In this document: piece by piece, positions 1-64,000 of the stretch
Position numbering within the stretch: position 1 is the first letter of the stretch
How the letters are laid out: every line of letters starts with the position of its first letter
Assembly: GCA_947259885.1 (NCBI GenBank)
Contig: CAMYNW010000021.1
Span: 8,836 to 72,835 of the forward strand
Reading direction: 5' to 3'
Origin: an uncultured Gammaproteobacteria bacterium
GTDB lineage: Bacteria; Pseudomonadota; Gammaproteobacteria; Arenicellales; Poriferihabitantaceae
Length of the DNA stretch: 64,000 nt
The notes under the pieces: model-generated
Database searches by the model: none
What the model was told of the DNA's origin: nothing
What the model saw: only the letters and a program-made list of their open reading frames with translations
Made by a program: the position numbers and the translations under genes

Positions 1-306
1 CAGTACGACACTGTTCTCGTCGATCAAACGAAAATCGACATTTATTCGGGGGAAAAATGTGTTCATATTCTTTTGTTCAAAATAGTGCGCAGTTTCATAG
101 ACGAGCCTATATTGCGGGCTATTTTCTGTGTCAATTGTAAAAGTAAAGTTTTCAATACAGCCTTCCTGATCGGTGACGCTTTCAGTAAGGAGATGCCAAT
201 CGTGATCGATACGGTTTCGAACCATAAGTTTAACCGGAAGATTGTGTGCGGGTTCACCACTAGTTGCATCGAGAACAAATACTACTAATCTACCCTCGGC
301 ATTCAA
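1..306 (-). CDS. Transthyretin-like (5-hydroxyisourate hydrolase family) protein. The 3' end is cut by the window edge and the catalytic residues appear substituted.
   Basis: This frame is absent from the supplied ORF track (TTG at 306-304, no ATG). My translation is LNAEGRLVVFVLDATSGEPAHNLPVKLMVRNRIDHDWHLLTESVTDQEGCIENFTFTIDTENSPQYRLVYETAHYFEQKNMNTFFPRINVDFRLIDENSVVL. It follows the HIUase/transthyretin pattern (xHVLDxxxGxPA, TNxDGR, YF..FFPxVxVxF). The TTG overlaps the stop of the upstream gene (TTGA). Confidence 0.55.
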   Translation of the reverse strand, partial: MNAEGRLVVFVLDATSGEPAHNLPVKLMVRNRIDHDWHLLTESVTDQEGCIENFTFTIDTENSPQYRLVYETAHYFEQKNMNTFFPRINVDFRLIDENSVVL

Positions 307-1487
307 TTCTTAACGCCCTTATCATTGACCCAGCATCTGATCTGGCGCCTTTCTTGTGGCGTCATTCCGGTCTTGTTATCTGGGGGCATTGTTTGTGTGG
401 TCACGCTTCTTTCCAGTATTCTGCTTCGCAAGGAGATTACCTGTTTTGGAGTGTCAAAGACGACTCCGTTAGGAGGGTTCGAGAATGATGGATCGCTTGG
501 TGTGGAAGAGTGGCATGAAGTACATCTACGCGACACCGTATCGTAAATTTGACTTATATCTATTGTCGCTTCGCATTCTTCCAGTTGGACCAAACCAGGT
601 TTGGAAAAAAATACGATAGAGATAAACAATGAAACTGAAACAACGAGGGGTAGGACTCCGGATTTCCCCTGCTGTATTTTGGTATGAACATGTTTGGCAA
701 AGCCGGCAGCGAGCACCGCCACTGGCACAATAACCCAGCTGTAGGGATGACTGTGTACCACAGGCAAATGAATGCTCAGCATGATAAAGAAAACCGGAAG
801 CGTCATGTAATGGTTATGATCTGAGCGGACTCCAGGGTGCGATTTGTATAGTGCATCCAGCGGATGTTTGTTTTCAATGGCATGTAATAGTGACTTATGC
901 CAGGGGATAATGATGAAAAACACATTGGCGGACATAATTGTGCCCATGATTGCGCCGATGTGTAAAACCGCTGCACGGCCTGTAAATATTGAGGAAAGTA
1001 AAAACCCAAGTAACGTCACCGCTAATATTCCCAACCCAGCAGACAAAGGCAGGTTCTCAACCAGTCGAGTCTTGCAGTAGAGGTTGTATAGTAACCACGC
1101 GAATACTAAAAACACGAGGCTGATGACGATTCCTGCGCCCGTCGAAATCCCGGTCATAGCTGGCTTGATTAATGCATTGGAGGGCTGGGAATAGTAAAGA
1201 ATGCTCAGCAGAATGAATCCGGATACCCATGTCAGATAGGCTTCATATTTAAACCAATGCAGTTCGTCAGGTAGCGTCTCAGGTGCTTGCTTATGTTTTT
1301 CAACATAATAAAAGTCCCCACCTTGTATGGTCCAGAAATTTCCCTCTATTTCTTTTCTCAGAAAACTCTTGTTGAATTTATTTTCCCAGGAGAATATATA
1401 AAACGACGTCCCAATCCATACTGCGGCAATAATCACATGCAGCCATCGCATGATGAGTGCTAGCCACTCTAGTTCATAAACGCCCAT
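303..1487 (-). CDS. PuuD-like integral membrane protein with a C-terminal cytochrome c domain (urate hydroxylase family)
   Basis: 394-aa ORF. The multi-TM N-terminal domain carries family-typical strings: EWLALIMRWLHVIIAAVWIGTSFY, LHWFKYEAYLTWVSGF, GRAAVLHIGAIMGTIMSANVFFIIIP, HNHYMTLPVFFIM. The C-terminal soluble part has one CxxCH haem motif (CTSCH). Confidence 0.7.
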   Translation of the reverse strand: MGVYELEWLALIMRWLHVIIAAVWIGTSFYIFSWENKFNKSFLRKEIEGNFWTIQGGDFYYVEKHKQAPETLPDELHWFKYEAYLTWVSGFILLSILYYSQPSNALIKPAMTGISTGAGIVISLVFLVFAWLLYNLYCKTRLVENLPLSAGLGILAVTLLGFLLSSIFTGRAAVLHIGAIMGTIMSANVFFIIIPWHKSLLHAIENKHPLDALYKSHPGVRSDHNHYMTLPVFFIMLSIHLPVVHSHPYSWVIVPVAVLAAGFAKHVHTKIQQGKSGVLPLVVSVSLFISIVFFSKPGLVQLEECEATIDISQIYDTVSRRCTSCHSSTPSDPSFSNPPNGVVFDTPKQVISLRSRILERSVTTQTMPPDNKTGMTPQERRQIRCWVNDKGVKN

Positions 1488-1660
1488 GACTCATCCTTGA
1501 ATGATTTAAGGTTTGTAGTTGTTCATCTACGCTGAAGTTACCCAGTACTGGGGAATTGCTTTACGCCAAATTATTTTTTCACACCACCGATATAAATATT
1601 CTAGCATATCCAGGGGAATGCTTTGGAAGGATCAGATGTGAAGGGCGCAAAGTGGTCAGC

Positions 1661-1691
1661 GCGAAAAAAGGTACTGACTCCTTTTTCGCGA
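1661..1691 (-). terminator. Hairpin downstream of the repeat-protein gene (possible terminator)
   Basis: CGCGAAAAAAGG (1661-1672) pairs with CCTTTTTCGCG (1681-1691): about an 11-bp stem with one bulge and an 8-nt loop. It sits between the 3' end of the 1766..4861 gene and the puuD-like start. There is no clean U-tract after the stem. Confidence 0.3.
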
Positions 1692-1765
1692 TCTTGAACT
1701 CTCAGGAGTTTTTGTTTGAGTTGCTACTTCTGACGGGAAATAGTCTCCGTATATTGGTTTAACTA

Positions 1766-4700
1766 TCATACTAAGCCAAGTATCTCTTGGCCCTGTTTAA
1801 AGTATCTGGGATCAAAAATCCCTCGCTCTCCTCCCATTTTTTGCGCGGCTTCACGGAAGTCAGCGGCAGGATGTAGCGCAATGAAGGCGATATAATCACG
1901 AAAACTTTCTTCGTCCGCCGAAAAGATAGCAACGAGGATGCGGCGGTCTTCGGTAAACAGCTTAAATAATATATTCTCAGAACATTCAAAAAGTCGTGAC
2001 AGTGCTGGTGAGTCATTTAACAGCAGATTCCAGATCACATTACTATCGTAATTGACCAGAAGACGAAGCACGTCATCATTTTGTTTAAAGATTAATTGTA
2101 GTAACAAGGGATCAGATTCAAAAAGAGTTATAAGCACCGCATCCGTGTGAGCGAACAGGCTGCTCAATACGCCCTCACCATGGCTGAACAAGTTTTGTAA
2201 CACGCTGGACGGGGTAGAGAATATTGCATTGAATAGCAGAGGAGAACTTGAAAACACACTGCTTATTACAGAGTCTGGTGAAGCAAAAATAATATTCAGT
2301 GTTTTATCATCATGGGAAAAAAATGAGTGTAAAACAGAGGGGGGAAGTGATAGTAAATGCCAGGCGACATCGATATTGTGTTTCAGTAAATTTTCAAATA
2401 TCGTGGTCTCACGTTCGAATACCAGATCAATCATGTCAGGACGGATATCTACATACTTTCCGTAGTAGTGCACGAATGGCTGGCTTTGAAGTCCGAATGC
2501 CTCAATGGCGGCTCGGTCACGTCCGCTTAAAATTTCTGATGGCAAAATCGCATTTTCTTCTCCGGTGATCCGAGCCTGTAGCATCAATGCACGCACAACA
2601 CCCTCTATATCATCTAAGCTCTTATTAAGTGCATTTACTATTTCAGATAGTGCATTTGGTCCCCAGGAAAAAAAATCTTCAAGCAGCAGCTTGTCGCACT
2701 GAAACAGTTTTTCAAGTGCGTCAGGTGCACAGCTAAAAAGGAGCTCAAGAGATTGACCAGGATACGAGAACAGTTCCCACAACATTGTATTTGATGAAAG
2801 AAATAACTCCCGTAGGGTTTGTTCTGGTAACTGGAATATCAGAATTTGCACATCTGCATTGTGGGTAAACAGGTTTACTAAGACGGCGTCATGGCAATCA
2901 AACAGTCTGATTAGTACATGATCTGAATGCTGTAACATCTGATGCAGTGCTTCATCTGATGTGGAAAGCAGGCGACGTTGTGTATGCAGTGCAAGCCCAA
3001 AGAATGCTCGATGTACCAGCGGGTCATGCTGCACAAAAAGACAATGCAGTAATTGGTCTGGTTGCCAGAATAACTTACGCAATACATCATAAGGTAGTGA
3101 CAATACTTGAGCCAGTGTTGTGTTCGGCATATCAAAGAACTCTTGCAATACTGAATCAGAATGAGAAAAGATCAGATCCAGAAGATCAGCGTGTCCTGCT
3201 ACTTCGCGACGTATCGCATGCAATAAGATATTGGTTCCCTCAGAATCTCCTTTTGGCAATGGTGATTGATCAAGACGCAATCGATGAGCTGTTCCAGTTA
3301 TATTGGCACCTTCGCTACTCATCATGTTCCCTGCGGTCAGTTTTTCTGCCGGAGTGGTATAGAGCTGTGACAGGATTTGTTTGAACTCATCCTCGCCTCG
3401 TTCCAGAATGCTGTAAAGTCGATTATTGTCACAGGATATAAACAATGTAAGCGCCAAGCCGCCATCTTCTGGTGAGAAAATTTTTGACATCACTGATTCT
3501 GAGTGATTAAACAAATTCCATAACAAACTGTCTGAGAGAGAAAATAGCCAGTCCAACGTCTCTTCCTGCTGAACAAAAATGCGCTCAAGGACCAGATCGG
3601 AATGTGAGAAAATCTTTTCTATTGTAGTGTCATGATGATGAAAAACTTTAAGTAATAGCTTTTCCGAGCAAGAAAAGAGTTTTTCAGGAAGAAATCCAGA
3701 GCGTATAAATATTCGCTTGGTGACATATGACGGGTACATAAACATCCACCCCAGCAGGGTGTCACTCAAGGAAAAAAGATCTGTAAATACATCCTCATGA
3801 AGGCTAAATATTGCTGTTAGGGCATCAGGCGGTAAAGCCAGCATATCCGCCAAACTATCATCGTCAAGCACGTTGCATACTTGTTTGAGTCGATCCTGAC
3901 GTTGATACATATTTCTTATTAAAACATTATCAGTATTGGCTTTGAGTAGATAGTGAACCTTGAGCTGTTGCTGTTTTGTCGGCTCGGAAACTGATTGAAT
4001 TGATTCACGGATATTGAAAGGGATCGTGTTAGTTGCAGATGAAGGCGCATAATTATCCTCGCCCTCAAACATTGTGATTACGCTTCTTAACGATGTGGTT
4101 TCACCAGACCATGTTTCACTTTTATTTATCAGCATATTTAAAAAAATATTTAGCTCTTCAGTCTCTTTCGAAAACAACTTCTCTAGCACGTAATCATCTT
4201 GATTAAACAGTGCACTTAGTAACTCATCGGGTGAGCGAAAAAGATCGAGGAGAAACTTGTCTGGCTGTGAGAATAGATTGGTAAGATAAAAATTATCTGA
4301 ATGATTAAAGATCGACTGGATCACCTGACCATCATGAGAAAACAAATCAAACAGCGCTGTGTCAGAACCGCTGAATATTTTTTCGAACACCATGTCTGCA
4401 TGTCGAAATACTGAATCAAGCGTATCGCTTGAGTGAAATATTATTTGACGTAATAGCGTATCAGAATGGTCGAAAAAGCGATTTAGCGCAAAGTGCGATC
4501 GGCTAAACAGTGTTTCAATGACACGGGGCTCGCGTTGCAACAAACTGTCAAGAAAGGATTCAGAACACCAGAATACCTTACGTAATAAGTCCGGCGAGTG
4601 AGCAAAAAATCGATTTAATATCTTTTCATCAAGTGAAAACAAGGCTTCCAACACATTATCTGGATGGTTTGCGATAACATCAATTAATTGCGAGGTAGGA

Positions 4701-4861
4701 CGAGCGTATTTCCCGATAAAAGCAGTGAACACCCAGGAGCTGGACATGCGTTCATTGCTGCTTGGGACAGGAAACTGATTCATGTAATGCCGAAAACGAT
4801 CCAGCACAACGGGACGAACCAGACTCAGGTCATTGTTATTGTTGTCAAAACGCGTTGTCAT
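1766..4861 (-). CDS. 1031-aa protein made of four blocks of an 11-residue tandem repeat (consensus approximately S-x-[SD]-D-x-[LV]-L-x-x-[LI]-F). Function unknown.
   Basis: Long uninterrupted ORF with an ATG start. The repeats are visible in runs such as FFSHDDKTLNIIFASPDSVISSVFSSSPLLFNAIFSTPSSVLQNLFSHGEGVLSSLFAHTDAVLITLFESDPLLLQLIF, where the aromatic residue recurs every 11 residues. I see no signal peptide or TM segment. Confidence 0.8.
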   Translation of the reverse strand: MTTRFDNNNNDLSLVRPVVLDRFRHYMNQFPVPSSNERMSSSWVFTAFIGKYARPTSQLIDVIANHPDNVLEALFSLDEKILNRFFAHSPDLLRKVFWCSESFLDSLLQREPRVIETLFSRSHFALNRFFDHSDTLLRQIIFHSSDTLDSVFRHADMVFEKIFSGSDTALFDLFSHDGQVIQSIFNHSDNFYLTNLFSQPDKFLLDLFRSPDELLSALFNQDDYVLEKLFSKETEELNIFLNMLINKSETWSGETTSLRSVITMFEGEDNYAPSSATNTIPFNIRESIQSVSEPTKQQQLKVHYLLKANTDNVLIRNMYQRQDRLKQVCNVLDDDSLADMLALPPDALTAIFSLHEDVFTDLFSLSDTLLGWMFMYPSYVTKRIFIRSGFLPEKLFSCSEKLLLKVFHHHDTTIEKIFSHSDLVLERIFVQQEETLDWLFSLSDSLLWNLFNHSESVMSKIFSPEDGGLALTLFISCDNNRLYSILERGEDEFKQILSQLYTTPAEKLTAGNMMSSEGANITGTAHRLRLDQSPLPKGDSEGTNILLHAIRREVAGHADLLDLIFSHSDSVLQEFFDMPNTTLAQVLSLPYDVLRKLFWQPDQLLHCLFVQHDPLVHRAFFGLALHTQRRLLSTSDEALHQMLQHSDHVLIRLFDCHDAVLVNLFTHNADVQILIFQLPEQTLRELFLSSNTMLWELFSYPGQSLELLFSCAPDALEKLFQCDKLLLEDFFSWGPNALSEIVNALNKSLDDIEGVVRALMLQARITGEENAILPSEILSGRDRAAIEAFGLQSQPFVHYYGKYVDIRPDMIDLVFERETTIFENLLKHNIDVAWHLLSLPPSVLHSFFSHDDKTLNIIFASPDSVISSVFSSSPLLFNAIFSTPSSVLQNLFSHGEGVLSSLFAHTDAVLITLFESDPLLLQLIFKQNDDVLRLLVNYDSNVIWNLLLNDSPALSRLFECSENILFKLFTEDRRILVAIFSADEESFRDYIAFIALHPAADFREAAQKMGGERGIFDPRYFKQGQEILGLV

Positions 4862-5074
4862 AACAAAGTAAGCCTAAAGTTGATCAAGATCAAATACACT
4901 TTCTCTCGATTTGACAAATTAGGTGGCGAAGTTAAGTATTTTCTAATATACATTTAGTAAAACTTCGACAGGCAGTTATCAGAAAATTGCCAATCGAAAG
5001 TGACTATAAAATAGTATTGTGCTTAAAATTATTATAAGCAATTAGTTTAAAAAACTTCTTCAAATTATTGTAAG

Positions 5075-5099
5075 TGCAGGATGGTAAGTGATTCCTGCA
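5075..5099 (+). promoter_or_regulatory. Small hairpin in the 5' leader of the encapsulin gene
   Basis: TGCAGGA (5075-5081) and TCCTGCA (5093-5099) form a perfect 7-bp inverted repeat with an 11-nt loop. It lies about 30 nt upstream of the ATG at 5131. The SD GAGGAG is at 5119-5124. Confidence 0.25.
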
Positions 5100-5130
5100 A
5101 CCCTAACAACATAACCTTGAGGAGAAGTAC

Positions 5131-6108
5131 ATGGCTCAAAAACTCTTACCCAAGTCCAACGCGGTTGTACTTTCAAGTTCGCACAAGTCGCGCCCTTTTT
5201 GGGAAGGCCGTTCTCCACGATGGATCTGCCAAATGATGATGCAGCGCGCCTGCGTTCCGGTGACTGGTGGTATTTTTCGTTTAAACAAGGTAACTGAACC
5301 TTTTATCCCAATTCAGGTATCCGCAGGGTCGAACTTGATCAATCTTCCTGCCGAAAACCTGAATGTTATGCATTCGCACAATGAAAATACTACTTTATCA
5401 AATAGCTATGCTGCATATGATGAAGCACCGCGAGAAATTCATTTGCAACCTATTCAAACCGTCGTGAAGATGCATACCCGCATTCCAGCATTATATTCTA
5501 CCCATCATAATCAGCTCGAAATGCAGTTAAGTCTGTCTGCGGAATACATGTATGAGTCCAAGGAAAACCTGATCTACAATCATCCAGACTGGGGCTTGAT
5601 AAATAATGTTGCTCCGAAGTTGCAGATCAAAAGTGATGGTGGCCCAACTCCGGATTTACTTGACGACATGCTAAGCCGTGTCTGGAAGGTTCCTGATGTG
5701 TTTGCGATGCATCCAGAGGCTATTGCTTCGTTCAATCAGACTTGTAACAGTATGGGAATTAAGCTTGATACTCTCGAGTTTAATGGTGGTCATTTTGTAT
5801 GTTGGCGCGGTATTCCAATTTTACCGACCAATAAACTTTACCTGCATGATGGCGAAGGAAAGACTCTGCATGATCGTAATCCCGGCAAGTCAAAAACTGA
5901 CATATTGTTGTTACGCATGGGCGAGGACAAGCAGGGTGTTATCAGTCTGTATGCGGCGGGCACCGAAGGCAGTCCAAGATTTCCATTCATTACAGTTGAT
6001 TTCATGGGAATATCTGATGAATCGATCGCTTCCTATATAATGACAATGTACGTAGCGGTTGCTGTTCTGACGGCCGGTGCGCTTTGCAAGGCTGAGGTTG
6101 TCATTTAA
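5131..6108 (+). CDS. Family 2A encapsulin shell protein (SrpI-type, HK97-fold nanocompartment)
   Basis: 325 aa with a strong SD. Strings that match what I recall of SrpI-type shells: RSPRW, GIFRLNKV, VKMHTRIPALYS, WGLINNVAP, GGPTPDLLDDMLSRVWKVPDVFAMHPEAIASF, FVCWRGIPILPTNK, ILLLRMGEDKQGVISLY, VDFMGISDESIASYIMTMYVAVAVLT. There is no cNMP-binding insertion, hence 2A rather than 2B. Confidence 0.8.
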   Translation: MAQKLLPKSNAVVLSSSHKSRPFWEGRSPRWICQMMMQRACVPVTGGIFRLNKVTEPFIPIQVSAGSNLINLPAENLNVMHSHNENTTLSNSYAAYDEAPREIHLQPIQTVVKMHTRIPALYSTHHNQLEMQLSLSAEYMYESKENLIYNHPDWGLINNVAPKLQIKSDGGPTPDLLDDMLSRVWKVPDVFAMHPEAIASFNQTCNSMGIKLDTLEFNGGHFVCWRGIPILPTNKLYLHDGEGKTLHDRNPGKSKTDILLLRMGEDKQGVISLYAAGTEGSPRFPFITVDFMGISDESIASYIMTMYVAVAVLTAGALCKAEVVI

Positions 6109-6123
6109 GGTCCGGAGGTCCAT

Positions 6124-6966
6124 ATGAGTAATCCAACTACACCTGATGATGGATCGTATGCGAGCAACTCATTGACGTCTGGTGAGTATGTATATGCCCA
6201 TGCCGAGCCAGTAACTGGAGGATTCAGCTTGACGGAAGAGGGCGCAACTCCTGCATCATCGGGCCCTTCTACAGAGACAGACCCTGCCAATGAAGCCCAG
6301 GAAGAAGTACTTGAAACGGTAGATCCAGGATCTAAAGAGCACAGCGTGGCCGGTGGTGGAGAATCAATGGCTGAGGACTTGGGCACAATAGAGACCGAGG
6401 AAATTATGGATGAAATGGCGGTTGAAGCGTTTATCCCTTCTGTTCCAGCAGTTCCAGCTGACTTTGCCAGTTCGCCGTGGGCGGATCTGTCGTTTCTGGC
6501 AACGCCAGGACCGATGCCTATGCCCAGTCCAGAACTAGCTGAATCGACCCAACCACCACCGGCAGCTGCAGTATCACCAACAGCTGGATCGTCACCGGAT
6601 GTGCATCCGACTGAAATGCCGGAAACTCCTGTTACTACTGGCGTTTCCGAAATGGCAAGTGGTGAAGCGCAGGATGCACACAATCCAGCCGGTCCGGTTA
6701 ATGTCGAAATGCCCGCGCCTGCGGCAATTGAAACGCCACCGGCGCCGGTCAGCACGCCCCCGGCGCCAGCAGCGGCTGAACCGAATATAGCTGCTGGAGA
6801 GTTGCCTTCGGGCGCAGCCGCTCCAACTGGCGCTGCGGGAACGGCACCAGTAAATCTTGATTCACAAGACCCGGCGGCGATAGAGATGCAGATGCAAATG
6901 AGTGAAAATACTGCTCAGCACATGGCAAAAATTCTGCAGGATATTCTTCAAAGTGAATCACCTTGA
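6124..6966 (+). CDS. Acidic Pro/Ala/Glu/Thr/Ser-rich, predicted intrinsically disordered protein (280 aa) with a short helical-looking C-terminus
   Basis: GGAGG SD at 6114-6118, 5 nt before the ATG and 15 nt after the encapsulin stop. The composition is low-complexity (PAAIETPPAPVSTPPAPAAAEP...). The C-terminal segment AAIEMQMQMSENTAQHMAKILQDILQSESP is the only non-low-complexity part. The antisense 216-aa ORF is a GC-shadow. Confidence 0.7.
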   Translation: MSNPTTPDDGSYASNSLTSGEYVYAHAEPVTGGFSLTEEGATPASSGPSTETDPANEAQEEVLETVDPGSKEHSVAGGGESMAEDLGTIETEEIMDEMAVEAFIPSVPAVPADFASSPWADLSFLATPGPMPMPSPELAESTQPPPAAAVSPTAGSSPDVHPTEMPETPVTTGVSEMASGEAQDAHNPAGPVNVEMPAPAAIETPPAPVSTPPAPAAAEPNIAAGELPSGAAAPTGAAGTAPVNLDSQDPAAIEMQMQMSENTAQHMAKILQDILQSESP

Positions 6967-7095
6967 AACCAATAATCCAGATATGGGGGTTGATAGAATT
7001 AAGGAAGTTGATGGTTCTGTCTTAGGTGTAGTTTTAAACCTTAAAGGTGCTGGAAAATGGATACGACCATTACCAACTAGAGTGCGGTTTATTAA

Positions 7096-7554
7096 ATGAA
7101 TGACGCAATCGCCAGCGCTAATGGTCAAGTTGTGAGCAAGCTTGATCAGTCGGCCATGACAGTCAATCAGATATTCATCATTGGACTGCCAGTACTAGGG
7201 TTTATTTTTGACTCGCCGTGGCCGTTGATATTTACGGCGTCAGTTATGTTAATCGGACTTGTTATTCCGCAGCTTCGTTTGTTCAATCTTATCTATATGC
7301 ATGTGGTCAAGCCGCTCGGTTTACTGAAACCAAATGTCATTAAAGACGATCCGGCACCACATCGATTTGCGCATTTGTTAGGGGGCATATTTCTATTGAT
7401 CGCATGTGGCTTAATATTCCTCGATTACAGTGCATTAGGTTGGATATTCTGCTGGATCGTAGTTGGCCTCGCGCAATTGAATCTGCAGGCACATTTTTGT
7501 GTTGGTTGTTTCATGTATTTGCATTTAAGCAGGCTCATTTCAACCCGTAGCTGA
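7096..7554 (+). CDS. Small polytopic membrane protein, DUF4395-like
   Basis: 152 aa with about 4 hydrophobic segments and a C-terminal FCVGCFMY motif, as I recall for DUF4395. It lies 25 nt upstream of the Trx-TrxR fusion gene. Confidence 0.5.
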   Translation: MNDAIASANGQVVSKLDQSAMTVNQIFIIGLPVLGFIFDSPWPLIFTASVMLIGLVIPQLRLFNLIYMHVVKPLGLLKPNVIKDDPAPHRFAHLLGGIFLLIACGLIFLDYSALGWIFCWIVVGLAQLNLQAHFCVGCFMYLHLSRLISTRS

Positions 7555-7579
7555 CAAAAAATTACCATAAGGAAAGAAT

Positions 7580-9007
7580 ATGTTGTTCGATACGACACGA
7601 TTGTTGATTGCAATTGGTCTTCTGATTATCTTTACTACTGTAATTGGATTGTGGAACTGGGCGCATCTGCGAATTGTGCGCATACGCAGTCGTCATCGAA
7701 AGTGGCCGATGGAAGTTTGGAACGGTAAGGCAACCTTATTGTATTTCAGCACCAAGAATTGTGTCGTGTGTAAATATCAACAGGCCAAAGAGATTGAAAA
7801 AATACGCGAATTATTTTCGAAAGATTTGCTTGATATTAAAAAGCTTGATGCACTCGAACAACCAGAACTTGCGAAACTATTTGGCGTAATGAATGTCCCG
7901 ACCACCGTAATAATTGATGGTCAAGGTAATTTGCACGCATTTAACGCAAATCTGGCGAAGGTGAAGGAGCTCACGCAACAGATTAAGGGTAGCATTGGTG
8001 CGTGTGAGCCGGTGAGACAGAGCTCGATACTGGATCCGGATAAAACTGAAGAAGTAGTTATTGTGGGATCCGGTCCAGCAGGATGGACAGCTGCGATCTA
8101 TGCAGCAAGGGCTCAACTTGCACCATTGGTGTTTGTTGGCGTGGGTGACAAGTTCATGATTCCTGGTGGGCAATTAATGTGGACCACAGAAGTTGAAAAT
8201 TTTCCTGGTTGGCCTGAAGGAATCGAGGGGCCAGCGTTGATGGAGAAGCACCAGGAGCAGGCTATGCATTGGGGGGCGCGGGTTATGGAAACCGATATCG
8301 TTAATATCGATGCCAGTAAAAGGCCTTTCGAGCTTACCGACTCTGATGACAATCTAGTAAAAGCTCAGGCGGTCATAATCGCAACCGGAGCGCGTACTCG
8401 CTGGCTTGGCCTGGAAAACGAGGAGCGCCTGGCACGGAGTGGAGGCGGTGTATCTGCTTGCGCGACATGTGATGGACCAATGCCAATATTTCGTGATCAA
8501 GTAGTAGCGGTAATAGGCGGCGGTGATACTGCTCTTGAGGAAGCACTTCAACTCACAAACTTTGCCAGTCGGGTTCACATCATCAATATCACGCCAGAAC
8601 TTACTGCGAGTCAGGTAATGTGTGACCGCGCGCGCGATAATCAGAAAATTGAATTTCACTTCAACAAAACGGTTATTGATGTGATTGGTGAAGACAGAGT
8701 GGATGGATTGCGTATTCATGATGTCAGCGACAATACTGAATCAACTATGCCAGTGAAAGGATTGTTTGTGGCGATAGGGCATATTCCCAACACCGATTTT
8801 CTTAGGGATATCATGGAACTTGATGAGAATGGATATGTTGTCGTCAAGAAAGCGTTTAGGACCAATACAAGCGTGGATGGTATTTTTGCCGCAGGCGATG
8901 TTATAGACCCAAATTATCGCCAGGCAATAACATCTGCCGGTACTGGATGTATGGCGGCGATGGACGTTGAGCGTTGGTTACAACGTTCGCACGTCGCTTT
9001 GGTTTAA
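7580..9007 (+). CDS. Membrane-anchored thioredoxin-like domain fused to a low-Mr thioredoxin reductase
   Basis: 475 aa with an AAGGA SD. There is an N-terminal TM helix followed by a basic stretch (RIVRIRSRHRK). The Trx-fold segment has CVVC (7760-7771). The TrxB part has GSGPAGWTAAIYAAR (FAD), redox-active CATC (8459-8470), GGGDTALEEA, and the C-terminal GDV..YRQAITSAGTGCMAA. Confidence 0.85.
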   Translation: MLFDTTRLLIAIGLLIIFTTVIGLWNWAHLRIVRIRSRHRKWPMEVWNGKATLLYFSTKNCVVCKYQQAKEIEKIRELFSKDLLDIKKLDALEQPELAKLFGVMNVPTTVIIDGQGNLHAFNANLAKVKELTQQIKGSIGACEPVRQSSILDPDKTEEVVIVGSGPAGWTAAIYAARAQLAPLVFVGVGDKFMIPGGQLMWTTEVENFPGWPEGIEGPALMEKHQEQAMHWGARVMETDIVNIDASKRPFELTDSDDNLVKAQAVIIATGARTRWLGLENEERLARSGGGVSACATCDGPMPIFRDQVVAVIGGGDTALEEALQLTNFASRVHIINITPELTASQVMCDRARDNQKIEFHFNKTVIDVIGEDRVDGLRIHDVSDNTESTMPVKGLFVAIGHIPNTDFLRDIMELDENGYVVVKKAFRTNTSVDGIFAAGDVIDPNYRQAITSAGTGCMAAMDVERWLQRSHVALV

Positions 9008-9162
9008 CGGCTCACGGATAAGTCGGAACAAGGGTTTGGGGTCAAAGTAAAAACTCTTAGGATGAGATATGGAAATCTACTTCGAGGCCAAAGCATTAAT
9101 ATGCGGTTGATTTTGTGTTGAGCGGATGTCAGTGCGCTTCTTACTCTGACCCTTTTCCAGTG

Positions 9163-10287
9163 TTATGCCGCGGGCTGGTGCTGCGTCACGCAGTGGACTG
9201 CTCCGCCTTCGGCAGTGAGTGTAACCACCGGAATCGGGACGATTTCCCGATCTGGAAAACAATCGCCCAGAGTTTCGATTGACTGGCTATCTTGGGCGTT
9301 GCCAAATGCGGGCATCAACACGAGGTTGTTAGTGACTAAATAATTTAAATAGCTGGCGTCGGTAAAATGACTGCCAGCACCAAGTGCGGGATCGTGTCGG
9401 TCACCTATTGTAAATACACCGCCTTTGGGCAGGTTTAATGGAATTAATGTCAGTGGACTGCCGTCTTCATCGGTCGAACATTCCAGTTCCTCACGATGTT
9501 TGACAAGGTATGGGTAGCGAGGATCACTGTTGTCGTCTGTCCAGGCATATAGCACTTTATTTTTACCCACAAACCGCGCGGCAATATCGATGTGATAATC
9601 GGTGCCATCACCCAGTTCTTGTTCACAGACATCCGGCGGTGCACCGGATAGCCAGATAACATGATTTACGCCTAGGAATTCACTCAGCACTTTCTCAATA
9701 TCCATTTGATTCAATCCCGGATTTCGATTGTCATTGATGATGGAACTGCGTGTCGCCATCAGGCTGCCCGTTCCGTTGACCTCTATAGCGCCACCTTCAG
9801 ATACCAGGGGAGATACAAAAACCGGCAGATCTAAAATATCTGCGACGGTTTGAGGGATGTGTTTTTCCGCTTTGCCCCAATCCGAATACGAACCCCAACC
9901 ATTAAAATTCCAATCAGTGATCGCCAGGTTTCCCTGGCCATCGATGACAAAAATCGGGCCGGAATCACGATGCCATACATCAACGGTTTGCGTGACATAA
10001 ACGTAGATCTTGTCCATGTTGAAGCCGTAATAGTCCATCGCATCCAGAATATGCTTCCGGTGTACCTCACTCTGCGCCAGGATCTGCACGTCAACGTGCT
10101 GGTGGATTTCCCTAGACATGAGCAGCCAGGTCTTCTCCATCTTCATTTGATAGGAAAAATCCGTGCAATCGGTGGCTTTGGGGTATTTGCCAGGCCATTG
10201 CAGCCAAACTGCGGTTTGCGCCTCCCATTCCGCCGGCATTCGATAGCCGAGTTCTCTTGGCGTTGCGCTTTCGACAATGTTTGCCAT
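9163..10287 (-). CDS. aguA: Agmatine deiminase
   Basis: 374 aa. N-terminal YRMPAEWE..WLQWP, and C-terminal GGAVHCVTQHQP containing the catalytic Cys typical of agmatine deiminase. It starts 3 nt after the aguB stop. Confidence 0.9.
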   Translation of the reverse strand: MANIVESATPRELGYRMPAEWEAQTAVWLQWPGKYPKATDCTDFSYQMKMEKTWLLMSREIHQHVDVQILAQSEVHRKHILDAMDYYGFNMDKIYVYVTQTVDVWHRDSGPIFVIDGQGNLAITDWNFNGWGSYSDWGKAEKHIPQTVADILDLPVFVSPLVSEGGAIEVNGTGSLMATRSSIINDNRNPGLNQMDIEKVLSEFLGVNHVIWLSGAPPDVCEQELGDGTDYHIDIAARFVGKNKVLYAWTDDNSDPRYPYLVKHREELECSTDEDGSPLTLIPLNLPKGGVFTIGDRHDPALGAGSHFTDASYLNYLVTNNLVLMPAFGNAQDSQSIETLGDCFPDREIVPIPVVTLTAEGGAVHCVTQHQPAA

Positions 10288-10290
10288 GGT

Positions 10291-11181
10291 TTATCTGGTT
10301 TTGACCATAATATCGCCGTCCAGCGACATGATCGGACCGTAGTGCTCCGGCCGACGATCCCTGAACAAACACCAGCGATCTCGATGTTCTGCAATTGCAT
10401 CCAGATCGAATTGATGGGCCAAGACCATGGAATCATTGCGATTGGCTTCCGATACTTTTTGTCCTAAGTGATTACATATGAAGGAGGAACCGTAAAATGT
10501 GAGATGTTGATCTCCTTTGGAAGAGGATTCTGTTCCGATCCGGTTTGATGCCACTACCGGCATGATATTCGCGGCCGCATGACCCTGCATAACGGCTTGC
10601 CAGTGAGGTGCTGAGTCATGTTCTATTTCTAATTCTGAGCCTATTGCGGTGGGGTAAAGCAGTACTTCCGCGCCTAAGAGCGCCATACATCGGGCGGTTT
10701 CCGGAAACCATTGGTCCCAGCATATGCCCAATCCCACTTTACCGTAACGTGTATTCCATACCTTAAAGCCGGTATTGCCGGGAGAGAAATACTGTTTCTC
10801 CTGATAGCCGACATCGTTTGGAATATGCGTCTTGCGGTAGACGCCCAGAATCGTTCCGTCGGCATCAATCATCGCCACCGAGTTGAAATAAACTTTTCCC
10901 GCTCTCTCAAACCAGCTTACCGGCAGTACCATTTGCAGTTCCTCTGCAAGTTTTGAAAACCTCTGAATGGTTGGATTCGCATCTAATGTGCTTGCCAGCG
11001 TTAAATGTTTGGTATCCTGTTCAATGCAAAAATAGGGCGTTTCAAACAGTTCCTGAATAAGGGTGATTTGGGCACCCTGGGATGCGGCTTCACGCACAAG
11101 TTGCTCGGCTCGGTCCACATTGTCCTGAATGTTCCAGTCGCAATGCATTTGTGTGGCAGCAAGGGTTACCAGTCTAGTCAT
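10291..11181 (-). CDS. aguB: N-carbamoylputrescine amidase (CN-hydrolase family)
   Basis: 296 aa with nitrilase-superfamily strings: LIQELFETPYFC, YRKTHIP, GLGICWDQWFPE (catalytic Cys). Forms an operon with aguA. Confidence 0.9.
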   Translation of the reverse strand: MTRLVTLAATQMHCDWNIQDNVDRAEQLVREAASQGAQITLIQELFETPYFCIEQDTKHLTLASTLDANPTIQRFSKLAEELQMVLPVSWFERAGKVYFNSVAMIDADGTILGVYRKTHIPNDVGYQEKQYFSPGNTGFKVWNTRYGKVGLGICWDQWFPETARCMALLGAEVLLYPTAIGSELEIEHDSAPHWQAVMQGHAAANIMPVVASNRIGTESSSKGDQHLTFYGSSFICNHLGQKVSEANRNDSMVLAHQFDLDAIAEHRDRWCLFRDRRPEHYGPIMSLDGDIMVKTR

Positions 11182-11308
11182 AATGTCAATTCCGGTCAGA
11201 TATCGGCCAATTGAGCCTGGGTAATGATTGGATTATATAGAGCAGGTTTTGGGTCAGAGCAATAGTTATCAGTATATTTTGTGATCTGTGAAAGTCAGGG
11301 TGTTGCAT

Positions 11309-12096
11309 TCTGTCTCCCGTCTTATACACGCGACCTTCTGAATCAGGGACTTCAGGTAATTGATCCGCACCTACAAAGCTTCGCTCAGTCTCTTCGTCCC
11401 TATTCCAGTAACCGGGGCTAAGTCCAATACCAGCAATATACAGCTCTCCTTCAACACCTATAGGTGTGAGATAGCCCAGCGGGTCAAGAACCTAGTGTCG
11501 ATAGTTAGCTATTGGCTTACCGATTGGCGCTGATGTCATATGCTCAAGCAGGTCGACCGCAGTGGAAATAATCGTAGTTTCGGTGGGGCCATAGCTATTT
11601 AGCAGTCTGACTTTCCCTTTTGTCGCGGCATGCCAGAGTTTCAGATACTCTGACTTCACAGCTTCTCCGCTAATCATTAGGGTATGTACACTTGGCGCAA
11701 GTGGCTGCGCATCGAGTCGCTCCGTTAAAACGCTGAAAAATGCGGTAGGCAAACTAAGGCGCGAAATCTCCATGTCGATAATACGCTCGAGCAGCCTGTC
11801 CGGATCGATCATATCTTCAGTCCGCAGTACGAGCGTCGCGCCTGATCCCAGCGTCACAAAAATATCCTCTACGGAGAAGTCGAAGGCCAGGGATGCGAAT
11901 TGAAGATGCCGATCACTCGGTTGTATCCCGCTGACATCGCCAAAACCGTGGACGTAATTGGACAGGCTTTGATGTTTAATGGGTACACCTTTGGGTACCC
12001 CCGTACTCCCAGATGTATACATGATGTAAGCAAGCTGTTGTGGGTGAACCTCTACAGATGGATTCTGTGTTGAGCAAGAATCAATTATATCGCCTG
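11309..12096 (-). pseudogene. Relic of an NRPS/AMP-binding adenylation domain, truncated at both ends and carrying an internal in-frame TAG
   Basis: Core motifs appear in order: LAYIMYTSGSTGVPKG (A3), SAFDFSVEDIF, NSYGPTETT (A5), IGKPIANYRH-TAG(11492-11494)-VLDPLGYLTPIGVEGELYIAGIGLSPGYWNRDEETERSF (A6), RVYKTGDRM (A7). There is no start codon (upstream stop at 12097-12099), and similarity stops after TGD. Confidence 0.75.
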
Positions 12097-12317
12097 TTTA
12101 GTGTTAGGCACGCGGCATCAGATTTTCGCGCCTCCGTTGCAGTAACGCTTGCTGTTTGGTCGGAGCCATACGTCTGTTCAGAGGATGCTCTGCGAGAACG
12201 GTTGTAATATAGCTAAACTGGCGCAACAGTTACCGAAATTATTGATATGTTTCTTGATCGAAACACTGAAAACTGAGCATACTCGAGTTTTGGCTTCTCA
12301 GCATTTATTTTTTCTGG

Positions 12318-13298
12318 ATGTCCACCACTGTTACTAAATCGCGTTATTGGATGTTTATCGTGGCCGTCATGGCAGTGACAATTGGACTAACAACTCCGGT
12401 TTATAGCAGCGGCTATCCCCCGGTCAATGTCGACATGCAAGCCCGACAGGTCTCTCAGCACGTCTATTATGTGCAAGGCGTTCCGAGGGTCGCCACAGCT
12501 AATGCCGGATTTGTCTCCAATTCATCGTTTGTCGTCACTGAGCAGGGAGTAGTTGTATTTGACACACTGGGAACGCCGTCACTTGGCGCGAAGCTGCTTG
12601 AAGTCATACGTGAAATAACGGAAAAGCCAATTGTTCGCGTATACATCAGTCACTATCATGCGGACCACATGTACGGCAACCAGATTTTCCACGATCTTGG
12701 TGCGGAAATTGTAGCGCCCGAAGGGGCCGTGAGATACCTGTCCGGCGAAGACTCACAACGGCGACTGAAGGAGCGTAAGATCAGCCTGACGCCCTGGGTA
12801 AATGAATCAACTCGAGTAATACATCCCGACAGGTACCTTTACTCAGAAGAAGTTTTCACGCTCGGGGGGGTAACCATGCGCGCGGTTAATGTCGGCAGCG
12901 CACATTCTGACGGTGACATGATACTGTTTGTGGAAAGCGACTCGGTCCTGCTTTCGGGTGATATCATTTTTGAAAACCGGATTCCTTTTCTGGGTTCATC
13001 CAATACCAGGGAATGGCTTGAAATTCTTGACCAGCTGGCTGATTCAGACGCCACGACGATAATTCCTGGCCACGGACCAGCGGCGGTTGATCCCGGGAAA
13101 ATCGTTAGCCTTACCCGTCGCTACCTTTCATACGTTCGACAGGTTATGGCCACGGCCGTCGAAGAATGGGTTCCCTTTGACGAGGCATACGAAAATGCTG
13201 ACTGGACGGACTTTATCGACTATCCGGCGTTCATCGAGGCTAACCGGCAAAATGCCTATGGCGTTTACCTGTCCATGGAACAGGAGTCGCTGGAATAA
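12318..13298 (+). CDS. Secreted MBL-fold metallo-hydrolase
   Basis: 326 aa with an N-terminal hydrophobic signal (MFIVAVMAVTIGLTTPVYSS), the HxHxDH motif (SHYHADHMYG) and later SAHSDGD and PGHG. Confidence 0.8.
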   Translation: MSTTVTKSRYWMFIVAVMAVTIGLTTPVYSSGYPPVNVDMQARQVSQHVYYVQGVPRVATANAGFVSNSSFVVTEQGVVVFDTLGTPSLGAKLLEVIREITEKPIVRVYISHYHADHMYGNQIFHDLGAEIVAPEGAVRYLSGEDSQRRLKERKISLTPWVNESTRVIHPDRYLYSEEVFTLGGVTMRAVNVGSAHSDGDMILFVESDSVLLSGDIIFENRIPFLGSSNTREWLEILDQLADSDATTIIPGHGPAAVDPGKIVSLTRRYLSYVRQVMATAVEEWVPFDEAYENADWTDFIDYPAFIEANRQNAYGVYLSMEQESLE

Positions 13299-13421
13299 TG
13301 CTTCTTCCCCTCTGAGCACGCCACCTTAAAACTATATGGGTGAACAGAGGGGGTTGTTCTGACATAGAATTCACGATGTCTGTCTTAAAGTAGAAGCCAA
13401 AATATTTAGACGAGCAAAACA

Positions 13422-14393
13422 ATGGAAACAATACGTTTCAGTCTTTCGGTTTTCGTAGCGTTGATTCTGGTTGCGATAACCCATACCGCCATAGCGGACA
13501 ACGTGAAAATTACGCCGCTGGGGAGCCACGATGGGGAATTCTGTAGATTTGACCGGGCAATGGTTTTGGAAGATCCGGATGGCACCCGGCTTCTATATGA
13601 CGCAGGTCGCACAGTAGCCGGTCCAGAGGATCCTCGACTCGGTAAGATTGATGTGATTTTGCTCAGCCACATGCATGGTGACCATGTTGGTGACCAGCAC
13701 ATAGCTGAAGTGAACGCAGGCGAGTGCGGCAAACCGGATTTCACCATGAAAGCGGCGCCGAATACGAACACGGTCAACATTGCGCTTGGTAAAAATGCAG
13801 CGATTATCACCGGTAGCGACATGCCGCGTTTTTTTGCCGCAAAACTTAAGGCCCTTGATGGTGATCCCAAAGCTTCTCAACTGGTGCGCTTCGGCGCCTC
13901 GCGCCAAGTTGGGGGCGTTTCGATCGCTACTGTTCCTGCTGTACACACAAACGGGGTTAATCCAGCCTTTATTGGGGGCGATCTAGGCGACATGCTGAGT
14001 GCGGCAGGGCTCGAGATTTCTGCCGGTCCGCCGACTGGTTATGTGCTGACTTTTTCTAACGGGTTAGTGGTCTACCTGTCGGGTGACACAGGCATTACAG
14101 CCGAACAGGATGCTGTGGTTCGGAGACACTACAATGCCAAACTTGCTGTCATCAATATCGGCGATACTTTTACGACCGGACCAACCGAAGCAGCTTTTGT
14201 AATTAACGAACTGATTAAGCCGAACTCGGTGATTCCTTCGCATGCCAACGAAATAGCAACCAGAAGTGGCAAAGTTATCGAGGGCTCAAAGACAGAGGCG
14301 TTCATTTCGAGTACAAGCATACCTGTGCATCTGCCTTTGAGTGGTCGCACCATGGAGTTTGACGGCAACGGTGGTTGTGTGTCCGGCTGTTGA
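13422..14393 (+). CDS. Secreted MBL-fold metallo-hydrolase (second, non-paralogous-looking copy)
   Basis: 323 aa with a signal peptide (FSLSVFVALILVAITHTAIA) and an HxHxDH motif (SHMHGDHVGD). Confidence 0.8.
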   Translation: METIRFSLSVFVALILVAITHTAIADNVKITPLGSHDGEFCRFDRAMVLEDPDGTRLLYDAGRTVAGPEDPRLGKIDVILLSHMHGDHVGDQHIAEVNAGECGKPDFTMKAAPNTNTVNIALGKNAAIITGSDMPRFFAAKLKALDGDPKASQLVRFGASRQVGGVSIATVPAVHTNGVNPAFIGGDLGDMLSAAGLEISAGPPTGYVLTFSNGLVVYLSGDTGITAEQDAVVRRHYNAKLAVINIGDTFTTGPTEAAFVINELIKPNSVIPSHANEIATRSGKVIEGSKTEAFISSTSIPVHLPLSGRTMEFDGNGGCVSGC

Positions 14394-14513
14394 ACCAAAT
14401 CATAGCGGATGCAAAGCTTGCATGGCGACGAAATAGGCCGATTCGAGAAGTTGTTATTTTACAGCGACCCATGCCCCGTTTGAACGATACGGTTCACAGG
14501 TTGTTGATGCAGC

Positions 14514-15449
14514 TTATATGGTTTCGATAAGACCAATCATTTTTTGCCGCGTCGGTTCATCCGGCAGACGTCCGAAACCTGCTCCCATATTGTCGACCAT
14601 ATGCTTTAACTTTGAGGTGGCCGGGATAATGCAGGTCACAGCGGGGTGAGCCGCGATAAACTTCAGAAAAAACTGCCCCCAGCTGGCGCAATCGATTTCC
14701 GACGCCCATGCAGGTAACGGCTTGCCGCGCACCTTGCGAAACAGGCTGCCGCGCTGATAGGGCCGATTGATCAGCGTCGCGATACCGCGTTCCTGCGCGA
14801 TCGGCAACAGGCGTTGTTCCGCGGTCCGATTGAGGATGTTGTAGCTGAACTGCACGAAATCCAGCGGCTGGTTTTGCAGTAAGGTTTCGAGTTCGTCGTG
14901 GTAACGCCCATGAGAAGTGGTAATACCGATGTAGCGGATTTTACCCTGCGCCTTCCAGTCGATTAGGGTATCGAGATGTGTCTGCCAGTCGAGCAGGTTG
15001 TGGATCTGCATCAGGTCTATTCGATCGACGCCGAGACGTTGCATAGATTGCTTCATCTGGCGGATGCCCTGGTCCTTGCCGTTGGTCCAGACCTTGGTCG
15101 CGGTGAAGAGCTCCTGTTTGCCGTCTATTTTTTCCAGCAGTGCTCCAGTAACCGATTCTGCGTTGCCGTACATCGGCGAAGAATCGATCAGCTGACCGCC
15201 CCTGTCGAAAAAAGCCTGCATGACCTCGACTAATGGCGAACTAGCGGCGCCTCCGATGTCGACGTCGAAGGTGCGGGAGGTCCCGAGGCCGATCACCGAG
15301 ATTGGCTCTCCGCTTGACGGAATCATTTTCTTGATGGCGACTGGTTCCATTGCGACGGTATAAGCCGGTGCAAACGTGCAAGCCAGCGACGCTGCACAAG
15401 TGGATTTAAGGAATTTACGGCGGGTAAAATCATTTTCGAATTTGCTCAT
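14514..15449 (-). CDS. Aldo/keto reductase with a twin-arginine (Tat) signal peptide
   Basis: AKR-typical body (GLGTSRTF, DSSPMYGNAE, ATKVW, IDLMQIHN, RYIGITT). The N-terminus MSKFENDFTRRKFLKSTCAASLACTFAPAYTVA matches the Tat consensus S/T-R-R-x-F-L-K. I prefer the ATG at 15449 (1 nt after the upstream gene's stop) over the track's start at 15506. Confidence 0.8.
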   Translation of the reverse strand: MSKFENDFTRRKFLKSTCAASLACTFAPAYTVAMEPVAIKKMIPSSGEPISVIGLGTSRTFDVDIGGAASSPLVEVMQAFFDRGGQLIDSSPMYGNAESVTGALLEKIDGKQELFTATKVWTNGKDQGIRQMKQSMQRLGVDRIDLMQIHNLLDWQTHLDTLIDWKAQGKIRYIGITTSHGRYHDELETLLQNQPLDFVQFSYNILNRTAEQRLLPIAQERGIATLINRPYQRGSLFRKVRGKPLPAWASEIDCASWGQFFLKFIAAHPAVTCIIPATSKLKHMVDNMGAGFGRLPDEPTRQKMIGLIETI

Positions 15450-15450
15450 T

Positions 15451-16764
15451 TCAAATCTCCGGTTGCGTTCGACTGGTTGCTTCGAGGCTGTTGTTACTTT
15501 GCTCATGATAGTTGCCGAGAAAGACTGCGACCAGCGTCCACAACAGCGCTATTGCCGCGGCGATAATCGCAATCGCGCCAAGGCCAAGACCTATGCCCTG
15601 GGCGAGTCCGGTATAGGTCCAGCTGGCGAGGACATCACCGCCCCGGTAGACAACGATATCAATGACGGGTTTGGTTTTAAACCGGGTTTCGCGCTCCACC
15701 CCGGTGAACAGCATTTCCCTCCCGGGTCGTGTAATGGCGTAGTTGCCGGCGCGGCGGATGATTTGCAGGGCGACCATGATTGCGAGCCCTGGGGCGATCG
15801 CAACGGCTGTCCAACCGAGCACCATGATCGCGGGAACCAGCGCGAGGGTCACCGCCAGCCCAAGTTTAGTCGCTAGACGGCTTGTCGCAAACAGCGCGGT
15901 CGCGATAGCCAGCGAATTGACGACCAGGTCCATCATTCCCCAGTATTGGGAACGGGTGGCACGATCGTAGTCGACCATAACGTTTTTCAGCTCGAAGTAA
16001 ACAAAGGTGCTCATCATCGTGTATAGCAGAATGAACAGACCGATAGCCAGCAGGAAACGGTGACCGAGAAAATCGGTAAAGCCTGCGAAAAAATCTCCCC
16101 CGATGGACTGCGTGGAACCTGATGGCGAATCGGGTTTTTCCTCGGTCGCGCCCGCCAATCTCGTCCTGTCGAGAGAAAAAATCAGTGGAATGATCAGTAA
16201 TAGCATCAACGCGGCGACCAGCAGCAGGTTATAGACGCCAAGGATTTCCCCAAGCAGCACCGGGAGGAAGGGCCCGGCGACCGCGCCGATGCTCGCGCCG
16301 GCGCCGAACACGCCGAACAGGCGCCTGGATTGCGATCTCGAATAAATATCGGACATGAAACTCCAGAACACCGAAATATGAAACATGGCGAAAAAACTGA
16401 CCCACACGTAAAACGACTTGTCGATCAGCGCGGTATCGTCAACCCAGTGTGTTGCCGCGAAAAACAGCAGGAAGGAAGCTGCGAAAAAAAGGTATACCCC
16501 GGGAACCAGCTTTTTTAATTCGATTCTGGACACGACGTATCCGTAAGCCAGCACAGCGCCGGCGCTGATAAAAAAATTGAGCGTCCACAACCAGCTCAGT
16601 TCGGCATCGCTCCAGTCGCTGGACATGGCGTCGCGCACCGGCCTTAAAACGTAGTACGCCGCCATCAGGATGAAAACGAACAGGAAGGACATTGCCGCCG
16701 CGGGAATTTCATGCGGCTCGATTTTGATCAGCTTATTGACGTAACGGAGAAATACCGGTGGCAT
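15451..16764 (-). CDS. MFS-type 12-TM carrier resembling NTP/NDP-exchange (TLC/NTT-like) transporters
   Basis: 437 aa and highly hydrophobic. The N-terminal segment FLFVFILMAAYYVLRPVRDAMSS resembles the signature start of the ATP:ADP antiporter-like MFS family. The family assignment is from memory only. Confidence 0.55.
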   Translation of the reverse strand: MPPVFLRYVNKLIKIEPHEIPAAAMSFLFVFILMAAYYVLRPVRDAMSSDWSDAELSWLWTLNFFISAGAVLAYGYVVSRIELKKLVPGVYLFFAASFLLFFAATHWVDDTALIDKSFYVWVSFFAMFHISVFWSFMSDIYSRSQSRRLFGVFGAGASIGAVAGPFLPVLLGEILGVYNLLLVAALMLLLIIPLIFSLDRTRLAGATEEKPDSPSGSTQSIGGDFFAGFTDFLGHRFLLAIGLFILLYTMMSTFVYFELKNVMVDYDRATRSQYWGMMDLVVNSLAIATALFATSRLATKLGLAVTLALVPAIMVLGWTAVAIAPGLAIMVALQIIRRAGNYAITRPGREMLFTGVERETRFKTKPVIDIVVYRGGDVLASWTYTGLAQGIGLGLGAIAIIAAAIALLWTLVAVFLGNYHEQSNNSLEATSRTQPEI

Positions 16765-17224
16765 AAGTTTATTGTCCCGATGCGGTAACCAGCAGTATAG
16801 CCGAATCCCTTTTCACCCTTGGTTAATTGGTAGTTGCTTCAATATTTTACCCTGTCCTCAGTTACCGCGTTTTGCGAGAATTGCAACGACTTCAGCCCCG
16901 AGTTGTCGCAACAGTATTCTTAGATCCGCCTTGATTTTACAGTTGTGGTCATCACCGCCGATCACAATGTATTCGCGCTGCATTACCGACCCGACGATTC
17001 AGATCGACAAGCCTTGTGGCAGCGCCAGCGGGCGGCTGGCGAAGAGATAACGCGACTGGCTATTAGGCGGCAGGCCCCAGCACCAATGCACCATGGAATC
17101 GGGTCAAGTTGAATCTGGGCTTGGACATCAGGCCGGCCAACCTGTCCGCGAAGTTCAAGCTTGCAGTATGATGGCGTGGTGCCGTCTCGAAAGATTTTTT
17201 TAAGGCGCTAACTGGCAGCGTTCA

Positions 17225-18157
17225 TCAGGTTTTCGATGCCTGAAAGATGCTTTCAATAGACGCATCGAGCATCGCATTAAACTCGTCGTCGCTCTGCTGC
17301 GCTTTTAGACCCTCAGCCAACGCACGCGAGAAGCTGGCAACCATACCATTATTGCGCGCCAGCCGTTCGTTGGCCTGCTCGCGCGAATATCCACCTGACA
17401 GTGCCACAACGCGAACGACTTTCGGGTGAGCAATCGCATCCGCGTACAGGTTGTCTTGTTCCGGTAACGTCAGTTTGAGCATCACATGTTGGTCCGCACC
17501 CAGCCGATCCAGCTCGGCCATGATCTCGCCTTTAAGCATCGCTTCGGCCTCCGCTTTGTCGGGACAATTGATGTCTACTTCCGGTTCGATGATAGGGACA
17601 AGGCCGGCGTCGCAGATTTGCCTGCCGATCTCGAATTGCTGTAACACATTGGCCTTGATGCCATCTGCTTTGGCGTGCTTTATGACCGAACGCATCTTGG
17701 TGCCAAATATACCTTTGGATTTGGCCTTTTCCAGCAATGCGGAAAGATCGGGAATCGGCTTCATCAACTGTACGCCATTCTTTTCTTCGGCAAGTCCCTT
17801 GTCGACTTTGAGAATAGGGACCACGTGCTTGACCTCCCACAGATAGTCCGCGGTTGGGCGGCCCTCGACCTCACGGTCCATGGTGTTTTCAAACAGTATC
17901 GCTGCCAGAATCCGCTCACCGGTAAATTTGGGGCTGGTCATTATCCGCGTGCGCATCTGGTGAACCATCCCGAACATTTCTTCGTCGGTCGACCATGCGT
18001 CCTCGGTGACGCCGTAAAGGCCAAGCGCCTTGGGCGTGCTGCCGCCGCTCTGGTCCAGCGCTGCGACGAAACCGTCCTGATTCTTCATTTTATCCAGCTG
18101 TTGATCGTAATTACTCACGGAATTCCTCGACTTTGATTTTAAAAATAGTTGATTCAC
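17225..18157 (-). CDS. Fructose-bisphosphate aldolase, class I (short bacterial type)
   Basis: [21 protein letters not shown], and PILKVDKGL with the Schiff-base Lys context. The likely true start is the GTG at 18118, preceded by GAGGA at 18124-18128. That gives about 297 aa. Confidence 0.85.
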
Positions 18158-18547
18158 CTGATGCCAGGATATTATAAGCGGCTCGACGTAATCTTGCGCA
18201 ACTGATGATCGGCGTAGCGGGTGAGTATCTGGGATGATACCGCAAACTAGGTCCCCGGTTTTATCCGGTAAAATCGGTCAGAAATGGTATTGGCTCATGG
18301 GCCAATGCCTCGTTTTGGTTGTAATATCGAGCTTCATAAGGATTGACTCAGCCCTAGAAGTATCTTTTTTCAATTAACCTAGTACCATTCAAAGGTTTTA
18401 TGGCAGAAGGCGGCGCAATCGGTACAGGTTTTAAGGTATTAATTGAGACGATCGGCATAGACTATATCAGCCCAAGTGTTCTAAGAGGTAGATTCGAGCA
18501 ACCGACAACTGTGCTTTAAAACAGGCCTAAAACGGGAGGAAAAGATA

Positions 18548-18601
18548 ATGGCCGATGGCATCCGCCTGGGTGAGCTGCAAATCTACGTGACCACACTATG
18601 A
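18548..18601 (+). other. 17-codon upstream ORF ([17 protein letters not shown]) overlapping the glgC start
   Basis: GGGAGG at 18534-18539, 8 nt before the ATG at 18548. Its TGA (18599-18601) overlaps the glgC ATG (18598-18600). glgC itself has no recognisable SD. Confidence 0.35.
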
Positions 18602-19872
18602 ATACTCAGAAAAATATCCGCTTTGTCAGTCGTCTTACGCGACAGACCCTGGCCCTGGTGCTTGCCGGAGGCCGCGGCTCTCGCCTTTACGAACTGACCG
18701 AATGGCGTGCCAAACCAGCGGTACCTTTCGGGGGCAAATTCCGCATTATCGACTTCCCCCTTTCGAACTGCATTAACACCGGTATCCGCCGCATTGGTGT
18801 GTTAACCCAATACAAGGCGCATTCGCTGATTCGCCACTTGGTGCGTGGCTGGACCCGTTTCGATAGTGAACTCGACGAGTTTGTGGAAATTCTTCCCGCC
18901 TCACAGCGTGCCGGTGGCGAGTGGTACCAGGGCACTGCTGATGCGGTTTATCAAAACCTTGATATTACGCGCACACACAAACCCGAATACGTGCTGATCT
19001 TATCAGGCGACCATATTTATAAAATGGACTATGGCGACCTGATTGCCAGGCATGTTGAAACCCAAGCCGACATGACGATCGCCTGTCTCGAAGTCCCGAT
19101 CGAAGAAGCGGCCGGCTCATTCGGCGTAATGACGGTCGATGAATCCGGTCGAATCGTTGAATTCAATGAAAAACCGGCCAACCCGGCGCCCATACCGGGC
19201 CAACCGGGACTCTGCCTGGCTTCGATGGGTAATTATCTGTTTAACACCGAGTTTCTTTACGAGCAATTAATCAAAGATGCAGATGAGCCTAGGTCCTCGC
19301 ACGATTTCGGCAAGGACATCATCCCGTCGATTATCAAAAACTATCGTATATATGCGTACCCGTTCCGCGACATGGACACCGGCGAACGCGCCTACTGGCG
19401 TGACGTTGGCACGCTGGATGCCTTTTGGGAAGCCAACATGGAACTCGTCAATGTCACCCCTGAATTGAACCTTTATGACCAGAACTGGCCGATTCTGACG
19501 CACCAGGCGCAGATGCCGCCGGCCAAGTTCGTGTTTGACCGCGACGACCGTCGTGGTCTGGCGATTGACTCGATGGTCTCGGGCGGATGTGTGATTTCTG
19601 GTTCGCTGGTCAAACGATCGTTGCTATTTTCCAACGTCAGGATCCATTCCTATGCTGAAATAATAGATAGTGTCATCTTGCCCGATGTCGAAATCGGTCG
19701 TAACGCCCGCATCAATAAAGTTATCATCGATAGCGGATGTAAAATTGATGAAGGCATGGTGATCGGTGAAGACCATGAGCAGGATAAGCAACGTGGTTTT
19801 CGAGTTACCGAAAAAGGCGTGGTGCTGGTGACGCCCGATATGCTGCACCAGACAATCCACATGCGCAGGTAA
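18598..19872 (+). CDS. glgC: Glucose-1-phosphate adenylyltransferase
   Basis: [41 protein letters not shown]; 424 aa, a typical length. Confidence 0.95.
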
Positions 19873-20002
19873 TCTGAATAGTGATGAATCGATCAAGAAT
19901 TGCCGCCGACCCATTGACTGGGCAATGGTGGGATAACTGCAAGATCGAGCTCCTCGATATAGAGCCTTACACCTGTCACAGCAGTCCGAGTGTGGTGACC
20001 TG

Positions 20003-21562
20003 ATGACTCATATCCTGATGATCGCCGCGGAAAATGGCACTTTACCGGGCGGCAAGGTAGGCGGTATCGGCGACGTCGTGCGCGAAGTTCCGGTGGCGCT
20101 GGCGCAACGCAATTGCACTGTTTCTGTGGTCACCCCGGCTTACGGTATTTTTGGCGAGTTACCTGGCGCAACCGAATTGCAGATCCTAAAGGTGAGGTTT
20201 GGCGGCCGTATAGAGTCACTCAAAGTCTACCAACTGGACGGGTTCGGTGCAGACATGGTTCGGCATTATGTGCTTGAGCATCCTTTGTTCAGCAGCTGTG
20301 GCAAAGGTCGGATTTACTGCGACGATCCACCCTCGCAACCTTTTAAAACAGATGCCGGTAAGTTTGCACTATTTTGCGCAGCGGTTGCTGTGGCTATAAA
20401 CAAAGGTCTGTTCGGTGATCTTGACGTGCTACACCTGCACGACTGGCATGCGGCTCTGATATTAATTCTGCGTCGTTATGACCCAAGCTATCGTTCCCTG
20501 CAGGCACTGCGCTGCGTCTACAGTATCCATAACCTGGCCGTCCAGGGCGTCCGACCATTTGCCCACGCGGACTCGTCGCTCGAGAAATGGTATCCGGACA
20601 TGGTTTACGAGCGTAAACAACTCGCCGATCCTCGTTGGCCCGACTGTATTAATCCGACGGCAAGCGCAATTCGCCTGGCCGATGCTGTGCACACGGTATC
20701 GCCAAGTTACGCTAAAGAAATCCTGCTTCCGGGGAGCCCCGAGGCCGGTATTCATGGTGGTGAAGGTCTCGACCATGATCTGCGTGCCGCCAGCGACGAG
20801 AAACGCCTGTTCGGTATCCTCAATGGTTGCGATTACTCGCCAAATTCGGCTCCCGCAGCTGCTGACTGGCCTGCATTATTGCAGCAGATGCGTCGGCTCA
20901 TACCGCTATGGGCCAGCCGCAATCCAACACTAGCGAGTACGCATTTCATCGCCCACCAGTCACTTAGCCAGCTCACCGATCAACGACCAAAAATGCTGCT
21001 CACCAGCGTCGGCCGTGTAACCGATCAAAAGGTAGGTTTGATGCGCCAGACCACAAGTTCGGGAGTGCCGGCCCTGCATGCTGCACTGGAATTACTGGAT
21101 GACGACGGCCTGCTGCTCATGGTTGGGACAGGCGATCCGGACTATGAGCAATTTTTGTGTGAAACCGCTGCTATCTATCGCAACTTTATTTACCTATGCG
21201 GTTTTTCCGAAGCACTGGCCCAGGCTCTTTACCAACAGGGCGATTTGTTCTTAATGCCCAGTTCTTTCGAACCCTGCGGTATCAGCCAGATGCTGGCGCT
21301 ACGTGAGGGTCAGCCTTGTCTGGTCCACCGCGTTGGTGGACTCCGCGATACGGTCAAGCATAAGAGAACGGGGTTCGTATTCAGCGGCAAAAATCCAACC
21401 GAGCGGGCCGATGCAATGGTTGCTGAAGTGAAGCGCGCGGTTAAACAGTTCGATAAAAAATTCAGAAAGTGGCAGACAATGCGTAAAGCGGCAGCGGCGG
21501 CAAGATTTGAATGGTCCGACAGTATTGATGCCTATATAAAGCTTCTTTACCAGAAATCATGA
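20003..21562 (+). CDS. glgA: Glycogen synthase (GT5, ADP-glucose type)
   Basis: N-terminal MIAAENGTLPGGKVGGIGDVV (KxGGL-like), and C-terminal PSSFEPCGISQMLALREG. 519 aa. Confidence 0.9.
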   Translation: MTHILMIAAENGTLPGGKVGGIGDVVREVPVALAQRNCTVSVVTPAYGIFGELPGATELQILKVRFGGRIESLKVYQLDGFGADMVRHYVLEHPLFSSCGKGRIYCDDPPSQPFKTDAGKFALFCAAVAVAINKGLFGDLDVLHLHDWHAALILILRRYDPSYRSLQALRCVYSIHNLAVQGVRPFAHADSSLEKWYPDMVYERKQLADPRWPDCINPTASAIRLADAVHTVSPSYAKEILLPGSPEAGIHGGEGLDHDLRAASDEKRLFGILNGCDYSPNSAPAAADWPALLQQMRRLIPLWASRNPTLASTHFIAHQSLSQLTDQRPKMLLTSVGRVTDQKVGLMRQTTSSGVPALHAALELLDDDGLLLMVGTGDPDYEQFLCETAAIYRNFIYLCGFSEALAQALYQQGDLFLMPSSFEPCGISQMLALREGQPCLVHRVGGLRDTVKHKRTGFVFSGKNPTERADAMVAEVKRAVKQFDKKFRKWQTMRKAAAAARFEWSDSIDAYIKLLYQKS

Positions 21563-21574
21563 TTTGCTAATACC

Positions 21575-21862
21575 ATGGCAACTCTGGAATCCTATTACGA
21601 GTCCATTGCACGCGGGCGGCATGGTGACCCATTCAAGATTCTGGGCCCTCACGGCGCGACCAAAAACTGGACGGTGCGGAGCTTTCAACCGCAGGCCCAA
21701 GCAGTGGAAGTCCTCGACGCCAACGATGAATTACTCACGAATATGCGACCGTTGCATGGTGACGGCCTGTTCGAAGCGCGTCTGCCGTTGCCCGTTGCTT
21801 CCATATCATCGACGATCCTTATCGATTTGCCTCACCTTTCGGGGATCTCGATCGTCACCTGA
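21575..21862 (+). pseudogene. glgB: glgB N-terminal fragment, separated from the catalytic part by a frameshift
   Basis: GRHGDPFKILGPHGATKNWTVRSFQPQAQAVEVL...[10 protein letters not shown] matches the GlgB N-terminus. The reading frame then decays ([24 protein letters not shown]-stop). Confidence 0.7.
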
Positions 21863-23709
21863 TGCGAGAAGGTAAACTGCGAAATCTCGCGGATAAACTC
21901 GGCGCTCACGTGATTGAAATGGAGGGCATCGAGGGCGTGCATTTTGCGGTCTGGGCGCCTAATGCAAGCCGCGTCAGTGTCGTCGGTTTGTTCAACGGTT
22001 GGGACGGCCGTCGCCACCCGATGCGAAGCCATCCAACTGGTGGTGTCTGGGATATCTTTATCCCGGGCCTTTGCAATGGCGATTACTACAAGTTCGAGAT
22101 ACTCGACGCAAGCGGTAAACTGCTGCCTCTGAAGGCCGACCCGTTTGCGCGACAGATGGAATTGGCGCCGGGCAATGCGTCGATTGTGCACCACCACCAT
22201 TTCAATTGGCATGATTATGAATGGCTGGCCGCGAGGCGCGCGAACAGCACACTGGATCAGCCAATGTCGATTTACGAAGTGCATCTCGGATCCTGGCGCC
22301 GGCAGGCTGATCGCAACCAGATGTTAAGTTACCGCGAACTTGCGCAAAGCCTGGTCGCTTACGTCCAGGATATGGGTTACACCCATATCGAGTTGCTCCC
22401 GGTCAGCGAGCATCCTTTCGATGGTTCTTGGGGCTATCAACCCGTTGGTCTGTTCGCACCGACTTCCCGTTTCGGTAATCCTCAGGATTTCAAGTTCTTC
22501 GTCGACAGCTGTCATCATCACGGCATCGGCGTGATCGTGGACTGGGTCCCAGCCCATTTTCCAAGTGACGAATTTGGACTCAGCCGCTTCGACGGCAGTT
22601 GCCTCTACGAGCATGCGGATCCGCGCCAGGGTGCGCATCCTGACTGGGGCACGCTGATCTTCAATTTCGGCCGGCCTGAAGTTGTCAACTACTTGATTGC
22701 AAGCGCGCTGTTCTGGGTCGAGGAATACCATATCGACGCGCTGCGGGTCGATGCCGTTGCCTCCATGCTGTACCTGGACTATTCGCGGGCCCCCGGTGAA
22801 TGGGTGCCCAATCGTTACGGCGGGAATGAAAACCTCGAGGCAGTAGCATTCCTGCGCCAGATGAACGAACAGGTACACGCCAGCGGTGCGGCCACCATCG
22901 CCGAAGAGTCAACCTCATGGCCGGGCGTTTCACACCCGGTTTATCAGGGTGGACTGGGTTTCAGTTACAAATGGAACATGGGCTGGATGCACGATAGCCT
23001 CAACTACTTCGGCGAAGACCCGGTGCATCGGCGCTATCATCATGACAATCTAACATTCGGACTGCTTTACGCATTTAGTGAAAACTTTATCCTCCCGCTT
23101 TCGCACGATGAGGTGGTACACGGCAAGGGTTCGATCATCGGACGTATGCCCGGAGACGAATGGCAGGCATTCTCCAACTTGCGGCTTTACTACACATATA
23201 TGTACACGCATCCAGGCAAGAAACTACTGTTCATGGGTGGCGAATTCGGGCAAAGACGCGAATGGAACCACGACATCTCGCTTGACTGGCACCTGCTCAA
23301 CCAACCGGCGCACGCGGGTATCCAGCGCCTGGTTCGAGACTTGAACCATTTCTACCGCAGCACAGCGGCTCTCTACCAGGCAGATTTCAAACCCGAGGGT
23401 TTCGAATGGATCGACTGCAGCGATAACGAGCAGGGGGTAATTGCATTTATACGACATGGCGCAAATTCATCCGAAATGCTCGTCGCGGTGTGTAATATGA
23501 CTCCCGTAATTCGCCGCAACTATCGAATCGGCGTGTCGGTTGCAGGCCGCTATCGGGAACGAATCAACAGCGACGCCAGCGCCTACGGTGGCAGCGGCGT
23601 TGGCAACCTCGGGGAAGTCGAATCTGACGAGATTGCTGCCCATGGACGTGACCACTCGTTAAGTTTGATTTTGCCGCCGCTGGCAGCTCTAATTCTGATA
23701 CTTGAATGA
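21862..23709 (+). CDS. glgB: 1,4-alpha-glucan branching enzyme, catalytic portion (615-aa ORF)
   Basis: [85 protein letters not shown]. The same frame read upstream of the ATG gives [19 protein letters not shown], which is still GlgB-like. Confidence 0.9.
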
Positions 23710-26240
23710 CCGATAACAATTTCCCAATTGACTGCAATATGAAGCCGCAAAAGAAAACAGAAATCCCTGCTCTCGCGCCACCGGGTCACGATAGCGCCAG
23801 CCTGGTGCGCGATTTTCGGCGTTATTTCAATCACACCCTGGGACGTGATCATTACCAGAGCTCTCCGCACTACGAGTTTATTGCGCTGGCAATGACGTTA
23901 CGCGACCGTCTCATGGAAGGCAGTAATAATACCCGCCACGCTTACGAACAACAGGATAGCCGCCGGGTCTGTTACCTGTCGATGGAATACCTGCTCGGTC
24001 GAAGTCTGCGCAATGCGGTCCTGAATCTGGATCTCAACGATGAACTCGCCACAGCGCTTAACCAGCTTGGCCTCAACCAAGAGGATCTTGTCGAACAGGA
24101 ACACGATGCCGGACTCGGCAACGGCGGCCTGGGTCGGCTGGCCGCCTGCTTTCTCGATAGTTGTGCGACGCTCGGCCTGCCTGTGATTGGCTACGGCATC
24201 CGCTATCAATATGGCATGTTTCGTCAGAATATTATTGCGGGACATCAGGTTGAGGAACCGGATCCCTGGCTGCGCGGTGGCCATCCCTGGGAAATCGAAC
24301 GTTCCGAGTACGAACAGGAAGTACATTTTCGTGGGCACGTCGAACACTATCTTGACGATGAAGGACGCCGACATGCACGTTGGATTGATACTCACGACGT
24401 ATTAGCGGTTCCTTTCGACATTCCGGTACCCGGTTATCATAACGGCACAGTCAATACTTTAAGACTCTGGTCGGCCGTCGCCACTGACGAATTCGACCTT
24501 GATGAATTCAACGCTGGCAGTTATACCGAAGCGGTTGCCGCCAGAACTGCGGCTGAAAACATCACCATGGTTTTATATCCAAACGATGCCAGCGAAAACG
24601 GCAAGGAACTGCGTCTGCGGCAACAGTATTTTCTTGCTTCGGCTAGCCTCAAAGATGTGATGCGACAGTGGGTTAACCGTCACGGCGAGAATTTCGACGA
24701 TTTTGCGGAAAAACACTGCTTCCAGTTGAACGACACCCACCCCAGCATCGCCGTAGCCGAATTAATGCGCCTGTTAATCGACATTCACGGTCTAGAATGG
24801 GACCCGGCCTGGAAAATCACCAGCAATTGTATGGCCTACACCAATCACACCCTGCTGCCGGAGGCGCTTGAACGCTGGCCAGTAAGCCTGTTCGAACAGC
24901 TGGTGCCAAGGGTGCTCGATATCGTGGGCGAAATTAATAGTCGCTTTATCGCGGAAATAGCAGCACGTTGGCCAAATGACGTGGAACGCCGGGAACGTAT
25001 GGCGATCATTGAAGAAGGGCCTGAGCCCATGATACGCATGGCACATCTCGCGATCGTCGGCAGTTTCTCGGTGAATGGCGTCGCTGCACTCCATTCGAAG
25101 CTGTTGAAACAGGGTCTGTTTCGGGATTTCCATCAACTATGGCCAAAGCGGCTGAATAACAAAACGAATGGTGTCACACAGCGCCGCTGGCTCAAGACCT
25201 GCAACCCGGGACTCGCGCAACTGATTACTGCCAGCATCGGAGAAGGCTGGATCACCGACCTGAATCAGCTCGGTGATCTCACTCCTCTCGCCAAGGACGC
25301 CGGGTTCCGCGAGTCCTGGCAATCGGTAAAAAAGGCCAACAAGATGAAGGTGGCCGCACTGGTAAAACAGGCCTGCGGTGTCGATCTCTATGCCGATGCC
25401 ATTTTCGATGTGCAGGTTAAACGAATACACGAATACAAACGTCAGCTACTCAACGTATTGCATGTTATCCATTTGTTGCAAAGGATTCACCGGGGCGACA
25501 CGGCTGAGTGGACGCCACGTTGTGTCCTTATCGGCGGCAAAGCCGCGCCTGGTTACTTCATGGCCAAGACCATTATAAAGCTGATCAACAATGTTGCCCA
25601 GGTGGTTAACTCCGACCCCAGAACCAAAGGCCTGTTACGCCTGGTATTCCTGCCTAACTACAATGTCAGCATCATGGAGACTATTTGCCCCGGCTGCGAC
25701 CTCTCAGAACAAATCTCGACCGCGGGTAAAGAGGCCTCCGGCACCGGCAACATGAAATTCATGATCAACGGCGCGCTTACAATCGGTACCCTCGACGGCG
25801 CCAATATAGAGATCCGCGATGCGGTGGGTACGGAAAATTTTTTCCTGTGCGGGATGAGCGCGGAAGAGGTCGCTAAAACGCGTCCGCATTACAATCCGAG
25901 GGAAATCGTCGCGGCCGACGATGAACTGCGTGAGGTCATTGAGGTGCTGCAGAGCGGTCAGTTTAATTTATCGGAATCGGGTAGTTTCGATCCGATAGTC
26001 GACGGCATTTTAAGCCCCGAGGACCCGTGGATGACGGCCGCGGATTTTGCCAGCTTCGCGGAAGCGCAGCGCCTGGTGGCAGCTACTTTTCTGGACCAGG
26101 AGCGCTGGACAAAGATGAGCATCCAGAACACCGCGGCAAGTGGTCGCTTCTCTTCTGATCGAACCATCCGCGAGTACAACGACGAGATCTGGCGACTCGA
26201 GCCGGTATTCGCAGCCACGGCGCACCATCACCTGCCATGA
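23706..26240 (+). CDS. glgP: Glycogen phosphorylase
   Basis: 844 aa with [27 protein letters not shown] (PLP-Lys motif). The ATGA overlaps the glgB stop. Confidence 0.95.
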
Positions 26241-28333
26241 ACCGTAACAAGCTGCGTGGAACACAGCAGCCACTCGGCGCAAACTGGGACGGCCATGGAG
26301 TAAATTTTGCGCTATTTTCAGCTCATGCGGAAAAGGTTGAGCTGTGTCTTTTCGATACCGATACCCACCGCGAATTTGCACGTATCGAGCTCACAGTCAC
26401 CGATCAGATCTGGCATGCCTATCTGTCCGATTGCGGGCCGGGCACCATTTATGGCTATCGCGTCTATGGACCGTATCGTCCGCAAGACGGTCACCGTTTC
26501 AACCCGAATAAACTACTGCTCGATCCCTACGCCAGGCAGCTAAGCGGCCGGCTCTGCTGGGACAATTCGGTTTACGGGTACGATCTCGACGAAGCCGAGC
26601 TGGACATGAGCTTTGACAGCAGCGATAGCGCGCAGTTTGTTCCCAAGGCCGTCGTGGTCGATGAGGCATTCGATTGGGGTAATGATCAGCCACCGCGCAT
26701 ACCCTGGCCGCGTACGGTGATTTACGAAACCCATGTGCGCGGATTTACCATGCTGAACCAGGAAATAGACGAAAAAAAGCGTGGCAGTTTCGCCGGGCTG
26801 GCGTCTGACTGCGTGATTTCGTACCTGAAGTCACTCGGCGTAACCGCGCTTGAACTGCAGCCCATCCATGCTTTTATCGACGAACACTTTCTGGTGAAAA
26901 ACGGCTTCACTAACTATTGGGGCTACAACAGTATCGGATATTTCTGTGCTGAATCTCGCTATCTGTCGAGCGGTGATCGCAGTGAATTCAAAGCCATGGT
27001 GCGAAGGTTGCATGAGGCCAACATTGAAGTGATCCTCGACGTCGTCTACAACCACACCGCCGAGGGCGGTCAGTCAGGACCAACGCTTAGCTTTCGCGGT
27101 ATTGACAATTTGAGCTACTACCGGCTTTCGGACGACGAGAAAAGCGTCTACATTAACGACAGTGGTTGCGGTAATTCTCTCAATCTGAATCACCCGCAGG
27201 TGTTACAGATGGTTATCGACAGCCTGCGACACTGGGTAATCGACATGCATGTTGACGGATTTCGCTTTGATCTTGCGGTCAGCCTCGGTCGAGAAGCGCA
27301 GGGTTTTAACAGTAATAGTGCGTTTTTTAAGGCGATCCATGCAGATGCCGTGCTGTCGCAGGTTAAGCTCATCGCAGAGCCCTGGGACATCGGTCCGGGG
27401 GGCTATCAACTGGGCGCCTTCCCGCCGGGTTGGGCCGAATGGAATGACCGCTTTCGCGATTGTGTGCGCCGTTTCTGGCGAGGCGATTCCGGAGTTGTGC
27501 CCGAACTGGCACGCAGCCTGCATGGTTCCAGTGATCTATTTGAGCATAATGGCCGACGACCATCGGCCAGTATTAATTTTATCACCAGCCACGACGGCTT
27601 CACGCTCACCGACCTGGTCAGTTACAACGAACGCCATAATGAAGCAAATGGTGAGAATAATCGTGACGGCCATGGTGCTAACTACAGCGACAACTATGGT
27701 GTCGAAGGCCCAAGCGATGATCCCGAGATTAATCGATTGCGTCAGCGTCAGCGTCGTAATTTGCTGGCAACCCTGTTTCTTTCGCAAGGAACCCCGATGG
27801 TGCTCGCAGGGGACGAACTCGGTCGCAGCCAGCAAGGCAATAACAATGCTTATTGCCAGGATAACGACAAGACCTGGCTGGACTGGTCTGTGCTTCAGAA
27901 TGAAGCAGAAATGCTCGATTTTTTACGCCACATGATCAGGCTTAGAATCGATTACCCGCTGCTGCACCGTGATCGGTTCGTGCATGGTGAAGAACAATTT
28001 AAGCCGAGCGGTTTCACCGATATTCAATGGCTGCGCGCAGACGGCCAACCGATGAACGACGCTGACTGGCATGACCGCCGGCATAATTTTCTTGCCATGT
28101 TGTTAGCGGCTGAGGACGTGCCTGCTCGGGATCCACGCTTCATTGGCGAAAAGGAGGCGGCGCTGATTATCGTTTTTAATGCCGATTCAAGTTCGGTGGA
28201 GTTGATGCTGCCGAAGAGTGAGTTTCACTGGCATTGCATCTTTACTACTGCAAGTCATGAAGCCGCGGTTTCCAGGGACGAGCCTGTCGAAATTGAGTCG
28301 CGCTCGGTGCAGTTATTTGAATTGAAGATGTAA
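26237..28333 (+). CDS. glgX: Glycogen debranching enzyme
   Basis: 698 aa with PLGANWDGHGVNFALFSAHAEKVELCLF, VDGFRFDLA, EPWD and ITSHDGFTL. The ATGA overlaps glgP. Confidence 0.9.
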   Translation: MNRNKLRGTQQPLGANWDGHGVNFALFSAHAEKVELCLFDTDTHREFARIELTVTDQIWHAYLSDCGPGTIYGYRVYGPYRPQDGHRFNPNKLLLDPYARQLSGRLCWDNSVYGYDLDEAELDMSFDSSDSAQFVPKAVVVDEAFDWGNDQPPRIPWPRTVIYETHVRGFTMLNQEIDEKKRGSFAGLASDCVISYLKSLGVTALELQPIHAFIDEHFLVKNGFTNYWGYNSIGYFCAESRYLSSGDRSEFKAMVRRLHEANIEVILDVVYNHTAEGGQSGPTLSFRGIDNLSYYRLSDDEKSVYINDSGCGNSLNLNHPQVLQMVIDSLRHWVIDMHVDGFRFDLAVSLGREAQGFNSNSAFFKAIHADAVLSQVKLIAEPWDIGPGGYQLGAFPPGWAEWNDRFRDCVRRFWRGDSGVVPELARSLHGSSDLFEHNGRRPSASINFITSHDGFTLTDLVSYNERHNEANGENNRDGHGANYSDNYGVEGPSDDPEINRLRQRQRRNLLATLFLSQGTPMVLAGDELGRSQQGNNNAYCQDNDKTWLDWSVLQNEAEMLDFLRHMIRLRIDYPLLHRDRFVHGEEQFKPSGFTDIQWLRADGQPMNDADWHDRRHNFLAMLLAAEDVPARDPRFIGEKEAALIIVFNADSSSVELMLPKSEFHWHCIFTTASHEAAVSRDEPVEIESRSVQLFELKM

Positions 28334-28426
28334 TGTCCTGATCACATGATTCACACGACACAATGACGACTTCAAAATCTCGGTGTAGCATAGATTTACC
28401 TGTGCTAAAAACAAAATAGATTTTCG

Positions 28427-30634
28427 ATGCCGATAACCGACCACGAGGGGCTCGATACTCTATGCGCCAGCTGCGGTATCGTGCTTCACTACCACGATAT
28501 CTCCGGCCAGCATCATGAGCCCGGTATTGAAGTGAAAAAGTCTCTGCTCGCGGCGCTGCAGTTTCCGGTTAACAGCGATGAAGATATTCGGCTCAACCTT
28601 GAGAAGCTGGAGTCTCGCAAATGGGGGCGTATTATCGAAGCGGTGCTGGTAAATCGACAAAACGATTTACCAGTGCGCCTGACTTTAACTCTGGCCCCAA
28701 ATCAGATTGACGAAGCGATAAGCTGGGAGCTAAGCGAAGAATCCGGTCAACTGCTCCAAGGAGTTTGGGAAATTGATGCAGGGGATGCGGTTGGTGAATC
28801 AACAATCAATGGAACGCGGTTGATGAAATTCGAGGTTATCCTGCCGCATATCACCAGTATCGGCTATTACCAGCTAAACGTTAAATTGAGAGATAGCAGC
28901 GAGGCACAGGCAACCCTCGTCGTCGCACCCGAAACCTGCTATCAGCCACCTGAACTCGCCGGTGGCAGGAAAATATGGGGCATCAGTCTGCAACTATTTT
29001 CACTGCGTTCGGAGCGCAACTGGGGCATTGGTGATTTTACCGATCTGCAATCAGTGGTTGAGATCTTTGCCCCGCTCGGGATCAATGTGCTCGGACTTAA
29101 TCCGCTGCACGCGCTGTTCTCACACCTCCCGGAAAGCGCCAGCCCTTACAGTCCATCGAGTCGTGACTTCCTCAATCCGGTTTACCTGGATATCGAGGCG
29201 ATCGATGAATTTAAACAAAATCATGAAGCGCAACAGTACGTAAAAAACCAAGTTTTTCAGACGCGTCTACAGGCCCTGCGCGAACTCGAGTTGATCAATT
29301 ACAGCAAGGTCTGGGGTGTCAAGTTGCAGGTTCTTGAAACACTGTATAAATGGTTTAAGCAACAGCACCAGGATGCTGACTCAGCACGGATCAAAGCTTT
29401 TCGCCAGTTCCAGAAAACCGGAGGTCGGGATTTATTCAAATTTGCCTTGTTTGAGGCGTTGCAAGCGTCTTTTCACCGGCAGGATGCCGATATCGACCGA
29501 TGGCAGGAATGGCCTGAAGCCTACAGAGATCCGGAATCAGCGACTGTGAAAAGATGGGCCGATGAACATCGAGATGAAATCGAGTTTCACCAGTATCTGC
29601 AGTGGAATACCGAGCAGCAGCTGTCCGCGATCCACGAAAATTGCATAAGACATGGCATGTGCATTAGCATTTATCGCGATCTTGCGGTTGGTAACGCAAA
29701 ACCTTCGGCCCAGTGTTGGGCTGAACAAGCAGACTACGCACTAGACATGGGCATCGGTGCACCACCCGACGATTTTAATTCAAGCGGGCAGAACTGGTCA
29801 TTACCCCCGTTGCGGCCGCAGGCGCTTTTCGATCAGGCTTATCGACCGTTTATCAATACCTTGCGCGCCAACATGCGTCATGCGGGCGCAATTCGGATCG
29901 ACCACATCATGAGTTTGATGCGGCTGTTCTGGGTACCACCAGACTGCTCGCCCGAAGCGGGTGCTTATATCTCTTATCCCTTCGCTGATATGCTGGGCAT
30001 TCTTGCACTCGAGAGCCAGCGCAATCATTGCCTGATTATCGGCGAAGACCTGGGTACCGTCCCGGATGAGGTTCGCCACGCTCTCGAAATAAATAAAATA
30101 CTCTCGTACCGGATACTTTACTTTGAGAAGGACTGGCACCACGGAACGATCAAGCCGCCAGGAGAATATCCGCGTTACGCACTGTGCACATCGGGATCAC
30201 ACGACCTGCCAACGCTGCGAGGCTTTTGGCAGGGAGCGGACCTGGAACTGCGCGAGCGGCTTAATTTAAATCCATCAGACGACTTTAGAGGGCAACAGCA
30301 ACGGATTCGCTGGCGGGATCGGTTTGAGATTTTGGCGGCGCTGGCGAGGGAAAATCTGCTTGCTAGCGAAGAGATAGATGAGACTACCGCGGCTAAAGAC
30401 CTGGGCAGCGAACTGGCTCTGTCGATACAACGGTATCTGGCAAGATCGCAGTCAATGTTGTTGATGGTTCAGGTGGAAGACCTGTTACTAGAAACAAATC
30501 AAGTAAACGTGCCTGGCACAATCGATGAATATCCTAACTGGCGAAGTAAGTTGTCGACTACACTGGAAAATTGGCGAAAACAGGTTGATCTTGAGGGTTT
30601 CGCGTTTGCCGTCAATGCCGAACGCGATGCCTGA
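28427..30634 (+). CDS. malQ: 4-alpha-glucanotransferase (amylomaltase, long MalQ type)
   Basis: 735 aa with WGIGDFTDL, SPYSPSSR, IRIDHIMSL, IGEDLGTVP and NVPGT..EYPNWRSK. Confidence 0.9.
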   Translation: MPITDHEGLDTLCASCGIVLHYHDISGQHHEPGIEVKKSLLAALQFPVNSDEDIRLNLEKLESRKWGRIIEAVLVNRQNDLPVRLTLTLAPNQIDEAISWELSEESGQLLQGVWEIDAGDAVGESTINGTRLMKFEVILPHITSIGYYQLNVKLRDSSEAQATLVVAPETCYQPPELAGGRKIWGISLQLFSLRSERNWGIGDFTDLQSVVEIFAPLGINVLGLNPLHALFSHLPESASPYSPSSRDFLNPVYLDIEAIDEFKQNHEAQQYVKNQVFQTRLQALRELELINYSKVWGVKLQVLETLYKWFKQQHQDADSARIKAFRQFQKTGGRDLFKFALFEALQASFHRQDADIDRWQEWPEAYRDPESATVKRWADEHRDEIEFHQYLQWNTEQQLSAIHENCIRHGMCISIYRDLAVGNAKPSAQCWAEQADYALDMGIGAPPDDFNSSGQNWSLPPLRPQALFDQAYRPFINTLRANMRHAGAIRIDHIMSLMRLFWVPPDCSPEAGAYISYPFADMLGILALESQRNHCLIIGEDLGTVPDEVRHALEINKILSYRILYFEKDWHHGTIKPPGEYPRYALCTSGSHDLPTLRGFWQGADLELRERLNLNPSDDFRGQQQRIRWRDRFEILAALARENLLASEEIDETTAAKDLGSELALSIQRYLARSQSMLLMVQVEDLLLETNQVNVPGTIDEYPNWRSKLSTTLENWRKQVDLEGFAFAVNAERDA

Positions 30635-30914
30635 GTAGCAAACTGGTTGGCGAAAGTTTCAGCTTACGGACGGCTATAACCGTTATTCTCATTGTTCAAA
30701 ACTAGTCACAATTAGTTACATGAATCACGGACATAACAAGGTTATACTATGTTCAACTCTGTTAGGATAATAGAGTTAACTAATTGAAAATAAGATAAAC
30801 TAATTCAACTATTTGGTGCTATGTGAATGGAGGAAACGGGACTGAAAATCTCCGTGTCGAGACAGCGCGACTGCTGGCTCTATTTTGTCCCCGGCCACCA
30901 TTCAGCGAAGGTTT

Positions 30915-30993
30915 CTACGGAATTATTTTTAGACTACGATGCTATTCTTCAGTCTACGATATTATTTTTCAGGCTACGATGTGATTAATGTCT
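30915..30993 (+). repeat. Four phased direct repeats (19-20 bp unit beginning CTACGRT) in the malQ/ABC intergenic region
   Basis: Copies start at 30915, 30934, 30954 and 30974: ctacggaattatttttaga / ctacgatgctattcttcagt / ctacgatattatttttcagg / ctacgatgtgattaatgtct. A second pair, AACTAATTGAA (30778) and AACTAATTCAA (30798), also has a 20-bp period. Confidence 0.6.
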
Positions 30994-31190
30994 CTAGTTA
31001 TAAGAAGGAGGCGGCGGTAAATTATTTTCGAGCGCATGAATTTTTTATTATCCGAGCGGGTTTTCTAAAACCCAAGAATTGCTTAAAAACAATCAATCAT
31101 CAGACAATAGCGGTAGATTCCAATGAAGCAGCCAGGATTGACGAGGTCTGTCCCGCTTGCGCCTAATTTTTCACTGACTAGTAAAACTTG

Positions 31191-31973
31191 ATGCCAGACA
31201 AATCTAATACAACGCCAACAGTGCAAGTGAGCGATTTGCACAAATCATTTGGCAATTTGGAGGTCCTAAAAGGTGTCTCTTTAGAGGCGTACGAAGGAGA
31301 TATTGTTTCAATTATTGGTGCCAGTGGCTCCGGCAAAAGCACGATGTTGAGATGTATCAATGTTTTGGAGAATCCCACATCCGGCACAATACAAGTGAAT
31401 GGCGAGGCATTGGAATTCAAGCGCTCCAAAGACGGCGATATGGCTCCCGTCAGTAATCGGCAGATTGAGCGAATTCGCTCGCAGCTGGGAATGGTTTTTC
31501 AAGGGTTTAATCTCTGGGAGCATATGACCGTGTTGCAAAACGTAACTGAGGCGCCGGTGCATGTTCAAAAAATAAACAAGGCGGAGGCAATAGAGGCGGG
31601 GGAATCTCTACTTAAAAAGGTTGGGTTGTGGGAAAAACGTAACCAATACCCCATGGTATTATCTGGGGGACAGCAGCAGCGGGTTGCTATTGCGAGAGCG
31701 CTGGCAATGAACCCGAGCGCGCTTTTATTTGATGAACCAACTTCGGCATTGGATCCGGAGCTGGTTGGAGAGGTGTTAAAGGTTATTCGGGATTTGGCGG
31801 AAGAGGGTCGAACCATGATTTTGGTCACCCACGAAATGAATTTCGCGAGAAATGTATCGTCACATGTCATTTTCCTGGATAAAGGTGTAATCGAAGAGGA
31901 AGGCCCCCCACTAAAAGTCTTCTCTCAATCCGAAAGCGAACGCTGTCAAAAATTCCTTAGTGAACTAAGTTAA
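31191..31973 (+). CDS. Polar amino acid-type ABC transporter, ATP-binding protein
   Basis: Walker A GASGSGKST, signature LSGGQQQRVAIARAL, Walker B LLFDEPTSALD. Overall HisP/OccP-like. I prefer the ATG at 31191 to the TTG at 31188. Confidence 0.9.
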   Translation: MPDKSNTTPTVQVSDLHKSFGNLEVLKGVSLEAYEGDIVSIIGASGSGKSTMLRCINVLENPTSGTIQVNGEALEFKRSKDGDMAPVSNRQIERIRSQLGMVFQGFNLWEHMTVLQNVTEAPVHVQKINKAEAIEAGESLLKKVGLWEKRNQYPMVLSGGQQQRVAIARALAMNPSALLFDEPTSALDPELVGEVLKVIRDLAEEGRTMILVTHEMNFARNVSSHVIFLDKGVIEEEGPPLKVFSQSESERCQKFLSELS

Positions 31974-32008
31974 CGGCTAAACTAATCAAACCACATGTAG
32001 GACATACT

Positions 32009-32782
32009 ATGAAAACCACTATTAAACTTATTATCAGCGGCATGCTCGCCGCGTTTCTGTTTGGCAATTCCGCATTTGCGCTGAAAGTCGGCGTGGCGGC
32101 TGAGCCTTACCCACCATTCGCAGAGAAAAACGCTAGCGGAGAGTGGCAGGGTTGGGAAATTGAAATTGGTAACGCTATATGCGCGGCTATGGGCGAAGAA
32201 TGTGAGTGGGTTGAAGTTGCCTGGGACGGCATTATTCCCGCATTGGTCGCTAAAAAGTTCGACGTAATAATGAGTTCGATGTCAATTACCGAAGAGCGAA
32301 TGAAGACGATTGCGTTTTCAGATAAATACTATAATACACCTGCCGTCATCGTTGCCAACAAAGGGTCTGGAATAGATGGCACTCCGGACAGTGTGAGTGG
32401 GAAAATCGTTGGTGTGCAGGTTTCAACCACACATGAAAATTATGTGACCAAACATTTTTCTGGAACTGCTGACAGCATTAAAACCTATTCAACGTTTGAT
32501 GAGCACAATCAGGATCTGGTAGCCGGTCGTGTTGATGCAGTTGTTGGCGATTCTCTGGCAATGCAGCCATTCCTGCAAAGTGATGCTGGACAATGCTGCG
32601 AGGTTGCTGGGGAGCTGAACGATGTTGCTGTGTTTGGTCCCGGCGTAGGTGGCGGTATGCGCCAAGAAGATACGGAGCTGAAGGCAAGTTTTAATGCTGC
32701 CATTGCAAAGATTCGCTCCGACGGTACGTACAAGTCAATTTCTGAAAAGTTCTTTGACTTTGATATCTATGGCGGTGAATAA
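32009..32782 (+). CDS. Periplasmic substrate-binding protein, family 3 (LAO/octopine-binding type)
   Basis: 257 aa with a signal peptide (LIISGMLAAFLFGNSAFA). WDGIIPALVAKKFDVIMSSMSITEER is typical of SBP_bac_3. Confidence 0.85.
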   Translation: MKTTIKLIISGMLAAFLFGNSAFALKVGVAAEPYPPFAEKNASGEWQGWEIEIGNAICAAMGEECEWVEVAWDGIIPALVAKKFDVIMSSMSITEERMKTIAFSDKYYNTPAVIVANKGSGIDGTPDSVSGKIVGVQVSTTHENYVTKHFSGTADSIKTYSTFDEHNQDLVAGRVDAVVGDSLAMQPFLQSDAGQCCEVAGELNDVAVFGPGVGGGMRQEDTELKASFNAAIAKIRSDGTYKSISEKFFDFDIYGGE

Positions 32783-32856
32783 CAGCCTTCTAGGCGGTAG
32801 CTCCAATTAATTCTTTTTGATTGCGTTAAATTCAATGGCAATACGAATTTATTGAT

Positions 32857-33579
32857 GTGTTTGAAAGCCTAGGCTTAGAAGTATTGGCGTATTCCCCTCC
32901 CGGTTGGGGGGGGACCCTTATTCACGGGTTAGGCATGACGCTTAAGATCGCGTTTGGCGCATACTTTCTTGGCCTGCTGATCGGGTTGTGTGGTGCTCTG
33001 GGGAAAATATATGGCGGGGCAACGGTTAAATGGTCTTTGGAGATTTACACCACGATCATTCGAGCGGTTCCCGAGCTTGTTCTGATATTACTGTTGTATT
33101 ACGCAGGCACTGATTTACTGAATAGAGTGCTGGAATGGCTTGGCTATGAGCGGGTCGATATCAGTGGATTGGTCGCCGGGATTTGTGTGCTTGGTGTTGT
33201 CCAGGGGGCTTATTCAATTGAAGTCATCCGTGGTGCAATTCTATCTGTGTCTGCGGGACAGATTGAGGCTGCCAAGGCGTCTGGTATGTCATGGACGCTG
33301 ATGCATCGTCGGATTATTATTCCTCTTGCCGTGCCCCTTGCTTTACCCGGCCTTGCTAACTTATGGCTTATTGTTACCAAGGACACGGCGCTTCTTGCCG
33401 TGGTGGGATTTAGCGAGTTAGCGTTAGCGACTAAACAAGCTGCTGGTGGGACCAAGGAATATCTGCTTTTTTATATTGCTGCCGCCTTGTTGTACTTGAT
33501 GGTCAGTCTGACCTCTAACGCTATTTTTAAAACCATAGAACGACACTATCGCCGCGGCCAGGCGTCGGCCGAGGCATAA
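32857..33579 (+). CDS. ABC transporter permease (HisQ/OccQ-like)
   Basis: 240 aa, multi-TM. YTTIIRAVPELVLILLLYY and the EAAxxxG-type loop (IEAAKASGMS). GTG start. Confidence 0.85.
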   Translation: MFESLGLEVLAYSPPGWGGTLIHGLGMTLKIAFGAYFLGLLIGLCGALGKIYGGATVKWSLEIYTTIIRAVPELVLILLLYYAGTDLLNRVLEWLGYERVDISGLVAGICVLGVVQGAYSIEVIRGAILSVSAGQIEAAKASGMSWTLMHRRIIIPLAVPLALPGLANLWLIVTKDTALLAVVGFSELALATKQAAGGTKEYLLFYIAAALLYLMVSLTSNAIFKTIERHYRRGQASAEA

Positions 33580-33585
33580 TTAAAA

Positions 33586-34293
33586 ATGGAATGGTATTGG
33601 GTCACTGAATACGCGCCAAAGTTTGTTGAAGGCCTGTGGATCACGATCCAGCTTCTGGTTTTATCCATTGGTTTCGGCATGGCTTTGGCTACACCAATCG
33701 GCTTGGTGCAAGTCACTGGACCGAAACCTCTGGCCCTTCTTGCCAAGGGGTTTTGCTCTGTAATCCGAGGAACACCGCTGCTGATTCAGTTGTGGTTGAT
33801 TTATTATGGTCTCGGGTCGCTATTTCCTTCTATTCCGCTGATAAGGGAAAGTATGCTTTGGCCGATATTGCGGGACGCATTTCCTTATGCCGTGTTTGCA
33901 TTTAGTTTAAGTGTGGCCGGCTACTCCGGCGAAGTGATGCGGGGTGCGTTCGCCAGTGTTAATAAAGGCGAACTGGAAGCGGGAAGGGCATTCGGAATGA
34001 GCAGGTTTACGCTTTTGCGGAGGATCTGGTTCCCGCGAGCGATTCAAAATGTTCTTCCAACGCTGGCTGGTGAATTTATCTTGACCCTCAAATCTACTCC
34101 TCTGGCGGCAACAATTACAGTGTTCGATGTGTATGGTGTTGGTAGTATGGTTCGGCAAGAGACATATCGAATCTATGAGCCACTGTTGCTTGTTGCTGGA
34201 ATTTACATCTGCCTGTCAGGAATAATTATCGGGTTTTTTAGGTGGATAGAGCATAGAAGCGCGCAGCGCCGTTTGGTGGGGGTGGAGCATTAG
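33586..34293 (+). CDS. ABC transporter permease (HisM/OccM-like)
   Basis: 235 aa with VIRGTPLLIQLWLIYYG and ELEAGRAFGMS. Confidence 0.85.
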   Translation: MEWYWVTEYAPKFVEGLWITIQLLVLSIGFGMALATPIGLVQVTGPKPLALLAKGFCSVIRGTPLLIQLWLIYYGLGSLFPSIPLIRESMLWPILRDAFPYAVFAFSLSVAGYSGEVMRGAFASVNKGELEAGRAFGMSRFTLLRRIWFPRAIQNVLPTLAGEFILTLKSTPLAATITVFDVYGVGSMVRQETYRIYEPLLLVAGIYICLSGIIIGFFRWIEHRSAQRRLVGVEH

Positions 34294-34436
34294 ATGCTTT
34301 TAAGTACTGCTGAGAGAAATAGATCGATCGCTTAGGGGGGGTGGAGGCGACACGCCTAAACAGAAACAAGCAAAAGCAACTCTATATAAATTTATGACTA
34401 CTTATGAAATCAATCATAAATAGGGGGTTTACACTA

Positions 34437-35165
34437 TTACAAGATAGTATTTTCGTAGTGATGCTTTCTGGTATTACAGCGACTGATTCTCAGCTCTACC
34501 GGAGATTTGTTCAAGGTTAGAGCAACACGTTCTATTTCGAGTAATGGCGTCCCGGGTTCCAAATTCAGATGTGACGCATCATGTTTTGAGGCTGCGACTG
34601 CGCGCAGCCGCTCTTCAGCGCTATGAATAGTAATTCCATATTGCTTCTCGTAAAGCTCATAAAGCATGTTTGGCAGATTGCTGCTGTCCAACTCATCCCA
34701 ATCTTTGAACAAATGTCCTGGTAGTATAATCGTCTCGATCATAGTAGGACTCGACGACAAAGTACGCACTCTCTCTATTCGGATGATGTCTGCACGGTCT
34801 TCCAGTTGCAGTTTTAAAGTCTCGCTGCGTGATGCATGTTTCCTGTGACATCGTAACACCTTACTGTCAGGCATTACTTTTTGCTCTTTGTCATCGACAA
34901 TGTGGAAAAAGTGGAAAAGTGCTCGTTGGCTGTCATGGTTTGAGACAAAGGTTCCACGGCCCTGCTTTCTTCTGAGCACGTTATATTCTACTAGCTCTGT
35001 AACAGCCTTGCGCACCGTGCCCTGACTGACCCCCAGTTCCTGTGACAGATTCATTTCGCTCGGAATAGGATCTCCAGGCAACCAATCTCCTTTGCTGATC
35101 TTTGCAATGAGAAACTCTCTTATTTGCATATAGAGCGGAATAGCGCCCTTTCCAGATGTGATCAT
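34437..35165 (-). CDS. GntR-family (HutC subfamily, UTRA domain) transcriptional regulator
   Basis: 242 aa with an N-terminal wHTH (LPGDPIPSEMNLSQELGVSQGTVRKAVTELV) and a UTRA-like C-terminal half. Divergent from the lyase operon. Confidence 0.85.
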   Translation of the reverse strand: MITSGKGAIPLYMQIREFLIAKISKGDWLPGDPIPSEMNLSQELGVSQGTVRKAVTELVEYNVLRRKQGRGTFVSNHDSQRALFHFFHIVDDKEQKVMPDSKVLRCHRKHASRSETLKLQLEDRADIIRIERVRTLSSSPTMIETIILPGHLFKDWDELDSSNLPNMLYELYEKQYGITIHSAEERLRAVAASKHDASHLNLEPGTPLLEIERVALTLNKSPVELRISRCNTRKHHYENTIL

Positions 35166-35355
35166 TGAATCTGCTGCCTGAATGAATAAACCATAAAATT
35201 TAGAATGACAGAAAACGCCTCGTTTTTAAGGGAAAGTATATGCCCTATGTAGAATTGTGGCAAAAATGAAAGTGGATGCTCTCCCCAAATTCACAAGGCC
35301 TCAATCCCCGGCAGCTGCAGAATTGAAGATATTCAAGTAAATTATATAGTTATAG

Positions 35356-35393
35356 ACATATATAAGACTACTTGACTAGTAAAATATATATGT
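35356..35393. promoter_or_regulatory. 9-bp perfect inverted repeat in the GntR / lyase divergent promoter region (candidate operator)
   Basis: ACATATATA (35356-35364) and TATATATGT (35385-35393), 20 bp apart. The region is AT-rich, so a chance match is possible. Confidence 0.25.
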
Positions 35394-35457
35394 GTAATCT
35401 GAGCAGCGAATTTTTAAGCTAATTCTTAGCCAATTCCTAATAGATCTGGAGAAAGTG

Positions 35458-35739
35458 ATGGTTGATTTTGTTGTGCATGATGAAGGGGACAGCGTCGGTG
35501 TTGTCGTGGTCGAGGGTGTCAAAGCCGGTGATGAAATTAGTGGTTGGGTAATGGATCAAGATGTCGATATTAAGTTCAAGGCGGTCAGTGATATACCTAT
35601 CGGACACAAGCTTGCCATTAAGTTGATGAAAGTCGGGGATACGGTAATTAAGTACAGCACGGATATTGGCAAAGTTGTAGCCGACATTGGTATCGGCGAG
35701 CATGTGCATGTTCACAATATAAAGACCAAGCGCTGGTAA
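35458..35739 (+). CDS. UxaA-family small subunit (SAF domain); candidate sulfolactate sulfo-lyase subunit A
   Basis: 93 aa with GGAGA SD. HDEGDSVGVVVVEGVKAGDE...IPIGHKLAIKLMKVGDTVIKYS..IG.....IGIGEHVHVHN is typical of the UxaA/altronate dehydratase N-terminal domain when it occurs as a separate polypeptide. Confidence 0.75.
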   Translation: MVDFVVHDEGDSVGVVVVEGVKAGDEISGWVMDQDVDIKFKAVSDIPIGHKLAIKLMKVGDTVIKYSTDIGKVVADIGIGEHVHVHNIKTKRW

Positions 35740-35800
35740 TTGCGCTGGCAATTTATTGTCAAATCCAAATCCCAAGGTTTCTTTTCGAGAGAATATATAA

Positions 35801-36976
35801 ATGTATGAAGATTTAAGCACAGCAACATTTTCAGGTTACAGGCGCGAAAACGGCCGCGTCGGTGTTCGCAACCATGTCATTATCCTGCCCGTTGACGACC
35901 TTTCAAACGCGGCCTGCGAAGCAGTTGCCAATAACATTAGTGGGGTTATGGCATTGCCTCACCCTTATGGAAGGCTGCAGTTTGGAGAAGATCTCGAATT
36001 GCACTTTCGTACCCTGATCGGTACCGGGGCCAATCCTAATGTCGCCGCAGTTGTTGTTATTGGCATCGAAAATGGCTGGACACAACGCATCGTTGAGGGC
36101 ATCGCCGCAACCGGTAAACCCGTGACCGGGTTTGGCATAGAACAGCACGGAGATCATGAAACCATTATGGAGGCTTCCAAAGTAGCAAAGGAATACGTTC
36201 AGTGGGCATCTGAACGGGTTCGCGAAGAAGCACCACTCAGTGAGCTTTGGATTTCTACTAAATGTGGCGAGTCCGATACCACTTCAGGTTGTGGTTCAAA
36301 CCCGACGGTTGGCAACGCTTTCGACAAGATGTATCCACACGGTGCTACATTACTTTTCGGGGAAACTTCAGAGGTTACAGGTGGAGAGCATCTGGTGGCT
36401 GCACGGTGCAGAAACGATGAAGTTCGAGAGCGTTTCATGTTTATGTTCAATCGTTACCAGGACATGATAAATCGTCATAAGACCTCCGACCTTTCTGATT
36501 CGCAGCCAACCAAAGGAAACATTGAAGGTGGTTTATCAACCATCGAAGAAAAAGCCCTCGGCAATGTTCAGAAGATTGGTAAAGAATGCCTCGTGGACGG
36601 CGTGCTTGATAAAGCCGAAGCGCCAACCGGTCCGGGTCTGTGGTTTATGGATTCATCTTCAGCCGCAGCTGAAATGGTAACCCTGGCGGCAGCGGCGGGA
36701 TATGTCGCACATTTTTTCCCTACCGGGCAGGGCAATATTATCGGTAACCCGATCATTCCGGTCATCAAGATATGCGCGAATCCGCGTACCCTCCGTACCA
36801 TGGGCGAGCACGTCGATGTCGATGTTTCGGGTCTGCTGCGCAAAGAAATGTCCCCGAGTGACGCTGGCGACAAGCTGCTTGAGTCGATGTTTCGGACGGT
36901 TAACGGACGGCTGACCGCGGCCGAGGCTCTGGGACACCGGGAGTTTGTGCTTACTCGTTTGTATGAAAGCGCGTAA
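35801..36976 (+). CDS. UxaA-family large subunit; candidate sulfolactate sulfo-lyase subunit B
   Basis: 391 aa. [20 protein letters not shown], Cys-rich [15 protein letters not shown], and [17 protein letters not shown] are typical of the altronate/galactarate dehydratase C-terminal domain. Confidence 0.75.
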
Positions 36977-37066
36977 AGCTGCAATCATTTAACACGAAAT
37001 TGTTGGGTCAGTGAAAACTGGCCCTGTCAATCATAAGCATTATCAACGACTGGGTGAATTTATTAA

Positions 37067-38380
<1,314 letters not shown>

Positions 38381-38506
38381 CCGATATCTGTTGTCGCTAT
38401 ATCGAAAATAATGACTGTTTGTCGGCGCCGGTGTGGCTATAAATTAACCTCAGGTGCAAGCACTCGCGAGTCGGATTCCAGCTCCATTGAATTTCACTGT
38501 TAAGGT

Positions 38507-38917
38507 CAGAAAATATACAAATTGCTACTTTTTCCGCTAGCGCTGGACCAGGGTCATGGCCACAGGTCTATGGAAATTGCCAGACGGCTCAGAGCGTAAG
38601 GCGGCAAGATCATTGCCGTACATGTAATCGATCAGGTTCCCAGTTTCGCGAATTATTACCTGTCGTCCGAAAATGAAAAGAAAATCCATGAATCAGCCAA
38701 AAAGGCTATTGAGGAACGAATTGGTGCGGAGAAGGATGCTGAAGTGGTAGTGCTCACCGGGCACCCGGGACGGACGATTACCGATTATGCGGAAAAAATT
38801 GGTGCAGACTGCATTATTGCTGGATCTCATAAACCGGAAATGAAGGATTTTTTACTCGAATGAACCGCGGCGCGCATTGTGCGTCACGCACCCTGCTCGG
38901 TAAACGTCATACACTAA
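38507..38917 (+). pseudogene. Universal stress protein (UspA family) pseudogene
   Basis: My translation: KIYKLLLFPLALDQGHGHRSMEIARRLRA-TAA(38597)-GGKIIAVHVIDQVP...VVVLTGHPGRTITDYAEKIGADCIIAGSHKPEMKDFLLE-TGA(38861)-TAARIVRHAPCSVNVIH-stop. The Usp fold pattern is intact, but there is no start codon and there are two in-frame stops. Confidence 0.65.
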
Positions 38918-38951
38918 GAACGGCACTCTGTTCGATCTGGTTGCATATTGA

Positions 38952-38972
38952 GAATAGGGAATAGGGAATAGG
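38952..38972 (+). repeat. (GAATAGG)x3 tandem heptamer
   Basis: Read directly. It lies in the junk DNA between the Usp pseudogene and the IS relic. Confidence 0.8.
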
Positions 38973-39055
38973 GGACTGAGAATCCCTCCGTGTTGGCACA
39001 GCGCGGCTACCGGCCCAATTGTGTCGTAGTCACCACAGCAATCCCTTTGGAACAC

Positions 39056-39250
39056 GTTCTTGGTATTGCCCTGCAGCCATTGTTTGCCCGATTCCAGGAA
39101 CTCTCTGCTCCAGCGGTAATAGACGTTTTGATTCAGGCCTTTTCGGTGGCACAATTCAGCCGCTATTTCCTCGCCGCGAAATTCTTCCAAAACAATACTG
39201 ATCTTACCTTCCGCTGAATGCTTTCGACGGGATTTACGATGGATGGCTTT
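39056..39250 (-). mobile_element. Relic of an IS3-family transposase orfA (HTH part only)
   Basis: The minus-strand translation KSRRKHSAEGKISIVLEEFRGEEIAAELCHRKGLNQNVYYRWSREFLESGKQWLQGNTKN fits the IS3-type OrfA N-terminus (..RR.YS.E.K..IVLE.LRGE..IAELCRREGI....YY.WSKEFLEAGK..L.GDT). There is no start codon (upstream TAA), no orfB, and I saw no inverted repeats. Confidence 0.55.
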
Positions 39251-39426
39251 GACGAATTACGCAGAACTGGAATCGCGCGTATTAAGACTCCGATGGATAA
39301 TAATAAATTAACAAATGTCTCTCGCAATATTTAACGCACTTTGGCCTCAACCGTTCTGACGGGATACACTTAGAGTACCTATATATTTGTGTGATCAGCG
39401 TACAAAGCATCCAATTACCCTTACAG

Positions 39427-40743
39427 ATGTTGAAAAGTTCTTTGATCCTTCTTCAGTGTTTACTAATTTTGCTTGCTTGTTTAGGTGCGCACTCACACGC
39501 GCAGCAAGTGTCGACTGTGGAGGATGAGAGTGCTCCGATCGATGTTGAAACCCGGGAGCTGAGTGCCGAAGAAGATCCACTGTTGAGCTCAAAGATTCAG
39601 CGTGATGCCTCGCTTGAAGAAGGGGAAGGGGAAGGGGAAGGGGAAGGGGAAGGGGAAGGGGAAGGGGAAGGGGAAGGGGAAGGGGAAGATCCAGCGCCCG
39701 CCTTCGGTTTCGATTTATACGGCAGCTTCCGTGTCCGCTATCGTGAGCAGGGTAGCGATGCGGCATGGGAAGACGGCGGTTCGCGGTTAGGCATCGAAAT
39801 CGAGAATCGATTCTCAGAAAAATCTTTTCTGTTTGCTCGCTATGAAAGTGGTTTAAACGTACTGGATGCACTAGACCGGGATAAAAGTGCGGAGGAATTC
39901 AAAGATACCATTTTTACCCGGCTTGGCTATGTCGGTCTGGAAACCCCATCCATTAATATCATCGCAGGTAAGAACTGGTCCACATATTATGAGGTGGGGG
40001 CATTCACCGATCGTTTTATGGGTGCCGGAGGGGATGCAAGCGGGGTCTTCAATGCCGAAACCGATGGTGGACCAACCGGTACGGGCCGTGCGGATAGCGC
40101 CCTTCAAACAAAACTATCACTAGATTTTCTGTCGCACAGAGTGTTCAAGCCGTTTAATCTGAATGTTCAGATGCAGCATGGTAACGCTATCCCGTTTGGC
40201 GGTGATTCGCATTACGGTACCGCAATCGGAATCAGCTCGGTTATGACCACTGAAAGCAACTTCACTCTTGGCGTTGCCTATAACCATGCAGAAGTCGATC
40301 TCGACGATGATTCTTCGCTGCGGGACGTTGGCTTATCGGGTGATGCCCGTTCGCTTCTTATTGGTACGCGGGCATTTGGTGAGCGCTGGTATGCAGGCAT
40401 AGTGCTGGCCAAAATGGAAAATCACGAGACGACAGATGAGGGCGTCTACTTCGATGGCTTGGGCAGCGAATTCTATGGGCAGTATCAGTTGTCTGACCGG
40501 GTTTGGTTTGTTGGGGGATACAATATATTGGAGCCTGATTCCCGCCAGGCCCAGGCCGGAGACTACAGAATCAGATATCTAATGACAGGCTTTAGGTATT
40601 CCTTTGACGATTTCAGGCGCATGATTTTCGCAAATGTTCGTATCAACGACAGCCTTGATGCCGATGGTACCCAGGCCGCAAACATCTACACGATAGGAAT
40701 AAGGTGGGACCTGACATCGAAAGGATGGCACCCGTCAAATTAA
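39427..40743 (+). CDS. Outer-membrane porin (general/anion porin-like beta-barrel) with an N-terminal (Glu-Gly)n tract
   Basis: Signal peptide MLKSSLILLQCLLILLACLGAHSHA-QQ (I prefer the ATG at 39427 to the GTG at 39391). Alternating beta-strand pattern: FGFDLYGSFRVRYRE, GSRLGIEIENRF, LFARYESG, FTRLGYVGLE, and C-terminal YTIGIRWDL. Confidence 0.75.
   Translation: MLKSSLILLQCLLILLACLGAHSHAQQVSTVEDESAPIDVETRELSAEEDPLLSSKIQRDASLEEGEGEGEGEGEGEGEGEGEGEGEDPAPAFGFDLYGSFRVRYREQGSDAAWEDGGSRLGIEIENRFSEKSFLFARYESGLNVLDALDRDKSAEEFKDTIFTRLGYVGLETPSINIIAGKNWSTYYEVGAFTDRFMGAGGDASGVFNAETDGGPTGTGRADSALQTKLSLDFLSHRVFKPFNLNVQMQHGNAIPFGGDSHYGTAIGISSVMTTESNFTLGVAYNHAEVDLDDDSSLRDVGLSGDARSLLIGTRAFGERWYAGIVLAKMENHETTDEGVYFDGLGSEFYGQYQLSDRVWFVGGYNILEPDSRQAQAGDYRIRYLMTGFRYSFDDFRRMIFANVRINDSLDADGTQAANIYTIGIRWDLTSKGWHPSN
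39619..39684 (+). repeat. Perfect hexanucleotide microsatellite (GAAGGG)x11 inside the porin gene
   Basis: Counted directly: 11 uninterrupted units plus a partial GAAG. It encodes (EG)11, in frame. Confidence 0.95.
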
Positions 40744-41545
40744 CGAATTCGGCGACTTGTTGTTCTTTCGATTTTTTATTTGTGGGACCGGGGTATCAAG
40801 GACACAGAGAACCTGTATAAGTGATGTATTCCTGTCGTATGCCGTTGGCAAAATTGGATATTAGAGGAATGTGTTTATATGAAACTAATCAATCGAACCT
40901 GTGCAGTCGGTCTAATCCCAGGCCTGTAGAATATAGAGTCGGTATTAACCCTTGCGTTTGTAAGTAGATCTGACCGCTTTTTATCTTGGAATAGTGTTTA
41001 AAAATCTTCACTCATCCATTAACTTTTAGTTTACAAGACCTGATTCCATGCCTTATCAATTCTGCGAGAGCTTGTTGAGTTGTTTTAAAGCATTGAAAGC
41101 ACTAGACGAAGGATAGCGTCAGAGAGAAATCGAGACAGTTATTGATGGGTCAATCGATGCCTATGAATGATGTTTTGTGATCTTTTAATATCATCGTAAC
41201 GACCGGATCAGCATCCGTTACACCTGCTGTTTTAGTTGTCTGGAGCCTAAATTAAGTAGTACCGCTGAAACAGACCACCAGATCGACTTCTCGCGGTTTT
41301 AACCAGGCTTCTAGCCTAAAAAGCAAACCTTTATCAGATACAACCGACCGCTTATCTAAAATATTTGACAACGATATTCTGAGTAGATGTAATACTTTTA
41401 CATAGTGCTTGTCTAAGCCATTGTTTGGACTACGCTGCTCCCATGTTTTACCCATCATCGGTGCGATGTCATTATTCAGAGTAACGTCAGGTTGCGAATA
41501 ATGTGATTAAACAGTGGCTTCACTGAATCATACTTGAGAAGTCGC

Positions 41546-42445
41546 ATGACTGATAAGAATTCGATCAAGGGCCGTCGCAGGTTACTGCTATCAATTGCCG
41601 CTGGCAGTGGCGCTGTGATGACAAGTAAAATGCTGCCTGAAATTTGGGCTGAGCCAGTTGTCAACGCCGTGATACTTCCCGTCCATGCACAGGTAAGTCC
41701 GGGCCCTATATCCAGCTGCGGTCGCACGTTCAGTTATACCGATCCCACCGCTAATCCAATCTCAGTGCAAGTGCCGGCCTGTGCGTCTTCTGCATCGCTG
41801 GCGCTGATTGGTGGCGCTGCAGGCGGCGGCGGCGGTGGTGGTGGCGGTGAGACAGGCGGCGCTCTTGACACCGGTGGTAATGGGGGCCAGGGCGCGGCAG
41901 GCGCAATTAACAATACCGTTGTCACGGTCAATCCAGGAGAAATGTTGTCCGTTTATGTAGGCGGCGGCGGTGGCGGTGGAGTAGGCGGTCAAGGTTGCTT
42001 CAGTGGCGGGTGTCCCGGCACAGGAGGGCCCGGGGGCGCCGGAGGAAATGGAAATCCAACTGGCCCCAGTGGAAGTCCAGGCGTGACTGATGCCTCCCCT
42101 GGGGCCGGCGCGGGTGGTTCATCAGCGGGCGGCGGTGGCGGTGGGGGTGCAGGAGGGACATCCAGTGTTTCCGGTTCGTTTGGCGCACAGGCTGCTGCCG
42201 GTGGCGCTGGCGGTGGTGGTGGCGGTGCAAAGGATGGGTCCGATCCGGTCACGGCCGGTGACGGGCAAGATGGCATCGCAGGCGGAGCGGGAGGTGATGG
42301 TGGCAATGACGGGGACGGGGGTGCTGGCGGAGCCGGTGATCAATCCACCGGGGGCGGTGGCGCCGGCGGTACTGGAGGGACCGCTACGGATGGAGCAACA
42401 GGCATTTCTGGAAACAATGGAAGCGTGCAGATTACCTTTAGCTAA
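41546..42445 (+). CDS. Secreted glycine-rich protein (poly-Gly tracts; resembles the bacterial 'glycine-rich domain' proteins) with a Tat-like leader
   Basis: I prefer the ATG at 41546 (MTDKNSIKGRRRLLLSIAAGSGAV...LPVHAQ). The mature part reads FSYTDP..ISVQVPACASSASLALIGGAAGGGGGGGGG...VTVNPGEMLSVYVGGGGGGG, followed by Gly/Ala/Asp low complexity. Antisense ORFs here are shadows. Confidence 0.75.
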   Translation: MTDKNSIKGRRRLLLSIAAGSGAVMTSKMLPEIWAEPVVNAVILPVHAQVSPGPISSCGRTFSYTDPTANPISVQVPACASSASLALIGGAAGGGGGGGGGETGGALDTGGNGGQGAAGAINNTVVTVNPGEMLSVYVGGGGGGGVGGQGCFSGGCPGTGGPGGAGGNGNPTGPSGSPGVTDASPGAGAGGSSAGGGGGGGAGGTSSVSGSFGAQAAAGGAGGGGGGAKDGSDPVTAGDGQDGIAGGAGGDGGNDGDGGAGGAGDQSTGGGGAGGTGGTATDGATGISGNNGSVQITFS

Positions 42446-42613
42446 AGACTGATAGGTTTAGGTAGGATAAGCCTGTGTTCTTCTATCGATTCCTTCAGTA
42501 AGTTCTGCTATCTGCCAAAACTGTAATTGATCGGATGTTTGAAATTAATGTTTACAGCCAGAACTACTGACTCTTAATTCAACGAGCTTTCAACAGATTT
42601 CGGGAACTACATT

Positions 42614-43216
42614 TTAGATCGTAGCTGGGAAGGTTAAGACAAAGGTCAAATTATTCATGGCACCTGCGTCGCAATCAACCACGCCTTGATTTGTCGCGGT
42701 TACCGGCACATTGAGACCGGGCCCAGCGGCACTGATATCTGCTTGGGTGATTGTATAAATCTCAGTGGCGGTGTCCTGCTGTTGCGGAAGGGGCGTTCCC
42801 GTGTTGCCGACTAAGGGTGTAAGAATTGGGCCACCGTTAAAGGCGATCTGCCAGGCTTCCATATTCGGCCCTTCATTACCAGTAAGATCGCCGTTAGCCG
42901 TCACCGTTAGTGTGCCATCGCCAGTTGGCGTAAATCCGCCGGTGGCCCAGTCGAACAGGAAAGGTGCGGGGTCAGGAACCGGGAGGCCAGTGTTTAGCAC
43001 TGCACAAAGCTCACCCGACGACAAGGTCTGGGAAAAAGTCGTACGTGTGGGCCCGGTGCGCGCGCTGGTCTGAGCGTGAGCAGGAAGTAGCACACTATCA
43101 ATCGCGGGTTTAATCCAACTTTCTGGCATTACTTTGCCGGTCGCGACTGCGCCACCACTCACTACAATGGATCTTAATAACTTACGGCGACTTTCTATAT
43201 GACTTTTATCAAACAT
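42614..43216 (-). CDS. Secreted protein of unknown function sharing the same ~50-aa Tat-like leader
   Basis: 200 aa: MFDKSHIESRRKLLRSIVVSGGAVATGKVMPESWIKPAIDSVLLPAHAQ, then a Thr/Gly/Pro/Asn-rich, probably beta-rich domain. Convergent with the glycine-rich gene. Confidence 0.7.
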   Translation of the reverse strand: MFDKSHIESRRKLLRSIVVSGGAVATGKVMPESWIKPAIDSVLLPAHAQTSARTGPTRTTFSQTLSSGELCAVLNTGLPVPDPAPFLFDWATGGFTPTGDGTLTVTANGDLTGNEGPNMEAWQIAFNGGPILTPLVGNTGTPLPQQQDTATEIYTITQADISAAGPGLNVPVTATNQGVVDCDAGAMNNLTFVLTFPATI

Positions 43217-43573
43217 TAGCTTCTCTCATATCGATTGAGTGAGGATTATAAATGCTCACACGGTTACATCATATAGTGGAGTAGACACGTTATTCTAATT
43301 TGGTGGTTGTTGTATTCAATGAATCCCACCTATTGAGCATGCCTAGCTGGAATGCATTTTTGTTAAGCATTACACAGTACTCGAAAGAAACTTTCAAATA
43401 TATTGGATCAGCGACCTATTTTCTCCGACGAACGCATGATTTTCTTATTGAGTGTGCCCTTATACCGGAGATGAATAGGCGACAATCTATTTATCAGCTA
43501 CACACCAAAAATGGATTGAATTGCGAATTAGACAGCCGTAAATTTTGATAAATCACTGTTCGTTACGCATTCA

Positions 43574-44701
43574 TTATTCCAAATACTTTCTAAACTTAAT
43601 TACGCTGAGGGTTATGAACCCTATGGCAAATCCTGTTAACGCCAGGTAATCATGATAATGATCGATAATTCCATTACCCTTAAGTAAAAGTCCCCGGATC
43701 ACTTCCACGAAGTAGGTGAACGGTAGAGCGTAGGCAACAGGTTGAAGATAACCGGGCATCGCTTCCACCGGAAAGATAAATCCTGAGAGAAGGATGGAGG
43801 GGATTAAGAAAAAGATAGAAAGAAAGATCGCCTGCTGTTGAGTCTGGCTAACGGTTGAAATAGCAACCCCGAGTCCAATCAATCCGCTGACGTAAACTAC
43901 TGCAAGTAAAAACAACGGCCACTGTGCTGCGTGGGGCAGGGGAAGATCAAAAAATGTTGCGCTAAGCACCAGCACGATATAGAAATCGGCAAATGCGATC
44001 AACACATATGGAAGCAATTTGCCACAGATGATCTTGAAACCGCTGACCGGGCTGACGATCAATTGTTCGAGGGTATGATTTTCTTTTTCCCGCACTACAG
44101 CGGTACCCGTAAGGATCAGCGCGACCTGCATGATCAGCACGCCGATGACGCCGGGCAGAAAAAACCAGGTTTCCTTTTTGTCCGGATTGAACAAAACTTC
44201 CACATCAAGGAAAAACGGATCATTTGCGACAACAACAGGGTCGGCATCTGGATCCAGGAAGTACATGTCATTGGTCACCGCATCGTCGGTGATGGCGTAT
44301 TTATTGTTGTCCATGGCAGTCGCAAGAGAAGGCATGGTGCCATCGACATACATTTTTACGGTGGGCTGATTGTTCTCAGTAAGTTCGAAACTGAAATTAC
44401 CGGGAATGTACAACCCAGCACGGGCTTTCCCTTTCTGGATCGCGTTCTTGATGGCGGCTTCGTTCTCTACCTCGTAAAGCTGAAAATAACCTTCGGCCCA
44501 GATGTTTGTTTTGATCAGATTGCTGAATATTGACCGATCTTCGTCGACATAAGCCATTTGCACATTTTCAGGCTCGAGCTTAAGGGCCAGGCCGAACAGA
44601 ATCATCAAGACAATCGGGAAGAAGAGAATAAAACCGATCAAACGCGGATCGCGCTTAAGCTGCAGTAACTCCTTGTTCATGATGGCTAGAACTGATTTCA
44701 T
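43574..44701 (-). CDS. ABC-2 type transporter permease
   Basis: 375 aa: one N-terminal TM, a large extracytoplasmic loop, then about 5 C-terminal TMs. This is the typical ABC-2/YhhJ-like layout. 4-nt overlap with the upstream ATPase gene. Confidence 0.85.
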   Translation of the reverse strand: MKSVLAIMNKELLQLKRDPRLIGFILFFPIVLMILFGLALKLEPENVQMAYVDEDRSIFSNLIKTNIWAEGYFQLYEVENEAAIKNAIQKGKARAGLYIPGNFSFELTENNQPTVKMYVDGTMPSLATAMDNNKYAITDDAVTNDMYFLDPDADPVVVANDPFFLDVEVLFNPDKKETWFFLPGVIGVLIMQVALILTGTAVVREKENHTLEQLIVSPVSGFKIICGKLLPYVLIAFADFYIVLVLSATFFDLPLPHAAQWPLFLLAVVYVSGLIGLGVAISTVSQTQQQAIFLSIFFLIPSILLSGFIFPVEAMPGYLQPVAYALPFTYFVEVIRGLLLKGNGIIDHYHDYLALTGFAIGFITLSVIKFRKYLE

Positions 44702-45612
44702 TTTTTGTTTTTTGTAAGCGTGATGAACACATCTTCCAGGGTCGCACTAACTGCGGCTGGCTCGCTTGCCACCTGGGGCCAGTTATTTAGGAATTCCTGC
44801 AGTTTACCCAGATCAAATTCGCTATCCCCAATCACACGCACGCTGTTGCCGAATCGATTTACCATCAATACCCGATCCAGCTGTTGTAATGCCGCCATCA
44901 TTTTTGGATCGTGTCCGCTGTCAAAAGCATATACGTGTTTATCCTCCAGATGCTCTCGAATCTGCGCAGGGCTGCCAAAGGCAACCTGTCGTCCTGAACT
45001 TAAGAAACTAAGCGTGTGGCAGCGTTCCGCTTCTTCCATATAGTGGGTGGTGACAAACAGGGTTTTACCTTCGGTAGCAAGATCGTAAAACAGATCCCAT
45101 AGCTCTTTACGGGTTACTGGATCGATTCCGGCGGTTGGCTCGTCGAGGAATATGAGATCGGGGTCATGACTGATCGCGCACGCAATCGACAACCTACGCT
45201 TGTACCCTCCTGAAAGCTGCCCGGCGTAGCGCGCTGAGAATTGTCGTAAATCATATATATCGAGCAACTTCTCCTGTCGCCCCGTATCGAAATTGTCGTA
45301 CATGCTGCTGTAAAAGCTCAAATTTTCTTTGACCGTCAGTTCGGGATACAGCGCGAAATGTTGCGCGACGTAACCGATGCGTGATTTTATCTGCTTGAGT
45401 CCAGTGGACAGATCGAAACCAAGCATGCTCGCAGAGCCGGAAGTAGGGCGCAGAATGCCCGACAGCATTCTAATGGTTGTGGTCTTACCGGCTGCATTGG
45501 GCCCAAGTAGGCCGAATATCTCACCAGGGCCTAATTCGAGGTCGAAACCGTCGACTGCGGTGAAATTCCCGAATGTTTTGGTCAACTGAGATACGCACAG
45601 TGATGACGTCAT
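44698..45612 (-). CDS. ABC transporter ATP-binding protein (ABC-2 / DrrA-like exporter subunit)
   Basis: Walker A GPNAAGKTT, signature LSGGYKRRLSIA, Walker B LIFLDEPTAGIDP. Confidence 0.9.
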   Translation of the reverse strand: MTSSLCVSQLTKTFGNFTAVDGFDLELGPGEIFGLLGPNAAGKTTTIRMLSGILRPTSGSASMLGFDLSTGLKQIKSRIGYVAQHFALYPELTVKENLSFYSSMYDNFDTGRQEKLLDIYDLRQFSARYAGQLSGGYKRRLSIACAISHDPDLIFLDEPTAGIDPVTRKELWDLFYDLATEGKTLFVTTHYMEEAERCHTLSFLSSGRQVAFGSPAQIREHLEDKHVYAFDSGHDPKMMAALQQLDRVLMVNRFGNSVRVIGDSEFDLGKLQEFLNNWPQVASEPAAVSATLEDVFITLTKNKK

Positions 45613-45853
45613 TTTCTGATCACAATCTACTATTTAGGGTGGTATAAAGCTTCACTTCAGAAACGCCGGTGGTTGAAGTGAGGATAGAAATCATTCTCGG
45701 TCGAGACTTAAACCTAGTTGTACATCAAATAGGTGACGGTGAGTTGAAAAAGTAAACTGTCCGTTACCTTTAATTACCTTTAACGCTAATCGGGCACCTT
45801 CTCGGTGTAAAATAGCGGGGACAATATTCAAACTCAATTGATAGAATCTGAAG

Positions 45854-47179
45854 ATGAAAAGTACAGCAGAAAGAATAGTAGACCCAGCACCAATGTCGGC
45901 TCAATCGAACGATGACTTGATGCAGCGGCGCGGGCAGGCAGTGGCACGTGGCGTGGGTGCCATTCATCCGGTATTTGCCGAACGGGCCGAGAATGCCACG
46001 GTGTGGGATGTCGAAGGAAATGAGTATATTGACTTCGCTGGCGGCATTGCGGTGCTGAATACCGGCCACCTTCATCCCAGGGTTAAACAGGCGGCGGCCC
46101 GGCAGCTCGAAGCATTTTCCCATACCTGTTTTATGGTGCTGGGATATGAAAGTTATGTCGAGTTGTGCGAGAAGATAAATGCTCTGGTGCCCGGGGATTT
46201 CGCGAAGAAAAGCGCGCTGTTCACCTCCGGCTCGGAGGCGGTAGAAAATGCGGTCAAGGTTGCGCGAGCATGGACCAAACGAGCCGGCGTGATTGCCTTT
46301 ACTTCCGGTTATCACGGTCGCACCATGGCGACTCTGGCGCTTACCGGCAAAGTCGCCCCTTACAGTACCGGAATGGGGCTTATGCCGGGTGCGGTTTTTC
46401 GTGCTGAGTTCCCTTGTGCAGTGCATGGTATCAGTGAAGATGACGCGATTGAGTCAATTCATAGAATTTTTAAAAATGACGCGGAACCAGCTGATATTGC
46501 GGCAATAATTTTAGAGCCGGTACAGGGCGAAGGTGGATTTTATGTTGCCTCTCCAAGCTTTATGCAGCGCTTGCGCGAGATTTGCGATGACCACGGTATT
46601 GTGCTGATAGCAGACGAAGTGCAGACCGGTGCCGGCCGAACCGGGACCTTCTTCGCAATGGAACAGATGGGGGTGGCGGCTGACGTTACCGCATTCGCAA
46701 AATCTATCGCTGGAGGATTTCCCTTATCAGGAATAACGGGTAAGGCGGAAATCATTGATGCAATCGCCCCTGGAGGTCTTGGCGGTACCTATGGCGGCAG
46801 CCCTATTGCCTGCGCGGCGGCACTTGCGGTGCTGGAGGTGTTTGAAGAGGAGAAACTGGTCAAACGATCGGCAGAAATTGGAAAGGTGATGACCGAACGG
46901 CTAACAAAGCTCGCCGATCGTTACAGCACCATAGGGGAAGTTCGGGGTCTGGGCGCCATGGTAGCCGTTGAGTTGTTCAAGGATGGCGATCATAGTCAGC
47001 CTGATGCCAAACTCGCAGCAGATATATTATCTCTGGCCAGGAACAAGGGATTGATTCTGCTGTCATGCGGTACTTACGGCAATGTGGTGAGGTTACTTGT
47101 GCCGCTCACGGTGCCAGATCAACAGCTAAACAAAGGTTTGGACATCATCGAACTGTGTTTTGACGAACTGATGGGCTGA
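45854..47179 (+). CDS. gabT: 4-aminobutyrate--2-oxoglutarate transaminase
   Basis: Class III aminotransferase: VWDVEGNEYIDFAGGIAVLNTGHLHPRV, LIADEVQTGAGRTG, FAKSIAGGFPLSG (PLP-Lys). The start could also be the ATG at 45893. Confidence 0.9.
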   Translation: MKSTAERIVDPAPMSAQSNDDLMQRRGQAVARGVGAIHPVFAERAENATVWDVEGNEYIDFAGGIAVLNTGHLHPRVKQAAARQLEAFSHTCFMVLGYESYVELCEKINALVPGDFAKKSALFTSGSEAVENAVKVARAWTKRAGVIAFTSGYHGRTMATLALTGKVAPYSTGMGLMPGAVFRAEFPCAVHGISEDDAIESIHRIFKNDAEPADIAAIILEPVQGEGGFYVASPSFMQRLREICDDHGIVLIADEVQTGAGRTGTFFAMEQMGVAADVTAFAKSIAGGFPLSGITGKAEIIDAIAPGGLGGTYGGSPIACAAALAVLEVFEEEKLVKRSAEIGKVMTERLTKLADRYSTIGEVRGLGAMVAVELFKDGDHSQPDAKLAADILSLARNKGLILLSCGTYGNVVRLLVPLTVPDQQLNKGLDIIELCFDELMG

Positions 47180-47204
47180 GGCTAAAAGAGACAGCCACTA
47201 TAAT

Positions 47205-47240
47205 AGAGAATCCGGATTTTCCGAATAAGTCGGATTCTCT
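47205..47240. terminator. 10-bp perfect hairpin between convergent gabT and amidase genes (candidate bidirectional terminator)
   Basis: AGAGAATCCG (47205-47214) pairs with CGGATTCTCT (47231-47240), with a 16-nt loop. There is no strong U-tract. Confidence 0.4.
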
Positions 47241-47261
47241 CTATAGGACTGATTTACCCCT

Positions 47262-48764
47262 TCAGTTGGCAGGGAATTGCGGCTCGGATAACTCCCCGGG
47301 GGGCGACACGGATTCCAGATCAGGAATGTAACCCACCTGCGCAGAGTCAGTCTGCCCGCCGTCGGCTCTTGCGACAAAATCGGGAGCAATTTGGTGCTGC
47401 CAGCCGATAATCTTTTCGATTGCTTCGGCGGCATCCAGCACCTCCAGATCGTGGCCTGGTCGCCCCATAATCTGTAAACCCACCGGTAATCCGCTTTCTC
47501 CAAAGCCCATTGGAATAGAGCAGGACGGCATACCGGTTAAGTTGGCGTCGTAGAGTAACCCAGCCCAGTCAAGCCACGGATAGGTGATCTCTTTTTGTTC
47601 AATCGCAACCGGATGGGTTAGAGAGCCGTCGAACGCTTCGCAGCCAAGCGCAGGGGTGATCAGAATGTCGGAATGACTGCGATCGAACATTGCGCTGTAG
47701 GCGTTGAAAATTTCTCTCTGATGCGAATGGGAATCGGCGATATCCTGATCGGTAAACCTGCTGCCGAAGTGAATGAATTCGCGTGCATACCTGCCTACGA
47801 TATGCCTGAAATCGGGGTGATTGAATTCCTGATCTCGTTTATGTAGCCACATGTCATGGGTCGCAAGAGAGGCCCATGTGACGACCGAAGAAGTCAAGCC
47901 GGGATTGGATTCGATACAGGTGATTTCTGCATCTGCAAGCTGCAGGGCTACCTGCCTGAAACACTCGCGAATCGAAGCGTCTACGGGTGCAAAACCAAGA
48001 TCTTCAGAAACGACAATTCTTAGCGGGGCGTCTTTTTCTTTCTTCGGCGCTGGCATCAGTTTGTCGTGGGTCGCGACGGCATCGAACATCAACCTGGCGT
48101 CCGCTACCGAGCGTGCCATTGGACCGTAGGCGATCAAAGCGTCCCAGGTTCCGAAGCCCGGGCCTCGAGGCACCACACCGTGGGTAGGTTTAAACCCGAC
48201 GACACCGCAAAAGGCTGCGGGGATGCGGATCGAACCCCCACCATCACCACCCAAGGAGAAACTGCCAACTCCCGCTGCAATGGATGCCGCGGCGCCGCCG
48301 GAAGACCCACCGGGCGTTTTACTCAGGTCCCACGGATTACGGGTCGCCCCATACAGCGGGGAATTGTTGGTACCGCTGAGACAAAATTCAGGGCAGGTGG
48401 TCTTACCGAAAATCACCGCACCGGCTTGCTCCAGCCTGTCGACCGAGCGGCAGGTCGCATTGGGAATAAAATTGACCAGGGATTGCGACCCGTTGGCGCA
48501 GCGCACCCCCTTTAGCCATTGCGAATCCTTGATTGAAACGGGCAGTCCACAGAGTGGGCCTGGGCGTCCTCTTCGTAGGACTCTGTCGGCCTTGTCCGCG
48601 GCCTCCATGGCGCGCTGGTCCAGGCGCAATGCAATCGGATTGACTGTGCCCGCTATGCGGGTTGCCCGTTCAAGAGTGGCCTCAAGTAATTCGGTAGCGG
48701 AAACCTCTCTGCGCAGGAGTGCGTCGCGTTGTGCTAACGCTGATCGATCAATCCAGGAAGTCAT
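47262..48764 (-). CDS. Amidase (amidase-signature family)
   Basis: 500 aa with the AS motif GGSSGGAAASIAAGVGSFSLGGDGGGSIRIPAAFCGVVGFKPTHG. Confidence 0.85.
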   Translation of the reverse strand: MTSWIDRSALAQRDALLRREVSATELLEATLERATRIAGTVNPIALRLDQRAMEAADKADRVLRRGRPGPLCGLPVSIKDSQWLKGVRCANGSQSLVNFIPNATCRSVDRLEQAGAVIFGKTTCPEFCLSGTNNSPLYGATRNPWDLSKTPGGSSGGAAASIAAGVGSFSLGGDGGGSIRIPAAFCGVVGFKPTHGVVPRGPGFGTWDALIAYGPMARSVADARLMFDAVATHDKLMPAPKKEKDAPLRIVVSEDLGFAPVDASIRECFRQVALQLADAEITCIESNPGLTSSVVTWASLATHDMWLHKRDQEFNHPDFRHIVGRYAREFIHFGSRFTDQDIADSHSHQREIFNAYSAMFDRSHSDILITPALGCEAFDGSLTHPVAIEQKEITYPWLDWAGLLYDANLTGMPSCSIPMGFGESGLPVGLQIMGRPGHDLEVLDAAEAIEKIIGWQHQIAPDFVARADGGQTDSAQVGYIPDLESVSPPGELSEPQFPAN

Positions 48765-48820
48765 TAAAGTTTATTGGGTGAAAGCGTCGATTTAAGGAGC
48801 GGGACAGTTACGAGTTTCTA

Positions 48821-49249
48821 TTGTTTTGCACTGACACTATGGACCATAATGTAGGCAAGCAGCTGTTTATTGTCAACACTATGGATCAAGATGTATCTCT
48901 GGGGATTGTTGGTGCCATTGCCCAGGCAGATATCGCACCGATGCGCGGAGCGGGCCGTATCGCCGATTATGCCCTGATTTACCGGGTAGTGCGCCTGCAT
49001 CAGGGTGGCGGTTACGGTGATCAGAACCGGCATCCGCTTGCCTGGGCCGCCGCGCTGTACGTCGATGGTCAGCTTTATCGCGTGTTCAACGCCCGGGGTG
49101 CCGGACGTGAATGGGTGAGCCTGGATAAACTTGGTAACTGGCTGCGAGAACAGGGTTTCTGGTACTGGTGGACGCGCAACGATCTCGAAGTTCTGGGTGA
49201 GGCAGAGAACGAATTCGAAGCACCGGATCCGCCCTTTATGCCGCTCTAA
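48821..49249 (+). CDS. Hypothetical protein
   Basis: 142-aa ORF with plausible coding composition. The C-terminal part reads YRVFNARGAGREWVSLDKLGNWLREQGFWYWW. I recognise no family, and the start is uncertain. Confidence 0.4.
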   Translation: MFCTDTMDHNVGKQLFIVNTMDQDVSLGIVGAIAQADIAPMRGAGRIADYALIYRVVRLHQGGGYGDQNRHPLAWAAALYVDGQLYRVFNARGAGREWVSLDKLGNWLREQGFWYWWTRNDLEVLGEAENEFEAPDPPFMPL

Positions 49250-49255
49250 GCAGCT

Positions 49256-50251
49256 CTATTCTTTCGCATAATCAACTGCATAGGAACCACTTACAAAGTG
49301 GTTTATGGCAAAGTCCCACCGATGCTGCGGCCAGAGGTAGGACGCCTGGCGCGAAACAGGTCGGTACACCGCGGTATAGAGCGTGCCGAATCCGCGCCGG
49401 TAGGCATTGTTAAAAATCGGGGGCCTTAAGAATCCGGCGATCAGACCTTCGGCAGTTTCTTCGGTATCCGCCAGGATGGATTGCACCGCGCTTTCTCGCT
49501 CGAGCGTAGCGGTTGCCCAGGCGTGGCGCGGCCACTCCACTTTTCCCTGGTGATTGGTGGCGACCGGCACCTGGCGTACTACCGGCAGTTTATCCGGGGC
49601 GACATAAACCGTGGCAAACCTTTGAGATGGATCCACCACTGTAATGTTGTACGACATGTGGGTCGGCACTCTTTGCAGCACTTCGATCGCCTCATCAGTA
49701 GTTTTACAAAATTCGAGGATGTAACGAAGAATGAGCGGTATGCCAAATCCCTTTCCAGATTCGAGGCGGCCTCCAAATGCCAGCGACACCGCGAGTCCCG
49801 ATTCATTGATACCGTCGAGGACACCCCAGAGGGCGTCTGACATGGCGATCACGGTTTGTCCGTTCCAGCACGATTTCAGCAGCACCGCTTCGAGTCGCTG
49901 TGCACTGTAATCGTAATTGCGCACCAGCAATGGTTCGTCACCGGTCCAGACCGCTTGTGTGCACCCACTGAGATAGGGAGGGGGGCAATAAAGAGATAGG
50001 AAGCGGGACACCATATCGCCGCCGCCTGCCAGTTCGCACAGACGTTCGAAAGTGGGGAGCAGTTCCGGCATATGCTGACGCAGAGCGCGTCTGCTTTCCA
50101 CATAACTTGGTCGGGCTGCGTCCCCCTCGGACGAAAACCAGGTCTGATAGAGCGGCCAAAGGCGACGCTGCAGTGCCTGCCAATGCGTTCCCGGCAGCGA
50201 CTCCTCGACAGCCTGAAAGGTCGCCGAGGTCGCATTGTGCGAGCTGGTCAA
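49256..50251 (-). CDS. C45-family Ntn enzyme (acyl-CoA:6-APA acyltransferase / choloylglycine hydrolase-like)
   Basis: 331 aa. Candidate autoprocessing site YLSG-CTQAVW, followed by LLVRNYDY, as in C45 peptidases. The TTG start directly abuts the stop of the ATP-grasp gene (TAG-TTG). Confidence 0.55.
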   Translation of the reverse strand: MTSSHNATSATFQAVEESLPGTHWQALQRRLWPLYQTWFSSEGDAARPSYVESRRALRQHMPELLPTFERLCELAGGGDMVSRFLSLYCPPPYLSGCTQAVWTGDEPLLVRNYDYSAQRLEAVLLKSCWNGQTVIAMSDALWGVLDGINESGLAVSLAFGGRLESGKGFGIPLILRYILEFCKTTDEAIEVLQRVPTHMSYNITVVDPSQRFATVYVAPDKLPVVRQVPVATNHQGKVEWPRHAWATATLERESAVQSILADTEETAEGLIAGFLRPPIFNNAYRRGFGTLYTAVYRPVSRQASYLWPQHRWDFAINHFVSGSYAVDYAKE

Positions 50252-51712
50252 CTATAAAATCTTGAACGCGTCCTTTTTAAGTCCAACCGGCGGTGCAGGC
50301 GCATTATCAACCTCTTCCAGAGACATGCCCTGGTACTCGCCGACGATGCCGTTTATCCACGCCTTGGCGCGATCGTTTAATTCAAAATCGTCGGTCATCA
50401 GACGCCCCCGTGTGATCAAGATCCCAAGATCGGCACCCTTGTAGCGGTAATCTCCCTGACCGCTGATGCGCAGATAGAAGCCATGGCTCTCATCTTCAAC
50501 CGCACGCCGGTGATAATCGAAGCGTGTAAACGAAATACTATTGTCATCCTGCAGTTTCCAGATGCCTGATTCTGGCGCTTTGGTAATGTAGTCGATGCTT
50601 TGATCGACATGTTTAATCACCAGCTGGCTCCAGCTGTCAATATTGTCAGGATCCGCCCAGCGCTGATTGAGTTCATCGATATCGATTTCAAACGGTACAT
50701 CGGAAAACTCCAGCAGGTGAAACAGAAAAAGCGGCGCATCAGCATGGGCAAACGCAGCGTGATTGGTCATTGAGCTGGCGCCGGTCACCCTTGGATTCAA
50801 TTCACCCAGATAGAGCTCATTGCTGGCCAGGTCGATCAGAAAGTCTAATTCAAAGTAGCCGCGATACCCTTCCTCGCGGAGCGCTTCGCCAAAGTTTCGG
50901 GTGTAGTTTCGTGCTTTGTCGCGTATCTCCTGGTTGAATGAATCAGCAAAAATTTCATTACCACACCATCCGCCCTTGTACGGTGTCAATTCCTTGAACC
51001 CAACGAGTTCTGTCATTAAAGGACCAACGATGGTGCCGCATTTCGTTGCGCAGGCTTCGATGGCTGAACCCCGGCAGTTGATGCGTTTCATTATTTTCAT
51101 TTCCGGTTCGGCAATGATTTCTTCCTTGTGCCTGTCCCAGTCCTCTTCGCTCGCGATAAAGAAGGTGGTTTTTCCGGAGTCCCCGAATGCGGTTTGCAGA
51201 ACGAGATCGTCACCCAGGCCTTCGGAGGCTTTCTGCAGATCATCATAGCTTTTTATGGTGGCGAGTGCGTTTGGTACGCTTGGCACACCGGCACGATTGC
51301 CAATGCGTACCGTTTCGATCTTGTTATCCATCTTTGATCTGAGCTTCGCCGAAGGAAACCATATATCCAGTCCGGTTTCCTTGCAAATCGATTCAGTCTC
51401 CTCGTTAAACATCAGAAACACCGCTTTACCGCCGGGACCCCGATGGTTGATGTAGTCCACTACCTCTTTATGCTGCAGCAAGTAGTTGTTGATATCTTCG
51501 ATACCAGTAAATTCCCGGTGCGGCTGTTCTTCAGGGATCCGCACGTTAGGGTGACGGCCGTCGAAACAATCGATGTAGTTGATATAGCGAAAGTTGCGTA
51601 CCCATTCGTTGATGCCAAGCAGGTTAAAATTGGTGGCGCTAACGAAATAAATCGGTGTTTCATTACGGTGAAAATAACGACGGATATCAGAAAGGCCTGA
51701 CAGTTTTTTCAT
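50252..51712 (-). CDS. ATP-grasp family carboxylate-amine/peptide ligase-like protein
   Basis: LVLQTAFGDSGKTTFFI, GGWCGNEI, YRGYFELDFLID, and LGELNPRVTGAS (Mg/ATP-binding E-x-N) are ATP-grasp hallmarks. I prefer the ATG at 51712 (GAGGA 8 nt upstream) over the GTG at 51880. Confidence 0.6.
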   Translation of the reverse strand: MKKLSGLSDIRRYFHRNETPIYFVSATNFNLLGINEWVRNFRYINYIDCFDGRHPNVRIPEEQPHREFTGIEDINNYLLQHKEVVDYINHRGPGGKAVFLMFNEETESICKETGLDIWFPSAKLRSKMDNKIETVRIGNRAGVPSVPNALATIKSYDDLQKASEGLGDDLVLQTAFGDSGKTTFFIASEEDWDRHKEEIIAEPEMKIMKRINCRGSAIEACATKCGTIVGPLMTELVGFKELTPYKGGWCGNEIFADSFNQEIRDKARNYTRNFGEALREEGYRGYFELDFLIDLASNELYLGELNPRVTGASSMTNHAAFAHADAPLFLFHLLEFSDVPFEIDIDELNQRWADPDNIDSWSQLVIKHVDQSIDYITKAPESGIWKLQDDNSISFTRFDYHRRAVEDESHGFYLRISGQGDYRYKGADLGILITRGRLMTDDFELNDRAKAWINGIVGEYQGMSLEEVDNAPAPPVGLKKDAFKIL

Positions 51713-51891
51713 TGTATTGATCCTCGTTTCTGAATTTTCCGGCTCATGAGAAGCAGGTTCTTGAGCGGTTTCAGGGCTAATGGATTGGTGTGGCGGGTCC
51801 GGTGGTAGCACCGTTTGGAACCAAAGCTTCAACCTGCTGAACAGGGAGGCGATAAATGTGAGTATAGGTGCTTCAGCCACGAAAGGAAATG

Positions 51892-54678
51892 TTATGCGGT
51901 TCGCTCAGCAGCTCTGGCAAGCGCATCGTCGGTAAACACAATCAATCCGAGTTCAGGTTCGTATCCGTGAATCTCCTTAACATCCAGCTTACGCATGAAA
52001 GTGATGATGTCGCTGCTGATGACCTGGCCCGGCACTAAAACTGGGAAGCCCGGCGGATAGGGGATGACAAAGCTCGCCGATACCAGCTCACGCCCTGCGT
52101 CGATTTCCTTCTCAAGACCGCCGTTACCGATATCCACATAGCTGTAATTGATATCGTCATAAGCGAGAAAGAATGCCTTTCTTAGATCTCCATCAGGCGT
52201 GTTTTTGTCTGGTTGAGGCCGGAACGCATCATGGAAGCGGCTGAAATCCGGCAGCGGGGGTAAATCTTTGGTAAGTGAATGTACCCTTTTTTGTAGCAGA
52301 CGAATTTCCGAGCTGCTGTATTCCTCGCGCTCTTGTTCAAGTTCGTCGGCTATTTTTGTCAATACCTCTATCAAGAACGCGACAGAGCTGCGGGTGGTAC
52401 CTATATTGGTCATAAACAGTACCGTGTTACGCGACGTCTTGTTGATCTGAATGCCGTATTTATCCATCAGGTACTGATTTTTGAAGGTGTCGCCGTCAAT
52501 TCCGGTTTCACCAAGATACAGCGTCAGCCTTGTCGGATCGACCACGAAGTCGTCGATCTCCCAGGCTTTTTCCATTCTGTCATTTACCCATCCGGTTTCA
52601 GGATCGAAATAAGACTTGATGCCGGAAGGTCGATATTCTTCAGGCACCATATCCTCGGCCACCAGGAAGCGGAAGTGCTTGCGCAGCTTCGGACTGTTTG
52701 CGACCTGCTCACGAATGGTCATCGCAAGTTCGATTTGCTTCTGCACCATTTCATAGCCTTCAAGCTCTACCTGCCTGCGGCCCAGATCCAGCGATGCGAG
52801 AATCTGGTAGTTGGGCGATGTCGAGGTGTGGGTCATGAACGCTTCGTCGAAAGGTTCGGCGACTTTTTGTTTGAAAAGCTGATCGTAAATATGAATCATG
52901 GACCCCTGGCGCAGTGCGGTCAGGGATTTGTGCGTAGATTGTGTTGCGTATACCCGCACCTTGACCAGGTCTGGGTCGGGTAGCAGTCGGGTTTCCAGAA
53001 GTTGCTCCGGGGTTGGTGCATCGCCAAGCGCCTTCTTTTGCGCAATATATTGTTCGCGGTAATCTTCAGTGCGGTAGCGGATGGCGAGTTTTCTCGCCAC
53101 GGCCATGGCGGTCCGCTGACGATAGGTGGGCGTGAATGCGGCAAATGCAAACCAAGCTTCGTCCCACAGAAACACGAGGTCCGGTTTGATTGCCAGACAT
53201 TCTTCCATCACTCGTTCAACATTGTAGACCACGCCGTCAAAAGTACAGTTGGTCAACAGCAACATCTTTACCTGGTCCAACCGGCCCTCGGTGCGATACG
53301 TCAGCAGCCTCTGTTTGATTTCCGAGAGACTTACCGCACCATACATCGAATATTGGTGCAGGGGATAAGAATCCAGGTAAGACACGTGAGCGCCAGAAAG
53401 CACCAGACCGTAATGATGGGATTTATGGCAGTCCCGATCGATCAGGACGATATCACGCGGTTTTACCAGCGACTGCACCACGATCTTATTCGCGGTGGAG
53501 GTTCCGTTGGTGACAAAGTAGGTTCGTCTGGCGCCAAAGGCCCTGGCTGCATATTCCTGGGCACGTTTGATTGGACCGTGAGGCTGCAGCAGGGAATCGA
53601 GCCCGCCGGATGTCGCCGAGGTTTCGGCCAGGAATATGTTAATGCCGTAAAAATTGACCATATCCTGAATCCAGTTCGAATTCGTAACCGATTTGCCACG
53701 CGAAATGGGCATGGCATGAAACACCCCGGTGGGTTTCTGGCTGTATGATCGCAGCGCGTTGAAAAATGGCGTTTCGTACCGACGCTGGATCCCTCGTAGC
53801 AGATTGAGATGCAGCTCCAGGTAGTCGTCGTGACGATAAAACACACGCCGGAAGATTTTCGAGCTGGAGCCAGCAATGGATTCAACGGATTCGTCAGTGA
53901 CCAGATACAAATCGATTTCTGGCCTGAGTTCGGCCAGCACAGCGCCCAGCATTGGACCATTCCCGGTATCTGCCATATCTTCATAATCAACATCACTGAT
54001 CGAACGCGTGTAGCGGTTCAGAATCTCCAGATGGTTTTTTGACCGCAGCGGAAACTCGTAACGGATAACGCATGCCTGAATATTGTAATTGAACACTAAT
54101 GCTATCAGTGCGTCTTCAAAACTGGGCACCGCGATCAGGTTATAGACGAAATCATCCTCGGGCCGGATTACACGCTCGAATCCTTGTTTTAGAGTATCAA
54201 TTTCCTGATATGCGTTTTTATCGACGAACAGTGTTTCAAAGTAGGGCTTGTGGTCCGTCGCGGCCTGGCGTTTTTTATCCTCCGCGTAGTCTCGTGAATC
54301 TTCTCTGGCTGCGTTGAGCGGGTGAATTTCCTTGAGCCCTTGTTGACGGTAATTACCGCTGGTAATATTCCAGACAACATTGGAGATGCATTGTTCGAAT
54401 GCGGGATAGTTCTTGCCCTTAAGTAACTGATGAAGGAGTTCCATCAGGCTGTGCGAGGGGTAGGCGGTATATTCTTCTAGTGTTTTAAGTACGCCCAGTA
54501 AATACTCGACCTTCTGTAGAGCGTCGGAATAGTCCTGTCTAGACTGCTGCCGCTTTCTTAGTCGGGTGGCGTATTCTGATAGCCTGTGCCATCCATCAAA
54601 GCGGAACTGTGTCGGACTATGAAAGTAATCCAGACGTATTTTTTCGTCTTCAGTCTCTCGGTTGTGGTGTTTATTCAA
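51892..54678 (-). CDS. Large (928 aa) Orn/Lys/Arg decarboxylase-fold PLP enzyme with an extra N-terminal extension
   Basis: OKR_DC_1 features: FHAMPISRGKS, SATSGGLDSLL, TNGTSTANK, DRDCHKSHHYG, and YATQSTHKSLTALRQGSMIH (PLP-Lys). A CheY-like wing segment lies at about aa 145-215, preceded by about 140 aa that I cannot assign. Confidence 0.85.
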   Translation of the reverse strand: MNKHHNRETEDEKIRLDYFHSPTQFRFDGWHRLSEYATRLRKRQQSRQDYSDALQKVEYLLGVLKTLEEYTAYPSHSLMELLHQLLKGKNYPAFEQCISNVVWNITSGNYRQQGLKEIHPLNAAREDSRDYAEDKKRQAATDHKPYFETLFVDKNAYQEIDTLKQGFERVIRPEDDFVYNLIAVPSFEDALIALVFNYNIQACVIRYEFPLRSKNHLEILNRYTRSISDVDYEDMADTGNGPMLGAVLAELRPEIDLYLVTDESVESIAGSSSKIFRRVFYRHDDYLELHLNLLRGIQRRYETPFFNALRSYSQKPTGVFHAMPISRGKSVTNSNWIQDMVNFYGINIFLAETSATSGGLDSLLQPHGPIKRAQEYAARAFGARRTYFVTNGTSTANKIVVQSLVKPRDIVLIDRDCHKSHHYGLVLSGAHVSYLDSYPLHQYSMYGAVSLSEIKQRLLTYRTEGRLDQVKMLLLTNCTFDGVVYNVERVMEECLAIKPDLVFLWDEAWFAFAAFTPTYRQRTAMAVARKLAIRYRTEDYREQYIAQKKALGDAPTPEQLLETRLLPDPDLVKVRVYATQSTHKSLTALRQGSMIHIYDQLFKQKVAEPFDEAFMTHTSTSPNYQILASLDLGRRQVELEGYEMVQKQIELAMTIREQVANSPKLRKHFRFLVAEDMVPEEYRPSGIKSYFDPETGWVNDRMEKAWEIDDFVVDPTRLTLYLGETGIDGDTFKNQYLMDKYGIQINKTSRNTVLFMTNIGTTRSSVAFLIEVLTKIADELEQEREEYSSSEIRLLQKRVHSLTKDLPPLPDFSRFHDAFRPQPDKNTPDGDLRKAFFLAYDDINYSYVDIGNGGLEKEIDAGRELVSASFVIPYPPGFPVLVPGQVISSDIITFMRKLDVKEIHGYEPELGLIVFTDDALARAAERTA

Positions 54679-55325
54679 GTGTCGGTGTTATGATTTTTCG
54701 TACGTACCGTAAACTCATCATACGCTGTTGCGATTATGAGGTCCAGAATCAGTTGCGAGTCACTGACAAACCACAACAACAACTAATCACCTTGCAGAAA
54801 TAACTATTTTTGTATCGTTTCGTGGTTGCTGCTTTATACATCACCACTTTTCTGAGCTTTTTTGCAAGCAGTAAAGTGGAGAAATTTCCAGGCGCGACAT
54901 GGCATATTTTTTCAGGAATTTGGTGCACACGTGAGCGTTTTCTTCATCACCAGTGAACCGATAAAAGTTCTCTATTTTCGATTTGTTGCAGAGCATTCTG
55001 CTGAGTGTTTTGCGTGGGCGTACTGGCTGCTTGTTCAAAGTTTTTACTGCAGTGACCTGAATTTTATCAATGATAATTTATAAATTGGTGGTGTGGCAAA
55101 CCGAGCAGCGGCGCGGACCTGAATTTTTCCAGCGGTCTAGATCGATCGAACTTATGGATAAAACGAAATGACTTGCGAGTGAAGGGCATGCATGATTTCC
55201 CGGCCTTGATTGGCAAAACAGATTAGACTGATAAATGTGCAGGCAATATTTAGCCCATCTATTTGTCAGTTAATGTGTTTTCCGTTATGCATTCTCAGTT
55301 TTTTACTGGAGATTTGGAATCCTGG

Positions 55326-55589
55326 TTAACGTAACGCGCTCAAGTTGGCGGTCAACGAAACATTTGATAGCTCGAGTTGTTCGTTTATCTTGTGTGCCAG
55401 GTCGGCTTCGGGACCGCAGCCAAGTGTAGCGGCGTTACGGTGAGCTACAGTGGTTTGCTGCACAGCCTTAATAAGGGTGCGTTCAACGATCCTGGAAATT
55501 TTCTGCCTCACTTCGTCGGAAAGACTTACATCTGGAAAAGCTCTATCCAGCTCGTCGACTGTATCATCAGCTAGTGTTTTTAAAGTCAT
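55326..55589 (-). CDS. Hypothetical small protein (87 aa)
   Basis: ATG start, helical-looking sequence, isolated transcription unit. No family recognised. Confidence 0.4.
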   Translation of the reverse strand: MTLKTLADDTVDELDRAFPDVSLSDEVRQKISRIVERTLIKAVQQTTVAHRNAATLGCGPEADLAHKINEQLELSNVSLTANLSALR

Positions 55590-55798
55590 GGGATACCCTT
55601 TTAGTAATCAAAGTTATTAGTAATTAAATAAATCAAGATGTGGAAGTATTATATAGTAGTCTTTGCGGCACTTTAATATCTATCTACACACTAAATACAG
55701 CGATCAATAGCATGCTTTGTGTCCGAAGGATTTGCAATTTGCTAGGTTAAGATGTCAACATCGCTCGGGTTGAACATTAACTGGAAAAGAATAGGACA

Positions 55799-56047
55799 AT
55801 GTTTGGAGAAAAGCACGATTTATTGCACGAGTTTCCTCAGCACAAGGAGCTTATTCATCAGTTAAAGATGAATAATGCACGCTTTGCTCGATTATTTGAC
55901 GATTACCATGATATAGAACATGAAGTTCATCGGATAGAGCAGGGAGTTGAAACTCCCTCGGACGAATATCTGGAGCTTCAGAAAAAGAAGCGACTGCACT
56001 TAAAAGACGAGTTGCTTGCAATAATTAAGGGCTCGACAGCGCGTTGA
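55799..56047 (+). CDS. YdcH-like DUF465 protein
   Basis: 82 aa. HDLLHEFPQHKELIHQLKMNNARFARLFDDYHDIEHEVHRIE is a typical DUF465 pattern. Confidence 0.8.
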   Translation: MFGEKHDLLHEFPQHKELIHQLKMNNARFARLFDDYHDIEHEVHRIEQGVETPSDEYLELQKKKRLHLKDELLAIIKGSTAR

Positions 56048-56196
56048 GCGTTAAACCCACGCTATGGTGAAAATACGAAGCCATGCCCATTATAATAACT
56101 CGCAAATGGTAAACAACCTGATGACCTGCACAAACTAACAGGCGACTTCAGTGGTGTTGGAACAAACTGTCGAAAGATACTAGGGGAATAGGGGGC

Positions 56197-56796
56197 TTAT
56201 TCAACCAAAGCGCGTTCGAGGTCGGCAAAGGTATGTGCTCTAGCGCCGGATTGTAATTTCGTGTTCAACATTTTCTCAATATGTGAGGAAGAAAACATTC
56301 CCCTAACACGCTGAAGTCCGTCCTTGTCGGTCTCTACTACCAGGATGTGCTGTCGACTGCTTGATTTGTAGGTTTCAACGATATCCCCGACCCGTGCTTT
56401 CAATACGTCACCGTGATCGAGGGCTTCAAGCTTTTCTAGTGGTGTAAAAATATCCTGCACCAGGACATCTTCATGCCGGCCGCCGTGTTCCTGTACATAT
56501 TGCAATGGCTTTTCGCCAAAAACATCATTATAGGTGACAAGCCCTAACAGATTCTGATCATTCTGGGTGACGAATAGTAGACGTACACCGCAGGCAATCA
56601 TCTTATGATTTGTCTCACCGATGGTTGCGGTTGGTGTAATTGTAAATGGCCGGACACGAGTGAAATCGGTCAACACCGCGGCAGAATTGTCTTCGAGAGA
56701 AACCACGGACTTATTTCCGTCACTCTCTGCTGCAACCCGCGTTGTCTGGTTCAGATATTGGTATGATAAGCTGTGATACTGAATAGTCATAGTCAT
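56197..56796 (-). CDS. CBS domain pair protein
   Basis: 199 aa with two CBS-like units (VRPFTITPTATIGETNHKMIACGVRLLFV...LLGLVTYNDV and VQDIFTP..LEALDHGDV......HILVVETD...LQRVRGMFSSSHI). Confidence 0.7.
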   Translation of the reverse strand: MTMTIQYHSLSYQYLNQTTRVAAESDGNKSVVSLEDNSAAVLTDFTRVRPFTITPTATIGETNHKMIACGVRLLFVTQNDQNLLGLVTYNDVFGEKPLQYVQEHGGRHEDVLVQDIFTPLEKLEALDHGDVLKARVGDIVETYKSSSRQHILVVETDKDGLQRVRGMFSSSHIEKMLNTKLQSGARAHTFADLERALVE

Positions 56797-57083
56797 TTCC
56801 TCCAGCTATTATTGTTATTATAGTAACAAAATGCGGGGCTGGAAGTTGTTTTTCGATATCGTTATAGAGAGTTAGGTAAAATCCACAATAACGAGTTGTC
56901 GCATGGCAACCAGACATTACCGAATCGTCATAATTCAGGTATCCAAGAGGCCCTCTGGTTGATTGCAAAATTAGGGGTATACACTAAATCCTTATGCTGA
57001 TTATCATAGGTAACATAATGCGGTTCCCCTGCTAAATTATTAAAATTTCACGCCTCAACTTCAACTAACTGATAATCATTTCC

Positions 57084-58211
57084 TTGCGCGTTAGCTCTAA
57101 AGATTCTGTTGTATCGTTTCAAAATGTCTGGAAACGATATGGTGAAGTAATTGCTGCCAGTAATCTCAATCTGGACGTCCAATCAGGGGAATTTCTTTCT
57201 TTTTTGGGGCCATCGGGCTGCGGTAAGACCACCACATTGAGAATGATTGCAGGTTTTGATCAACCCAGTGAGGGAGATGTCATACTAAAAGGTAAGAGGG
57301 TCAATGGCGTACCCGCGTTCAAACGGCCGGTGAACATGGTATTTCAACACTATGCATTGTTTCCACACTTAAATGTTGCGGACAATGTTGCCTATGGTTT
57401 GAAACAACGGTCCCCGAGGCCTCCTTCAAAAGAAATTGAATCCAGAGTGTCAGAGTCACTGGAGCTAGTTCAACTTGCTGGATACCAGAATAGGAGAATC
57501 TGGGAAATGTCCGGTGGACAGCAGCAACGGGTAGCCCTTGCCCGAGCCCTGATTAATAAGCCGGAAGTCCTATTACTGGACGAACCCTTAGCGGCACTAG
57601 ACCGCAAGCTCAGACGAGAAATGCAGATTGAATTGCAGAATCTGCAACGAAACGTAGGGATTACATTTATTCTGGTCACCCATGATCAGGAGGAGGCGCT
57701 ATCCATGAGTGACCGCGTCTGTATTATGCGCGAAGGAGAAATTATTCAGGTCGGCAGTCCACGAGAACTGTATGACAATCCGCTTAATCGCTATATCGCT
57801 GATTTCATTGGGAAATCAAATTTCTTTGATGGCGTGGTCCAAAAATCCTCGGCAAACGATCTGGAAATCAGACTTAACAATGGCGCCCAAATCGTGGCTG
57901 CGAATAGCCGCCAACATAATACGTATGCATCTGCTGCACCAGTAACGATTAGTATTCGACCCGAGCAGTTAATGCTTTCGCGGCGAGTTTCCCAGCTGCC
58001 AGATGAAAAGGCGATTGTCATAAACGCAGCAGTGCGGAACCGGATCTTTTTAGGCGAACACACTGAATACCTTTTATATAATGAGCAATTCGGTGAATTC
58101 CTGGCGTTGTCTCCAAGGCAGAATGAGATTGGCGAGCCGCCATTCGAAGTAAACGAAGATATTCACATCAGTTGGAATCAGGAAGCTACTCTGGTTCTTA
58201 ATCATGACTGA
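57084..58211 (+). CDS. potA: Spermidine/putrescine ABC transporter ATP-binding protein
   Basis: GPSGCGKTT, MSGGQQQRVALARAL, LLLDEPLAALD, and a C-terminal TOBE-like domain. TTG start. Confidence 0.9.
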   Translation: MRVSSKDSVVSFQNVWKRYGEVIAASNLNLDVQSGEFLSFLGPSGCGKTTTLRMIAGFDQPSEGDVILKGKRVNGVPAFKRPVNMVFQHYALFPHLNVADNVAYGLKQRSPRPPSKEIESRVSESLELVQLAGYQNRRIWEMSGGQQQRVALARALINKPEVLLLDEPLAALDRKLRREMQIELQNLQRNVGITFILVTHDQEEALSMSDRVCIMREGEIIQVGSPRELYDNPLNRYIADFIGKSNFFDGVVQKSSANDLEIRLNNGAQIVAANSRQHNTYASAAPVTISIRPEQLMLSRRVSQLPDEKAIVINAAVRNRIFLGEHTEYLLYNEQFGEFLALSPRQNEIGEPPFEVNEDIHISWNQEATLVLNHD

Positions 58212-58254
58212 AAATGACCATGTAGCACCTTAACCACACGAAAAGGAGAAGACC

Positions 58255-59415
58255 ATGTCAAAAGACAATCAATCAATCACTAAAAAACAATTCATGAAAG
58301 AATTGTGGCGTTTTAAAAATGGTTCAATCAGCCGGCGTCAGTTTCTCGGCGTAACGGGGCTGGGGGTCGCCACATCAGTTCTGGCAGGCGCAATGCCCGC
58401 ATTGATTCCACGAAAAGCCTGGTCCGCATCGGATATTGGTGATCGCGTAGTGTTAGCAACCTGGCCTAACTACCATGATCCGGCAAATTTCGAAAAATTT
58501 ACCGAGGTAACTGGTGCGCATGTCCAGGTAAATGTATTTGGCTCTAACGAAGAGATGCTGGCCAAGTTACAGGCGGGTGGCAGCGGTTGGGATGTGTTTG
58601 TTCCTACCAATTACACCATTACCACGTATGTTGGCGAAGACCTGATTGAACCACTTGAGCTTTCTAAAATCCCGAATTACGCTGCAGAAGCATTTGATCC
58701 TCGATTTTCCGATGCAGGTTCTGTAGATGGCACCGTATACGCGGTACCAAAAAACTGGGGCACAACGGGTTACGTGGTTAACAACAAACACACTGATGGT
58801 CGGAAGTTGACCAGCTGGAAAGATTTCTGGGACATTTCGATGAATGAGTTTACGGGCAGGACCATGGTTCATGACTATCAACTTACTACCATAGGTAATG
58901 CTCTAAAGTATTTTGGCTATTCGTTTAACTCGGTAGATCCAGCTGAATTGGCCGATGCCGAGAAATTGCTGCTGGAAGTTAAACCACACCTTTTTGCGAT
59001 AAATAGTGACTATCAACCGCCACTGAGAAACGGCGATGCGTGGATGTCAATGTGCTGGACAGGTGACGGAAAACAACTCAATACAGATATACCAGAAATG
59101 GAATACGTCCTCGGTGTGGAAGGTGGGGAAATCTGGAGTGATTACTTTGCCGTTCCGAGAGGAGCTGAACACCCGGATGCTGGTTATGCATTAATTGACT
59201 TCATGCTTGACCCAGCAGTTAATGCAAAGGAAGTTTTGGCACATGGCTATCCGGTGGCGGATAGTCGAACCAACGATTTGTTGCCCAAGGAGCTTCTGGA
59301 GGATCCGATTTTATACCCTGCCCAGGAGTTGCTTGACGCGTTGGAATTTGGTGCGGCTGCAACCCTTACAGATCCCAACCGTGCTGAATTGTTAGCCCGC
59401 TTTAAGGCGGCCTGA
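58255..59415 (+). CDS. Polyamine-type (PotD/PotF family) periplasmic binding protein with a Tat-type signal
   Basis: 386 aa. SRRQFLGVTGLGVATSVLAGA, then VVLATWPNYHDP, VFVPTNY, YAVPKNWGTTG, MCWTGDG. Confidence 0.85.
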   Translation: MSKDNQSITKKQFMKELWRFKNGSISRRQFLGVTGLGVATSVLAGAMPALIPRKAWSASDIGDRVVLATWPNYHDPANFEKFTEVTGAHVQVNVFGSNEEMLAKLQAGGSGWDVFVPTNYTITTYVGEDLIEPLELSKIPNYAAEAFDPRFSDAGSVDGTVYAVPKNWGTTGYVVNNKHTDGRKLTSWKDFWDISMNEFTGRTMVHDYQLTTIGNALKYFGYSFNSVDPAELADAEKLLLEVKPHLFAINSDYQPPLRNGDAWMSMCWTGDGKQLNTDIPEMEYVLGVEGGEIWSDYFAVPRGAEHPDAGYALIDFMLDPAVNAKEVLAHGYPVADSRTNDLLPKELLEDPILYPAQELLDALEFGAAATLTDPNRAELLARFKAA

Positions 59416-59454
59416 CTAAGAAATCTTGACCGGAATAGTTGTAATCAATTTCCT

Positions 59455-60306
59455 ATGAAGAGCAGCTTGGTACATCGGTTACTGTTGTTACCAGCAACAA
59501 TGTGGTTGCTGGTTATGCTGGTGTTACCGCTGCTCGTGGTCATTATTTTCAGCTTTGGTGATCGCGGGCCGGCAGGCGGGTATGTGCCGGGATTCAGCCT
59601 GGACCAGTATGCCAACTTGCCTGCCCGTTTTACTGCATTTAAAAACACCATGATTCTGGCGCCGGCGGGAACGTTGGCAGCGCTCCTGATCGCCTATCCG
59701 CTGGCATATTATCTTGCAGTAAAGGCAAATCCGAACATAAAAACTGTTTTGCTGGTGATGATTATCGTTCCATTCTGGACCAGTATTTTGATCAGGACTT
59801 ACGCCTGGATTTATATTTTGGGGGGGCAGGGAATCCCGAAAATGCTGGAGTTTTTTGGCGTCGAGGGCGTCCGACTGATCAATACACCTTACTCGGTCTT
59901 AATCGGTATTATATATGGCTACCTGCCGCTGATGGTGTTTCCAATTTACGTTAGTCTGGAGAAACTTGATAAACGATTGCTCGAGGCTTCTCAAGATCTT
60001 GGGGCATCGCCGATCCGTACATTTCGCAATGTGACCTTGCCGCTGTCGATTCCAGGAATAGCCACCGGCTGCATGCTTGTATTTATTTTACTAATGGGAG
60101 AATTCCTGATCCCCGCATTACTGGGCGGTGGCAAAGTATTTTTTATAGGGAATGCACTGGTTGACCTGTTTTTACAGTCGCGCAACTGGGCCTACGGTTC
60201 TGCCGTAGCGACAACTTTAGTTATTGTGATGCTGCTAACGGTGAGCATCTATATGAAACTGATGATGCGAGGGTCTAACATTCGCGAAGAAGTCTCGTTA
60301 CTTTAG
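59455..60306 (+). CDS. potB: Polyamine ABC transporter permease
   Basis: 283 aa, 6 TM, with the EAA loop LLEASQDLGASPIRTFRNVTLPL. Confidence 0.85.
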   Translation: MKSSLVHRLLLLPATMWLLVMLVLPLLVVIIFSFGDRGPAGGYVPGFSLDQYANLPARFTAFKNTMILAPAGTLAALLIAYPLAYYLAVKANPNIKTVLLVMIIVPFWTSILIRTYAWIYILGGQGIPKMLEFFGVEGVRLINTPYSVLIGIIYGYLPLMVFPIYVSLEKLDKRLLEASQDLGASPIRTFRNVTLPLSIPGIATGCMLVFILLMGEFLIPALLGGGKVFFIGNALVDLFLQSRNWAYGSAVATTLVIVMLLTVSIYMKLMMRGSNIREEVSLL

Positions 60307-60315
60307 AGATTTGAT

Positions 60316-61149
60316 ATGCGACTTTACGCAATCGCTATTTATTTGTTTCTGTATTCGCCAATTGCGATTATTGTTCTGTTTAGTTTTAATGCTGGTCGAC
60401 ATGCAAGTGACTTCACTGGGTTGTCGGTTAAATGGTATGGCAAGGTTTTATCGAATCCGTTTGCTATGGAGGCTTTAACAACCAGCCTTACCGTCGCTTT
60501 GGCATCTGCCATCTTCGCCAGCGTGTTTGGCACCATGGCGGCACTCGGACTGCAAAAGGTGAAAGGCCGAGTCAGGGTGGTTTACGATGCTGCTATATAT
60601 GTCGCCATTATGATTCCAGGAATTGTAATTGGAATCGCAACCCTGATTGCCTTAGTTACAGCTTTCAAATTTCTTAACCCCGCTTTACAGGAATTTTGGC
60701 CTTCCTGGCTTGGTAATGTGCCGAAACTGAATATGGGATACACCTCTCTTATAGGGGCGCACACAATGTTTACTATGGCATTGGTGATCGTGATTGTACG
60801 TTCTCGAGCCGCAGGTATGGATCGTGCATTGATCGAGGCTTCGGCGGATCTCTACGCCACGCCATGGGGCACATTTTGGCAAATTACGTTTCCCCAGATT
60901 TTTCCGGCTATTCTGGCTGGGTTCCTACTAAGCTTTACCTTTAGTTTTGATGATTTCATCATTGCATTTTTTGTGGCGGGTACCGAAACAACACTGCCGA
61001 TATACGTGTTCTCGTCTATTCGACGGGGGGTTACGCCTGAAATCAATGCGATTGGTACCATGGTTTTGTTAACTTCTCTCGCTCTGCTGGTTGCTGCACA
61101 ATTTCTATTACGATACCGAGATCGGCAGTCTTCGAAAATAAATTCATAG
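60316..61149 (+). CDS. potC: Polyamine ABC transporter permease
   Basis: 277 aa, 6 TM, with the EAA loop LIEASADLYATPWGTFWQITFPQ. Confidence 0.85.
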   Translation: MRLYAIAIYLFLYSPIAIIVLFSFNAGRHASDFTGLSVKWYGKVLSNPFAMEALTTSLTVALASAIFASVFGTMAALGLQKVKGRVRVVYDAAIYVAIMIPGIVIGIATLIALVTAFKFLNPALQEFWPSWLGNVPKLNMGYTSLIGAHTMFTMALVIVIVRSRAAGMDRALIEASADLYATPWGTFWQITFPQIFPAILAGFLLSFTFSFDDFIIAFFVAGTETTLPIYVFSSIRRGVTPEINAIGTMVLLTSLALLVAAQFLLRYRDRQSSKINS

Positions 61150-61171
61150 GTCTCAGGCTTTGGGGGTACGA

Positions 61172-62050
61172 TTAATCTTTTGGCTCGGTCAAAGCGTTGT
61201 CAATTGCAGTATGGATGATTCGAAATACATAACCTGCATTCCAACTATCTCCGTCGAATGAGTTGTGTTTTGTGTTATTTACTAAAACCACTTCAACATC
61301 ATCACGATGATTGACGTCTTCTCCAGTGATCGGTCCGACAAAGTCATGTTCACCAAAAACAAAAGTCATCGGCACATTGATGATTTTGATTAACTCCAGT
61401 GCTGCCAGGCCGGCCATGTGCACGTTGTATGTTGTATGTGCGGCGAGCTTGCCAGTATAGACATGTGGGTCATTCTTAATAACGTGAAGCACGCTTTCAT
61501 CGTCTGAAATTAATTCCGGGCTAAATGGTAAGACATCTATTTTCTTAATAAAGCGTGAAATCAGCGACACGACAGATCCGAAGCGTAAAGCTAGTGGATG
61601 CACGACATGACCAACTTTAAGCGCAGGATGCAGTCCGATCATAGCTTTGACATGGCGTAGCGTGCGTGCTTTGAGATTAGGTCGTTCATCCTTTAAAAGG
61701 GCATCCATGGCGTGCACCAGCAGGGGAAAGCCATAGGAATAACCCATTAAAACAATCGGCGTTTCCTCCGTTATTGACTTGTGACGGAGAGCCTTCAATA
61801 TCGCATGGGTCACACTATCAACGTCATGCCTGTAATCTTCGACCGAACAGCGTTTACCAAGGGACAATCCATGTCCGCCTAAATCAAAGGACAGAATTCC
61901 GCATCCTATTCCAACCAGATTATTGAAGAAATGTCGATGTGTCATGACATGGTCGCGTAAGCCATGTACGAACAACACCAGGCATTTCATTTCCTTCTCG
62001 GGGGCGACGAAGTAGTATTGCAGGCCGTTAAGTATTTCGGTTGGCTTCAT
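61172..62050 (-). CDS. Alpha/beta hydrolase (lysophospholipase/monoacylglycerol lipase-like)
   Basis: 292 aa with LVLFVHGLRDH and the nucleophile elbow GYSYG. Confidence 0.8.
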   Translation of the reverse strand: MKPTEILNGLQYYFVAPEKEMKCLVLFVHGLRDHVMTHRHFFNNLVGIGCGILSFDLGGHGLSLGKRCSVEDYRHDVDSVTHAILKALRHKSITEETPIVLMGYSYGFPLLVHAMDALLKDERPNLKARTLRHVKAMIGLHPALKVGHVVHPLALRFGSVVSLISRFIKKIDVLPFSPELISDDESVLHVIKNDPHVYTGKLAAHTTYNVHMAGLAALELIKIINVPMTFVFGEHDFVGPITGEDVNHRDDVEVVLVNNTKHNSFDGDSWNAGYVFRIIHTAIDNALTEPKD

Positions 62051-62488
62051 TAACTATATCGGTTGTTGTGGTTGCATTATGCTGCAGTATGAAACGATGC
62101 AAAACACGCGTTTCAGAGATATTGTAACGAATAAAGGTGTCAGGTTGGTTTCATGTCTCTGTAGTGCTTCGGTTCATTATAGACAAGAAATGAATCACTC
62201 CTTGTTCTGTTATACGCGGCATCTCGAAGAAATTCTATTTAATGTTTGCACTTAAAAGCAGGCCAGATAATGGAGACCTCATGTGGTCCAAGCAAAAGAC
62301 AATTTAGGGCACAAATACAATCTCTTCCGACTAACTTATTGATCAAGTCAGAGACGATGCAGATCTCAGTTGAGGGTTGAAACTTGGCCCTTAGGGATTG
62401 AGCATTTACCACTGGTCGAAAACTCTATTAACAACTTCAAAAAATGAGTTTTTGCAATTGAAACCAGTGTTTGATTATTGATACTCAG

Positions 62489-62520
62489 CATGCCGGTTAT
62501 CCGGTATATTCACCGGCATG
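62489..62520 (+). promoter_or_regulatory. 9-bp perfect inverted repeat whose right arm contains the start codon of the RND adaptor gene
   Basis: CATGCCGGT (62489-62497) and ACCGGCATG (62512-62520), with a 14-nt spacer. The ATG of the 62518 gene is the last 3 nt. Confidence 0.3.
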
Positions 62521-63696
62521 GTAATCGGAAAATCACTGACTTTACTAATTGTCGCTGCCGCTCTCGGTGGTCTTGGCTGGCTGATTTTTCAGCAACTAGA
62601 AGAACAATCCAGGGATGTGCCACCTCAGCAACGAACTGTTAGAGCTGTCCCGGTAGAGACGGAACAAGTAATAAACGGACGAATGGATCAGGTGAGGGCA
62701 TTCACCGGAACGCTAGATGCTAACCAGGAGTTTGTGGTCTCTGCCAAGGTCAGCGGCAGGGTCGAGGAAGTCACCGTAGATCTTGCCGATACTGTACGCC
62801 GCAATCAAATTGTGGCGAGATTGGATAATGCCGAATATCGTCAGGCGCAAACCCAGGCTGAAGCCGATCTTGCCGTGGCAAGAGCAAATTTTGCCGAAGC
62901 CGAAAGCCTGTTAAAAATTGCAGACCGAGAACTTGCCCGAGTCAATACCCTGAAGGAACGTGGTGTCAGCTCGGAATCAGAACAGGACACTATCCAGGCC
63001 AACCAGCTTGCACGTTCGGCCCACCTCGATGTCACCCGCGCGCAGGTGACTCGAGCAGTCGCAGCGGTTGAAACCGCACGCATACGGCTCGGCTATAGCG
63101 ATGTCACAGCGAGTTGGCAGGGTGGGAATGATTACCGGGTTGTGGCTGAGCGCTACGTTGACGAAGGAAGCACGGTTGGCATTAATGAGCCTTTATTGCG
63201 CGTGGTTGAAATGGACCAGGTGATAGCGGTGTTCTATGTTACCGAACGTGACTATAGGTTGTTGAAACCGGACCAGAGCGTATCGCTTGAGACAGACGCC
63301 TATCCGAACGAGGTATTCGTAGGACGCGTCGCTCGGATCGCGCCGGTATTCCGCGCAAGTACGCGTCAGGCGAAAGTGGAACTGTTGGTGGATAATAATG
63401 ATCTGCGCCTCAAGCCAGGCATGTTTGTGCGGATCAGAGTTGTTCTTGAAAGTATTGAGGACGCGACAATTGTGCCCGAATCGGCCCTTGTGACCAGAGA
63501 CGATAAGGTCGGGGTTTTTATGCTGAATCCGGATGGCGTCACGGTGCGCTGGCAGGAAGTCGAGCCCGGAATTCGTCAGGGGCATCTGGTTGAAGTTGTC
63601 ACGAATGAGCTGCTTAAGGGTAGCGTAATCACTTTAGGTCAGCAGTTACTCGACGATGGATCGAGTGTGACCGTACAAGAGAATAAATTAGAGTGA
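62518..63696 (+). CDS. RND efflux periplasmic adaptor (membrane fusion protein)
   Basis: 392 aa with an N-terminal anchor, a coiled-coil hairpin (AEYRQAQTQAEADLAVARANFAEAESLLKIADRELARV) and beta-barrel strings (LKPGMFVRIRV). Confidence 0.85.
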   Translation: MVIGKSLTLLIVAAALGGLGWLIFQQLEEQSRDVPPQQRTVRAVPVETEQVINGRMDQVRAFTGTLDANQEFVVSAKVSGRVEEVTVDLADTVRRNQIVARLDNAEYRQAQTQAEADLAVARANFAEAESLLKIADRELARVNTLKERGVSSESEQDTIQANQLARSAHLDVTRAQVTRAVAAVETARIRLGYSDVTASWQGGNDYRVVAERYVDEGSTVGINEPLLRVVEMDQVIAVFYVTERDYRLLKPDQSVSLETDAYPNEVFVGRVARIAPVFRASTRQAKVELLVDNNDLRLKPGMFVRIRVVLESIEDATIVPESALVTRDDKVGVFMLNPDGVTVRWQEVEPGIRQGHLVEVVTNELLKGSVITLGQQLLDDGSSVTVQENKLE

Positions 63697-64000
63697 ACAT
63701 TTCCCGGGCCAGTGTCAAGCGACCCGTGTTCACTCTAATGGTGACTCTGGCAGTTGTTGTGCTGGGTTCTGCAGCGCTTAGTCGTCTTAGGATTGATCTG
63801 CTGCCCAGCATAGAGCTCCCTACAATCACCGTGCGCACCAGTTACGATGGCGCCGATCCGCTGGTGATGGAACGCCTGGTCACGCAAATCGTGGAAGAAA
63901 TTATCGCCACCGTGCCGGGGGTTGTGGAAATGACATCAAGGTCCTATGAAGGTAACAGTCGCGTTCGCGTAAGTTTCGCCTGGGGAACCGATGTCGATAC
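63693..64000 (+). CDS. RND efflux permease (AcrB/HAE1-like), 5' part only
   Basis: The GTG at 63693 overlaps the adaptor stop (GTGA). VNISRASVKRPVFTLMVTLAVVVLGSAALSRLRIDLLPSIELPTITVRTSYDGADP is a typical RND N-terminus. It runs off the window. Confidence 0.85.
   Translation, partial: MNISRASVKRPVFTLMVTLAVVVLGSAALSRLRIDLLPSIELPTITVRTSYDGADPLVMERLVTQIVEEIIATVPGVVEMTSRSYEGNSRVRVSFAWGTDVD

Follow-up and report, generated by a model that had tools for sequence, protein, structure and literature searches.

A branch of Family 2 encapsulin shells encoded with a small disordered protein, a DUF4395 protein and a membrane-anchored thioredoxin

What does an encapsulin shell enclose when no cargo enzyme is encoded beside it? 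The question is raised by a five-gene locus in the window, as we call the whole 64-kb stretch of DNA analysed here. A sequence-only reading had proposed a Family 2A encapsulin of the SrpI type, flanked by a giant repeat protein, a disordered protein and a thiol-redox module, and all five of its open reading frames were recovered. Our data indicate that the five genes are real and under purifying selection, since dN/dS against a near relative (L010) ranges from 0.05 to 0.36: 0.05 for the shell, 0.06 for the DUF4395 protein, 0.08 for a thioredoxin-thioredoxin reductase (Trx-TrxR) fusion, 0.18 for the repeat protein and 0.36 for the small protein (0.48 in its N-terminal and 0.26 in its C-terminal part). 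A 216-aa antisense open reading frame (6105-6755) was rejected as a gene, three stops interrupting it in L010.

The proposed lack of a known cargo enzyme nearby is confirmed. A tblastn search with the Synechococcus elongatus desulfurase CyD gave no match within the 64 kb, and Pfam scans of 20 further large open reading frames yielded no desulfurase, kinase, terpene cyclase, peroxidase or ferritin. The AT-richness noticed earlier is also real, with a GC content of 0.442 for the module and 0.418 for the repeat gene against 0.501 for the remainder of the window (3-kb windows: standard deviation 0.032, minimum 0.432); base composition and varying flanks suggest the accessory island read from it. 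The region between the shell gene and the divergent repeat gene (4862-5130) has a GC content of 0.31, carries GAGGAG ahead of the shell start and contains promoter-like matches no more frequently than expected by chance.

The shell and its place within Family 2

The shell gene (5131-6108, forward strand) encodes 325 residues that match the SrpI-like Pfam family PF19307 with 208.7 bits (E 9.5e-62, cut-off 22.8) and align over their full length with the solved Family 2A shells 8t6r and 6x8m (E 3e-56 and 4e-54). An AlphaFold2 (AF2) model (pLDDT 75.9, pTM 0.74) retrieved the Family 2 shells 8t6r, 8wol and 6x8m as top Foldseek matches (E~4e-29, TM 0.70-0.82), followed by HK97-type phage capsids (E ~1e-8). 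The shell is thus a genuine SrpI-like HK97-fold protein, as the sequence-only reading had proposed, and, given this fold, self-assembly into an icosahedral compartment is most likely.

A decaying prophage, or the remnant of another capsid-forming mobile element, would share the HK97 fold and might explain why the module is more AT-rich than its surroundings. We consider this origin exceedingly improbable, since encapsulin structures match far better than phage capsids, the shell has the low dN/dS given above, the gene set is kept across phyla, and no portal, terminase, protease or integrase gene was found near the shell.

The label "Family 2A" is nevertheless too narrow. The shell scores 263.1 bits with the NCBIfam 2A equivalog model NF041162, under its cut-off of 380, and 243.2 bits with the 2B model, under its cut-off of 400. 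Identity to the solved 2A shells is approximately 36%, and in a neighbour-joining tree, a distance tree without support values, the shell and its relatives (P0001-P0027) form a branch apart from both 2A and 2B. The clade, with 20 non-redundant members, is a Family 2 encapsulin branch that has not been described before.

We compared the clade with the desulfurase encapsulins of Family 2A, that is, SrpI/CyD of S. elongatus, the Acinetobacter baumannii system (8t6r) and mycobacterial Mmp1/Enc-CD, and with Family 2B, whose shells carry a cNMP-binding domain and enclose terpene cyclases, polyprenyl transferases or xylulose kinases (two-component shells 9bje/9bix). Fold, Pfam family and the lack of a cNMP domain (no match to PF00027 in the window's shell) are shared with Family 2A. 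Two insertions and a cysteine pair set the clade apart. The pair, W31-I-C33 ... C41, lies in the N-helix/N-arm region (5221-5253, forward strand), and its WIC-x7-9-C pattern is present in 19 of 20 non-redundant clade shells and in none of 24 canonical 2A/2B shells, in which L/V and W stand in place of C33 and C41. The N-arm of SrpI is interlaced with the adjoining subunit (PMC8049743). The first insertion, in the E-loop (residues 56-77; 5296-5361, forward strand), has low pLDDT at residues 65-77 and occupies the same position as the cNMP-binding domain of Family 2B, from which it differs in being only approximately 20 residues long. The second, in the A-domain (residues 239-254; 5845-5892, forward strand), varies between 13 and 36 residues over the clade and has low pLDDT at residues 243-246. 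Clade shells also stop directly after the last strand, while SrpI and its relatives continue for 10-15 residues; this extended C-terminus forms the five-fold "spike" of SrpI (PMC8049743).

One region has been kept. The patch DFMG...ASY (5998-6036, forward strand) is the equivalent of SrpI F262/Y273, residues that adjoin cargo density (PMC8049743). The phenylalanine is found in 24 and the tyrosine in all of 26 clade members, and conservation is equal in canonical shells.

A conserved four-gene core

We next consider which neighbours are conserved along with the shell, based on 17 non-redundant clade loci whose flanking sequence is long enough; they come from Proteobacteria, Acidimicrobiia and a metagenome-assembled genome labelled Heimdallarchaeota. 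A small, unannotated, low-complexity open reading frame lies directly 3' of the shell in 17/17 loci, a DUF4395 gene lies near the shell in all 17, and a membrane-anchored Trx in 16, with TrxR in 8. CyD is present at none of them, nor is any other conserved enzyme candidate found near the shell across these loci of several phyla. The conserved core therefore consists of four genes: shell, small disordered protein, DUF4395 and membrane-anchored thioredoxin. By contrast, CyD directly follows the shell gene at every canonical 2A locus with enough flank in the same scan, and DUF4395 and Trx occur at none of them. The locus likewise differs from those of Family 2A in having no rhodanese or serine acetyltransferase, and from those of Family 2B in having no terpenoid or kinase genes. 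A likeness to Family 2B is seen in L030, where two paralogous shell genes occupy one locus, as in many 2B operons. The sequence-only reading had named two computational outcomes that would refute it, a shell that misses encapsulin/HK97 models and the same shell beside a standard desulfurase in related genomes; neither occurred, and its interpretation is supported in part.

Could the shell and the DUF4395/Trx genes be chance neighbours, or independent operons of which Trx serves general membrane thiol homeostasis? A gap of 129 nt separates the small gene from DUF4395 in the window, and in the Heimdallarchaeota-labelled genome DUF4395 is divergent and no Trx lies nearby. The linkage, however, recurs in nearly every locus of distant lineages and at no canonical 2A locus, and the module stays intact while the flanking genes vary among genomes. 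In Acidimicrobiia, moreover, genes overlap both between shell and small protein (at the shell stop codon) and between DUF4395 and Trx. Chance association is accordingly most unlikely.

The small protein and the repeat protein as candidate cargo

The small protein (6124-6966, forward strand; 280 aa) begins 15 nt past the shell stop, with GGAGG placed 7 nt ahead of its ATG. It has a net charge of -41, contains no cysteine, is rich in proline (14%), alanine (16%) and serine plus threonine (19%), and has no Pfam or NCBIfam match. Judged from composition, it counts as disordered in a charge-hydropathy comparison, though as a borderline case. Its 24 homologues are all stand-alone proteins of 231-337 residues without a Pfam domain. 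Those of Proteobacteria share an N-terminal segment, MSNPxxPS...SGEYxY, and, lacking cysteine, cannot carry a persulfide themselves.

The resemblance to Family 2A extends to this gene. In both, a Pro/Ala/Ser-rich low-complexity polypeptide containing short hydrophobic motifs is encoded directly 3' of the shell; the small protein resembles a desulfurase loading domain in composition and layout, and its gene fills the CyD slot, but the protein is not fused to a SufS-type desulfurase. Two of its elements stand out. The motif SPWADLSFLATPG (6472-6510, forward strand) has a core, (D)-L-x-F-L, that is common to the small proteins of all lineages, and the module occurs in two copies in P0059. The C-terminal amphipathic helix MQMQMSENTAQHMAKILQDILQ (6886-6951, forward strand) is a candidate counterpart, by sequence likeness, of LARLANEFFS, the motif by which desulfurase loading domains bind the shell. 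A position-specific scoring matrix (PSSM) for this motif, compared with shuffled sequences, gave p=0.025 in the window, p<0.0002 in L030 (MCRLANAMMQ) and p=0.0018 in L007, while 11 other small proteins were not significant (p 0.06-0.84); the best match falls in the C-terminal helix in 9 of the 14. With a (S)PYYFL matrix, YYFL-type matches fall on DLSFL and are not significant against shuffles. The match to loading motifs is therefore weak, and their order is reversed relative to CyD.

We infer that the small disordered protein binds within the shell as its partner, its gene taking the place that the desulfurase gene has at canonical loci. The non-enzymatic or scaffold-like cargo proposed earlier thus gains a conserved candidate in place of a desulfurase; its packaging is suggested by gene position and by loading-motif likeness that reaches significance in few members. 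A comparable protein is CsoS2 of alpha-carboxysomes, a disordered scaffold whose repeated short motifs bind the shell interior. The small protein is similar in being non-enzymatic and, by composition, disordered, in combining conserved short motifs with linkers and in being encoded with a shell; it differs in having no sequence relation to CsoS2, an HK97 rather than a BMC shell and no known second client such as Rubisco. The same analogy has been made for the desulfurase loading domain (PMC10836720).

It is also possible, if unlikely, that the true cargo enzyme is encoded elsewhere and that the small protein serves as assembly factor or scaffold, or as an adaptor recruiting this distant cargo. 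HK97-fold shells commonly employ scaffolding proteins; those of phage capsids, such as P22 gp8, are mostly helical and exit the capsid. Like them, the small protein is non-enzymatic and encoded beside a capsid gene, and its conserved C-terminal helix could bind the coat; unlike them, it is Pro-rich and acidic and has no other phage genes around it. The conserved N-terminal segment could bind a client, and the sequence covered consists of 64 kb of the genome plus short metagenomic contigs. Against a distant cargo stand the want of any conserved enzyme near the shell in 17 loci of several phyla, the stand-alone nature of all 24 homologues and the position of the small gene exactly in the cargo-gene slot of canonical loci.

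The repeat protein (1766-4861, reverse strand) offers another candidate. It is an acidic protein of 1031 residues, encoded divergently from the shell, and the 11-residue periodicity noted in the sequence-only reading is real: hydrophobic autocorrelation reaches 0.41 at lag 11, with four arrays (residues 42-252, 320-507, 543-764 and 794-999) of short-helix repeats. The AF2 model places one short helix in each repeat and is unreliable (pLDDT 47.7). Were this protein packaged in the proteobacterial lineage, as cargo or as a multivalent scaffold of the interior, the small protein would be its loading adaptor. Such a role would suit a protein with neither TM helix nor signal peptide, whose gene strictly adjoins the shell gene, in divergent orientation, in 6/6 clusters of the subclade with shells of at least 82% identity and on both contigs reached from repeat-protein homologues. 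The family is essentially confined to this context, forming one full-length 50% cluster among 1.84 billion representatives. Yet the protein is limited to the Thiobacillus/Sulfuricellaceae/Sulfuricaulis-type subclade (6/17 clade clusters) and missing from the other 11, L031 with its 70% identical shell included, so that the core system does not require it; its 11-mers, furthermore, are not enriched in the loading-domain motif relative to shuffled or column-permuted controls. We consider packaging of the repeat protein improbable, somewhat more so than a distant cargo. Of the two neighbours whose co-occurrence with the shell was to be checked, then, the small protein occurs throughout and the repeat protein only in one proteobacterial subclade, which makes it accessory, neither core nor general cargo.

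A putative membrane thiol-reducing chain and the proposed function

The remaining core genes have the identities first assigned to them. The DUF4395 protein (7096-7554, forward strand; 152 aa) matches PF14340 with 95.9 bits (cut-off 24.5, E 3.1e-27) and has invariant PHRF (7357-7368) and CxGC (7498-7509) motifs, the latter, by alignment and hydropathy, past the last TM helix. The fusion (7580-9007, forward strand), identified by Pfam, NCBIfam and alignment, consists of an N-terminal TM anchor (7601-7660), a thioredoxin-fold domain with CVVC (7760-7771) and TrxR with the redox centre CATC (residues 294-297; 8459-8470). A positive stretch past the TM helix implies that the catalytic part is cytoplasmic. 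The TrxR part exceeds the TIGR01292 cut-off (357 bits against 343.45). The Trx domain scores 23.3 bits with TIGR01068, under the cut-off of 96.8, and has CVVC rather than WCGPC; its fold is indicated by weak Pfam and PDB matches and a cis-Pro VPT.

Known Trx-TrxR fusions (AhpF, NTRC and TrxR-Trx of Mycobacterium leprae) likewise join a Trx fold to a low-Mr TrxR with CxxC in both, and AhpF shares the Trx-first order. AhpF has two N-terminal Trx folds, whereas the window's fusion has one, with a membrane anchor and the non-canonical CVVC, and scores far under the AhpF cut-off (TIGR03140, 220.5 bits against 502.9). It also departs from these known fusions at the NADPH 2'-phosphate motif HRRxxxR, for which we take the E. 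coli TrxR sequence as the reference: the window and other fused forms have INITPELTAS, and the unfused TrxR of L031 retains HRRGELRAS. The electron donor of the fused forms is therefore uncertain. L031 has one gene for Trx and another for TrxR; in the window's subclade the two are fused, which supports their joint action.

A tie to sulfur metabolism is shared with Family 2A, and the link to thiol or sulfur redox chemistry suggested earlier is strengthened by the clade's cysteine pair and by upstream genes in some lineages, namely DsrE-like (three clusters), FdhD and ArsR-rhodanese. Sulfur-carrier genes occur at a minority of clade loci, and the rhodanese of L030 has a signal peptide. Hosts bear the names Thiobacillus, Sulfuricellaceae and Sulfuricaulis.

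With roughly even confidence, we propose that the locus represents a Family 2 encapsulin system of a distinct type not described before, with a four-gene core, a small protein bound in the lumen and a chain reducing thiols or sulfane sulfur. The small protein would be co-produced with the shell, from a start 15 nt away or overlapping the shell stop, and would line or fill the lumen without an attached enzyme. Its DLSFL motif and C-terminal amphipathic helix may bind the conserved F/Y patch, probably the one used by the loading domain of desulfurase cargo. The cysteine pair, in the region that interlocks subunits in SrpI, could form or carry a disulfide or persulfide. Electrons may pass from NAD(P)H through TrxR to the cytoplasmic Trx tethered to the membrane, where the CxGC protein DUF4395 is also placed, and the chain would reduce shell cysteines, compartment-held sulfane sulfur or both, so that the compartment is opened or emptied. 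Sulfur-oxidising Beta- and Gammaproteobacteria would have added the giant repeat protein as an accessory, either an organiser or a client. Overall, the system would serve to handle sulfane sulfur and the redox state of thiols rather than to desulfurate cysteine. Desulfurase shells of Family 2A store elemental sulfur, whose remobilisation is unexplained (PMC10836720; PMC11659603). A shell encoded with a membrane thiol-reducing module could reveal how such compartments open or empty.

The shell protein and its clade

All five open reading frames that the sequence-only reading had named are present in the window at the coordinates given there, and comparison with the close relative L010 gave dN/dS values of 0.05-0.36 for all five genes. 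The shell protein (5131-6108 (+), 325 aa) is matched by the Pfam SrpI-like model (E 9.5e-62) and can be aligned over its full length with two solved Family 2A shells, 8t6r and 6x8m (approximately 36% identity). We modeled the shell with AlphaFold2, using 18 sequences of its clade (see below) as input (pLDDT 75.9, pTM 0.74), and found that the top Foldseek matches were the Family 2A shells 8t6r, 8wol, and 6x8m (E ~4e-29, TM 0.70-0.82), followed by Family 2B shells and then by HK97-type phage capsids (~1e-8). That the locus is a prophage relic has almost no probability in our view, and we reject it, since no phage genes are present. The NCBIfam scores of the shell are below the curated cut-offs for both Family 2A (263 vs 380) and Family 2B (243 vs 400). 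Furthermore, homology searches returned a group of proteins 46-87% identical to the window shell, with canonical 2A shells apart at 35-37%, and in a distance tree these shells, referred to here as the clade, form their own branch apart from 2A and 2B. Of the earlier assignment to Family 2A, the encapsulin/HK97 identity therefore stands (Pfam, Foldseek), while the 2A membership does not (NCBIfam cut-offs, own tree branch). Our data show, or very nearly show, that the shell has the SrpI fold and belongs to a separate clade.

Clade shells contain an insertion of approximately 20 aa at the E-loop site, which is the position of the cNMP domain in 2B shells, and a variable A-domain insertion of 13-36 aa. 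They do not have the C-terminal extension that builds the five-fold spike of SrpI, the 2A shell of S. elongatus. The clade also retains the equivalents of F262 and Y273, which lie beside the cargo density in SrpI. A cysteine pair, P(R/K)W(I)C-x7-9-C(I/V)PV, was found in 19/20 non-redundant clade shells vs 0/24 canonical (2A or 2B) shells, which all but establishes that it is specific to the clade. The pair sits in the N-helix/N-arm region, corresponding to the region of SrpI in which the N-arm intertwines with the neighboring subunit. Of the defining features of Family 2A that were tested, three are missing from the window system: a score above the equivalog cut-off, an adjacent enzyme cargo, and the C-terminal extension. 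We therefore place it within Family 2 as a variant distinct from 2A, and not as a 2A member. One clade locus, L030, encodes two paralogous shells (L030:1284-2339, 351 aa, and L030:3714-4739, 341 aa; approximately 67% identical by tblastn) that flank its small-protein, DUF4395, and thioredoxin (Trx) genes, a pair that may point to a two-component shell, as in Family 2B.

Conservation of the locus and absence of a known cargo enzyme gene from it

Loci were pooled from contigs encoding clade shells, from a scan of one genome per species, and from a metagenome scan. Each locus was classified by its tblastn matches to reference proteins, and duplicates were removed at 95% shell identity. This resulted in 20 non-redundant clade shells, 17 of which had enough flanking DNA. 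A small unannotated ORF directly follows the shell in 17/17 of these loci, and DUF4395 is likewise present in 17/17 (16 downstream, 1 divergent upstream). A membrane-anchored Trx is found in 16/17, a thioredoxin reductase (TrxR) in 8/17 (7 fused to Trx and 1, in L031, as a separate gene), the repeat protein in 6/17, and a desulfurase in 0/17. The canonical 2A loci of the same scan served as an internal control: a desulfurase directly follows the shell in every locus with enough downstream sequence, and neither DUF4395 nor Trx was found at any of them. These data show, or come close to showing, that a four-gene core is conserved, and with these counts in view we consider it very improbable that the shell and redox genes are neighbors by coincidence. 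In Acidimicrobiia, shell and small protein, and likewise DUF4395 and Trx, overlap in their called gene coordinates. Genes outside of the module vary between genomes. Named hosts are Thiobacillus, Sulfuricellaceae, Sulfuricaulis, unclassified Beta- and Gammaproteobacteria, Acidimicrobiia, and one metagenome-assembled genome (MAG) labelled Heimdallarchaeota.

The gene immediately upstream of the shell encodes, in some lineages, a DsrE-like protein, FdhD, or an ArsR-rhodanese regulator. The DsrE-like genes fall into three clusters, two above the Pfam cut-off and the third assigned on a precomputed weak match. DsrE-like proteins at L004:9584-9907 and L045:74-520 carry an ACG(S/T)CL motif, and the former shows a weak similarity (E 0.0027, far from reaching the cut-off) to YedF, a protein of selenium metabolism, in its DsrE-like part. 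L001 and L004 encode large proteins upstream of the shell that look, as read from their sequences, like a polynucleotide phosphorylase and a PhnE-like permease and have no relation to the repeat protein. In the contigs of the MAG labelled Candidatus Heimdallarchaeota (L007/L008/L016/L040; label as given), DUF4395 is divergent from the shell and has a C-terminal extension of approximately 130 aa; a membrane Fer4_5 protein is encoded nearby, and the surrounding 10 kb contain no Trx.

The Family 2 encapsulin systems described so far are, to our knowledge, all defined by the enzyme that they package: a desulfurase, terpene cyclase, polyprenyl transferase, or xylulose kinase. We found none of the known cargo enzyme types in the 64-kb window, using tblastn with the S. 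elongatus desulfurase and Pfam scans of 20 further ORFs. The absence of known cargo enzymes near the shell, as had been read from the sequence, thus extends over the whole 64 kb, and the lack of an enzyme cargo at the locus is shown or nearly so. A real cargo encoded elsewhere in the genome is, in our estimate, unlikely.

The GC content of the module is 0.442 vs 0.501 for the rest of the window, and that of the repeat gene (0.418) is under every 3-kb window elsewhere in the stretch, in agreement with the AT-richness noticed earlier. A search of the window against Rfam gave no match, promoter and terminator scans yielded no more than expected from shuffled sequence, and divergent intergenic regions have little in common beyond the SD region. 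Elsewhere in the window, a Urate_ox_N (PuuD-like) membrane protein (303-1487 (-)) has a C-terminal CxxCH motif (CTSCH) that suggests a fused cytochrome c domain. A 176-aa ORF (11492-12022 (-)) contains, by eye, YTSGSTGxPKG, the core motif by which adenylate-forming enzymes (NRPS A-domain) are recognized. Its length falls far short of a full A-domain, so that it is probably a pseudogene or a fragment of a gene. The genes of glycogen metabolism form a complete cluster (18598-30634 (+)) of a GlgC-like nucleotidyl transferase, a starch synthase-type GT5, a branching enzyme, a phosphorylase, a debranching-type amylase, and a 4-alpha-glucanotransferase. Polyamine genes encode agmatine deiminase and an N-carbamoylputrescine amidase-like protein (9163-11181) and an Orn/Lys/Arg decarboxylase (51892-54678). 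ORFs 39391-40743 (+) (450 aa) and 50252-51880 (-) (542 aa) had no Pfam match at E<=1e-5.

The small acidic protein and the repeat protein

The small-protein ORF (6124-6966 (+)) begins 15 nt after the shell stop codon and is preceded by GGAGG. Its product (280 aa) contains 14% Pro, 16% Ala, and no cysteine, has a net charge of -41, and has no family match in Pfam or NCBIfam. An antisense ORF inside this gene (6105-6755 (-), 216 aa) is not a gene, as it contains three stops in L010. The proteobacterial small-protein family has 24 detectable members, all stand-alone proteins of 231-337 aa without a domain. Their N-terminal part is acidic and variable, while the C-terminal 170 residues are strikingly conserved and built of short motifs: SPxxDLSFLxxPG, PMPSPxLAExTQP, SSPDVHPTEMPxTPV, AIETPPAPV, GEPN, GTAP, and a terminal helix, MQxQMSxNxAxxMAxxLQDxL. 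In P0059 (337 aa), a homologue of the window protein, the SPWxxLSFL...PG...TQ module is present twice, as would be expected if it were an independent binding module. Small proteins of other lineages are shorter (128-204 aa) and have no overall alignment with the proteobacterial family, yet a (D)-L-x-F-L motif and a C-terminal amphipathic helix are common to them too.

The loading domain of cysteine desulfurase cargo is long and disordered, and a few short motifs within it touch non-polar patches of the shell interior discontinuously (PMC8049743; PMC10836720; PMC11659603). The small protein shares this layout of low complexity and few short motifs, but its motifs occur in the reverse order. We extracted seven canonical loading domains and compared two hallmark motifs, as position-specific scoring matrices (PSSMs), with shuffled controls. 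The LARLANEFFS matrix scored significantly on the C-terminal helix in L030 (MCRLANAMMQ, p<0.0002), in L007 (p=0.0018), and in the window protein (p=0.025), and was not significant in the remaining eleven small proteins; its best match lies within that helix in 9/14. The YYFL matrix tends to fall on DLSFL without reaching significance. An earlier 13-mer version was mostly non-significant, the refined 10-mer being significant only for the three proteins named, and BLAST against the S. elongatus desulfurase gave low-complexity alignments only. Since significance is confined to these three, we regard homology between the small protein and the loading domain of the desulfurase as suggestive and not established. 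What we regard as firm is that the cargo slot is always taken by a low-complexity protein that bears short motifs and is not an enzyme.

The divergent 1031-aa protein (1766-4861 (-)) was described from sequence as made of 11-residue repeats, and an autocorrelation of 0.41 across four arrays bears out this strong periodicity. It had also been listed as an immediate neighbor of the shell. This adjacency recurs for shells of the at least 82% identity subclade (6/17 clade loci), every one of which adjoins it, and not elsewhere in the clade; both contigs reached independently through repeat-protein homologues also have such a shell next to it. A word-based search found 6 full-length homologues, and an exhaustive profile search (1.84 billion representatives) found a single full-length 50% cluster plus fragments. 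Weak matches of the profile search are unrelated tandem repeats and were rejected as distant relatives. In the AlphaFold model each 11-mer forms one short helix, with a pLDDT of 47.7 that makes only secondary structure usable. We also rejected the 11-mers as an array of LARLANEFFS-like shell-binding motifs, as the motif was not enriched relative to globally shuffled or reversed sequence or to column-permuted repeats. The repeat protein is a lineage-specific accessory, with client, organizer, or tether as candidate roles; that it is itself the cargo strikes us as quite unlikely.

The thioredoxin module and the proposed working of the compartment

The DUF4395 protein (7096-7554 (+), E 3.1e-27), downstream of the small protein, has two invariant motifs, CxGC right behind the last TM helix and PHRF within a basic loop; tblastn gave no match for this DUF4395 context in plasmids. 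In the 475-aa fusion (7580-9007 (+)), an N-terminal TM helix is followed by a thioredoxin fold with CVVC and then by a low-Mr TrxR with CATC. That the Trx chain is membrane-tethered is as good as shown. An Arg/Lys cluster follows the TM helix, which by the positive-inside rule places the Trx catalytic domain in the cytoplasm. The thioredoxin has an invariant CxxC and a cis-Pro motif, and it falls outside the curated thioredoxin families. At L031:7721-9127, a locus with a shell 70% identical and no repeat protein, Trx (144 aa) and TrxR (319 aa) are encoded side by side by two genes, and the pair looks like an unfused counterpart of the window fusion. Adjacency in L031 and fusion in the subclade of the window support that Trx and TrxR work together. 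In the fused reductases (window 8582-8611, L011, L013, L014), INITPELTAS replaces HRRxxxR, the NADPH 2'-phosphate-binding motif of low-Mr TrxR (E. coli reference), while the unfused L031 reductase retains HRRGELRAS. This suggests that the electron donor changed along with the fusion.

We propose that the small protein would bind the shell interior by its short motifs and replace the desulfurase, and that the Trx chain would reduce sulfane sulfur linked to the compartment and/or a disulfide or persulfide carried by the shell cysteines. The role of the system would therefore be to store, sequester, or release in a controlled way sulfur or other thiol-reactive content. Taken as a whole, we consider the chances for and against this mechanism to be roughly balanced. 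A joint reading goes further, to an enzyme-free, redox-gated nanocompartment: a Trx-reducible cysteine pair would lie in the interlocking shell N-arm, a dedicated disordered protein and not an enzyme would line the lumen, a private membrane-tethered Trx/TrxR/DUF4395 chain would load, lock, or empty the compartment, and sulfane sulfur would be the likely content. The giant 11-mer repeat protein would then be a multivalent organizer in sulfur-oxidizing Proteobacteria. We think it improbable that all four steps hold together; if true, this would be the first encapsulin with a non-enzyme cargo and a thiol-redox-controlled shell. Full-text searches on DUF4395, on encapsulin with thioredoxin reductase or with sulfur-oxidizer names, and on enzyme-less or orphan encapsulins turned up no account of the system.

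The system whose working most resembles the clade locus is that of the Family 2A desulfurase encapsulins. Two recent studies found that desulfurase shells store elemental sulfur, and left its release open, given that the pores do not let cellular thiols through (PMC10836720, PMC11659603). The clade drops the loading enzyme and gains a dedicated reductase chain and shell cysteines, which makes the question of release or gating directly testable in a four-gene system. It is thus a compact system bearing on how encapsulin-stored sulfur gets mobilized. In chemolithotrophic sulfur oxidizers, cytoplasmic handling of zero-valent sulfur is poorly understood. Our data extend encapsulins to these organisms and, for the first time, place DUF4395 and a new family of 11-residue repeat proteins in a functional context.

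Follow-up and report, generated by a model that had tools for sequence, protein, structure and literature searches.

Organization of the Locus

The window, the whole 64,000-nucleotide stretch of DNA that was analysed, encodes a large repeat protein (REP), whose gene is transcribed divergently from a group of genes with the appearance of an encapsulin operon (Table 1). REP is an acidic protein of 1031 residues and 115 kDa with a net charge of −58, and the initial annotation gave its coordinates and length exactly. Purifying selection acts on REP (dN/dS of 0.18 compared with the orthologue L006), and no stop codon occurs across any of the orthologues. Bulky hydrophobic residues account for 39% of the full-length protein and proline plus glycine for 7%; in the repeat blocks, these values are 40–44% and 5–6%, and the 53 non-repeat residues at the N-terminus contain 8% proline plus glycine. 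A TM segment is not found, the highest 19-residue Kyte–Doolittle mean being 1.38. Together with the polar N-terminus and the lack of a family match, this agrees with the earlier statement that REP carries no TM segment, signal peptide, or enzymatic motif.

Table 1. Features of REP and of the adjoining encapsulin module, with positions in the window.
Feature	Position	Strand	Basis or remark
REP (repeat protein) CDS	1766..4861	(-)	ORF, periodicity, dN/dS, no family match
Repeat block 4	1922..2449	(-)	aa 805-980, perfect 16 x 11 array without indels; confidently modelled region
Repeat block 3	2669..3199	(-)	aa 555-731, 16 units
Repeat block 2	3440..3871	(-)	aa 331-474, 13 units; 144 aa in 7/7 orthologues
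Repeat block 1	4172..4702	(-)	aa 54-230, 16 units, one 1-aa insertion; 177 aa in 7/7 orthologues
Intergenic region REP/shell, 269 bp, AT-rich, divergent	4862..5130	.	between the two genes
Encapsulin shell, diverged SrpI-like (Family 2A-type), 325 aa	5131..6108	(+)	PF19307 E 9.5e-62, residues 75-322
Stand-alone disordered partner, 280 aa, Pro/Ala/Ser-rich	6124..6966	(+)	short conserved motifs, conserved C-terminal amphipathic helix
DUF4395 membrane protein, C-terminal CVGC	7096..7554	(+)	PF14340 E 3.1e-27
Fused N-terminal TM helix, thioredoxin-like (CVVC) and thioredoxin-reductase-like flavoprotein (CATC)	7580..9007	(+)	Pfam

The intergenic region is poorly conserved from locus to locus; promoter-like matches within it are no commoner than in shuffled sequences, and it holds no Rfam element. 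The shell gene on its far side, already recognised as the neighbour of REP in the initial annotation, is supported by its Pfam match (Table 1), and a Pfam search finds no cNMP-binding domain (PF00027) in its product. Because this product scores under the NCBIfam equivalog cut-off for Family 2A (263 versus 380), it represents a diverged subfamily of Family 2A type; its score for Family 2B is likewise below the cut-off (243 versus 400), and it is 35–39% identical to canonical 2A shells. The shell also matches the PHROG major head protein (E 0.0014).

In every clade examined, the gene for the disordered partner lies directly 3′ of the shell gene; canonical Family 2A loading motifs are absent from the partner. 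The fused thioredoxin/thioredoxin reductase (Trx/TrxR) product reaches a 19-residue Kyte–Doolittle value of 2.30 at residue 8, and at one other locus (L018) its Trx and TrxR parts are separate genes. No desulfurase or rhodanese is encoded within the window or at any locus of the clade, nor is CysE/CysK found with this module. DUF4395, Trx/TrxR, and a 1031-residue repeat protein have no counterpart among the described encapsulin operons, and the locus is best read as a previously undescribed, desulfurase-less type of encapsulin operon.

Anatomy of the Repeat

The autocorrelation of phenylalanine along REP is 0.40 at a lag of 11 residues, 0.34 at 22, and 0.32 at 33, whereas 1000 shuffles gave a lag-11 value of 0.00 ± 0.03 with a maximum of 0.12. 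A position-specific scoring matrix (PSSM) of the unit locates 49 strict, non-overlapping units (shuffled sequences give 0.7 on average and never more than 4), and the number rises to 61 once degenerate in-register copies are included, close to the approximately 60 copies originally proposed. These units are arranged in four blocks of 16, 13, 16, and 16, an architecture that had been perceived correctly, except that blocks 3 and 4 were placed some 20–30 residues away from their actual positions; the run of units quoted at that time as an example corresponds to aa 848–914. Block lengths and copy numbers are the same in seven orthologues that share 46–50% identity.

The consensus of the 11-residue unit is S-H-S-D-x-V-L-x-x-L-F, with positions 3 (S/D/P), 4 (D/E/P), 7 (L), 10 (L/I), and 11 (F) the most conserved. 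The longest exact run, 11 F/W residues spaced by 11, starts at aa 352 in block 2, and the sole invariant cysteines, C711 and C722, lie in block 3 exactly one unit apart. The units are only about 26% identical in pairwise comparison, and no tandem repeat is detectable in the DNA by TRF down to a score of 30, consistent with the previous view that the repeat is old and diverged rather than a product of slippage. A super-period of 22 or 33 residues is absent, as there is no signal at a lag of two or three units. Proline or glycine occupies positions 1–5 in 29 of 61 units but positions 6–11 in only two of 61. Positions 3–5 have the composition of a helix N-cap, N1, and N2, and the hydrophobic positions 6, 7, 10, and 11 form a helical arc of approximately 140 degrees.

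REP is an orphan family. Searches of Pfam, NCBIfam, PHROGs, and PADLOC returned no match, in line with the first impression that the repeat has no named family. An exhaustive HMM search of 1.84 billion representatives retrieved one full-length REP cluster and two fragments; the further matches proved to be periodic artefacts. Members of the family come only from MAGs and metagenomes, and the sole name they bear in any source is “hypothetical protein”.

Predicted Fold

AlphaFold renders full-length REP as about 80 short helices and zero strands, in a poor model (pLDDT 47.7) in which many junctions are single-residue kinks. For block 4, the best model has a pLDDT of 89.5, a pTM of 0.84, and 16 helices of 7–9 residues each; it was the one confident model of five, the other four having a pLDDT of 60–64, and was obtained with an alignment that had been deepened, in a non-standard manner, with paralogous blocks. 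No PDB or viral structure is an analogue of block 4 at E ≤ 0.001. Its best, non-significant fold matches are DHR8, a designed fibre, and TALE-type proteins, with TM-scores of 0.2–0.48 (Foldseek TM-scores are 0.2–0.36 for the TALE type and 0.10–0.21 for karyopherins).

The composition and the fixed copy number of REP argue for a folded protein, not a disordered array of multivalent motifs. REP is predicted to be a folded short-helix solenoid, with one helix of 7–9 residues and a three-residue turn per unit. It would be a cytoplasmic, all-alpha tandem-repeat protein in which a short amphipathic helix spans approximately positions 4–11, with V6, L7, L10, and F11 as its core, and positions 1–3, typically S-H-S or x-S/T-P, form the turn between helices. 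Stacked on one another, such units would build four blocks of solenoid-like form, with 16, 13, 16, and 16 helices, and non-repetitive linkers would join the blocks. The initial annotation had left open a novel solenoid and an 11/3 helix of the apolipoprotein/LEA type. The placement of proline and glycine, the N-cap composition, and the one helix that AlphaFold assigns to each unit favor the former over a continuous helix; the latter is at odds with proline and glycine at the unit starts and with predicted helices of 7–9 residues.

Two known architectures were considered and rejected. A classical alpha-solenoid (HEAT/ARM/TPR/PPR/TALE) does not agree with a unit of 11 residues, silent unit lags of 2 and 3, and blank Pfam searches. 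A WD40 beta-propeller is incompatible with all-alpha predictions and the lack of a Pfam WD40 match. PDB sequence matches to WD40 structures (2ymu and others) contain no stretch that is significant by itself, and the WD40 proteins P0019 and P0026 are among the weak matches of the REP profile purely through their strand period of about 10.5 residues, a periodicity artefact.

Linkage to the Shell

REP adjoins the shell module, divergently transcribed upstream of it, in 11 of 11 distinct loci with enough flank, and opposite it the same set of genes is found, namely the SrpI-like shell, the disordered protein, DUF4395, and Trx/TrxR. The loci span at least four lineages of sulfur-oxidising Beta- and Gammaproteobacteria, their outer flanks differ wherever visible, and no copy of REP was found away from a shell. 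REP and shell distances are correlated (Mantel r 0.89, p 0.0002). The linkage that had been proposed from a single stretch of DNA is thus seen at every testable locus, with co-divergence in addition. Where it could be tested, neither of two outcomes that the initial annotation had named as speaking against its reading came about: REP belongs to no characterised family, and its homologues do not lie mostly outside genomes with encapsulins.

Conserved synteny and co-divergence strongly support the notion of a functional tie between REP and the adjacent shell, but synteny alone fits a structural partner, a regulator, or a hitch-hiking gene alike. The core module is found without REP beside shells of 70% and 52–54% identity, and in the outgroup at 70% identity two response regulators occupy the position of REP. 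Because these sister shell clades keep the core module without it, REP appears to be a lineage-specific accessory.

Possible Roles of REP

We lean, though not strongly, towards REP being a folded accessory of a mobile five-gene encapsulin module and acting as a non-enzymatic binding platform. The module would comprise REP and, divergently, the shell, the disordered partner, DUF4395, and Trx/TrxR, with no canonical cysteine desulfurase cargo. REP would provide a rigid acidic platform bearing conserved His and Asp and would engage the shell system through contacts with proteins or ligands, a scaffold or binding role that we infer.

A bolder proposal, which we regard as unlikely, is that REP founds a class of non-enzymatic encapsulin components of its own, with a fold not seen before in which single 8-residue helices, perhaps four per turn and 16 per block, make up a solenoid. 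REP would then organise the compartment, either inside it, as matrix or structural cargo, or as a factor for assembly or tethering, by engaging the shell or the amphipathic motifs that the disordered partner carries, within a desulfurase-less, thioredoxin-coupled sulfur/redox nanocompartment of sulfur oxidisers.

It is less probable that REP is cargo, scaffold, or matrix in the lumen, with its roughly 60 L-x-x-L-F units serving as multivalent shell anchors on a CsoS2-like thread. This idea, close to the initial one, draws on the strict linkage to the shell gene, on a module without recognisable enzyme cargo, and on the way in which Family 2A cargo is loaded, its short hydrophobic motifs docking onto non-polar patches of the lumen surface (PMC10836720); several 115-kDa copies of REP would fit a T=1 shell, as estimated from the approximately 24 desulfurase copies per shell (PMC10836720). 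However, the likeness of the units to encapsulin anchoring motifs failed every test applied. The REP unit profile, which gives its own units at least 10 bits, does not recognise genuine loading domains (2–3 bits), and the LARLANEFFS consensus scores −10 bits under the unit PSSM. Two HMMs of the canonical motifs (LARLANEFFS type and AASPYYFLDG type), built from eight genuine cysteine desulfurase (CyD) cargo proteins, give REP no more than 0 bits, the same as background ORFs of the window. Of the marks of a Family 2A loading domain, REP has neither a canonical motif nor a long (~100–225 aa) disordered Pro/Gly/Ser-rich terminus. Genuine loading domains contain 18–25% proline plus glycine, well above the value for REP, whose units abut without Pro/Gly/Ser linkers, are of folded-type composition, and do not vary in number. 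Furthermore, cargo genes are normally co-directional with the shell gene and just downstream of it, whereas REP is adjacent but divergent upstream, the position of a loading-domain gene is already taken by the stand-alone disordered protein, and the core modules of the sister clades do without REP. Support thus extends to the tie to the shell but not to the specific mechanism of a multivalent anchoring cargo or matrix.

There is only a small chance that REP is an STI1-like array of grooves, in which capped amphipathic helices hold transient helices or hydrophobic ligands, making it a holdase or assembly chaperone. Candidate ligands would be hydrophobic S8/polysulfide or, on the disordered partner, its conserved motifs. 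Transient helices within disordered regions are known ligands of STI1 domains (PMC8010706, PMC13083955), and the neighbouring disordered protein has its conserved C-terminal amphipathic helix. Bacterial proteins weakly retrieved by the REP profile have 11-mers that match the Pfam models UBQLN1, XPC-binding, and Ddi2_HDD, and REP itself shows a marginal match to XPC-binding at aa 909–936 (E 0.096, 12.8 bits, cut-off 26.4). Nevertheless, only one of 17 block sequences reaches E = 0.13 to a model of the STI1 group, hhalign detects no similarity between REP and the disordered partner, there is no structural match, and STI1 domains are small Met-rich bundles rather than arrays of 60 helices.

The chance is similarly small that REP plays no direct part in the compartment and instead regulates the divergent operon, serves it as a signalling scaffold, or is a passenger of the island without any relation to it. 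A divergent pair sharing an intergenic region is a typical arrangement of regulator and target, response regulators stand in the place of REP in the outgroup, and sister clades lack it. On the other hand, REP lacks any domain for DNA binding, sensing, or catalysis, and its exclusive linkage to the shell across Beta- and Gammaproteobacteria with differing outer flanks, as well as its co-divergence with the shell, speak against this reading.

Least probable of all is that REP extends as unbroken amphipathic helices of the 11/3 type or as a tape-like rod, whether as an apolipoprotein/LEA/perilipin-like coat of a hydrophobic particle (e.g., elemental sulfur) or as a tape-measure-like protein with W/F every 11 residues as markers for partners. 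The exact period of 11, the arc of positions 6, 7, 10, and 11, and the single-residue kinks of the low-confidence full-length model would suit such helices; the published tape-measure pattern [FW]-x(10) x7 is met at nine positions in REP (PMC3271669) and at least once per orthologue, several weak, non-significant viral fold matches are tape-measure proteins, and the shell is of capsid ancestry, as judged from its PHROG match. Against this, most units open with helix breakers or N-cap residues, the helix restarts at every unit in both AlphaFold runs, the polar face is rich in S/H/D/P and not K/E/A, Pfam apolipoprotein, LEA, or perilipin matches and PHROG matches are lacking, tblastn finds nothing in 50,697 phage genomes, the neighbouring genes are cellular with no phage tail genes nearby, and the copy number, variable in tape-measure proteins, is fixed.

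Comparison with Known Systems

HEAT, ARM, TPR, PPR, TALE, and de novo designed helical repeats share with REP the stacking of tandem amphipathic helices, predicted in its case, into an elongated non-enzymatic scaffold, but a classical solenoid unit has 24–47 residues and two or three helices, whereas that of REP has 11 residues and one helix. If true, few if any known alpha-repeat units would be shorter than this single-helix one, which has no solved counterpart, and such a repeat would be of interest to repeat-protein structure and design. The “helical hand” of STI1/DP/ubiquilin/XPC-binding domains has similar N-capped amphipathic helices of about 8–12 residues roughly every 11 residues; its caps are D/N-P with five or six helices per small bundle, while those of REP are S-x-S/P-D with about 60 helices in four arrays.

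Phage tape-measure proteins with 11-residue W/F repeats (Belcaid et al. 2011, PMC3271669) resemble REP in their exact spacing, all-alpha nature, and length of about 1000 residues, and REP fits their Pattern 1; however, there is no homology and no tail module, and a turn breaks the helix in each REP unit. Apolipoproteins A/E, LEA group 3 proteins, perilipin, and alpha-synuclein share with REP their amphipathic pattern and a period of 11 residues, which equals three turns of a helix. Their helices are continuous over at least 22 residues with polar faces rich in K/E/A, whereas REP has an N-cap/Pro/Gly signature in each unit and far more Leu/Phe.

Among proteins that serve a protein-shell organelle, the carboxysome scaffold CsoS2 is, like REP, large (~900 aa), built of repeats, and non-enzymatic, and the encapsulin literature likens discontiguous shell binding to CsoS2 (PMC10836720). 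CsoS2 is intrinsically disordered, with motifs parted by flexible linkers (PMC10836720), whereas REP is hydrophobic, with contiguous units, and predicted to be folded.

The closest relatives of the module are the Family 2A systems (SrpI/CyD of Synechococcus elongatus and the desulfurase encapsulin of Acinetobacter baumannii), which likewise combine an SrpI-like shell lacking a cNMP domain with a disordered, Pro-rich polypeptide that carries short conserved motifs and is encoded just after the shell, in a sulfur/thiol-redox setting; the hosts here are sulfur oxidisers. To our knowledge, every characterised Family 2A encapsulin packages a cysteine desulfurase via a disordered N-terminal domain. 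In contrast, the present module has no cysteine desulfurase, rhodanese, or CysE/CysK, and its disordered protein is free-standing and without canonical motifs. It thus appears to be a different type of encapsulin operon, recurring in at least 11 loci, with the repeat protein in one clade. Should REP bind to the shell or fill it, encapsulins would gain their first described large structural component without enzymatic activity, and with it a handle on compartment assembly, positioning, or thiol redox coupling.

Repeat Architecture of REP

The minus-strand ORF described in the initial annotation is present and encodes 1031 aa, and the commonest residues of its product, here called REP, are Leu (155), Ser (102), Phe (84) and Asp (78). 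Phe recurs with a period of 11 residues: the autocorrelation of the Phe indicator is 0.40 at lag 11, 0.34 at lag 22 and 0.32 at lag 33, against 0.00 ± 0.03 (maximum 0.12) at lag 11 in 1000 shuffles of the protein. With an iterated position-specific matrix, 49 non-overlapping units score at least 6 bits (shuffles: mean 0.7, maximum 4); their consensus is S-H-S-D-x-V-L-x-x-L-F, and 61 units are counted in four blocks once degenerate copies are kept in register. The roughly 60 copies first claimed thus hold up, as does the four-block layout, but the limits of blocks 3 and 4 had to be shifted by about 20–30 residues. The divergence of the copies at the nucleotide level was likewise confirmed, as TRF finds no tandem repeat in the DNA of the gene and the units share only about 26% identity; identity among blocks is 25–38%.

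Features of the repeat-protein locus, its neighbors and the blocks within REP
Feature	Position in window	Strand	Description
REP	1766..4861	-	1031 aa
Strongly conserved non-repeat motif F-[IV]-G-K-Y	4706..4720	-	aa 48–52; just ahead of a 16-unit block
Block 1			aa 54–230; 16 units; 177 aa in every orthologue
Block 2			aa 331–474; 13 units; 144 aa in every orthologue
Block 3			aa 555–731; 16 units; 177 aa in every orthologue
C711 and C722	2696..2731	-	block 3; the sole two invariant cysteines
Strongly conserved non-repeat motif P-F-x-H-Y-Y-G-K-Y-x-D-[IV]-R-P	2438..2479	-	aa 795–808; just ahead of a 16-unit block
Block 4			aa 805–980; perfect 16 x 11 array; 176 aa in every orthologue
SrpI-like shell	5131..6108	+	PF19307, E 9.5e-62
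Disordered partner	6124..6966	+	280 aa, Pro/Ala/Ser-rich, apparently disordered, directly 3' of the shell gene; no Pfam domain
DUF4395 protein	7096..7554	+	CVGC at the C-terminus
Fusion of TM anchor, thioredoxin-like (CVVC) and thioredoxin-reductase-like flavoprotein (CATC) parts	7580..9007	+	TM helix N-terminal
Apparent truncated gene remnant	11492..12022	-	176-aa ORF; matches AMP-binding enzyme profile positions 168–351 of 384 only, E 1.2e-33

Within the unit, positions 3, 4, 7, 10 and 11 are best conserved. Invariance differs by residue type, being highest for W (0.73), followed by H (0.51), F (0.51), L (0.50), R (0.49), P (0.47) and D (0.45), with an overall value of 0.32 and 0.14 for Ser; for the His of unit position 2, invariance holds in 11 of 16 units. 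The two invariant cysteines lie exactly one unit (11 residues) apart, which is notable given the linkage of REP to a thiol-redox module.

Predicted Fold

Pro or Gly occurs at positions 1–5 in 29 of the 61 units, as against just 2 of 61 for positions 6–11, and positions 3–5 are occupied, in order, by S/D/P, D/E/P and D/S/T, a composition that we take from helix-capping statistics to represent helix N-cap, N1 and N2. Folding and disorder were judged by Pro+Gly and hydrophobic fractions because the Uversky charge-hydropathy plot is uninformative, calling even the known disordered domains of cysteine desulfurase, the canonical Family 2A encapsulin cargo, “folded”. The REP blocks contain 40–44% bulky hydrophobic residues and 5–6% Pro+Gly, compared with 20–27% and 18–25% in genuine Family 2A loading domains and in the disordered partner encoded beside the shell.

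AlphaFold prediction of full-length REP from a 7-sequence alignment yielded about 80 helices of 7–10 residues and zero strands (pLDDT 47.7, pTM 0.27); a fold search with this model (TM 0.10–0.21) was discarded, being meaningless at such a pLDDT. Block 4 was modeled from a non-standard alignment of 17 sequences, in which orthologues were combined with the paralogous blocks 1 and 3, giving one confident model (pLDDT 89.5, pTM 0.84) and four others at 60–64. The confident model consists of 16 helices of 7–9 residues each with 3-residue turns between them. Foldseek searches of the PDB and BFVD with this model returned nothing at E ≤ 0.001, and the nearest folds, all non-significant, are designed helical repeats, namely DHR8 (E 0.06, TM 0.21) and a designed fibre (TM 0.48), as well as TALE-type proteins (TM 0.2–0.36) and phage tape-measure proteins. 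There is no 22- or 33-residue super-period in REP. A modest excess of unit similarity is seen only at lag 4 (z 2.1–2.9, p 0.002–0.018, from non-independent orthologues and with 8 lags tested), a hint of a possible 44-residue super-period with four helices per turn.

From these sequence signatures and the single confident AlphaFold model, built on its non-standard alignment, we infer that REP folds by stacking single short helices, and is neither a disordered motif array nor a set of long helices of the LEA or apolipoprotein type. The “novel solenoid” that had been offered as one option is the one now favored, given Pro/Gly at the unit starts and the 7–9-residue helices predicted for block 4. 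A WD40 relationship was rejected: PDB sequence matches reach 2.8e-9, yet no stretch is individually significant, and the structure predictions are all-alpha. The WD40 proteins among the weak profile matches of REP are an artefact of their strand period of about 10.5 residues.

Selection and Orphan Status

The dN/dS of REP is 0.18 relative to its close relative at locus L006 (85% amino acid identity); the same comparison gives 0.05 for the shell, 0.06 for DUF4395, 0.08 for the thioredoxin/thioredoxin reductase (Trx/TrxR) gene and 0.36 for the disordered partner. The seven REP orthologues align end to end, with all blocks identical in length across the set, and copy number stayed fixed even as identity between the sequences dropped below 50%.

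A word-indexed search of 5.8 billion proteins recovered six REP clusters of 46–50% identity, all full-length and all metagenomic, and an exhaustive HMM search of 1.84 billion representatives matched one full-length cluster and two fragments. The 19 further matches of the latter search (E 9e-11 to 5e-4) form a heterogeneous set that was rejected as non-homologous, comprising WD40 proteins, a eukaryotic-looking mucin-like protein, translated minisatellite-like perfect 11-mers and two bacterial proteins whose NP-capped 11-mers are their own. Pfam, NCBIfam, PADLOC and PHROGs contain no match to REP, in agreement with the initial view that the repeat belongs to no named family, and with no PADLOC, PHROG or phage-genome match, a defence-system or phage origin was dismissed. 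“Hypothetical protein” is the sole name given to REP across sources, and its relatives are all uncultured. REP is a genuine gene under selection, and its family is an orphan.

Linkage to a Desulfurase-Less Encapsulin Module

Among the linkage loci (the window, L006–L010, L001–L004, L014 and L017), a five-gene arrangement in which REP is divergent from the other four genes occurs at every locus with enough flank, in 11 distinct loci. L006–L010 come from MAGs of Thiobacillus, Sulfuricellaceae and unclassified Beta- and Gammaproteobacteria, and, as far as they can be seen, the outer flanks differ. Pairwise distances of REP and shell are correlated (Mantel r 0.89, p 0.0002), although REP diverges about 3–4 times faster, and no homologue of REP turned up at a distance from a shell. 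In terms of gene linkage, the proposed association of REP with the encapsulin is both real and strong.

The core module reaches further than REP, to sister shells that lack it, and REP is consequently a lineage-specific accessory. In loci with shells of 70% (L018) and 52–54% identity (L019–L022), the small disordered protein, DUF4395 and a thioredoxin are all retained, and REP is absent. At L018, Trx and TrxR are encoded by separate genes, and two response-regulator genes (3676..4887 of that locus, minus strand) occupy the divergent slot upstream of the shell gene. The large unannotated genes upstream of the L019 and L021 shells, presumably encoding, to judge by their translations, PNPase (polynucleotide phosphorylase) and a membrane permease, were rejected as REP analogues, their products having neither an 11-residue period nor BLASTP similarity to REP. 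These REP-less loci (shells 52–70% identical) have FdhD- or DsrE-like genes for sulfur transfer immediately upstream.

The shell of the window scores under the NCBIfam cut-offs of both Family 2A and 2B and is 35–39% identical to canonical shells. The family of its disordered partner comprises 26 clusters of 231–337 aa, stand-alone in all and fused to an enzyme in none, with the conserved motifs SGEYAYGF and SLDLSFL, long Pro-rich stretches and a C-terminal MAxxMASILQDVL helix. The CVGC of DUF4395, together with the CVVC and CATC of the Trx/TrxR fusion, suggests a membrane-anchored thiol/disulfide relay that would be coupled to the compartment. No homologue of cysteine desulfurase or rhodanese was found anywhere in the 64-kb window, nor at any of the clade loci, and the remainder of the window consists of housekeeping genes. 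In a large-scale survey of encapsulin operons, those of Family 2A are presented as desulfurase systems, and the searchable literature holds no paper pairing an encapsulin with DUF4395. The operon type, which combines a diverged SrpI-like shell with a disordered protein, DUF4395 and thioredoxin (in some cases also thioredoxin reductase) and lacks a cysteine desulfurase, appears to be undescribed.

In the divergent intergenic region between REP and the shell, there is no conserved operator or promoter, promoter-like sites being at shuffle level, and no Rfam element. REP has a GC content of 0.42 and a GC3 of 0.40, and GC3 is 0.45 for the shell and 0.50–0.63 for the downstream housekeeping genes (1766..9007 versus 9163..30634); in other hosts, the GC of the module is close to that of its flanks. 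That the module is AT-richer than the remaining window would fit a relatively recent acquisition in this genome.

REP Units and Shell-Anchoring Motifs

Family 2A cargo is loaded via a disordered N-terminal domain of about 225 aa, in which motifs such as LARLANEFFS and AASPYYFLDG touch non-polar patches of the lumen (PMC8049743, PMC10836720). The L-x-x-L-F units of REP had been likened to such anchoring motifs, a resemblance that is not supported because HMM and unit-profile tests failed in both directions. HMMs of both canonical motifs, built from eight genuine loading domains (Synechococcus, Variovorax, Methylosinus, Azospirillum, Aliarcobacter, Acinetobacter, Paraburkholderia and Ralstonia), scored neither REP nor the disordered partner above the background of other ORFs in the window. 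Conversely, the REP unit profile reaches 2–3.4 bits on the eight loading domains, with a background frequency of 0.002–0.003 per position, and gives LARLANEFFS −10 bits, as against 46 positions of at least 10 bits in REP. REP carries no loading signal recognizable in its sequence, and a multivalent anchoring array is disfavored. Comparison of REP with the disordered partner by hhalign found nothing shared, and an “MP[ST]P..AE” likeness between the REP N-terminus and the partner, seen by eye, was discarded at an hhalign probability of 0.1%.

Comparison with Known Systems

On balance, we lean slightly toward REP being a folded acidic helical-repeat scaffold with conserved His/Asp, and a clade-specific accessory of an undescribed, desulfurase-less, thioredoxin-linked encapsulin module. 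Such a scaffold might act as lumen cargo or matrix, as an external adaptor or as a chaperone of the disordered partner; far less confidence attaches to any particular binding partner. The disordered partner is like a Family 2A cargo-loading domain in architecture but has no cargo attached, and the HMMs of the canonical motifs miss it.

STI1, ubiquilin and XPC-binding domains consist of short capped helices with a client-binding groove (PMC8010706, PMC13083955); REP falls outside their profiles (E 0.096–0.13). Diverged 11-residue “x-N/D-P-x-L-x-x-x-L-M” repeats of their own occur in two unrelated bacterial proteins (P0016 and P0021), of which one is TrbI/VirB10-like and the other a large Big_3_5 surface protein. 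Since Pfam models of the STI1 type (ubiquilin, XPC-binding and Ddi2-HDD) recognize these repeats, predicted STI1-like short-helix arrays exist in bacterial secretion and surface proteins. Phage tape-measure proteins have W/F every 11 residues (PMC3271669), a pattern that REP satisfies at 9 positions; unlike them, REP has a fixed copy number, no tail-gene context and no PHROG or phage-genome homology. The likenesses of REP to STI1 domains and to tape-measure proteins are analogies of pattern rather than memberships.

Follow-up and report, generated by a model that had tools for sequence, protein, structure and literature searches.

A stand-alone, predicted disordered protein beside an encapsulin shell of a previously undescribed Family 2A-like branch: a putative shell-docking partner

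What is the role of a disordered protein that is encoded directly after an encapsulin shell gene and has no enzyme attached to it? In the described Family 2 encapsulins, cargos of all classes (desulfurase, terpene cyclase, polyprenyl transferase and xylulose kinase) carry a disordered targeting region in cis (PMC8346489). In the 64,000-nt stretch of DNA analysed here (the window), the gene that follows the shell gene encodes a 280-aa protein, for which an earlier note had proposed the role of an orphan cargo-loading domain (CLD), separated from any cargo enzyme. The features of this locus are collected in Table 1.

Table 1. Features of the encapsulin locus, with positions counted from the first letter of the window
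Feature	Position	Strand	Evidence and properties
1031-aa protein, about 65 units of the 11-residue repeat SHSDxxLxxLF	1766..4861	-	Autocorrelation at period 11/22
Family 2A-like (SrpI-like) encapsulin shell, 325 aa	5131..6108	+	Pfam PF19307, E 9.5e-62
Antisense shadow ORF, 216 aa, GTG start	6105..6755	-	Judged not a gene
Shine-Dalgarno sequence GGAGG	6114..6118	+	5 nt upstream of the ATG at 6124
280-aa acidic Pro/Ala-rich protein, predicted mostly disordered, putatively shell-associated	6124..6966	+	ATG start; 24 homologues, codon statistics
N-motif MSNPxxP...L.SGEY.Y, aa 1-35	6124..6228	+	43% identity to distant homologues, no gaps, dN/dS 0.21
Hypervariable acidic linker, aa 36-105	6229..6438	+	8% identity, 50% gaps, dN/dS 0.73, pLDDT 33-47
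Gapless Pro-rich core, aa 106-249	6439..6870	+	58% identity, 1% gaps, dN/dS 0.25
L-S-F-L short linear motif, aa 122-125, inside SSPWADLSFLATPG	6487..6498	+	Invariant in the family alignment
C-terminal amphipathic helix module, aa 250-280	6871..6963	+	53% identity, no gaps, dN/dS 0.20
DUF4395 membrane protein, C-terminal CVGC motif	7096..7554	+	Pfam PF14340, E 3e-27
Thioredoxin/thioredoxin-reductase fusion (Trx-TrxR), N-terminal transmembrane helix	7580..9007	+	TIGR01292, 357 bits (cut-off 343)

Comparison with its homologues identifies the plus strand as coding and the 280-aa ORF as a real, conserved gene. Frame, start and stop are kept by 24/24 homologues (41-84% identity, 231-337 aa), which come from beta- and gammaproteobacterial MAGs. 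Changes between close homologue pairs are in excess at the third codon position (21/21/35, 41/29/73 and 41/22/70 for positions one to three), and dN/dS in the sense frame (0.51, 0.36, 0.36 and 0.18) is below that of the antisense frame in 4/4 pairs. The 216-aa antisense ORF that the earlier note had described is indeed present. However, the antisense frame is interrupted by 1-7 stops in every homologue, and because of these stops and of its higher dN/dS we regard this ORF as a shadow and not a gene; such a frame tends to stay open opposite coding sequence rich in GCN and CCN codons. The doubt that had been raised over the coding strand is thus settled in favour of the plus strand.

The shell stop codon (TAA, 6106-6108) and the ATG of the 280-aa gene are closely spaced, with the ATG 15 nt downstream. 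This distance had been assigned to the Shine-Dalgarno sequence, which in fact begins 6 nt after the stop. The region had also been called high-GC, but its GC content is 51-55%, compared with ~40-45% in the flanks, and GC3 of the gene is 0.40. The protein consists of 14.3% P, 16.1% A, 10.4% S, 10.7% E and 8.2% T, with a net charge of -41, only two K+R residues and no Cys. We considered stop-codon readthrough from the shell gene and rejected it: the start-to-start distance is 993 nt in the window, which is in frame, but 998 nt in a related locus (L001), which is out of frame. None of the RNA sequencing runs contains the 280-aa gene, and metatranscriptome contigs of at least 99% identity span 4995-5676, i.e. 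the 5' part of the shell gene only. An Rfam scan of positions 1-12000 gave no matches, and a promoter and terminator scan gave signal at background level.

The shell itself is distinct from canonical Family 2A shells. Its NCBIfam scores were 263 bits against encap_f2a (cut-off 380) and 243 bits against encap_f2b (cut-off 400), and the Pfam search found no cNMP-binding domain (PF00027) in it. The best matches among solved structures were 8t6r and 6x8m in the PDB, at ~36% identity. Two clade-specific insertions (aa 57-73 and aa 241-253) set it apart from the solved shells, and the first of these falls at the position in the E-loop that is occupied by the cNMP-binding domain in Family 2B shells. 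Searches with the shell recovered a wider clade at 46-70% identity and then a gap down to the canonical 2A shells, to which it is at most 37% identical. The shell is carried by 6/185,579 species genomes, all of them MAGs, with Thiobacillus, Sulfuricellaceae, Sulfuricaulis and other Beta- and Gammaproteobacteria among the carriers. By sequence, this shell belongs to a Family 2A-like branch of encapsulins that had not been described before.

We aligned the 280-aa protein family (24 rows) and used this alignment for structure prediction with AlphaFold2. The mean pLDDT was 50.9 and pTM 0.17, with 157/280 residues below 50; given the shallow alignment, pLDDT is here a mere proxy for disorder. The earlier claim of disorder agrees with this prediction, and so does the claim of an amphipathic-looking C-terminal segment, since the sole confidently modelled part is a helix at aa 250-277 (pLDDT 79-86), in which M267, I270, L271, I274 and L275 share one face. 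This helix carries net acidic charge. The protein is not the uniform low-complexity sequence that had been described: it is made up of three conserved modules and one hypervariable linker, so that while predicted to be disordered it is clearly constrained in three of its four parts. The acidic linker contains most of the acidic excess of the protein, and most homologues have one of only about half this length. In the core 21/30 prolines are invariant in the alignment, and the strings SPWADLSFL, SSPDVHPTEMP, IETPPAPV and EPN.A.G.LP are conserved. LSFL occurs once per protein and is duplicated only in a single family member (P0006). Judged by this conservation, a gapless core with so many invariant prolines exceeds the needs of a free linker.

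The protein also stands alone, as had been claimed. The ORF ends at 280 aa, and neither Pfam nor NCBIfam detected a domain in it. The family alignment had no match to PDB sequences at E values up to 10. A profile search of 1.84 billion representative sequences found no longer or enzyme-fused relative: besides members of the family it gave only one fragment and three low-complexity matches in multiple stretches.

These properties invite comparison with the canonical CLDs of Family 2A cargos. Published CLDs span ~225 aa of disordered sequence with a high content of Pro, Gly and Ser; their conservation is poor except for the short motifs LARLANEFFS and AASPYYFLDG, for which discontiguous binding to the inside of the shell has been proposed (PMC10836720, PMC8049743). 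In the canonical loci with at least 1.5 kb of downstream sequence we found the desulfurase catalytic domain after the shell in 22/25, with a space of 15-260 aa before this domain that was at least 69 aa in all but one locus. Like a CLD, the 280-aa protein is encoded directly after a Family 2A-type shell gene, and its family is of similar length (230-340 aa), rich in P, A, G and S, predicted to be disordered, and organised as short conserved motifs between variable linkers. Its P and A contents (14-17% and 15-16% across the family) resemble those of eight extracted desulfurase (CyD) N-terminal domains (NTDs; pooled P 14.5%, A 15.7%). Unlike a CLD, it forms a polypeptide of its own and lacks a desulfurase domain or any other enzyme domain. 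The family is also much more acidic and richer in Met (net charge -16 to -49, ~4% Met, almost no K/R, Cys-free), and the protein has a long gapless conserved core and a terminal amphipathic helix that set it apart from the poorly conserved CLDs.

The alignment to desulfurase NTDs and the search for shared motifs that the earlier note had suggested were both carried out, and neither gave a significant result. Comparison of the family alignment with seven CyD NTDs by hhalign gave an E value of 0.51, and the sole local alignment proposed was that of SPWADLSFL with SPxYFL. Position-specific matrices for LARLANEFFS and SPYYFLD (built from 8 and 10 canonical instances) gave shuffle p values of 0.07-0.82 on the 280-aa family. 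In the reverse direction, a matrix of the LSFL motif had the YYFL[DG] motif as its top match in 4/7 long canonical NTDs, with per-sequence p values of 0.04-0.8. The string MAKILQDILQ in the C-terminal helix aligns by eye and ungapped with LARLANEFFS, but this candidate failed the shuffle test and was rejected as a generic amphipathic pattern. The likeness to a desulfurase CLD holds for length, composition, predicted disorder and gene position, but does not extend to significant sequence similarity. The hydrophobic x-F-L of the 280-aa protein recalls SPYYFLDG, and we treat a docking motif shared with canonical CLDs as a lead.

We then considered the genes around the shell. Loci with shells of 82-100% identity share one five-gene cassette wherever the contig is long enough, in the order repeat protein (minus strand), shell, 280-aa-type protein, DUF4395 protein and membrane-anchored Trx-TrxR. 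This bears out the earlier claim of tight coupling to the shell gene; in the window the gap is 15 nt, and direct adjacency to the shell gene recurs in all related loci. The outer flanks vary, with toxin-antitoxin genes in L001, PEP carboxylase and DUF302 in a second locus (L004), and Urate_ox_N and an agmatine-deiminase-type gene in the window. The repeat protein of the window (~118 kDa) is divergently transcribed and has no Pfam match. Repeat proteins of ~1030-1075 aa on the opposite strand were found in all 82-100% loci of sufficient extent, and on both long contigs checked (2/2) the gene adjoins the shell gene; homologues form only 8 clusters among 5.8 billion proteins, and no member of the family turned up away from this cassette. 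We also considered the repeats as an array of LARLANEFFS-like motifs, and discarded this idea after finding 0 matches at 8 bits or more. The DUF4395 protein is polytopic. In Trx-TrxR the Thioredoxin match covers aa 41-135 and is preceded by a hydrophobic segment (aa 8-27) and a basic stretch (RIVRIRSRHRK). The fusion had been named as a possible partner of the 280-aa protein, but it is an unlikely client because of its N-terminal transmembrane helix.

Wherever contigs of the wider clade continue past the shell, a small stand-alone ORF occupies the same position (113-260 aa, no Pfam match), so that co-occurrence of a disordered protein with the shell, on which the earlier note had made its proposal depend, was observed in every locus examined with this shell clade. 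These ORFs start -59 to +35 nt from the shell stop, where the negative offsets probably reflect over-extended start calls. In none of the loci of the new clade is the shell gene directly followed by a gene for an enzyme cargo. The neighbours further downstream and upstream differ between subclades. After a 70% shell (L025) come the disordered protein, DUF4395, Trx and TrxR, and the repeat protein is absent upstream. After 52-57% shells come the disordered protein, DUF4395 and Trx, with DsrE or FdhD upstream in some loci, and one locus with a 52% shell (L041) has DUF4395-hemerythrin, DUF4395, Trx and a divergent SufS-like enzyme without a long NTD. DUF4395 and a membrane-anchored thioredoxin thus follow the disordered-protein gene in all 52-100% loci. 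The 46-48% shells, from soil, are accompanied by SelD (TIGR00476, 338 bits, cut-off 125) with SQR-like and DsrE-like genes nearby; this subclade keeps the small protein, and DUF4395 and Trx are absent. Across the 46-100% range the accessory genes change between subclades, and only the shell accompanies the small protein throughout.

The small proteins cannot be aligned between subclades, and the profile of the 280-aa family reached that of L025 with an E value of 4e-10 and the others with E values above 0.1. However, a strict L[SAGD]FL motif is present in 13/15 wider-clade lineages, where we estimate a chance expectation of ~0.017 per random 200-aa protein; the L-x-F-L variants among the small proteins are LSFL, LAFL, LGFL, LDFL and FSFL. 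A hydrophobic or amphipathic helix-like segment forms the C-terminus of 14/15 position-equivalent proteins, the protein of L028 ending otherwise. Each small protein bears one of three N-terminal motif types, of which SGEYxYGF was observed solely in the subclade with the repeat protein. This co-restriction is a weak hint, of the kind given by phylogenetic profiles, that the two may be linked.

Our preferred reading is that the 280-aa protein is a stand-alone, shell-docking disordered protein and a functional analogue of the CLD, so that the job done in cis by the CLD of desulfurase cargos would here be done by a separate polypeptide. We hold this tentatively, at a rough probability of 0.45. LSFL and the Pro-rich core would be stretched as a thread over conserved luminal patches of the shell and bind it at several discontiguous sites, as proposed for the desulfurase CLD, with the acidic linker acting as a spacer. 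The N-motif, the C-terminal helix or both would remain available for binding a client. The most plausible client in this subclade would be the 1031-aa repeat protein, the one further soluble protein that the cassette encodes, the rest being membrane proteins; the homologous protein of L025 has no adjacent repeat protein, which means that such a client would not be general. The accessory genes all belong to sulfur or selenium handling (DUF4395 with membrane Trx or Trx-TrxR, DsrE, FdhD, SelD), which suggests a compartment for reactive sulfur or selenium species, as in the desulfurase encapsulins.

We modelled one shell monomer, a linker and the 280-aa protein as a fused chain in AlphaFold2, and obtained no docking signal, a weak negative given an unpaired alignment of 53 rows and an output without contacts or PAE. 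The shell was predicted with pLDDT above 90, and the 280-aa protein showed no gain (core 36-49, C-terminal helix 68-80). A more far-reaching form of the docking model is that the protein is the first trans-acting cargo-loading adaptor of encapsulins, which captures an untagged repeat-protein client and defines a new sulfur- or selenium-handling Family 2A-like class. We consider this extended form possible but doubtful. Under it, the new class of compartment would work alongside a membrane relay of DUF4395 and thioredoxin, or alongside SelD.

Several other explanations deserve consideration. The 280-aa protein might itself be the main content of the lumen, as a shell-anchored, polyanionic, Met- and Pro-rich brush that would provide the chemical environment in which sulfur, selenium or metal species are sequestered. 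The lack of an enzyme cargo directly after the shell in new-clade loci is consistent with this, as are the negative charge, Met content and scarcity of K/R across the family, the sulfur- and selenium-handling neighbours (DsrE, FdhD, SelD, Trx) and the close gene spacing, which suggests that the protein is made in shell-like amounts; there is also a precedent in the elemental sulfur stored by desulfurase encapsulins (PMC10836720). However, the acidic excess lies mainly in the near-neutral linker, which is shorter in most homologues, a Cys-free family cannot itself carry persulfide, and by our estimate, which assumes a T=1 shell of SrpI-like size, 60 copies of 28 kDa would take up over half of the lumen. 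We regard a lumen matrix as unlikely. A location outside the shell, where the protein would tether it to DUF4395 and the membrane-anchored Trx(-TrxR) for the passage of reducing equivalents or of sulfur or selenium, would account for the presence of these membrane proteins in all 52-100% loci. It also fits the outward-facing N-terminus of Family 2 shells (PMC8346489) and the position of the first shell insertion at the E-loop site. Such a tether is nevertheless improbable, as the 46-48% subclade keeps the disordered protein with SelD and without DUF4395 or Trx, which leaves the shell as the sole constant partner, and as the acidic C-terminal helix differs from typical membrane-targeting amphipathic helices.

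The HK97-type fold of the shell and the short gap between the two genes also bring to mind the scaffolding proteins of phages, which are lost after assembly. Scaffolding proteins of the P22 type bind the coat through a C-terminal helical element, and the 280-aa protein could in principle act in the same manner, as a scaffold or chaperone of assembly. Helical structure without Pro-richness is typical of the known scaffolding proteins, though, and a gapless conserved Pro-rich core of 144 aa is unexpected in this role. Characterised encapsulins, including the Family 2A shell SrpI, moreover assemble without a scaffold (PMC8049743), and we find a scaffold function very improbable. The explanations that would deny the protein a function altogether are largely refuted and now hardly credible: that it is what remains of a desulfurase cargo gene that was split and is now decaying (the earlier note had allowed for a remnant of a split cargo gene), that the true gene is the antisense ORF, or that the region is non-coding. 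The cargo-gene position and CLD-like composition would suit a remnant, the antisense frame stays open for 216-263 codons, and in one frameshift-ridden contig the gene caller chose the antisense strand. Against this, purifying selection acts on three modules (dN/dS 0.20-0.25), all 24 homologues keep the frame open while its antisense counterpart is broken and evolves with higher dN/dS, and stand-alone proteins follow the shell throughout the 46-100% clade.

Besides the CLD, the closest parallels of the 280-aa protein lie in other compartments. Like CsoS2, the "molecular thread" of the alpha-carboxysome, it is a stand-alone disordered protein encoded together with a protein shell. The contacts proposed for CsoS2 are with the inside of its shell, at multiple discontiguous sites; it is basic, built of repeated motifs, and also binds Rubisco. 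The 280-aa protein differs from it in being acidic (-41) and essentially non-repetitive, with a single LSFL, and in having as its partner an HK97-fold encapsulin and not a BMC shell. Its terminal amphipathic helix of ~25 residues after a flexible segment is also reminiscent of BMC encapsulation peptides. These peptides are found on enzymes, whereas the helix here ends an enzyme-free protein beside an encapsulin.

An enzyme-free protein that probably docks to the encapsulin shell beside which it is encoded is a case not reported for encapsulins, and our literature search found no paper linking encapsulins to DUF4395, thioredoxin reductase/thioredoxin, DsrE, FdhD or SelD. What is new here, as far as comparison of genes and genomes can establish, is that a distinct clade of shells is combined with a disordered partner that is encoded separately, in the position of the cargo gene. 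A whole clade of shells has a free disordered protein where the described Family 2 cargos have in-cis targeting. If binding to the shell is true, the loading of encapsulins can be handed to a separate adaptor or matrix protein, and LSFL with the Pro-rich core would be a compact handle by which cargo loading could be engineered. It would also point to a type of compartment in sulfur-oxidising bacteria that is linked to thioredoxin, DsrE, FdhD and SelD.

Two insertions distinguish the shell gene product from solved Family 2A shells, and the first of them is located at the E-loop position, which in Family 2B shells is occupied by a cNMP-binding domain. In NCBIfam the shell reached neither the 2A nor the 2B cut-off, and automatic annotation would therefore probably leave it unnamed. 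Three contigs of one environmental metatranscriptome matched window 4995..5676 with at least 99% identity, reaching from the sequence that precedes the shell start into the gene itself, of which they cover the first ~180 codons. The shell gene is therefore transcribed in situ, as observed for its 5' part in this metatranscriptome. A sigma-70-like site is present at window 4987-5029.

The repeat-protein gene is transcribed divergently from the shell gene. Its product is built from a repeat array in four blocks, with the unit consensus SHSDxxLxxLF and autocorrelation peaks at 11, 22, 33 and 44, and has no match in Pfam. Homologs were found in only 8 clusters, every one of 966-1082 aa, and the repeat gene adjoins a shell gene in both of the long contigs checked (2/2). 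The Urate_ox_N gene lies outside the conserved cassette; a CxxCH motif (CTSCHS) in the C-terminal part of its product suggests a putative fused c-type haem-binding site. Judged by its sequence, the 176-aa ORF looks like a candidate truncated NRPS or acyl-AMP-ligase fragment.

Features of the window and of related shell loci (L041, L047), with coordinates and strands
Feature	Location	Strand	Remarks
Urate_ox_N (PF06181) membrane protein	window 303..1487	-	
Repeat protein	window 1766..4861	-	1031 aa, ~65 units of 11-residue repeat
Shell insertions	window 5131..6108 (aa 57-73, aa 241-253)	+	by comparison with solved Family 2A shells
176-aa ORF	window 11492..12022	-	adenylation-domain core motif YTSGSTGVPKGV at its start
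L041 wider-clade operon genes	L041 5983-7170 and 8129-9565	+	
SelD (selenide, water dikinase)	L047 6175-7182	+	338 bits vs cut-off 125

The L041 operon encodes a DUF4395-hemerythrin fusion, a second DUF4395 protein, a thioredoxin and a divergent SufS-like aminotransferase. Since the N-terminal extension of this SufS-like enzyme is only ~54 aa, this locus has one gene for the desulfurase and another for the disordered protein.

At another related locus, L095, the contig is ridden with frameshifts, and the gene publicly annotated across the homologous region (3752-4549) is an ORF of 265 aa that runs opposite to the shell gene. This call is apparently the antisense shadow ORF, and some database entries for the disordered-protein locus may therefore have the wrong strand. 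L028 and L038 (protein P0038) represent a further shell, 54% identical to that of the window. Its LSFL protein is 204 aa, no DUF4395 or Trx gene was found nearby, and NCBI labels the contig with P0038 as Candidatus Heimdallarchaeota archaeon, which may reflect mis-binning or a wider host range.

In a subclade of shells from soil metagenomes with 46-48% identity, a small LSFL protein is followed by a bona fide SelD gene, and a type III SQR-like flavoprotein and a DsrE-like gene are located on the opposite strand. The arrangement at L047 is shared by L045 and L049-L052. This hints that the encapsulin clade is tied to selenium.

What the first reader, a model, noticed from the sequence alone, without database searches (positions are those of the whole stretch)
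41546..43216. Convergent gene pair sharing a ~50-aa Tat-like leader with a conserved extension (…RRxLLxSI…GAV…K..PE.W..P…V.LPxHAQ) on unrelated mature domains, one a poly-glycine protein
Seen: the two N-termini align from the initiator Met. They read MTDKNSIKGRRRLLLSIAAGSGAVMTSKMLPEIWAEPVVNAVILPVHAQVS and MFDKSHIESRRKLLRSIVVSGGAVATGKVMPESWIKPAIDSVLLPAHAQTS, with roughly half the positions identical. The downstream domains are unrelated. One has G7-G9 runs and the F.Y...VP...i.i.GA.GG / v.pG..l.v.VGGGG pattern of bacterial glycine-rich-domain proteins. The other is a T/G/P/N-rich 150-aa domain. The hydrophobic core of the leader is weak for a Tat or Sec signal, and the conserved PE.W..P..V.LP.HAQ segment is not part of the canonical Tat consensus. 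Inference: this is a dedicated sorting or processing tag, for example recognised by a specific peptidase, chaperone or export route. It defines a small family of co-secreted proteins. The pair is bracketed by AT-rich non-coding DNA (40744-41545, 43217-43573) and sits next to an ABC-2 exporter, consistent with an accessory cassette.
Basis: partly seen in the sequence, partly recalled or inferred. Interest (0 to 1): 0.65.

Follow-up and report, generated by a model that had tools for sequence, protein, structure and literature searches.

The report
Extended Tat export leader, large family
Two neighbouring genes for unrelated small secreted proteins share a 48-residue export leader: an ordinary twin-arginine (Tat) signal plus an almost invariant 20-residue extension that marks thousands of otherwise unannotated proteins in marine Arenicellales-type bacteria and fits no curated family.

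Summary
ORF A (41546-42445, +) and ORF B (42614-43216, -) share 26 of their first 51 residues (E 2e-16), and nothing after that.

The leader is not private to this pair. An exhaustive HMMER search found 2,641 protein clusters, and nearly all of the best 150 match only the leader, at their own N-terminus. The consensus is MTDKKSSESRRKLLKSIAAGSGAIVAGKSLPESWSRPVVDSVMLPAHA|QTS.

- The first half is a textbook Tat signal: SRRKLLK, a Gly/Ala-rich h-region, then Lys.
- The second half, W-x-[KR]-P-V-V-D-S-V-x-L-P-A-H-A, is family-specific and ends in an AxA signal-peptidase site.
- Ordinary Tat substrates of the same genomes lack the second half.
- Codon comparison shows purifying selection on the peptide, not gene conversion.

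Hosts are almost all Arenicellales or unclassified Gammaproteobacteria MAGs, with several copies per genome, often clustered. Mature parts are small and acidic, with even Cys counts, and about 95% have no Pfam domain.

A carries an ALK/LTK-type glycine-rich domain. B is a jelly-roll β-sandwich.

About a fifth of the longer related loci encode soluble hydroxylases, glycosyltransferases or nucleotidyltransferases next to Pro/Thr-rich family members.

The ABC-2 exporter link is not supported.

Verdict: a new, uncurated variant of the Tat signal. What the extension does is inferred, not shown.

The parts
41546..42445 (+). Gene A: 299-aa precursor, leader plus glycine-rich mature domain (4 Cys)
   Evidence: ORF list. 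Leader HMM 90 bits. Metatranscriptome contigs 100% identical over 41483-41994.
41546..41626 (+). A, residues 1-27: Tat signal proper. n-region MTDKNSIKG, twin arginine R10-R11 (41573-41578), h-region LLLSIAAGSGAVMTS.
   Evidence: Matches S/T-RR-x-[FL]-L-K. RR is invariant in 131/131 family leaders. Sub-threshold hits to TIGR02811/TIGR01409 Tat models across the family. Hydropathy is typical of Tat.
41627..41689 (+). A, residues 28-48: family-specific extension KMLPEIWAEPVVNAVILPVHA, ending in V-H-A (AxA-type site); predicted cleavage before Q49
   Evidence: Invariant P31, W34, P37, P45, H47, A48. Position -3 is A/V/S/T only. Absent from ordinary Tat substrates.
41690..42442 (+). A mature region (residues 49-299): ALK/LTK-type / Gly_rich_2-type glycine-rich domain
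   Evidence: hhalign against an alignment of 10 leader+Gly-rich relatives: probability 97.7%, E 2.4e-12. Some of those relatives pass Pfam PF12810 (8e-24) or PF21722. No direct Pfam hit for A. AF2 single-sequence model unusable, pLDDT 35.
42446..42613 (.). 168-bp spacer between the convergent stop codons
   Evidence: Sequence. No terminator-like site found there.
42614..43216 (-). Gene B: 200-aa precursor, leader plus jelly-roll β-sandwich domain with 2 conserved Cys
   Evidence: ORF list. 11 full-length homologues. Orthologue in syntenic locus L021 at 85% identity.
43136..43216 (-). B, residues 1-27: Tat signal proper (MFDKSHIES-RR-KLLRSIVVSGGAVATG; RR = 43184-43189)
43073..43135 (-). B, residues 28-48: extension KVMPESWIKPAIDSVLLPAHA; predicted cleavage before Q49
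   Evidence: The motif is conserved in all 11 B homologues, and three of them lack seven residues of the alignment just before the conserved Trp.
42617..43072 (-). B mature region (residues 49-200): β-sandwich, C71 and C182 nearly invariant
   Evidence: AF2 with a 12-sequence alignment: pTM 0.64, 8 strands, many blocks with pLDDT above 90, leader residues 1-38 below 50. Foldseek returns jelly-roll folds; best is Ena3A 8pdz_A, E 2.4e-4, with low TM.

Best explanation
Both genes encode small proteins exported across the inner membrane by the Tat pathway. Export is directed by a composite 48-residue presequence.

Residues 1-27 are a canonical Tat signal: an S/G-R-R-K/R-L-L motif followed by a Gly/Ala-rich h-region. 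Residue 28 is a Lys, as in the 'Sec-avoidance' c-regions of known Tat signals.

Residues 28-48 are a family-specific extension, [LM]-P-E-x-W-x-[KR]-P-[VI]-[VI]-[DN]-[SA]-V-x-L-P-[AV]-H-A. It looks like a second, short h/c unit and ends in a textbook type I signal peptidase site: Pro at -4, A/V/S/T at -3, Ala at -1. Cleavage there would release mature proteins that mostly begin with Gln or Glu.

The extension is kept by purifying selection on the peptide itself. That implies a specific partner reads it before or during cleavage. Candidates are a signal peptidase paralogue, the Tat receptor, or a cytoplasmic factor.

The cargo is a very diverse set of small, acidic proteins with paired cysteines, often Thr/Pro-rich, from Arenicellales-type Gammaproteobacteria. 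A is an ALK/LTK-type glycine-rich-domain member and B is a jelly-roll member.

In some related loci, soluble cytoplasmic hydroxylases and glycosyltransferases are encoded beside Pro/Thr-rich family members. This suggests one reason for using Tat: the cargo is modified or folded before export.

Shown here: the motif, its distribution, the selection on it, its absence from other Tat substrates, and the nature of the cargo. Inferred: Tat dependence, the cleavage position, and the existence of a dedicated reader.
For: - Leader shared by the pair, E 2e-16.
- Family size: 2,641 clusters at E<=1e-3. Of the 167 proteins returned by the two searches, 163 carry the leader motif.
- RR is invariant in 131/131 distinct leaders, and the RR-to-HA spacing is 39 residues in 152/163. 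Position 46 (-3) is A113/V11/S4/T3, A48 is invariant, and position +1 is Q97/E15.
- SRRxFLK plus n-, h- and c-regions is the accepted definition of a Tat signal (PMC13323110).
- 130 of 148 members give sub-threshold hits to TIGR02811 (a Tat target) over residues 1-26, and 48 to TIGR01409. NCBI names some members 'twin-arginine translocation signal domain-containing protein'.
- h-region hydropathy is 1.35-1.57, like TorA and SufI.
- Other Tat substrates in the window and in related genomes have 22-28-residue RR-to-AxA signals without the extension.
- Within single genomes, paralogous leaders keep 30-37 of 42 residues, but only 25-55% of the identical residues share a codon. The next 126 nt are about 25% identical.
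- Mature parts: 155/163 have at least 2 Cys, 142 have an even number, and D+E is 10.8% against K+R 3.2%. This fits an extracytoplasmic fate.
- A signal peptidase I gene lies 0.7 kb from leader genes in L052, L056, L060 and L147.
- PTM-type enzymes without signal peptides or TM segments lie 9-264 bp from Pro/Thr-rich members.
- Gene A is present in sediment metatranscriptome contigs.
Against: - No experiment and no dedicated predictor (TatP, SignalP) could be run.
- Neither curated Tat model reaches its cut-off on any member.
- The AxA site lies 21 residues after the h-region. From general knowledge, that is longer than signal peptidase I usually tolerates, so cleavage could be elsewhere or by another enzyme.
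- Proteins that need disulfides are more typical Sec cargo than Tat cargo.
- No partner gene recurs in most loci, and there is none in the window.
- The signal peptidase neighbour comes from one set of closely related loci, so it is effectively a single observation.
- AF2 gives the leader no structure.
Confidence: 0.6

Rival explanations
1. The extension is not removed with the signal. Signal peptidase cuts right after the h-region (around A26/G27). Residues about 28-51 then stay as a conserved N-terminal tag on every mature protein, directing a second step such as passage of the outer membrane, surface attachment or assembly. The 22-residue N-terminal targeting segment of curli CsgA works this way.
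For: Small residues at the end of the h-region (I-V-A-G, A-S-Q, V-S) would satisfy the -3/-1 rule. Invariant W34, P37 and H47 are not needed by signal peptidase I. The AxA lies unusually far from the h-region. B's fold resembles pilus-like Ena subunits that use an N-terminal connector (weak).
Against: Conservation stops abruptly three residues after A48, as at a presequence/mature boundary. Position -3 varies exactly as signal peptidase I allows, and +1 is Q/E. No outer-membrane or secretion-system gene recurs nearby.
Confidence: 0.15
2. The extension is mainly a cytoplasmic docking peptide, like a RiPP leader. It recruits tailoring enzymes (prolyl or JmjC hydroxylases, glycosyltransferases, HPr-kinase-like and nucleotidyl transferases, sulfotransferases) or a chaperone to the cargo before Tat export. 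This can coexist with cleavage at AHA|Q.
For: - 26 of 156 related loci (15 of 78 loci of at least 8 kb) carry such enzymes.
- Several enzyme genes are 9-264 bp from the leader gene; the O-fucosyltransferase genes are on the same strand.
- The enzymes lack signal peptides and TM segments.
- The adjacent leader proteins are poly-Thr or Pro/Thr/Ser-rich, the expected substrates.
- HPr-kinase homologues, nucleotidyltransferases and sulfotransferases are known peptide-tailoring enzymes in lasso-peptide clusters (PMC8498205).
- The family shows a conserved leader with hypervariable cargo, as RiPP families do.
Against: - About 80% of loci, including the window, have no such enzyme nearby.
- The enzyme sets differ between loci, yet the motif is the same.
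- No RRE/PqqD-like gene was seen.
- Mature domains are mostly folded proteins of about 140 aa, not peptides.
- No control for the background frequency of these enzyme genes was run.
Confidence: 0.2
3. It is a Sec-type signal or an uncleaved N-terminal membrane anchor, and the RR pair is incidental.
For: Cys-paired small proteins are typical Sec cargo. The curated Tat models are below cut-off.
Against: RR is invariant in 131/131 leaders within an SRRKLLK motif. The h-region is short, Gly/Ser-rich and of Tat-like hydropathy, and is followed by Lys. A 12-15-residue Gly-rich segment is a poor stable anchor.
Confidence: 0.05
4. The similarity reflects only a recent duplication or gene conversion of a 5' segment and has no function of its own.
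For: The two genes are adjacent.
Against: Only 8 of 21 identical non-Met/Trp residues share a codon, and nucleotide identity is 60%. The same peptide is found on at least 69 unrelated mature-domain clusters across many genomes.
Confidence: 0.02

Closest known systems
Canonical bacterial Tat signal peptides (S/T-R-R-x-F-L-K; TIGR01409, PF10518)
   Same: Residues 1-28 have the twin-arginine motif, a Gly/Ala-rich h-region of Tat-like hydropathy and a basic residue after it. An AxA site follows (PMC13323110).
   Different: There are 21 residues between the h-region and AxA, against about 5-10 in ordinary Tat signals of the same genomes. These residues are almost invariant across thousands of unrelated cargos. 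The n-region (MTDKKSSES) is also conserved.
Family-specific conserved signal-peptide variants: ESPR of autotransporters/TPS proteins, YSIRK-G/S and KxYKxGKxW signals of Gram-positive surface proteins (from general knowledge)
   Same: A conserved sequence element is added to a general export signal, shared by many unrelated passenger domains in a lineage, and is thought to tune the route, site or timing of secretion.
   Different: Those are Sec signals, and the conserved element lies in or before the n/h-region. Here the signal is Tat-type and the element lies after the h-region.
RiPP precursor families with a conserved long leader and hypervariable core (Nif11/NHLP-type, prochlorosins; from general knowledge)
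   Same: Near-identical leaders on hypervariable cargo, many paralogues per genome, gene clusters, and tailoring enzymes beside some members.
   Different: There is no double-glycine site and no recurrent C39 transporter; only L005 has one. The cargo is mostly folded domains of 100-250 aa. The leader carries a Tat motif.
Dedicated signal peptidase / translocase arrangements: SipW with TasA/TapA, and the long PhoD Tat signal with TatAd/Cd in Bacillus subtilis (from general knowledge)
   Same: A special presequence is served by a dedicated paralogue of a general enzyme. A Peptidase_S26 gene sits 0.7 kb from leader genes in L052, L056, L060 and L147.
   Different: No S26 or tat gene is near leader genes in the other 150-odd loci or in the window.
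ALK/LTK glycine-rich domain (PF12810) and Gly_rich_2 (PF21722), the domain class of phage tail-fibre-like glycine-rich proteins
   Same: A's mature region has the VP...GG(G)n ... V.PGe.L.V.VGG core and a G.V.I.F/W C-terminus. hhalign gives 97.7% against relatives that pass these Pfam models. There is a weak hit to phage 'tail wing brush gp33', 9d93.
   Different: A itself gets no Pfam hit, and only 72 columns align with confidence. Here the domain is fused to a Tat-type leader rather than a phage or receptor context.
Jelly-roll subunits such as Ena3A endospore appendages (8pdz)
   Same: B's predicted mature fold is an 8-stranded β-sandwich with two conserved Cys.
   Different: TM-scores are only 0.28/0.42 and identity is 10%. 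Viral capsid and lectin jelly rolls score about the same, so this is a shared fold class, not shown homology.

Membership tests
Tat signal peptide | Consecutive arginines within an S/T-R-R-x-F-L-K-like motif near the N-terminus | tested here: met
   A has G-RR-R-L-L-L and B has S-RR-K-L-L-R. The family has S-RR-K-L-L-K with RR in 131/131.
Tat signal peptide | Moderately hydrophobic h-region of 12-20 residues, less hydrophobic than in Sec signals | tested here: met
   KD mean of residues 13-27 is 1.57 (A), 1.35 (B) and 1.42 (consensus), against TorA 1.46, SufI 1.66 and OmpA 2.37.
Tat signal peptide | Short polar c-region carrying the AxA signal peptidase site | tested here: inconclusive
   AxA is present (A/V-H-A, -3/-1 rule obeyed). 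But it lies 21 residues after the h-region, against 22-28 residues from RR to AxA in ordinary Tat substrates of the same genomes.
Tat signal peptide | Score above the curated cut-off of TIGR01409 / PF10518 | tested here: not met
   No hit for A or B at E<=1. Across the family there are only sub-threshold hits: 48/148 to TIGR01409 and 130/148 to TIGR02811. No PF10518 hit.
Tat signal peptide | Export depends on TatABC and on the RR pair | not testable with these tools
   Needs genetics or a reporter assay.
RiPP-type precursor (leader + core) | Short core peptide and adjacent leader-dependent modifying enzymes and leader protease/exporter | tested here: not met
   For A and B the mature parts are 251 and 152 aa, and no such genes lie within 10 kb. 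Some distant members (L052, L056, L067, L071) come closer: mature parts of 34-47 aa beside tailoring enzymes.
ESPR / YSIRK-type extended Sec signals | Conserved element before or within the n/h-region of a Sec signal | tested here: not met
   The element lies after the h-region and the signal is of RR type.
ALK_LTK_GRD / Gly_rich_2 (gene A mature domain) | Match to PF12810 or PF21722 above the gathering score | tested here: not met
   0 Pfam families for A at E<=1.
ALK_LTK_GRD / Gly_rich_2 (gene A mature domain) | Profile-level homology to proteins that do pass those models | tested here: met
   hhalign of A against alignment A6: probability 97.7%, E 2.4e-12 over 72 columns. Within A6, L002 passes PF12810 (8.2e-24) and L091 and L051 pass PF21722.
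ALK_LTK_GRD / Gly_rich_2 (gene A mature domain) | Polyglycine-II helix lattice in the structure | tested here: inconclusive
   The single-sequence AF2 model has pLDDT 35.

The most novel reading that the evidence does not exclude
The invariant W-x-[KR]-P-V-V-D-S-V-x-L-P-A-H-A segment is a new sorting or processing signal read by a dedicated machine. It would define a previously unrecognised export branch in Arenicellales-type bacteria. In that branch, small proteins are folded, hydroxylated and/or glycosylated by soluble cytoplasmic enzymes, carried out by Tat, and then released by motif-specific cleavage. The second, internal copy of the motif would be a pro-peptide cleavage site.
Probability: 0.2. 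Interest if true: 0.85.

Novelty: new variant of a known kind. Interest (0 to 1): 0.65.

Why it matters
- **A rare kind of Tat signal.** Tat signals are normally conserved only around the RR motif. An almost invariant 20-residue addition shared by thousands of unrelated cargos implies an extra, unknown recognition step in export or processing.
- **A handle on unannotated proteins.** About 95% of the family's mature domains have no Pfam match. The leader gives a single handle on the secretome of a widespread but barely cultured marine sediment and sponge-associated order.
- **A possible bacterial glycoprotein route.** The leader is linked to soluble prolyl-hydroxylase, Hyp-glycosyltransferase and O-fucosyltransferase genes beside extensin-like Pro/Thr-rich members. 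This points to cytoplasmic modification followed by export.
- **Practical use.** A profile of the leader would improve annotation, and the leader is a candidate tool for exporting folded or modified proteins.

Tried and rejected
- **Word-indexed search with the two-leader alignment:** no candidates. It needed the 20-leader alignment, and even then returned mostly short or truncated entries.
- **Exact-sequence look-up of B and the ABC-2 permease:** not on record.
- **An apparent 'C39 peptidase ABC exporter' neighbour in 10 loci:** an artefact of single-linkage clustering of all ABC ATPases. Only L005 has a C39 domain. Rejected.
- **ABC-2 exporter as partner:** found only in the orthologous locus L021. 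Rejected.
- **tatA, tatC or S26 genes near leader genes:** none, except S26 in one group of related loci.
- **Gene conversion or recent duplication:** rejected by the codon test.
- **Phage origin:** no hit in viral contigs or PHROGs.
- **AF2 of A without an alignment:** failed, pLDDT 35.
- **PDB sequence searches:** nothing for B, and only a high-bias weak hit for A.
- **Promoter and terminator scans around the pair:** not above shuffles.
- **Literature searches:** nothing for the motif string, for Arenicellales with Tat, or for Tat export of glycosylated proteins.
- **Very short family members (37-90 aa):** mostly truncated or frameshifted entries, not convincing RiPP-like peptides.
Full report
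**1. The observation**

ORF A (41546-42445, +; 299 aa from the ATG) and ORF B (42614-43216, -; 200 aa) are convergent, with 168 bp between them. BLASTP aligns their first 51 residues without gaps: 26 identical, 36 positive, E 2e-16. Nothing else in the two proteins is significantly similar. tblastn of both leaders against the whole 64-kb window finds only these two copies. The flanks 40744-41545 and 43217-43573 have GC 0.37-0.40 against about 0.50 nearby. Their small ORFs have no Pfam match. Neither protein matches any Pfam, NCBIfam or PHROG model at E<=1, apart from one sub-threshold hit (DUF7507, 12 bits against a cut-off of 27) in B's mature region.

**2. The leader marks a very large family**

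A full-length search with B returned 11 full-length homologues. It also returned six proteins that share only the first ~50 residues and have unrelated mature parts.

An exhaustive HMMER search of 1.84 billion representatives used a profile of B plus A's leader.
- It found 2,641 clusters at E<=1e-3 and 475 at E<=1e-10.
- Nearly all of the best 150 match only profile positions 1 to about 55, at their own N-terminus.
- Of the 167 proteins in hand, 163 carry the motif. Their lengths are 64-345 aa, median 188.

The 131 distinct standard-length leaders give this consensus: MTDKKSSESRRKLLKSIAAGSGAIVAGKSLPESWSRPVVDSVMLPAHAQTS.
- R10, R11, P31, W34, P37, P45, H47 and A48 are invariant.
- Position 46 is A113/V11/S4/T3.
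- Position 49 is Q97/E15.
- In distant members the N-terminal half drifts and the 'GK.LPE' piece can be missing. The segment W-x-[KR]-P-[VI]-[VI]-[DN]-S-V-x-L-P-A-H-A-Q persists.

**3. Who has it**

A scan of one genome per species gave 116 confirmed hits.
- About a third of the loci are labelled Arenicellales or Arenicella. These include the isolate Arenicella sp. 4NH20-0111 and several closed MAG chromosomes.
- Most of the rest are unclassified Gammaproteobacteria.
- There are a few Candidatus Poriferihabitaceae, Pseudomonadales and 'Desulfobulbaceae' MAGs.
- Viral contigs gave none.
- Metagenome contigs gave 100 more hits. The sequencing runs that hold the window's region are labelled sediment or salt-marsh metagenomes.

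A leader HMM finds 200 leader ORFs in 157 loci. They are often clustered: 8 in 10 kb in L055, and 5 each in L037 and L039.

The window is syntenic with L021 (MAG Ww423). Flanking genes are 92-97% identical in protein and B's orthologue is 85% identical. L021 ends before A's position.

NCBI calls members 'twin-arginine translocation signal domain-containing protein' or 'hypothetical protein'. No paper contains the motif string.

**4. What the leader is**

*First half.* It fits the accepted definition of a Tat signal: an SRRxFLK motif with n-, h- and c-regions (PMC13323110).
- The motif is S-R-R-K-L-L-K.
- The h-region is 12-15 residues and Gly/Ala/Ser-rich. Its hydropathy of 1.35-1.57 equals that of TorA and SufI and is below that of OmpA.
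- A Lys follows at position 28 in 124 of 131 leaders.
- 130 of 148 members give sub-threshold hits to the Tat-target model TIGR02811 over residues 1-26, and 48 to TIGR01409.

*Second half.* It is not a general feature of Tat signals in these organisms. A Tat substrate in the window (14514-15506, -) and a Rieske protein, a molybdoenzyme and a binding protein in related loci all have ordinary signals. In those, AxA follows RR by 22-28 residues, without the W...PVVDSV.LPAHA segment.

The last residues, L-P-A-H-A|Q, form a textbook type I signal peptidase site. Sequence conservation ends three residues later. I therefore place cleavage after A48. This is an inference.

The frequent Gln/Glu at +1 would allow pyroglutamate formation. 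This parallels the 'Q-rule' described for Bacteroidetes signal peptidase substrates (from my own knowledge).

**5. Selection, not conversion**

Within single MAGs, paralogous leaders keep 30-37 of 42 residues. Only 25-55% of the identical residues use the same codon, and the next 126 nt are about 25% identical. For A against B, 8 of 21 identical residues share a codon. The peptide itself is under purifying selection.

**6. A second, internal copy of the motif**

In 36 of 163 members a related element, D-x-S-[LM]-F-A-x-x-x-D-x-L-V-P-x-A-x-A, ends about 39 residues after the first AHA. Shuffled sequences give 1.6 on average, with a maximum of 6. The parts downstream of it fall into 21 BLAST clusters, so this element is also portable.

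It looks like a pro-peptide boundary. It suggests that 'hydrophobic stretch-P-x-A-x-A' can be read away from the membrane-embedded h-region. Neither A nor B has it.

**7. The cargo**

- Mature regions have a median length of 140 aa. They are rich in Thr, Gly and Ser, and acidic: D+E 10.8% against K+R 3.2%.
- 155 of 163 have at least two Cys, and 142 have an even number. This is as expected for disulfide-bonded extracytoplasmic proteins.
- They fall into at least 69 unrelated clusters.
- Only 7 of 148 have any Pfam domain: Peptidase_S74 four times, Lcl_C, Big_9 and Hint.

*Gene A.* At least 11 other loci carry leader+glycine-rich proteins of about 300 aa.
- Some pass Pfam ALK_LTK_GRD (8e-24) or Gly_rich_2.
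- A aligns to their profile with 97.7% probability, E 2.4e-12.
- A weak, high-bias PDB hit is a phage 'tail wing brush' protein.
- AF2 without an alignment failed.

*Gene B.*
- AF2 with 12 sequences gives an 8-stranded β-sandwich (pTM 0.64) with a disordered leader.
- Foldseek finds only jelly-roll folds. Ena3A is best, at low TM.
- C71 and C182 are nearly invariant.

*Expression.* Gene A's 5' half is present at 100% identity in contigs of two sediment metatranscriptome runs. B is not seen there.

**8. Neighbours**

No gene recurs in most loci. The window's neighbours are metabolic genes: GntR regulator, dehydratase, histidinol dehydrogenase, porin-like protein, ABC-2 transporter, aminotransferase and amidase. 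The ABC-2 transporter recurs only in the orthologous L021.

Three enzyme sets recur close to leader genes elsewhere.
- **(i)** NTP_transf_5, an HPr-kinase-like/GT2 fusion and sometimes a sulfotransferase (L037, L039, L052, L056, L060, L147, L149). Four of these loci (L052, L056, L060, L147) also carry a Peptidase_S26 signal peptidase I gene, and at least L052 a CAP-family gene.
- **(ii)** An O-fucosyltransferase 25-264 bp downstream on the same strand, together with a 1,170-aa HPAT / GlcNAc-transferase / 2OG-Fe(II)-oxygenase protein and another GlcNAc transferase (L026, L047, L067, L071, L136).
- **(iii)** A JmjC hydroxylase 9-34 bp away (L016, L023, L131, L134).

The enzymes have no signal peptide or TM segment. 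The leader proteins beside sets (i) and (ii) are poly-Thr or Pro/Thr/Ser-rich, for example GGSPSPTPSVSPAPTPPPTDVPPPTPQPSPSPTPVTTPSTTPSTTGA. HPr-kinase homologues, nucleotidyltransferases and sulfotransferases are known tailoring enzymes of lasso peptides (PMC8498205).

Overall, 26 of 156 loci (15 of 78 loci of at least 8 kb) have such an enzyme nearby. The window has none.

This suggests that part of the family is modified in the cytoplasm before export, which would explain the use of Tat. Two caveats apply. Many of these loci are orthologous to one another, and I ran no background control.

**9. Conclusion**

The pair in the window are two members, one glycine-rich-domain and one jelly-roll, of a very large, uncurated family. 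The family is defined by a composite presequence: a canonical Tat signal plus an invariant 20-residue extension ending in an AxA site.

The most likely mechanism is Tat export followed by cleavage after A48, with the extension read by a specific partner (confidence about 0.6). Tat dependence, the cleavage site and the partner are all inferred.

The main rivals are:
- a retained N-terminal sorting tag (0.15);
- a RiPP-like docking peptide for cytoplasmic tailoring enzymes (0.2, compatible with the main model);
- a Sec signal or membrane anchor (0.05);
- mere duplication (0.02).

I rate it a new variant of a known kind, interest 0.65.

Noticed in passing
L067:9965-15100, L071:4219-9542, L026:6396-11961, L047:2503-7166, L136: A conserved cassette. 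A leader protein whose mature part is almost pure Pro/Thr/Ser repeats (extensin- or mucin-like) is followed on the same strand by an O-fucosyltransferase. Beside it lie a 1,170-aa protein combining HPAT (hydroxyproline O-arabinosyltransferase-like), GlcNAc-transferase PF11397 and a 2OG-Fe(II) oxygenase, and a further PF11397 enzyme. All these enzymes lack signal peptides. It looks like a bacterial hydroxyproline/Thr O-glycosylation system.
   Followed up: partly
L052:5973-12459, L056:1-5844, L060:1-4683, L147: In 'Desulfobulbaceae' MAGs, two or three tandem leader genes encode poly-Thr peptides (e.g. NAQGPATDTTTTTTTTTTTTTTPTPTTTANSNER). They sit between an NTP_transf_5 gene plus an HPr-kinase-like/GT2 fusion and a signal peptidase I (Peptidase_S26) paralogue; in L052 the next gene after the peptidase encodes a CAP-family protein.
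   Followed up: partly
family members P0016, P0018, P0030-P0165 (36 of 163): A second internal motif, D.S[LM]FA...D.LVP.A.A, ends about 39 residues after the predicted cleavage site. It is far above shuffle expectation and is followed by diverse downstream domains. It may be a pro-peptide cleavage site.
   Followed up: partly
window 39391-40743 (+): A 450-aa ORF with a signal-peptide-like N-terminus, an (EG)13 repeat and weak porin similarity (Porin_1 E 0.037; PhoE model E 2e-4, far below cut-off).
   Followed up: no
window 38852-39190 (-): A short ORF with a weak, sub-threshold match to the transposase HTH_Tnp_1 domain (E 0.005). It may be an IS remnant, 2.3 kb from gene A.
   Followed up: partly
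window 41148-41398: A metatranscriptome contig (run X7) 100% identical to the 'non-coding' AT-rich region upstream of gene A, separate from the contig that covers the gene start (41483-41733). It may be a long 5' UTR, a small RNA, or the antisense ORF 41252-41458.
   Followed up: no
window 41811-42315 (Gly-rich part of gene A): Metagenome and metatranscriptome contigs show joints that skip 280-355 nt, and many loose ends, inside the poly-Gly coding repeats. This is probably assembly collapse or length variation of the glycine-rich region between strains.
   Followed up: no
P0022 (3,655 aa): A giant protein with 23 stretches matching residues 95-158 of B (the TLTVTANGD..GNEGPN.EAW.I segment). 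Its N-terminus looks hydrophobic and lacks the family's RR leader motif. B's domain therefore also exists as a repeat module outside this leader family.
   Followed up: no
L041:4942-10300, L044, L059, L155, L156 (Arenicella): In genus Arenicella, a 108-aa Cys-rich leader protein lies 39-86 bp downstream of a 1,200-1,650-aa protein with 11 DUF7933 repeats and thrombospondin type 3 repeats. The arrangement is conserved in five loci, one of them from the isolate Arenicella sp. 4NH20-0111.
   Followed up: partly
L013, L037, L039, L046, L011, L107, L127: A GMC oxidoreductase gene lies 34-661 bp from leader genes in seven loci. In four of them (L013, L037, L039, L046) it comes with a gluconate 2-dehydrogenase subunit 3-like protein carrying a Tat-type N-terminus. 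It is unclear whether this is synteny or a functional link.
   Followed up: no
window 14514-15506 (-): An ordinary Tat-signal protein (TRRKFLKSTCAASLACTFAPAYTVA|ME) in the same window. It served as an internal control lacking the extension.
   Followed up: yes
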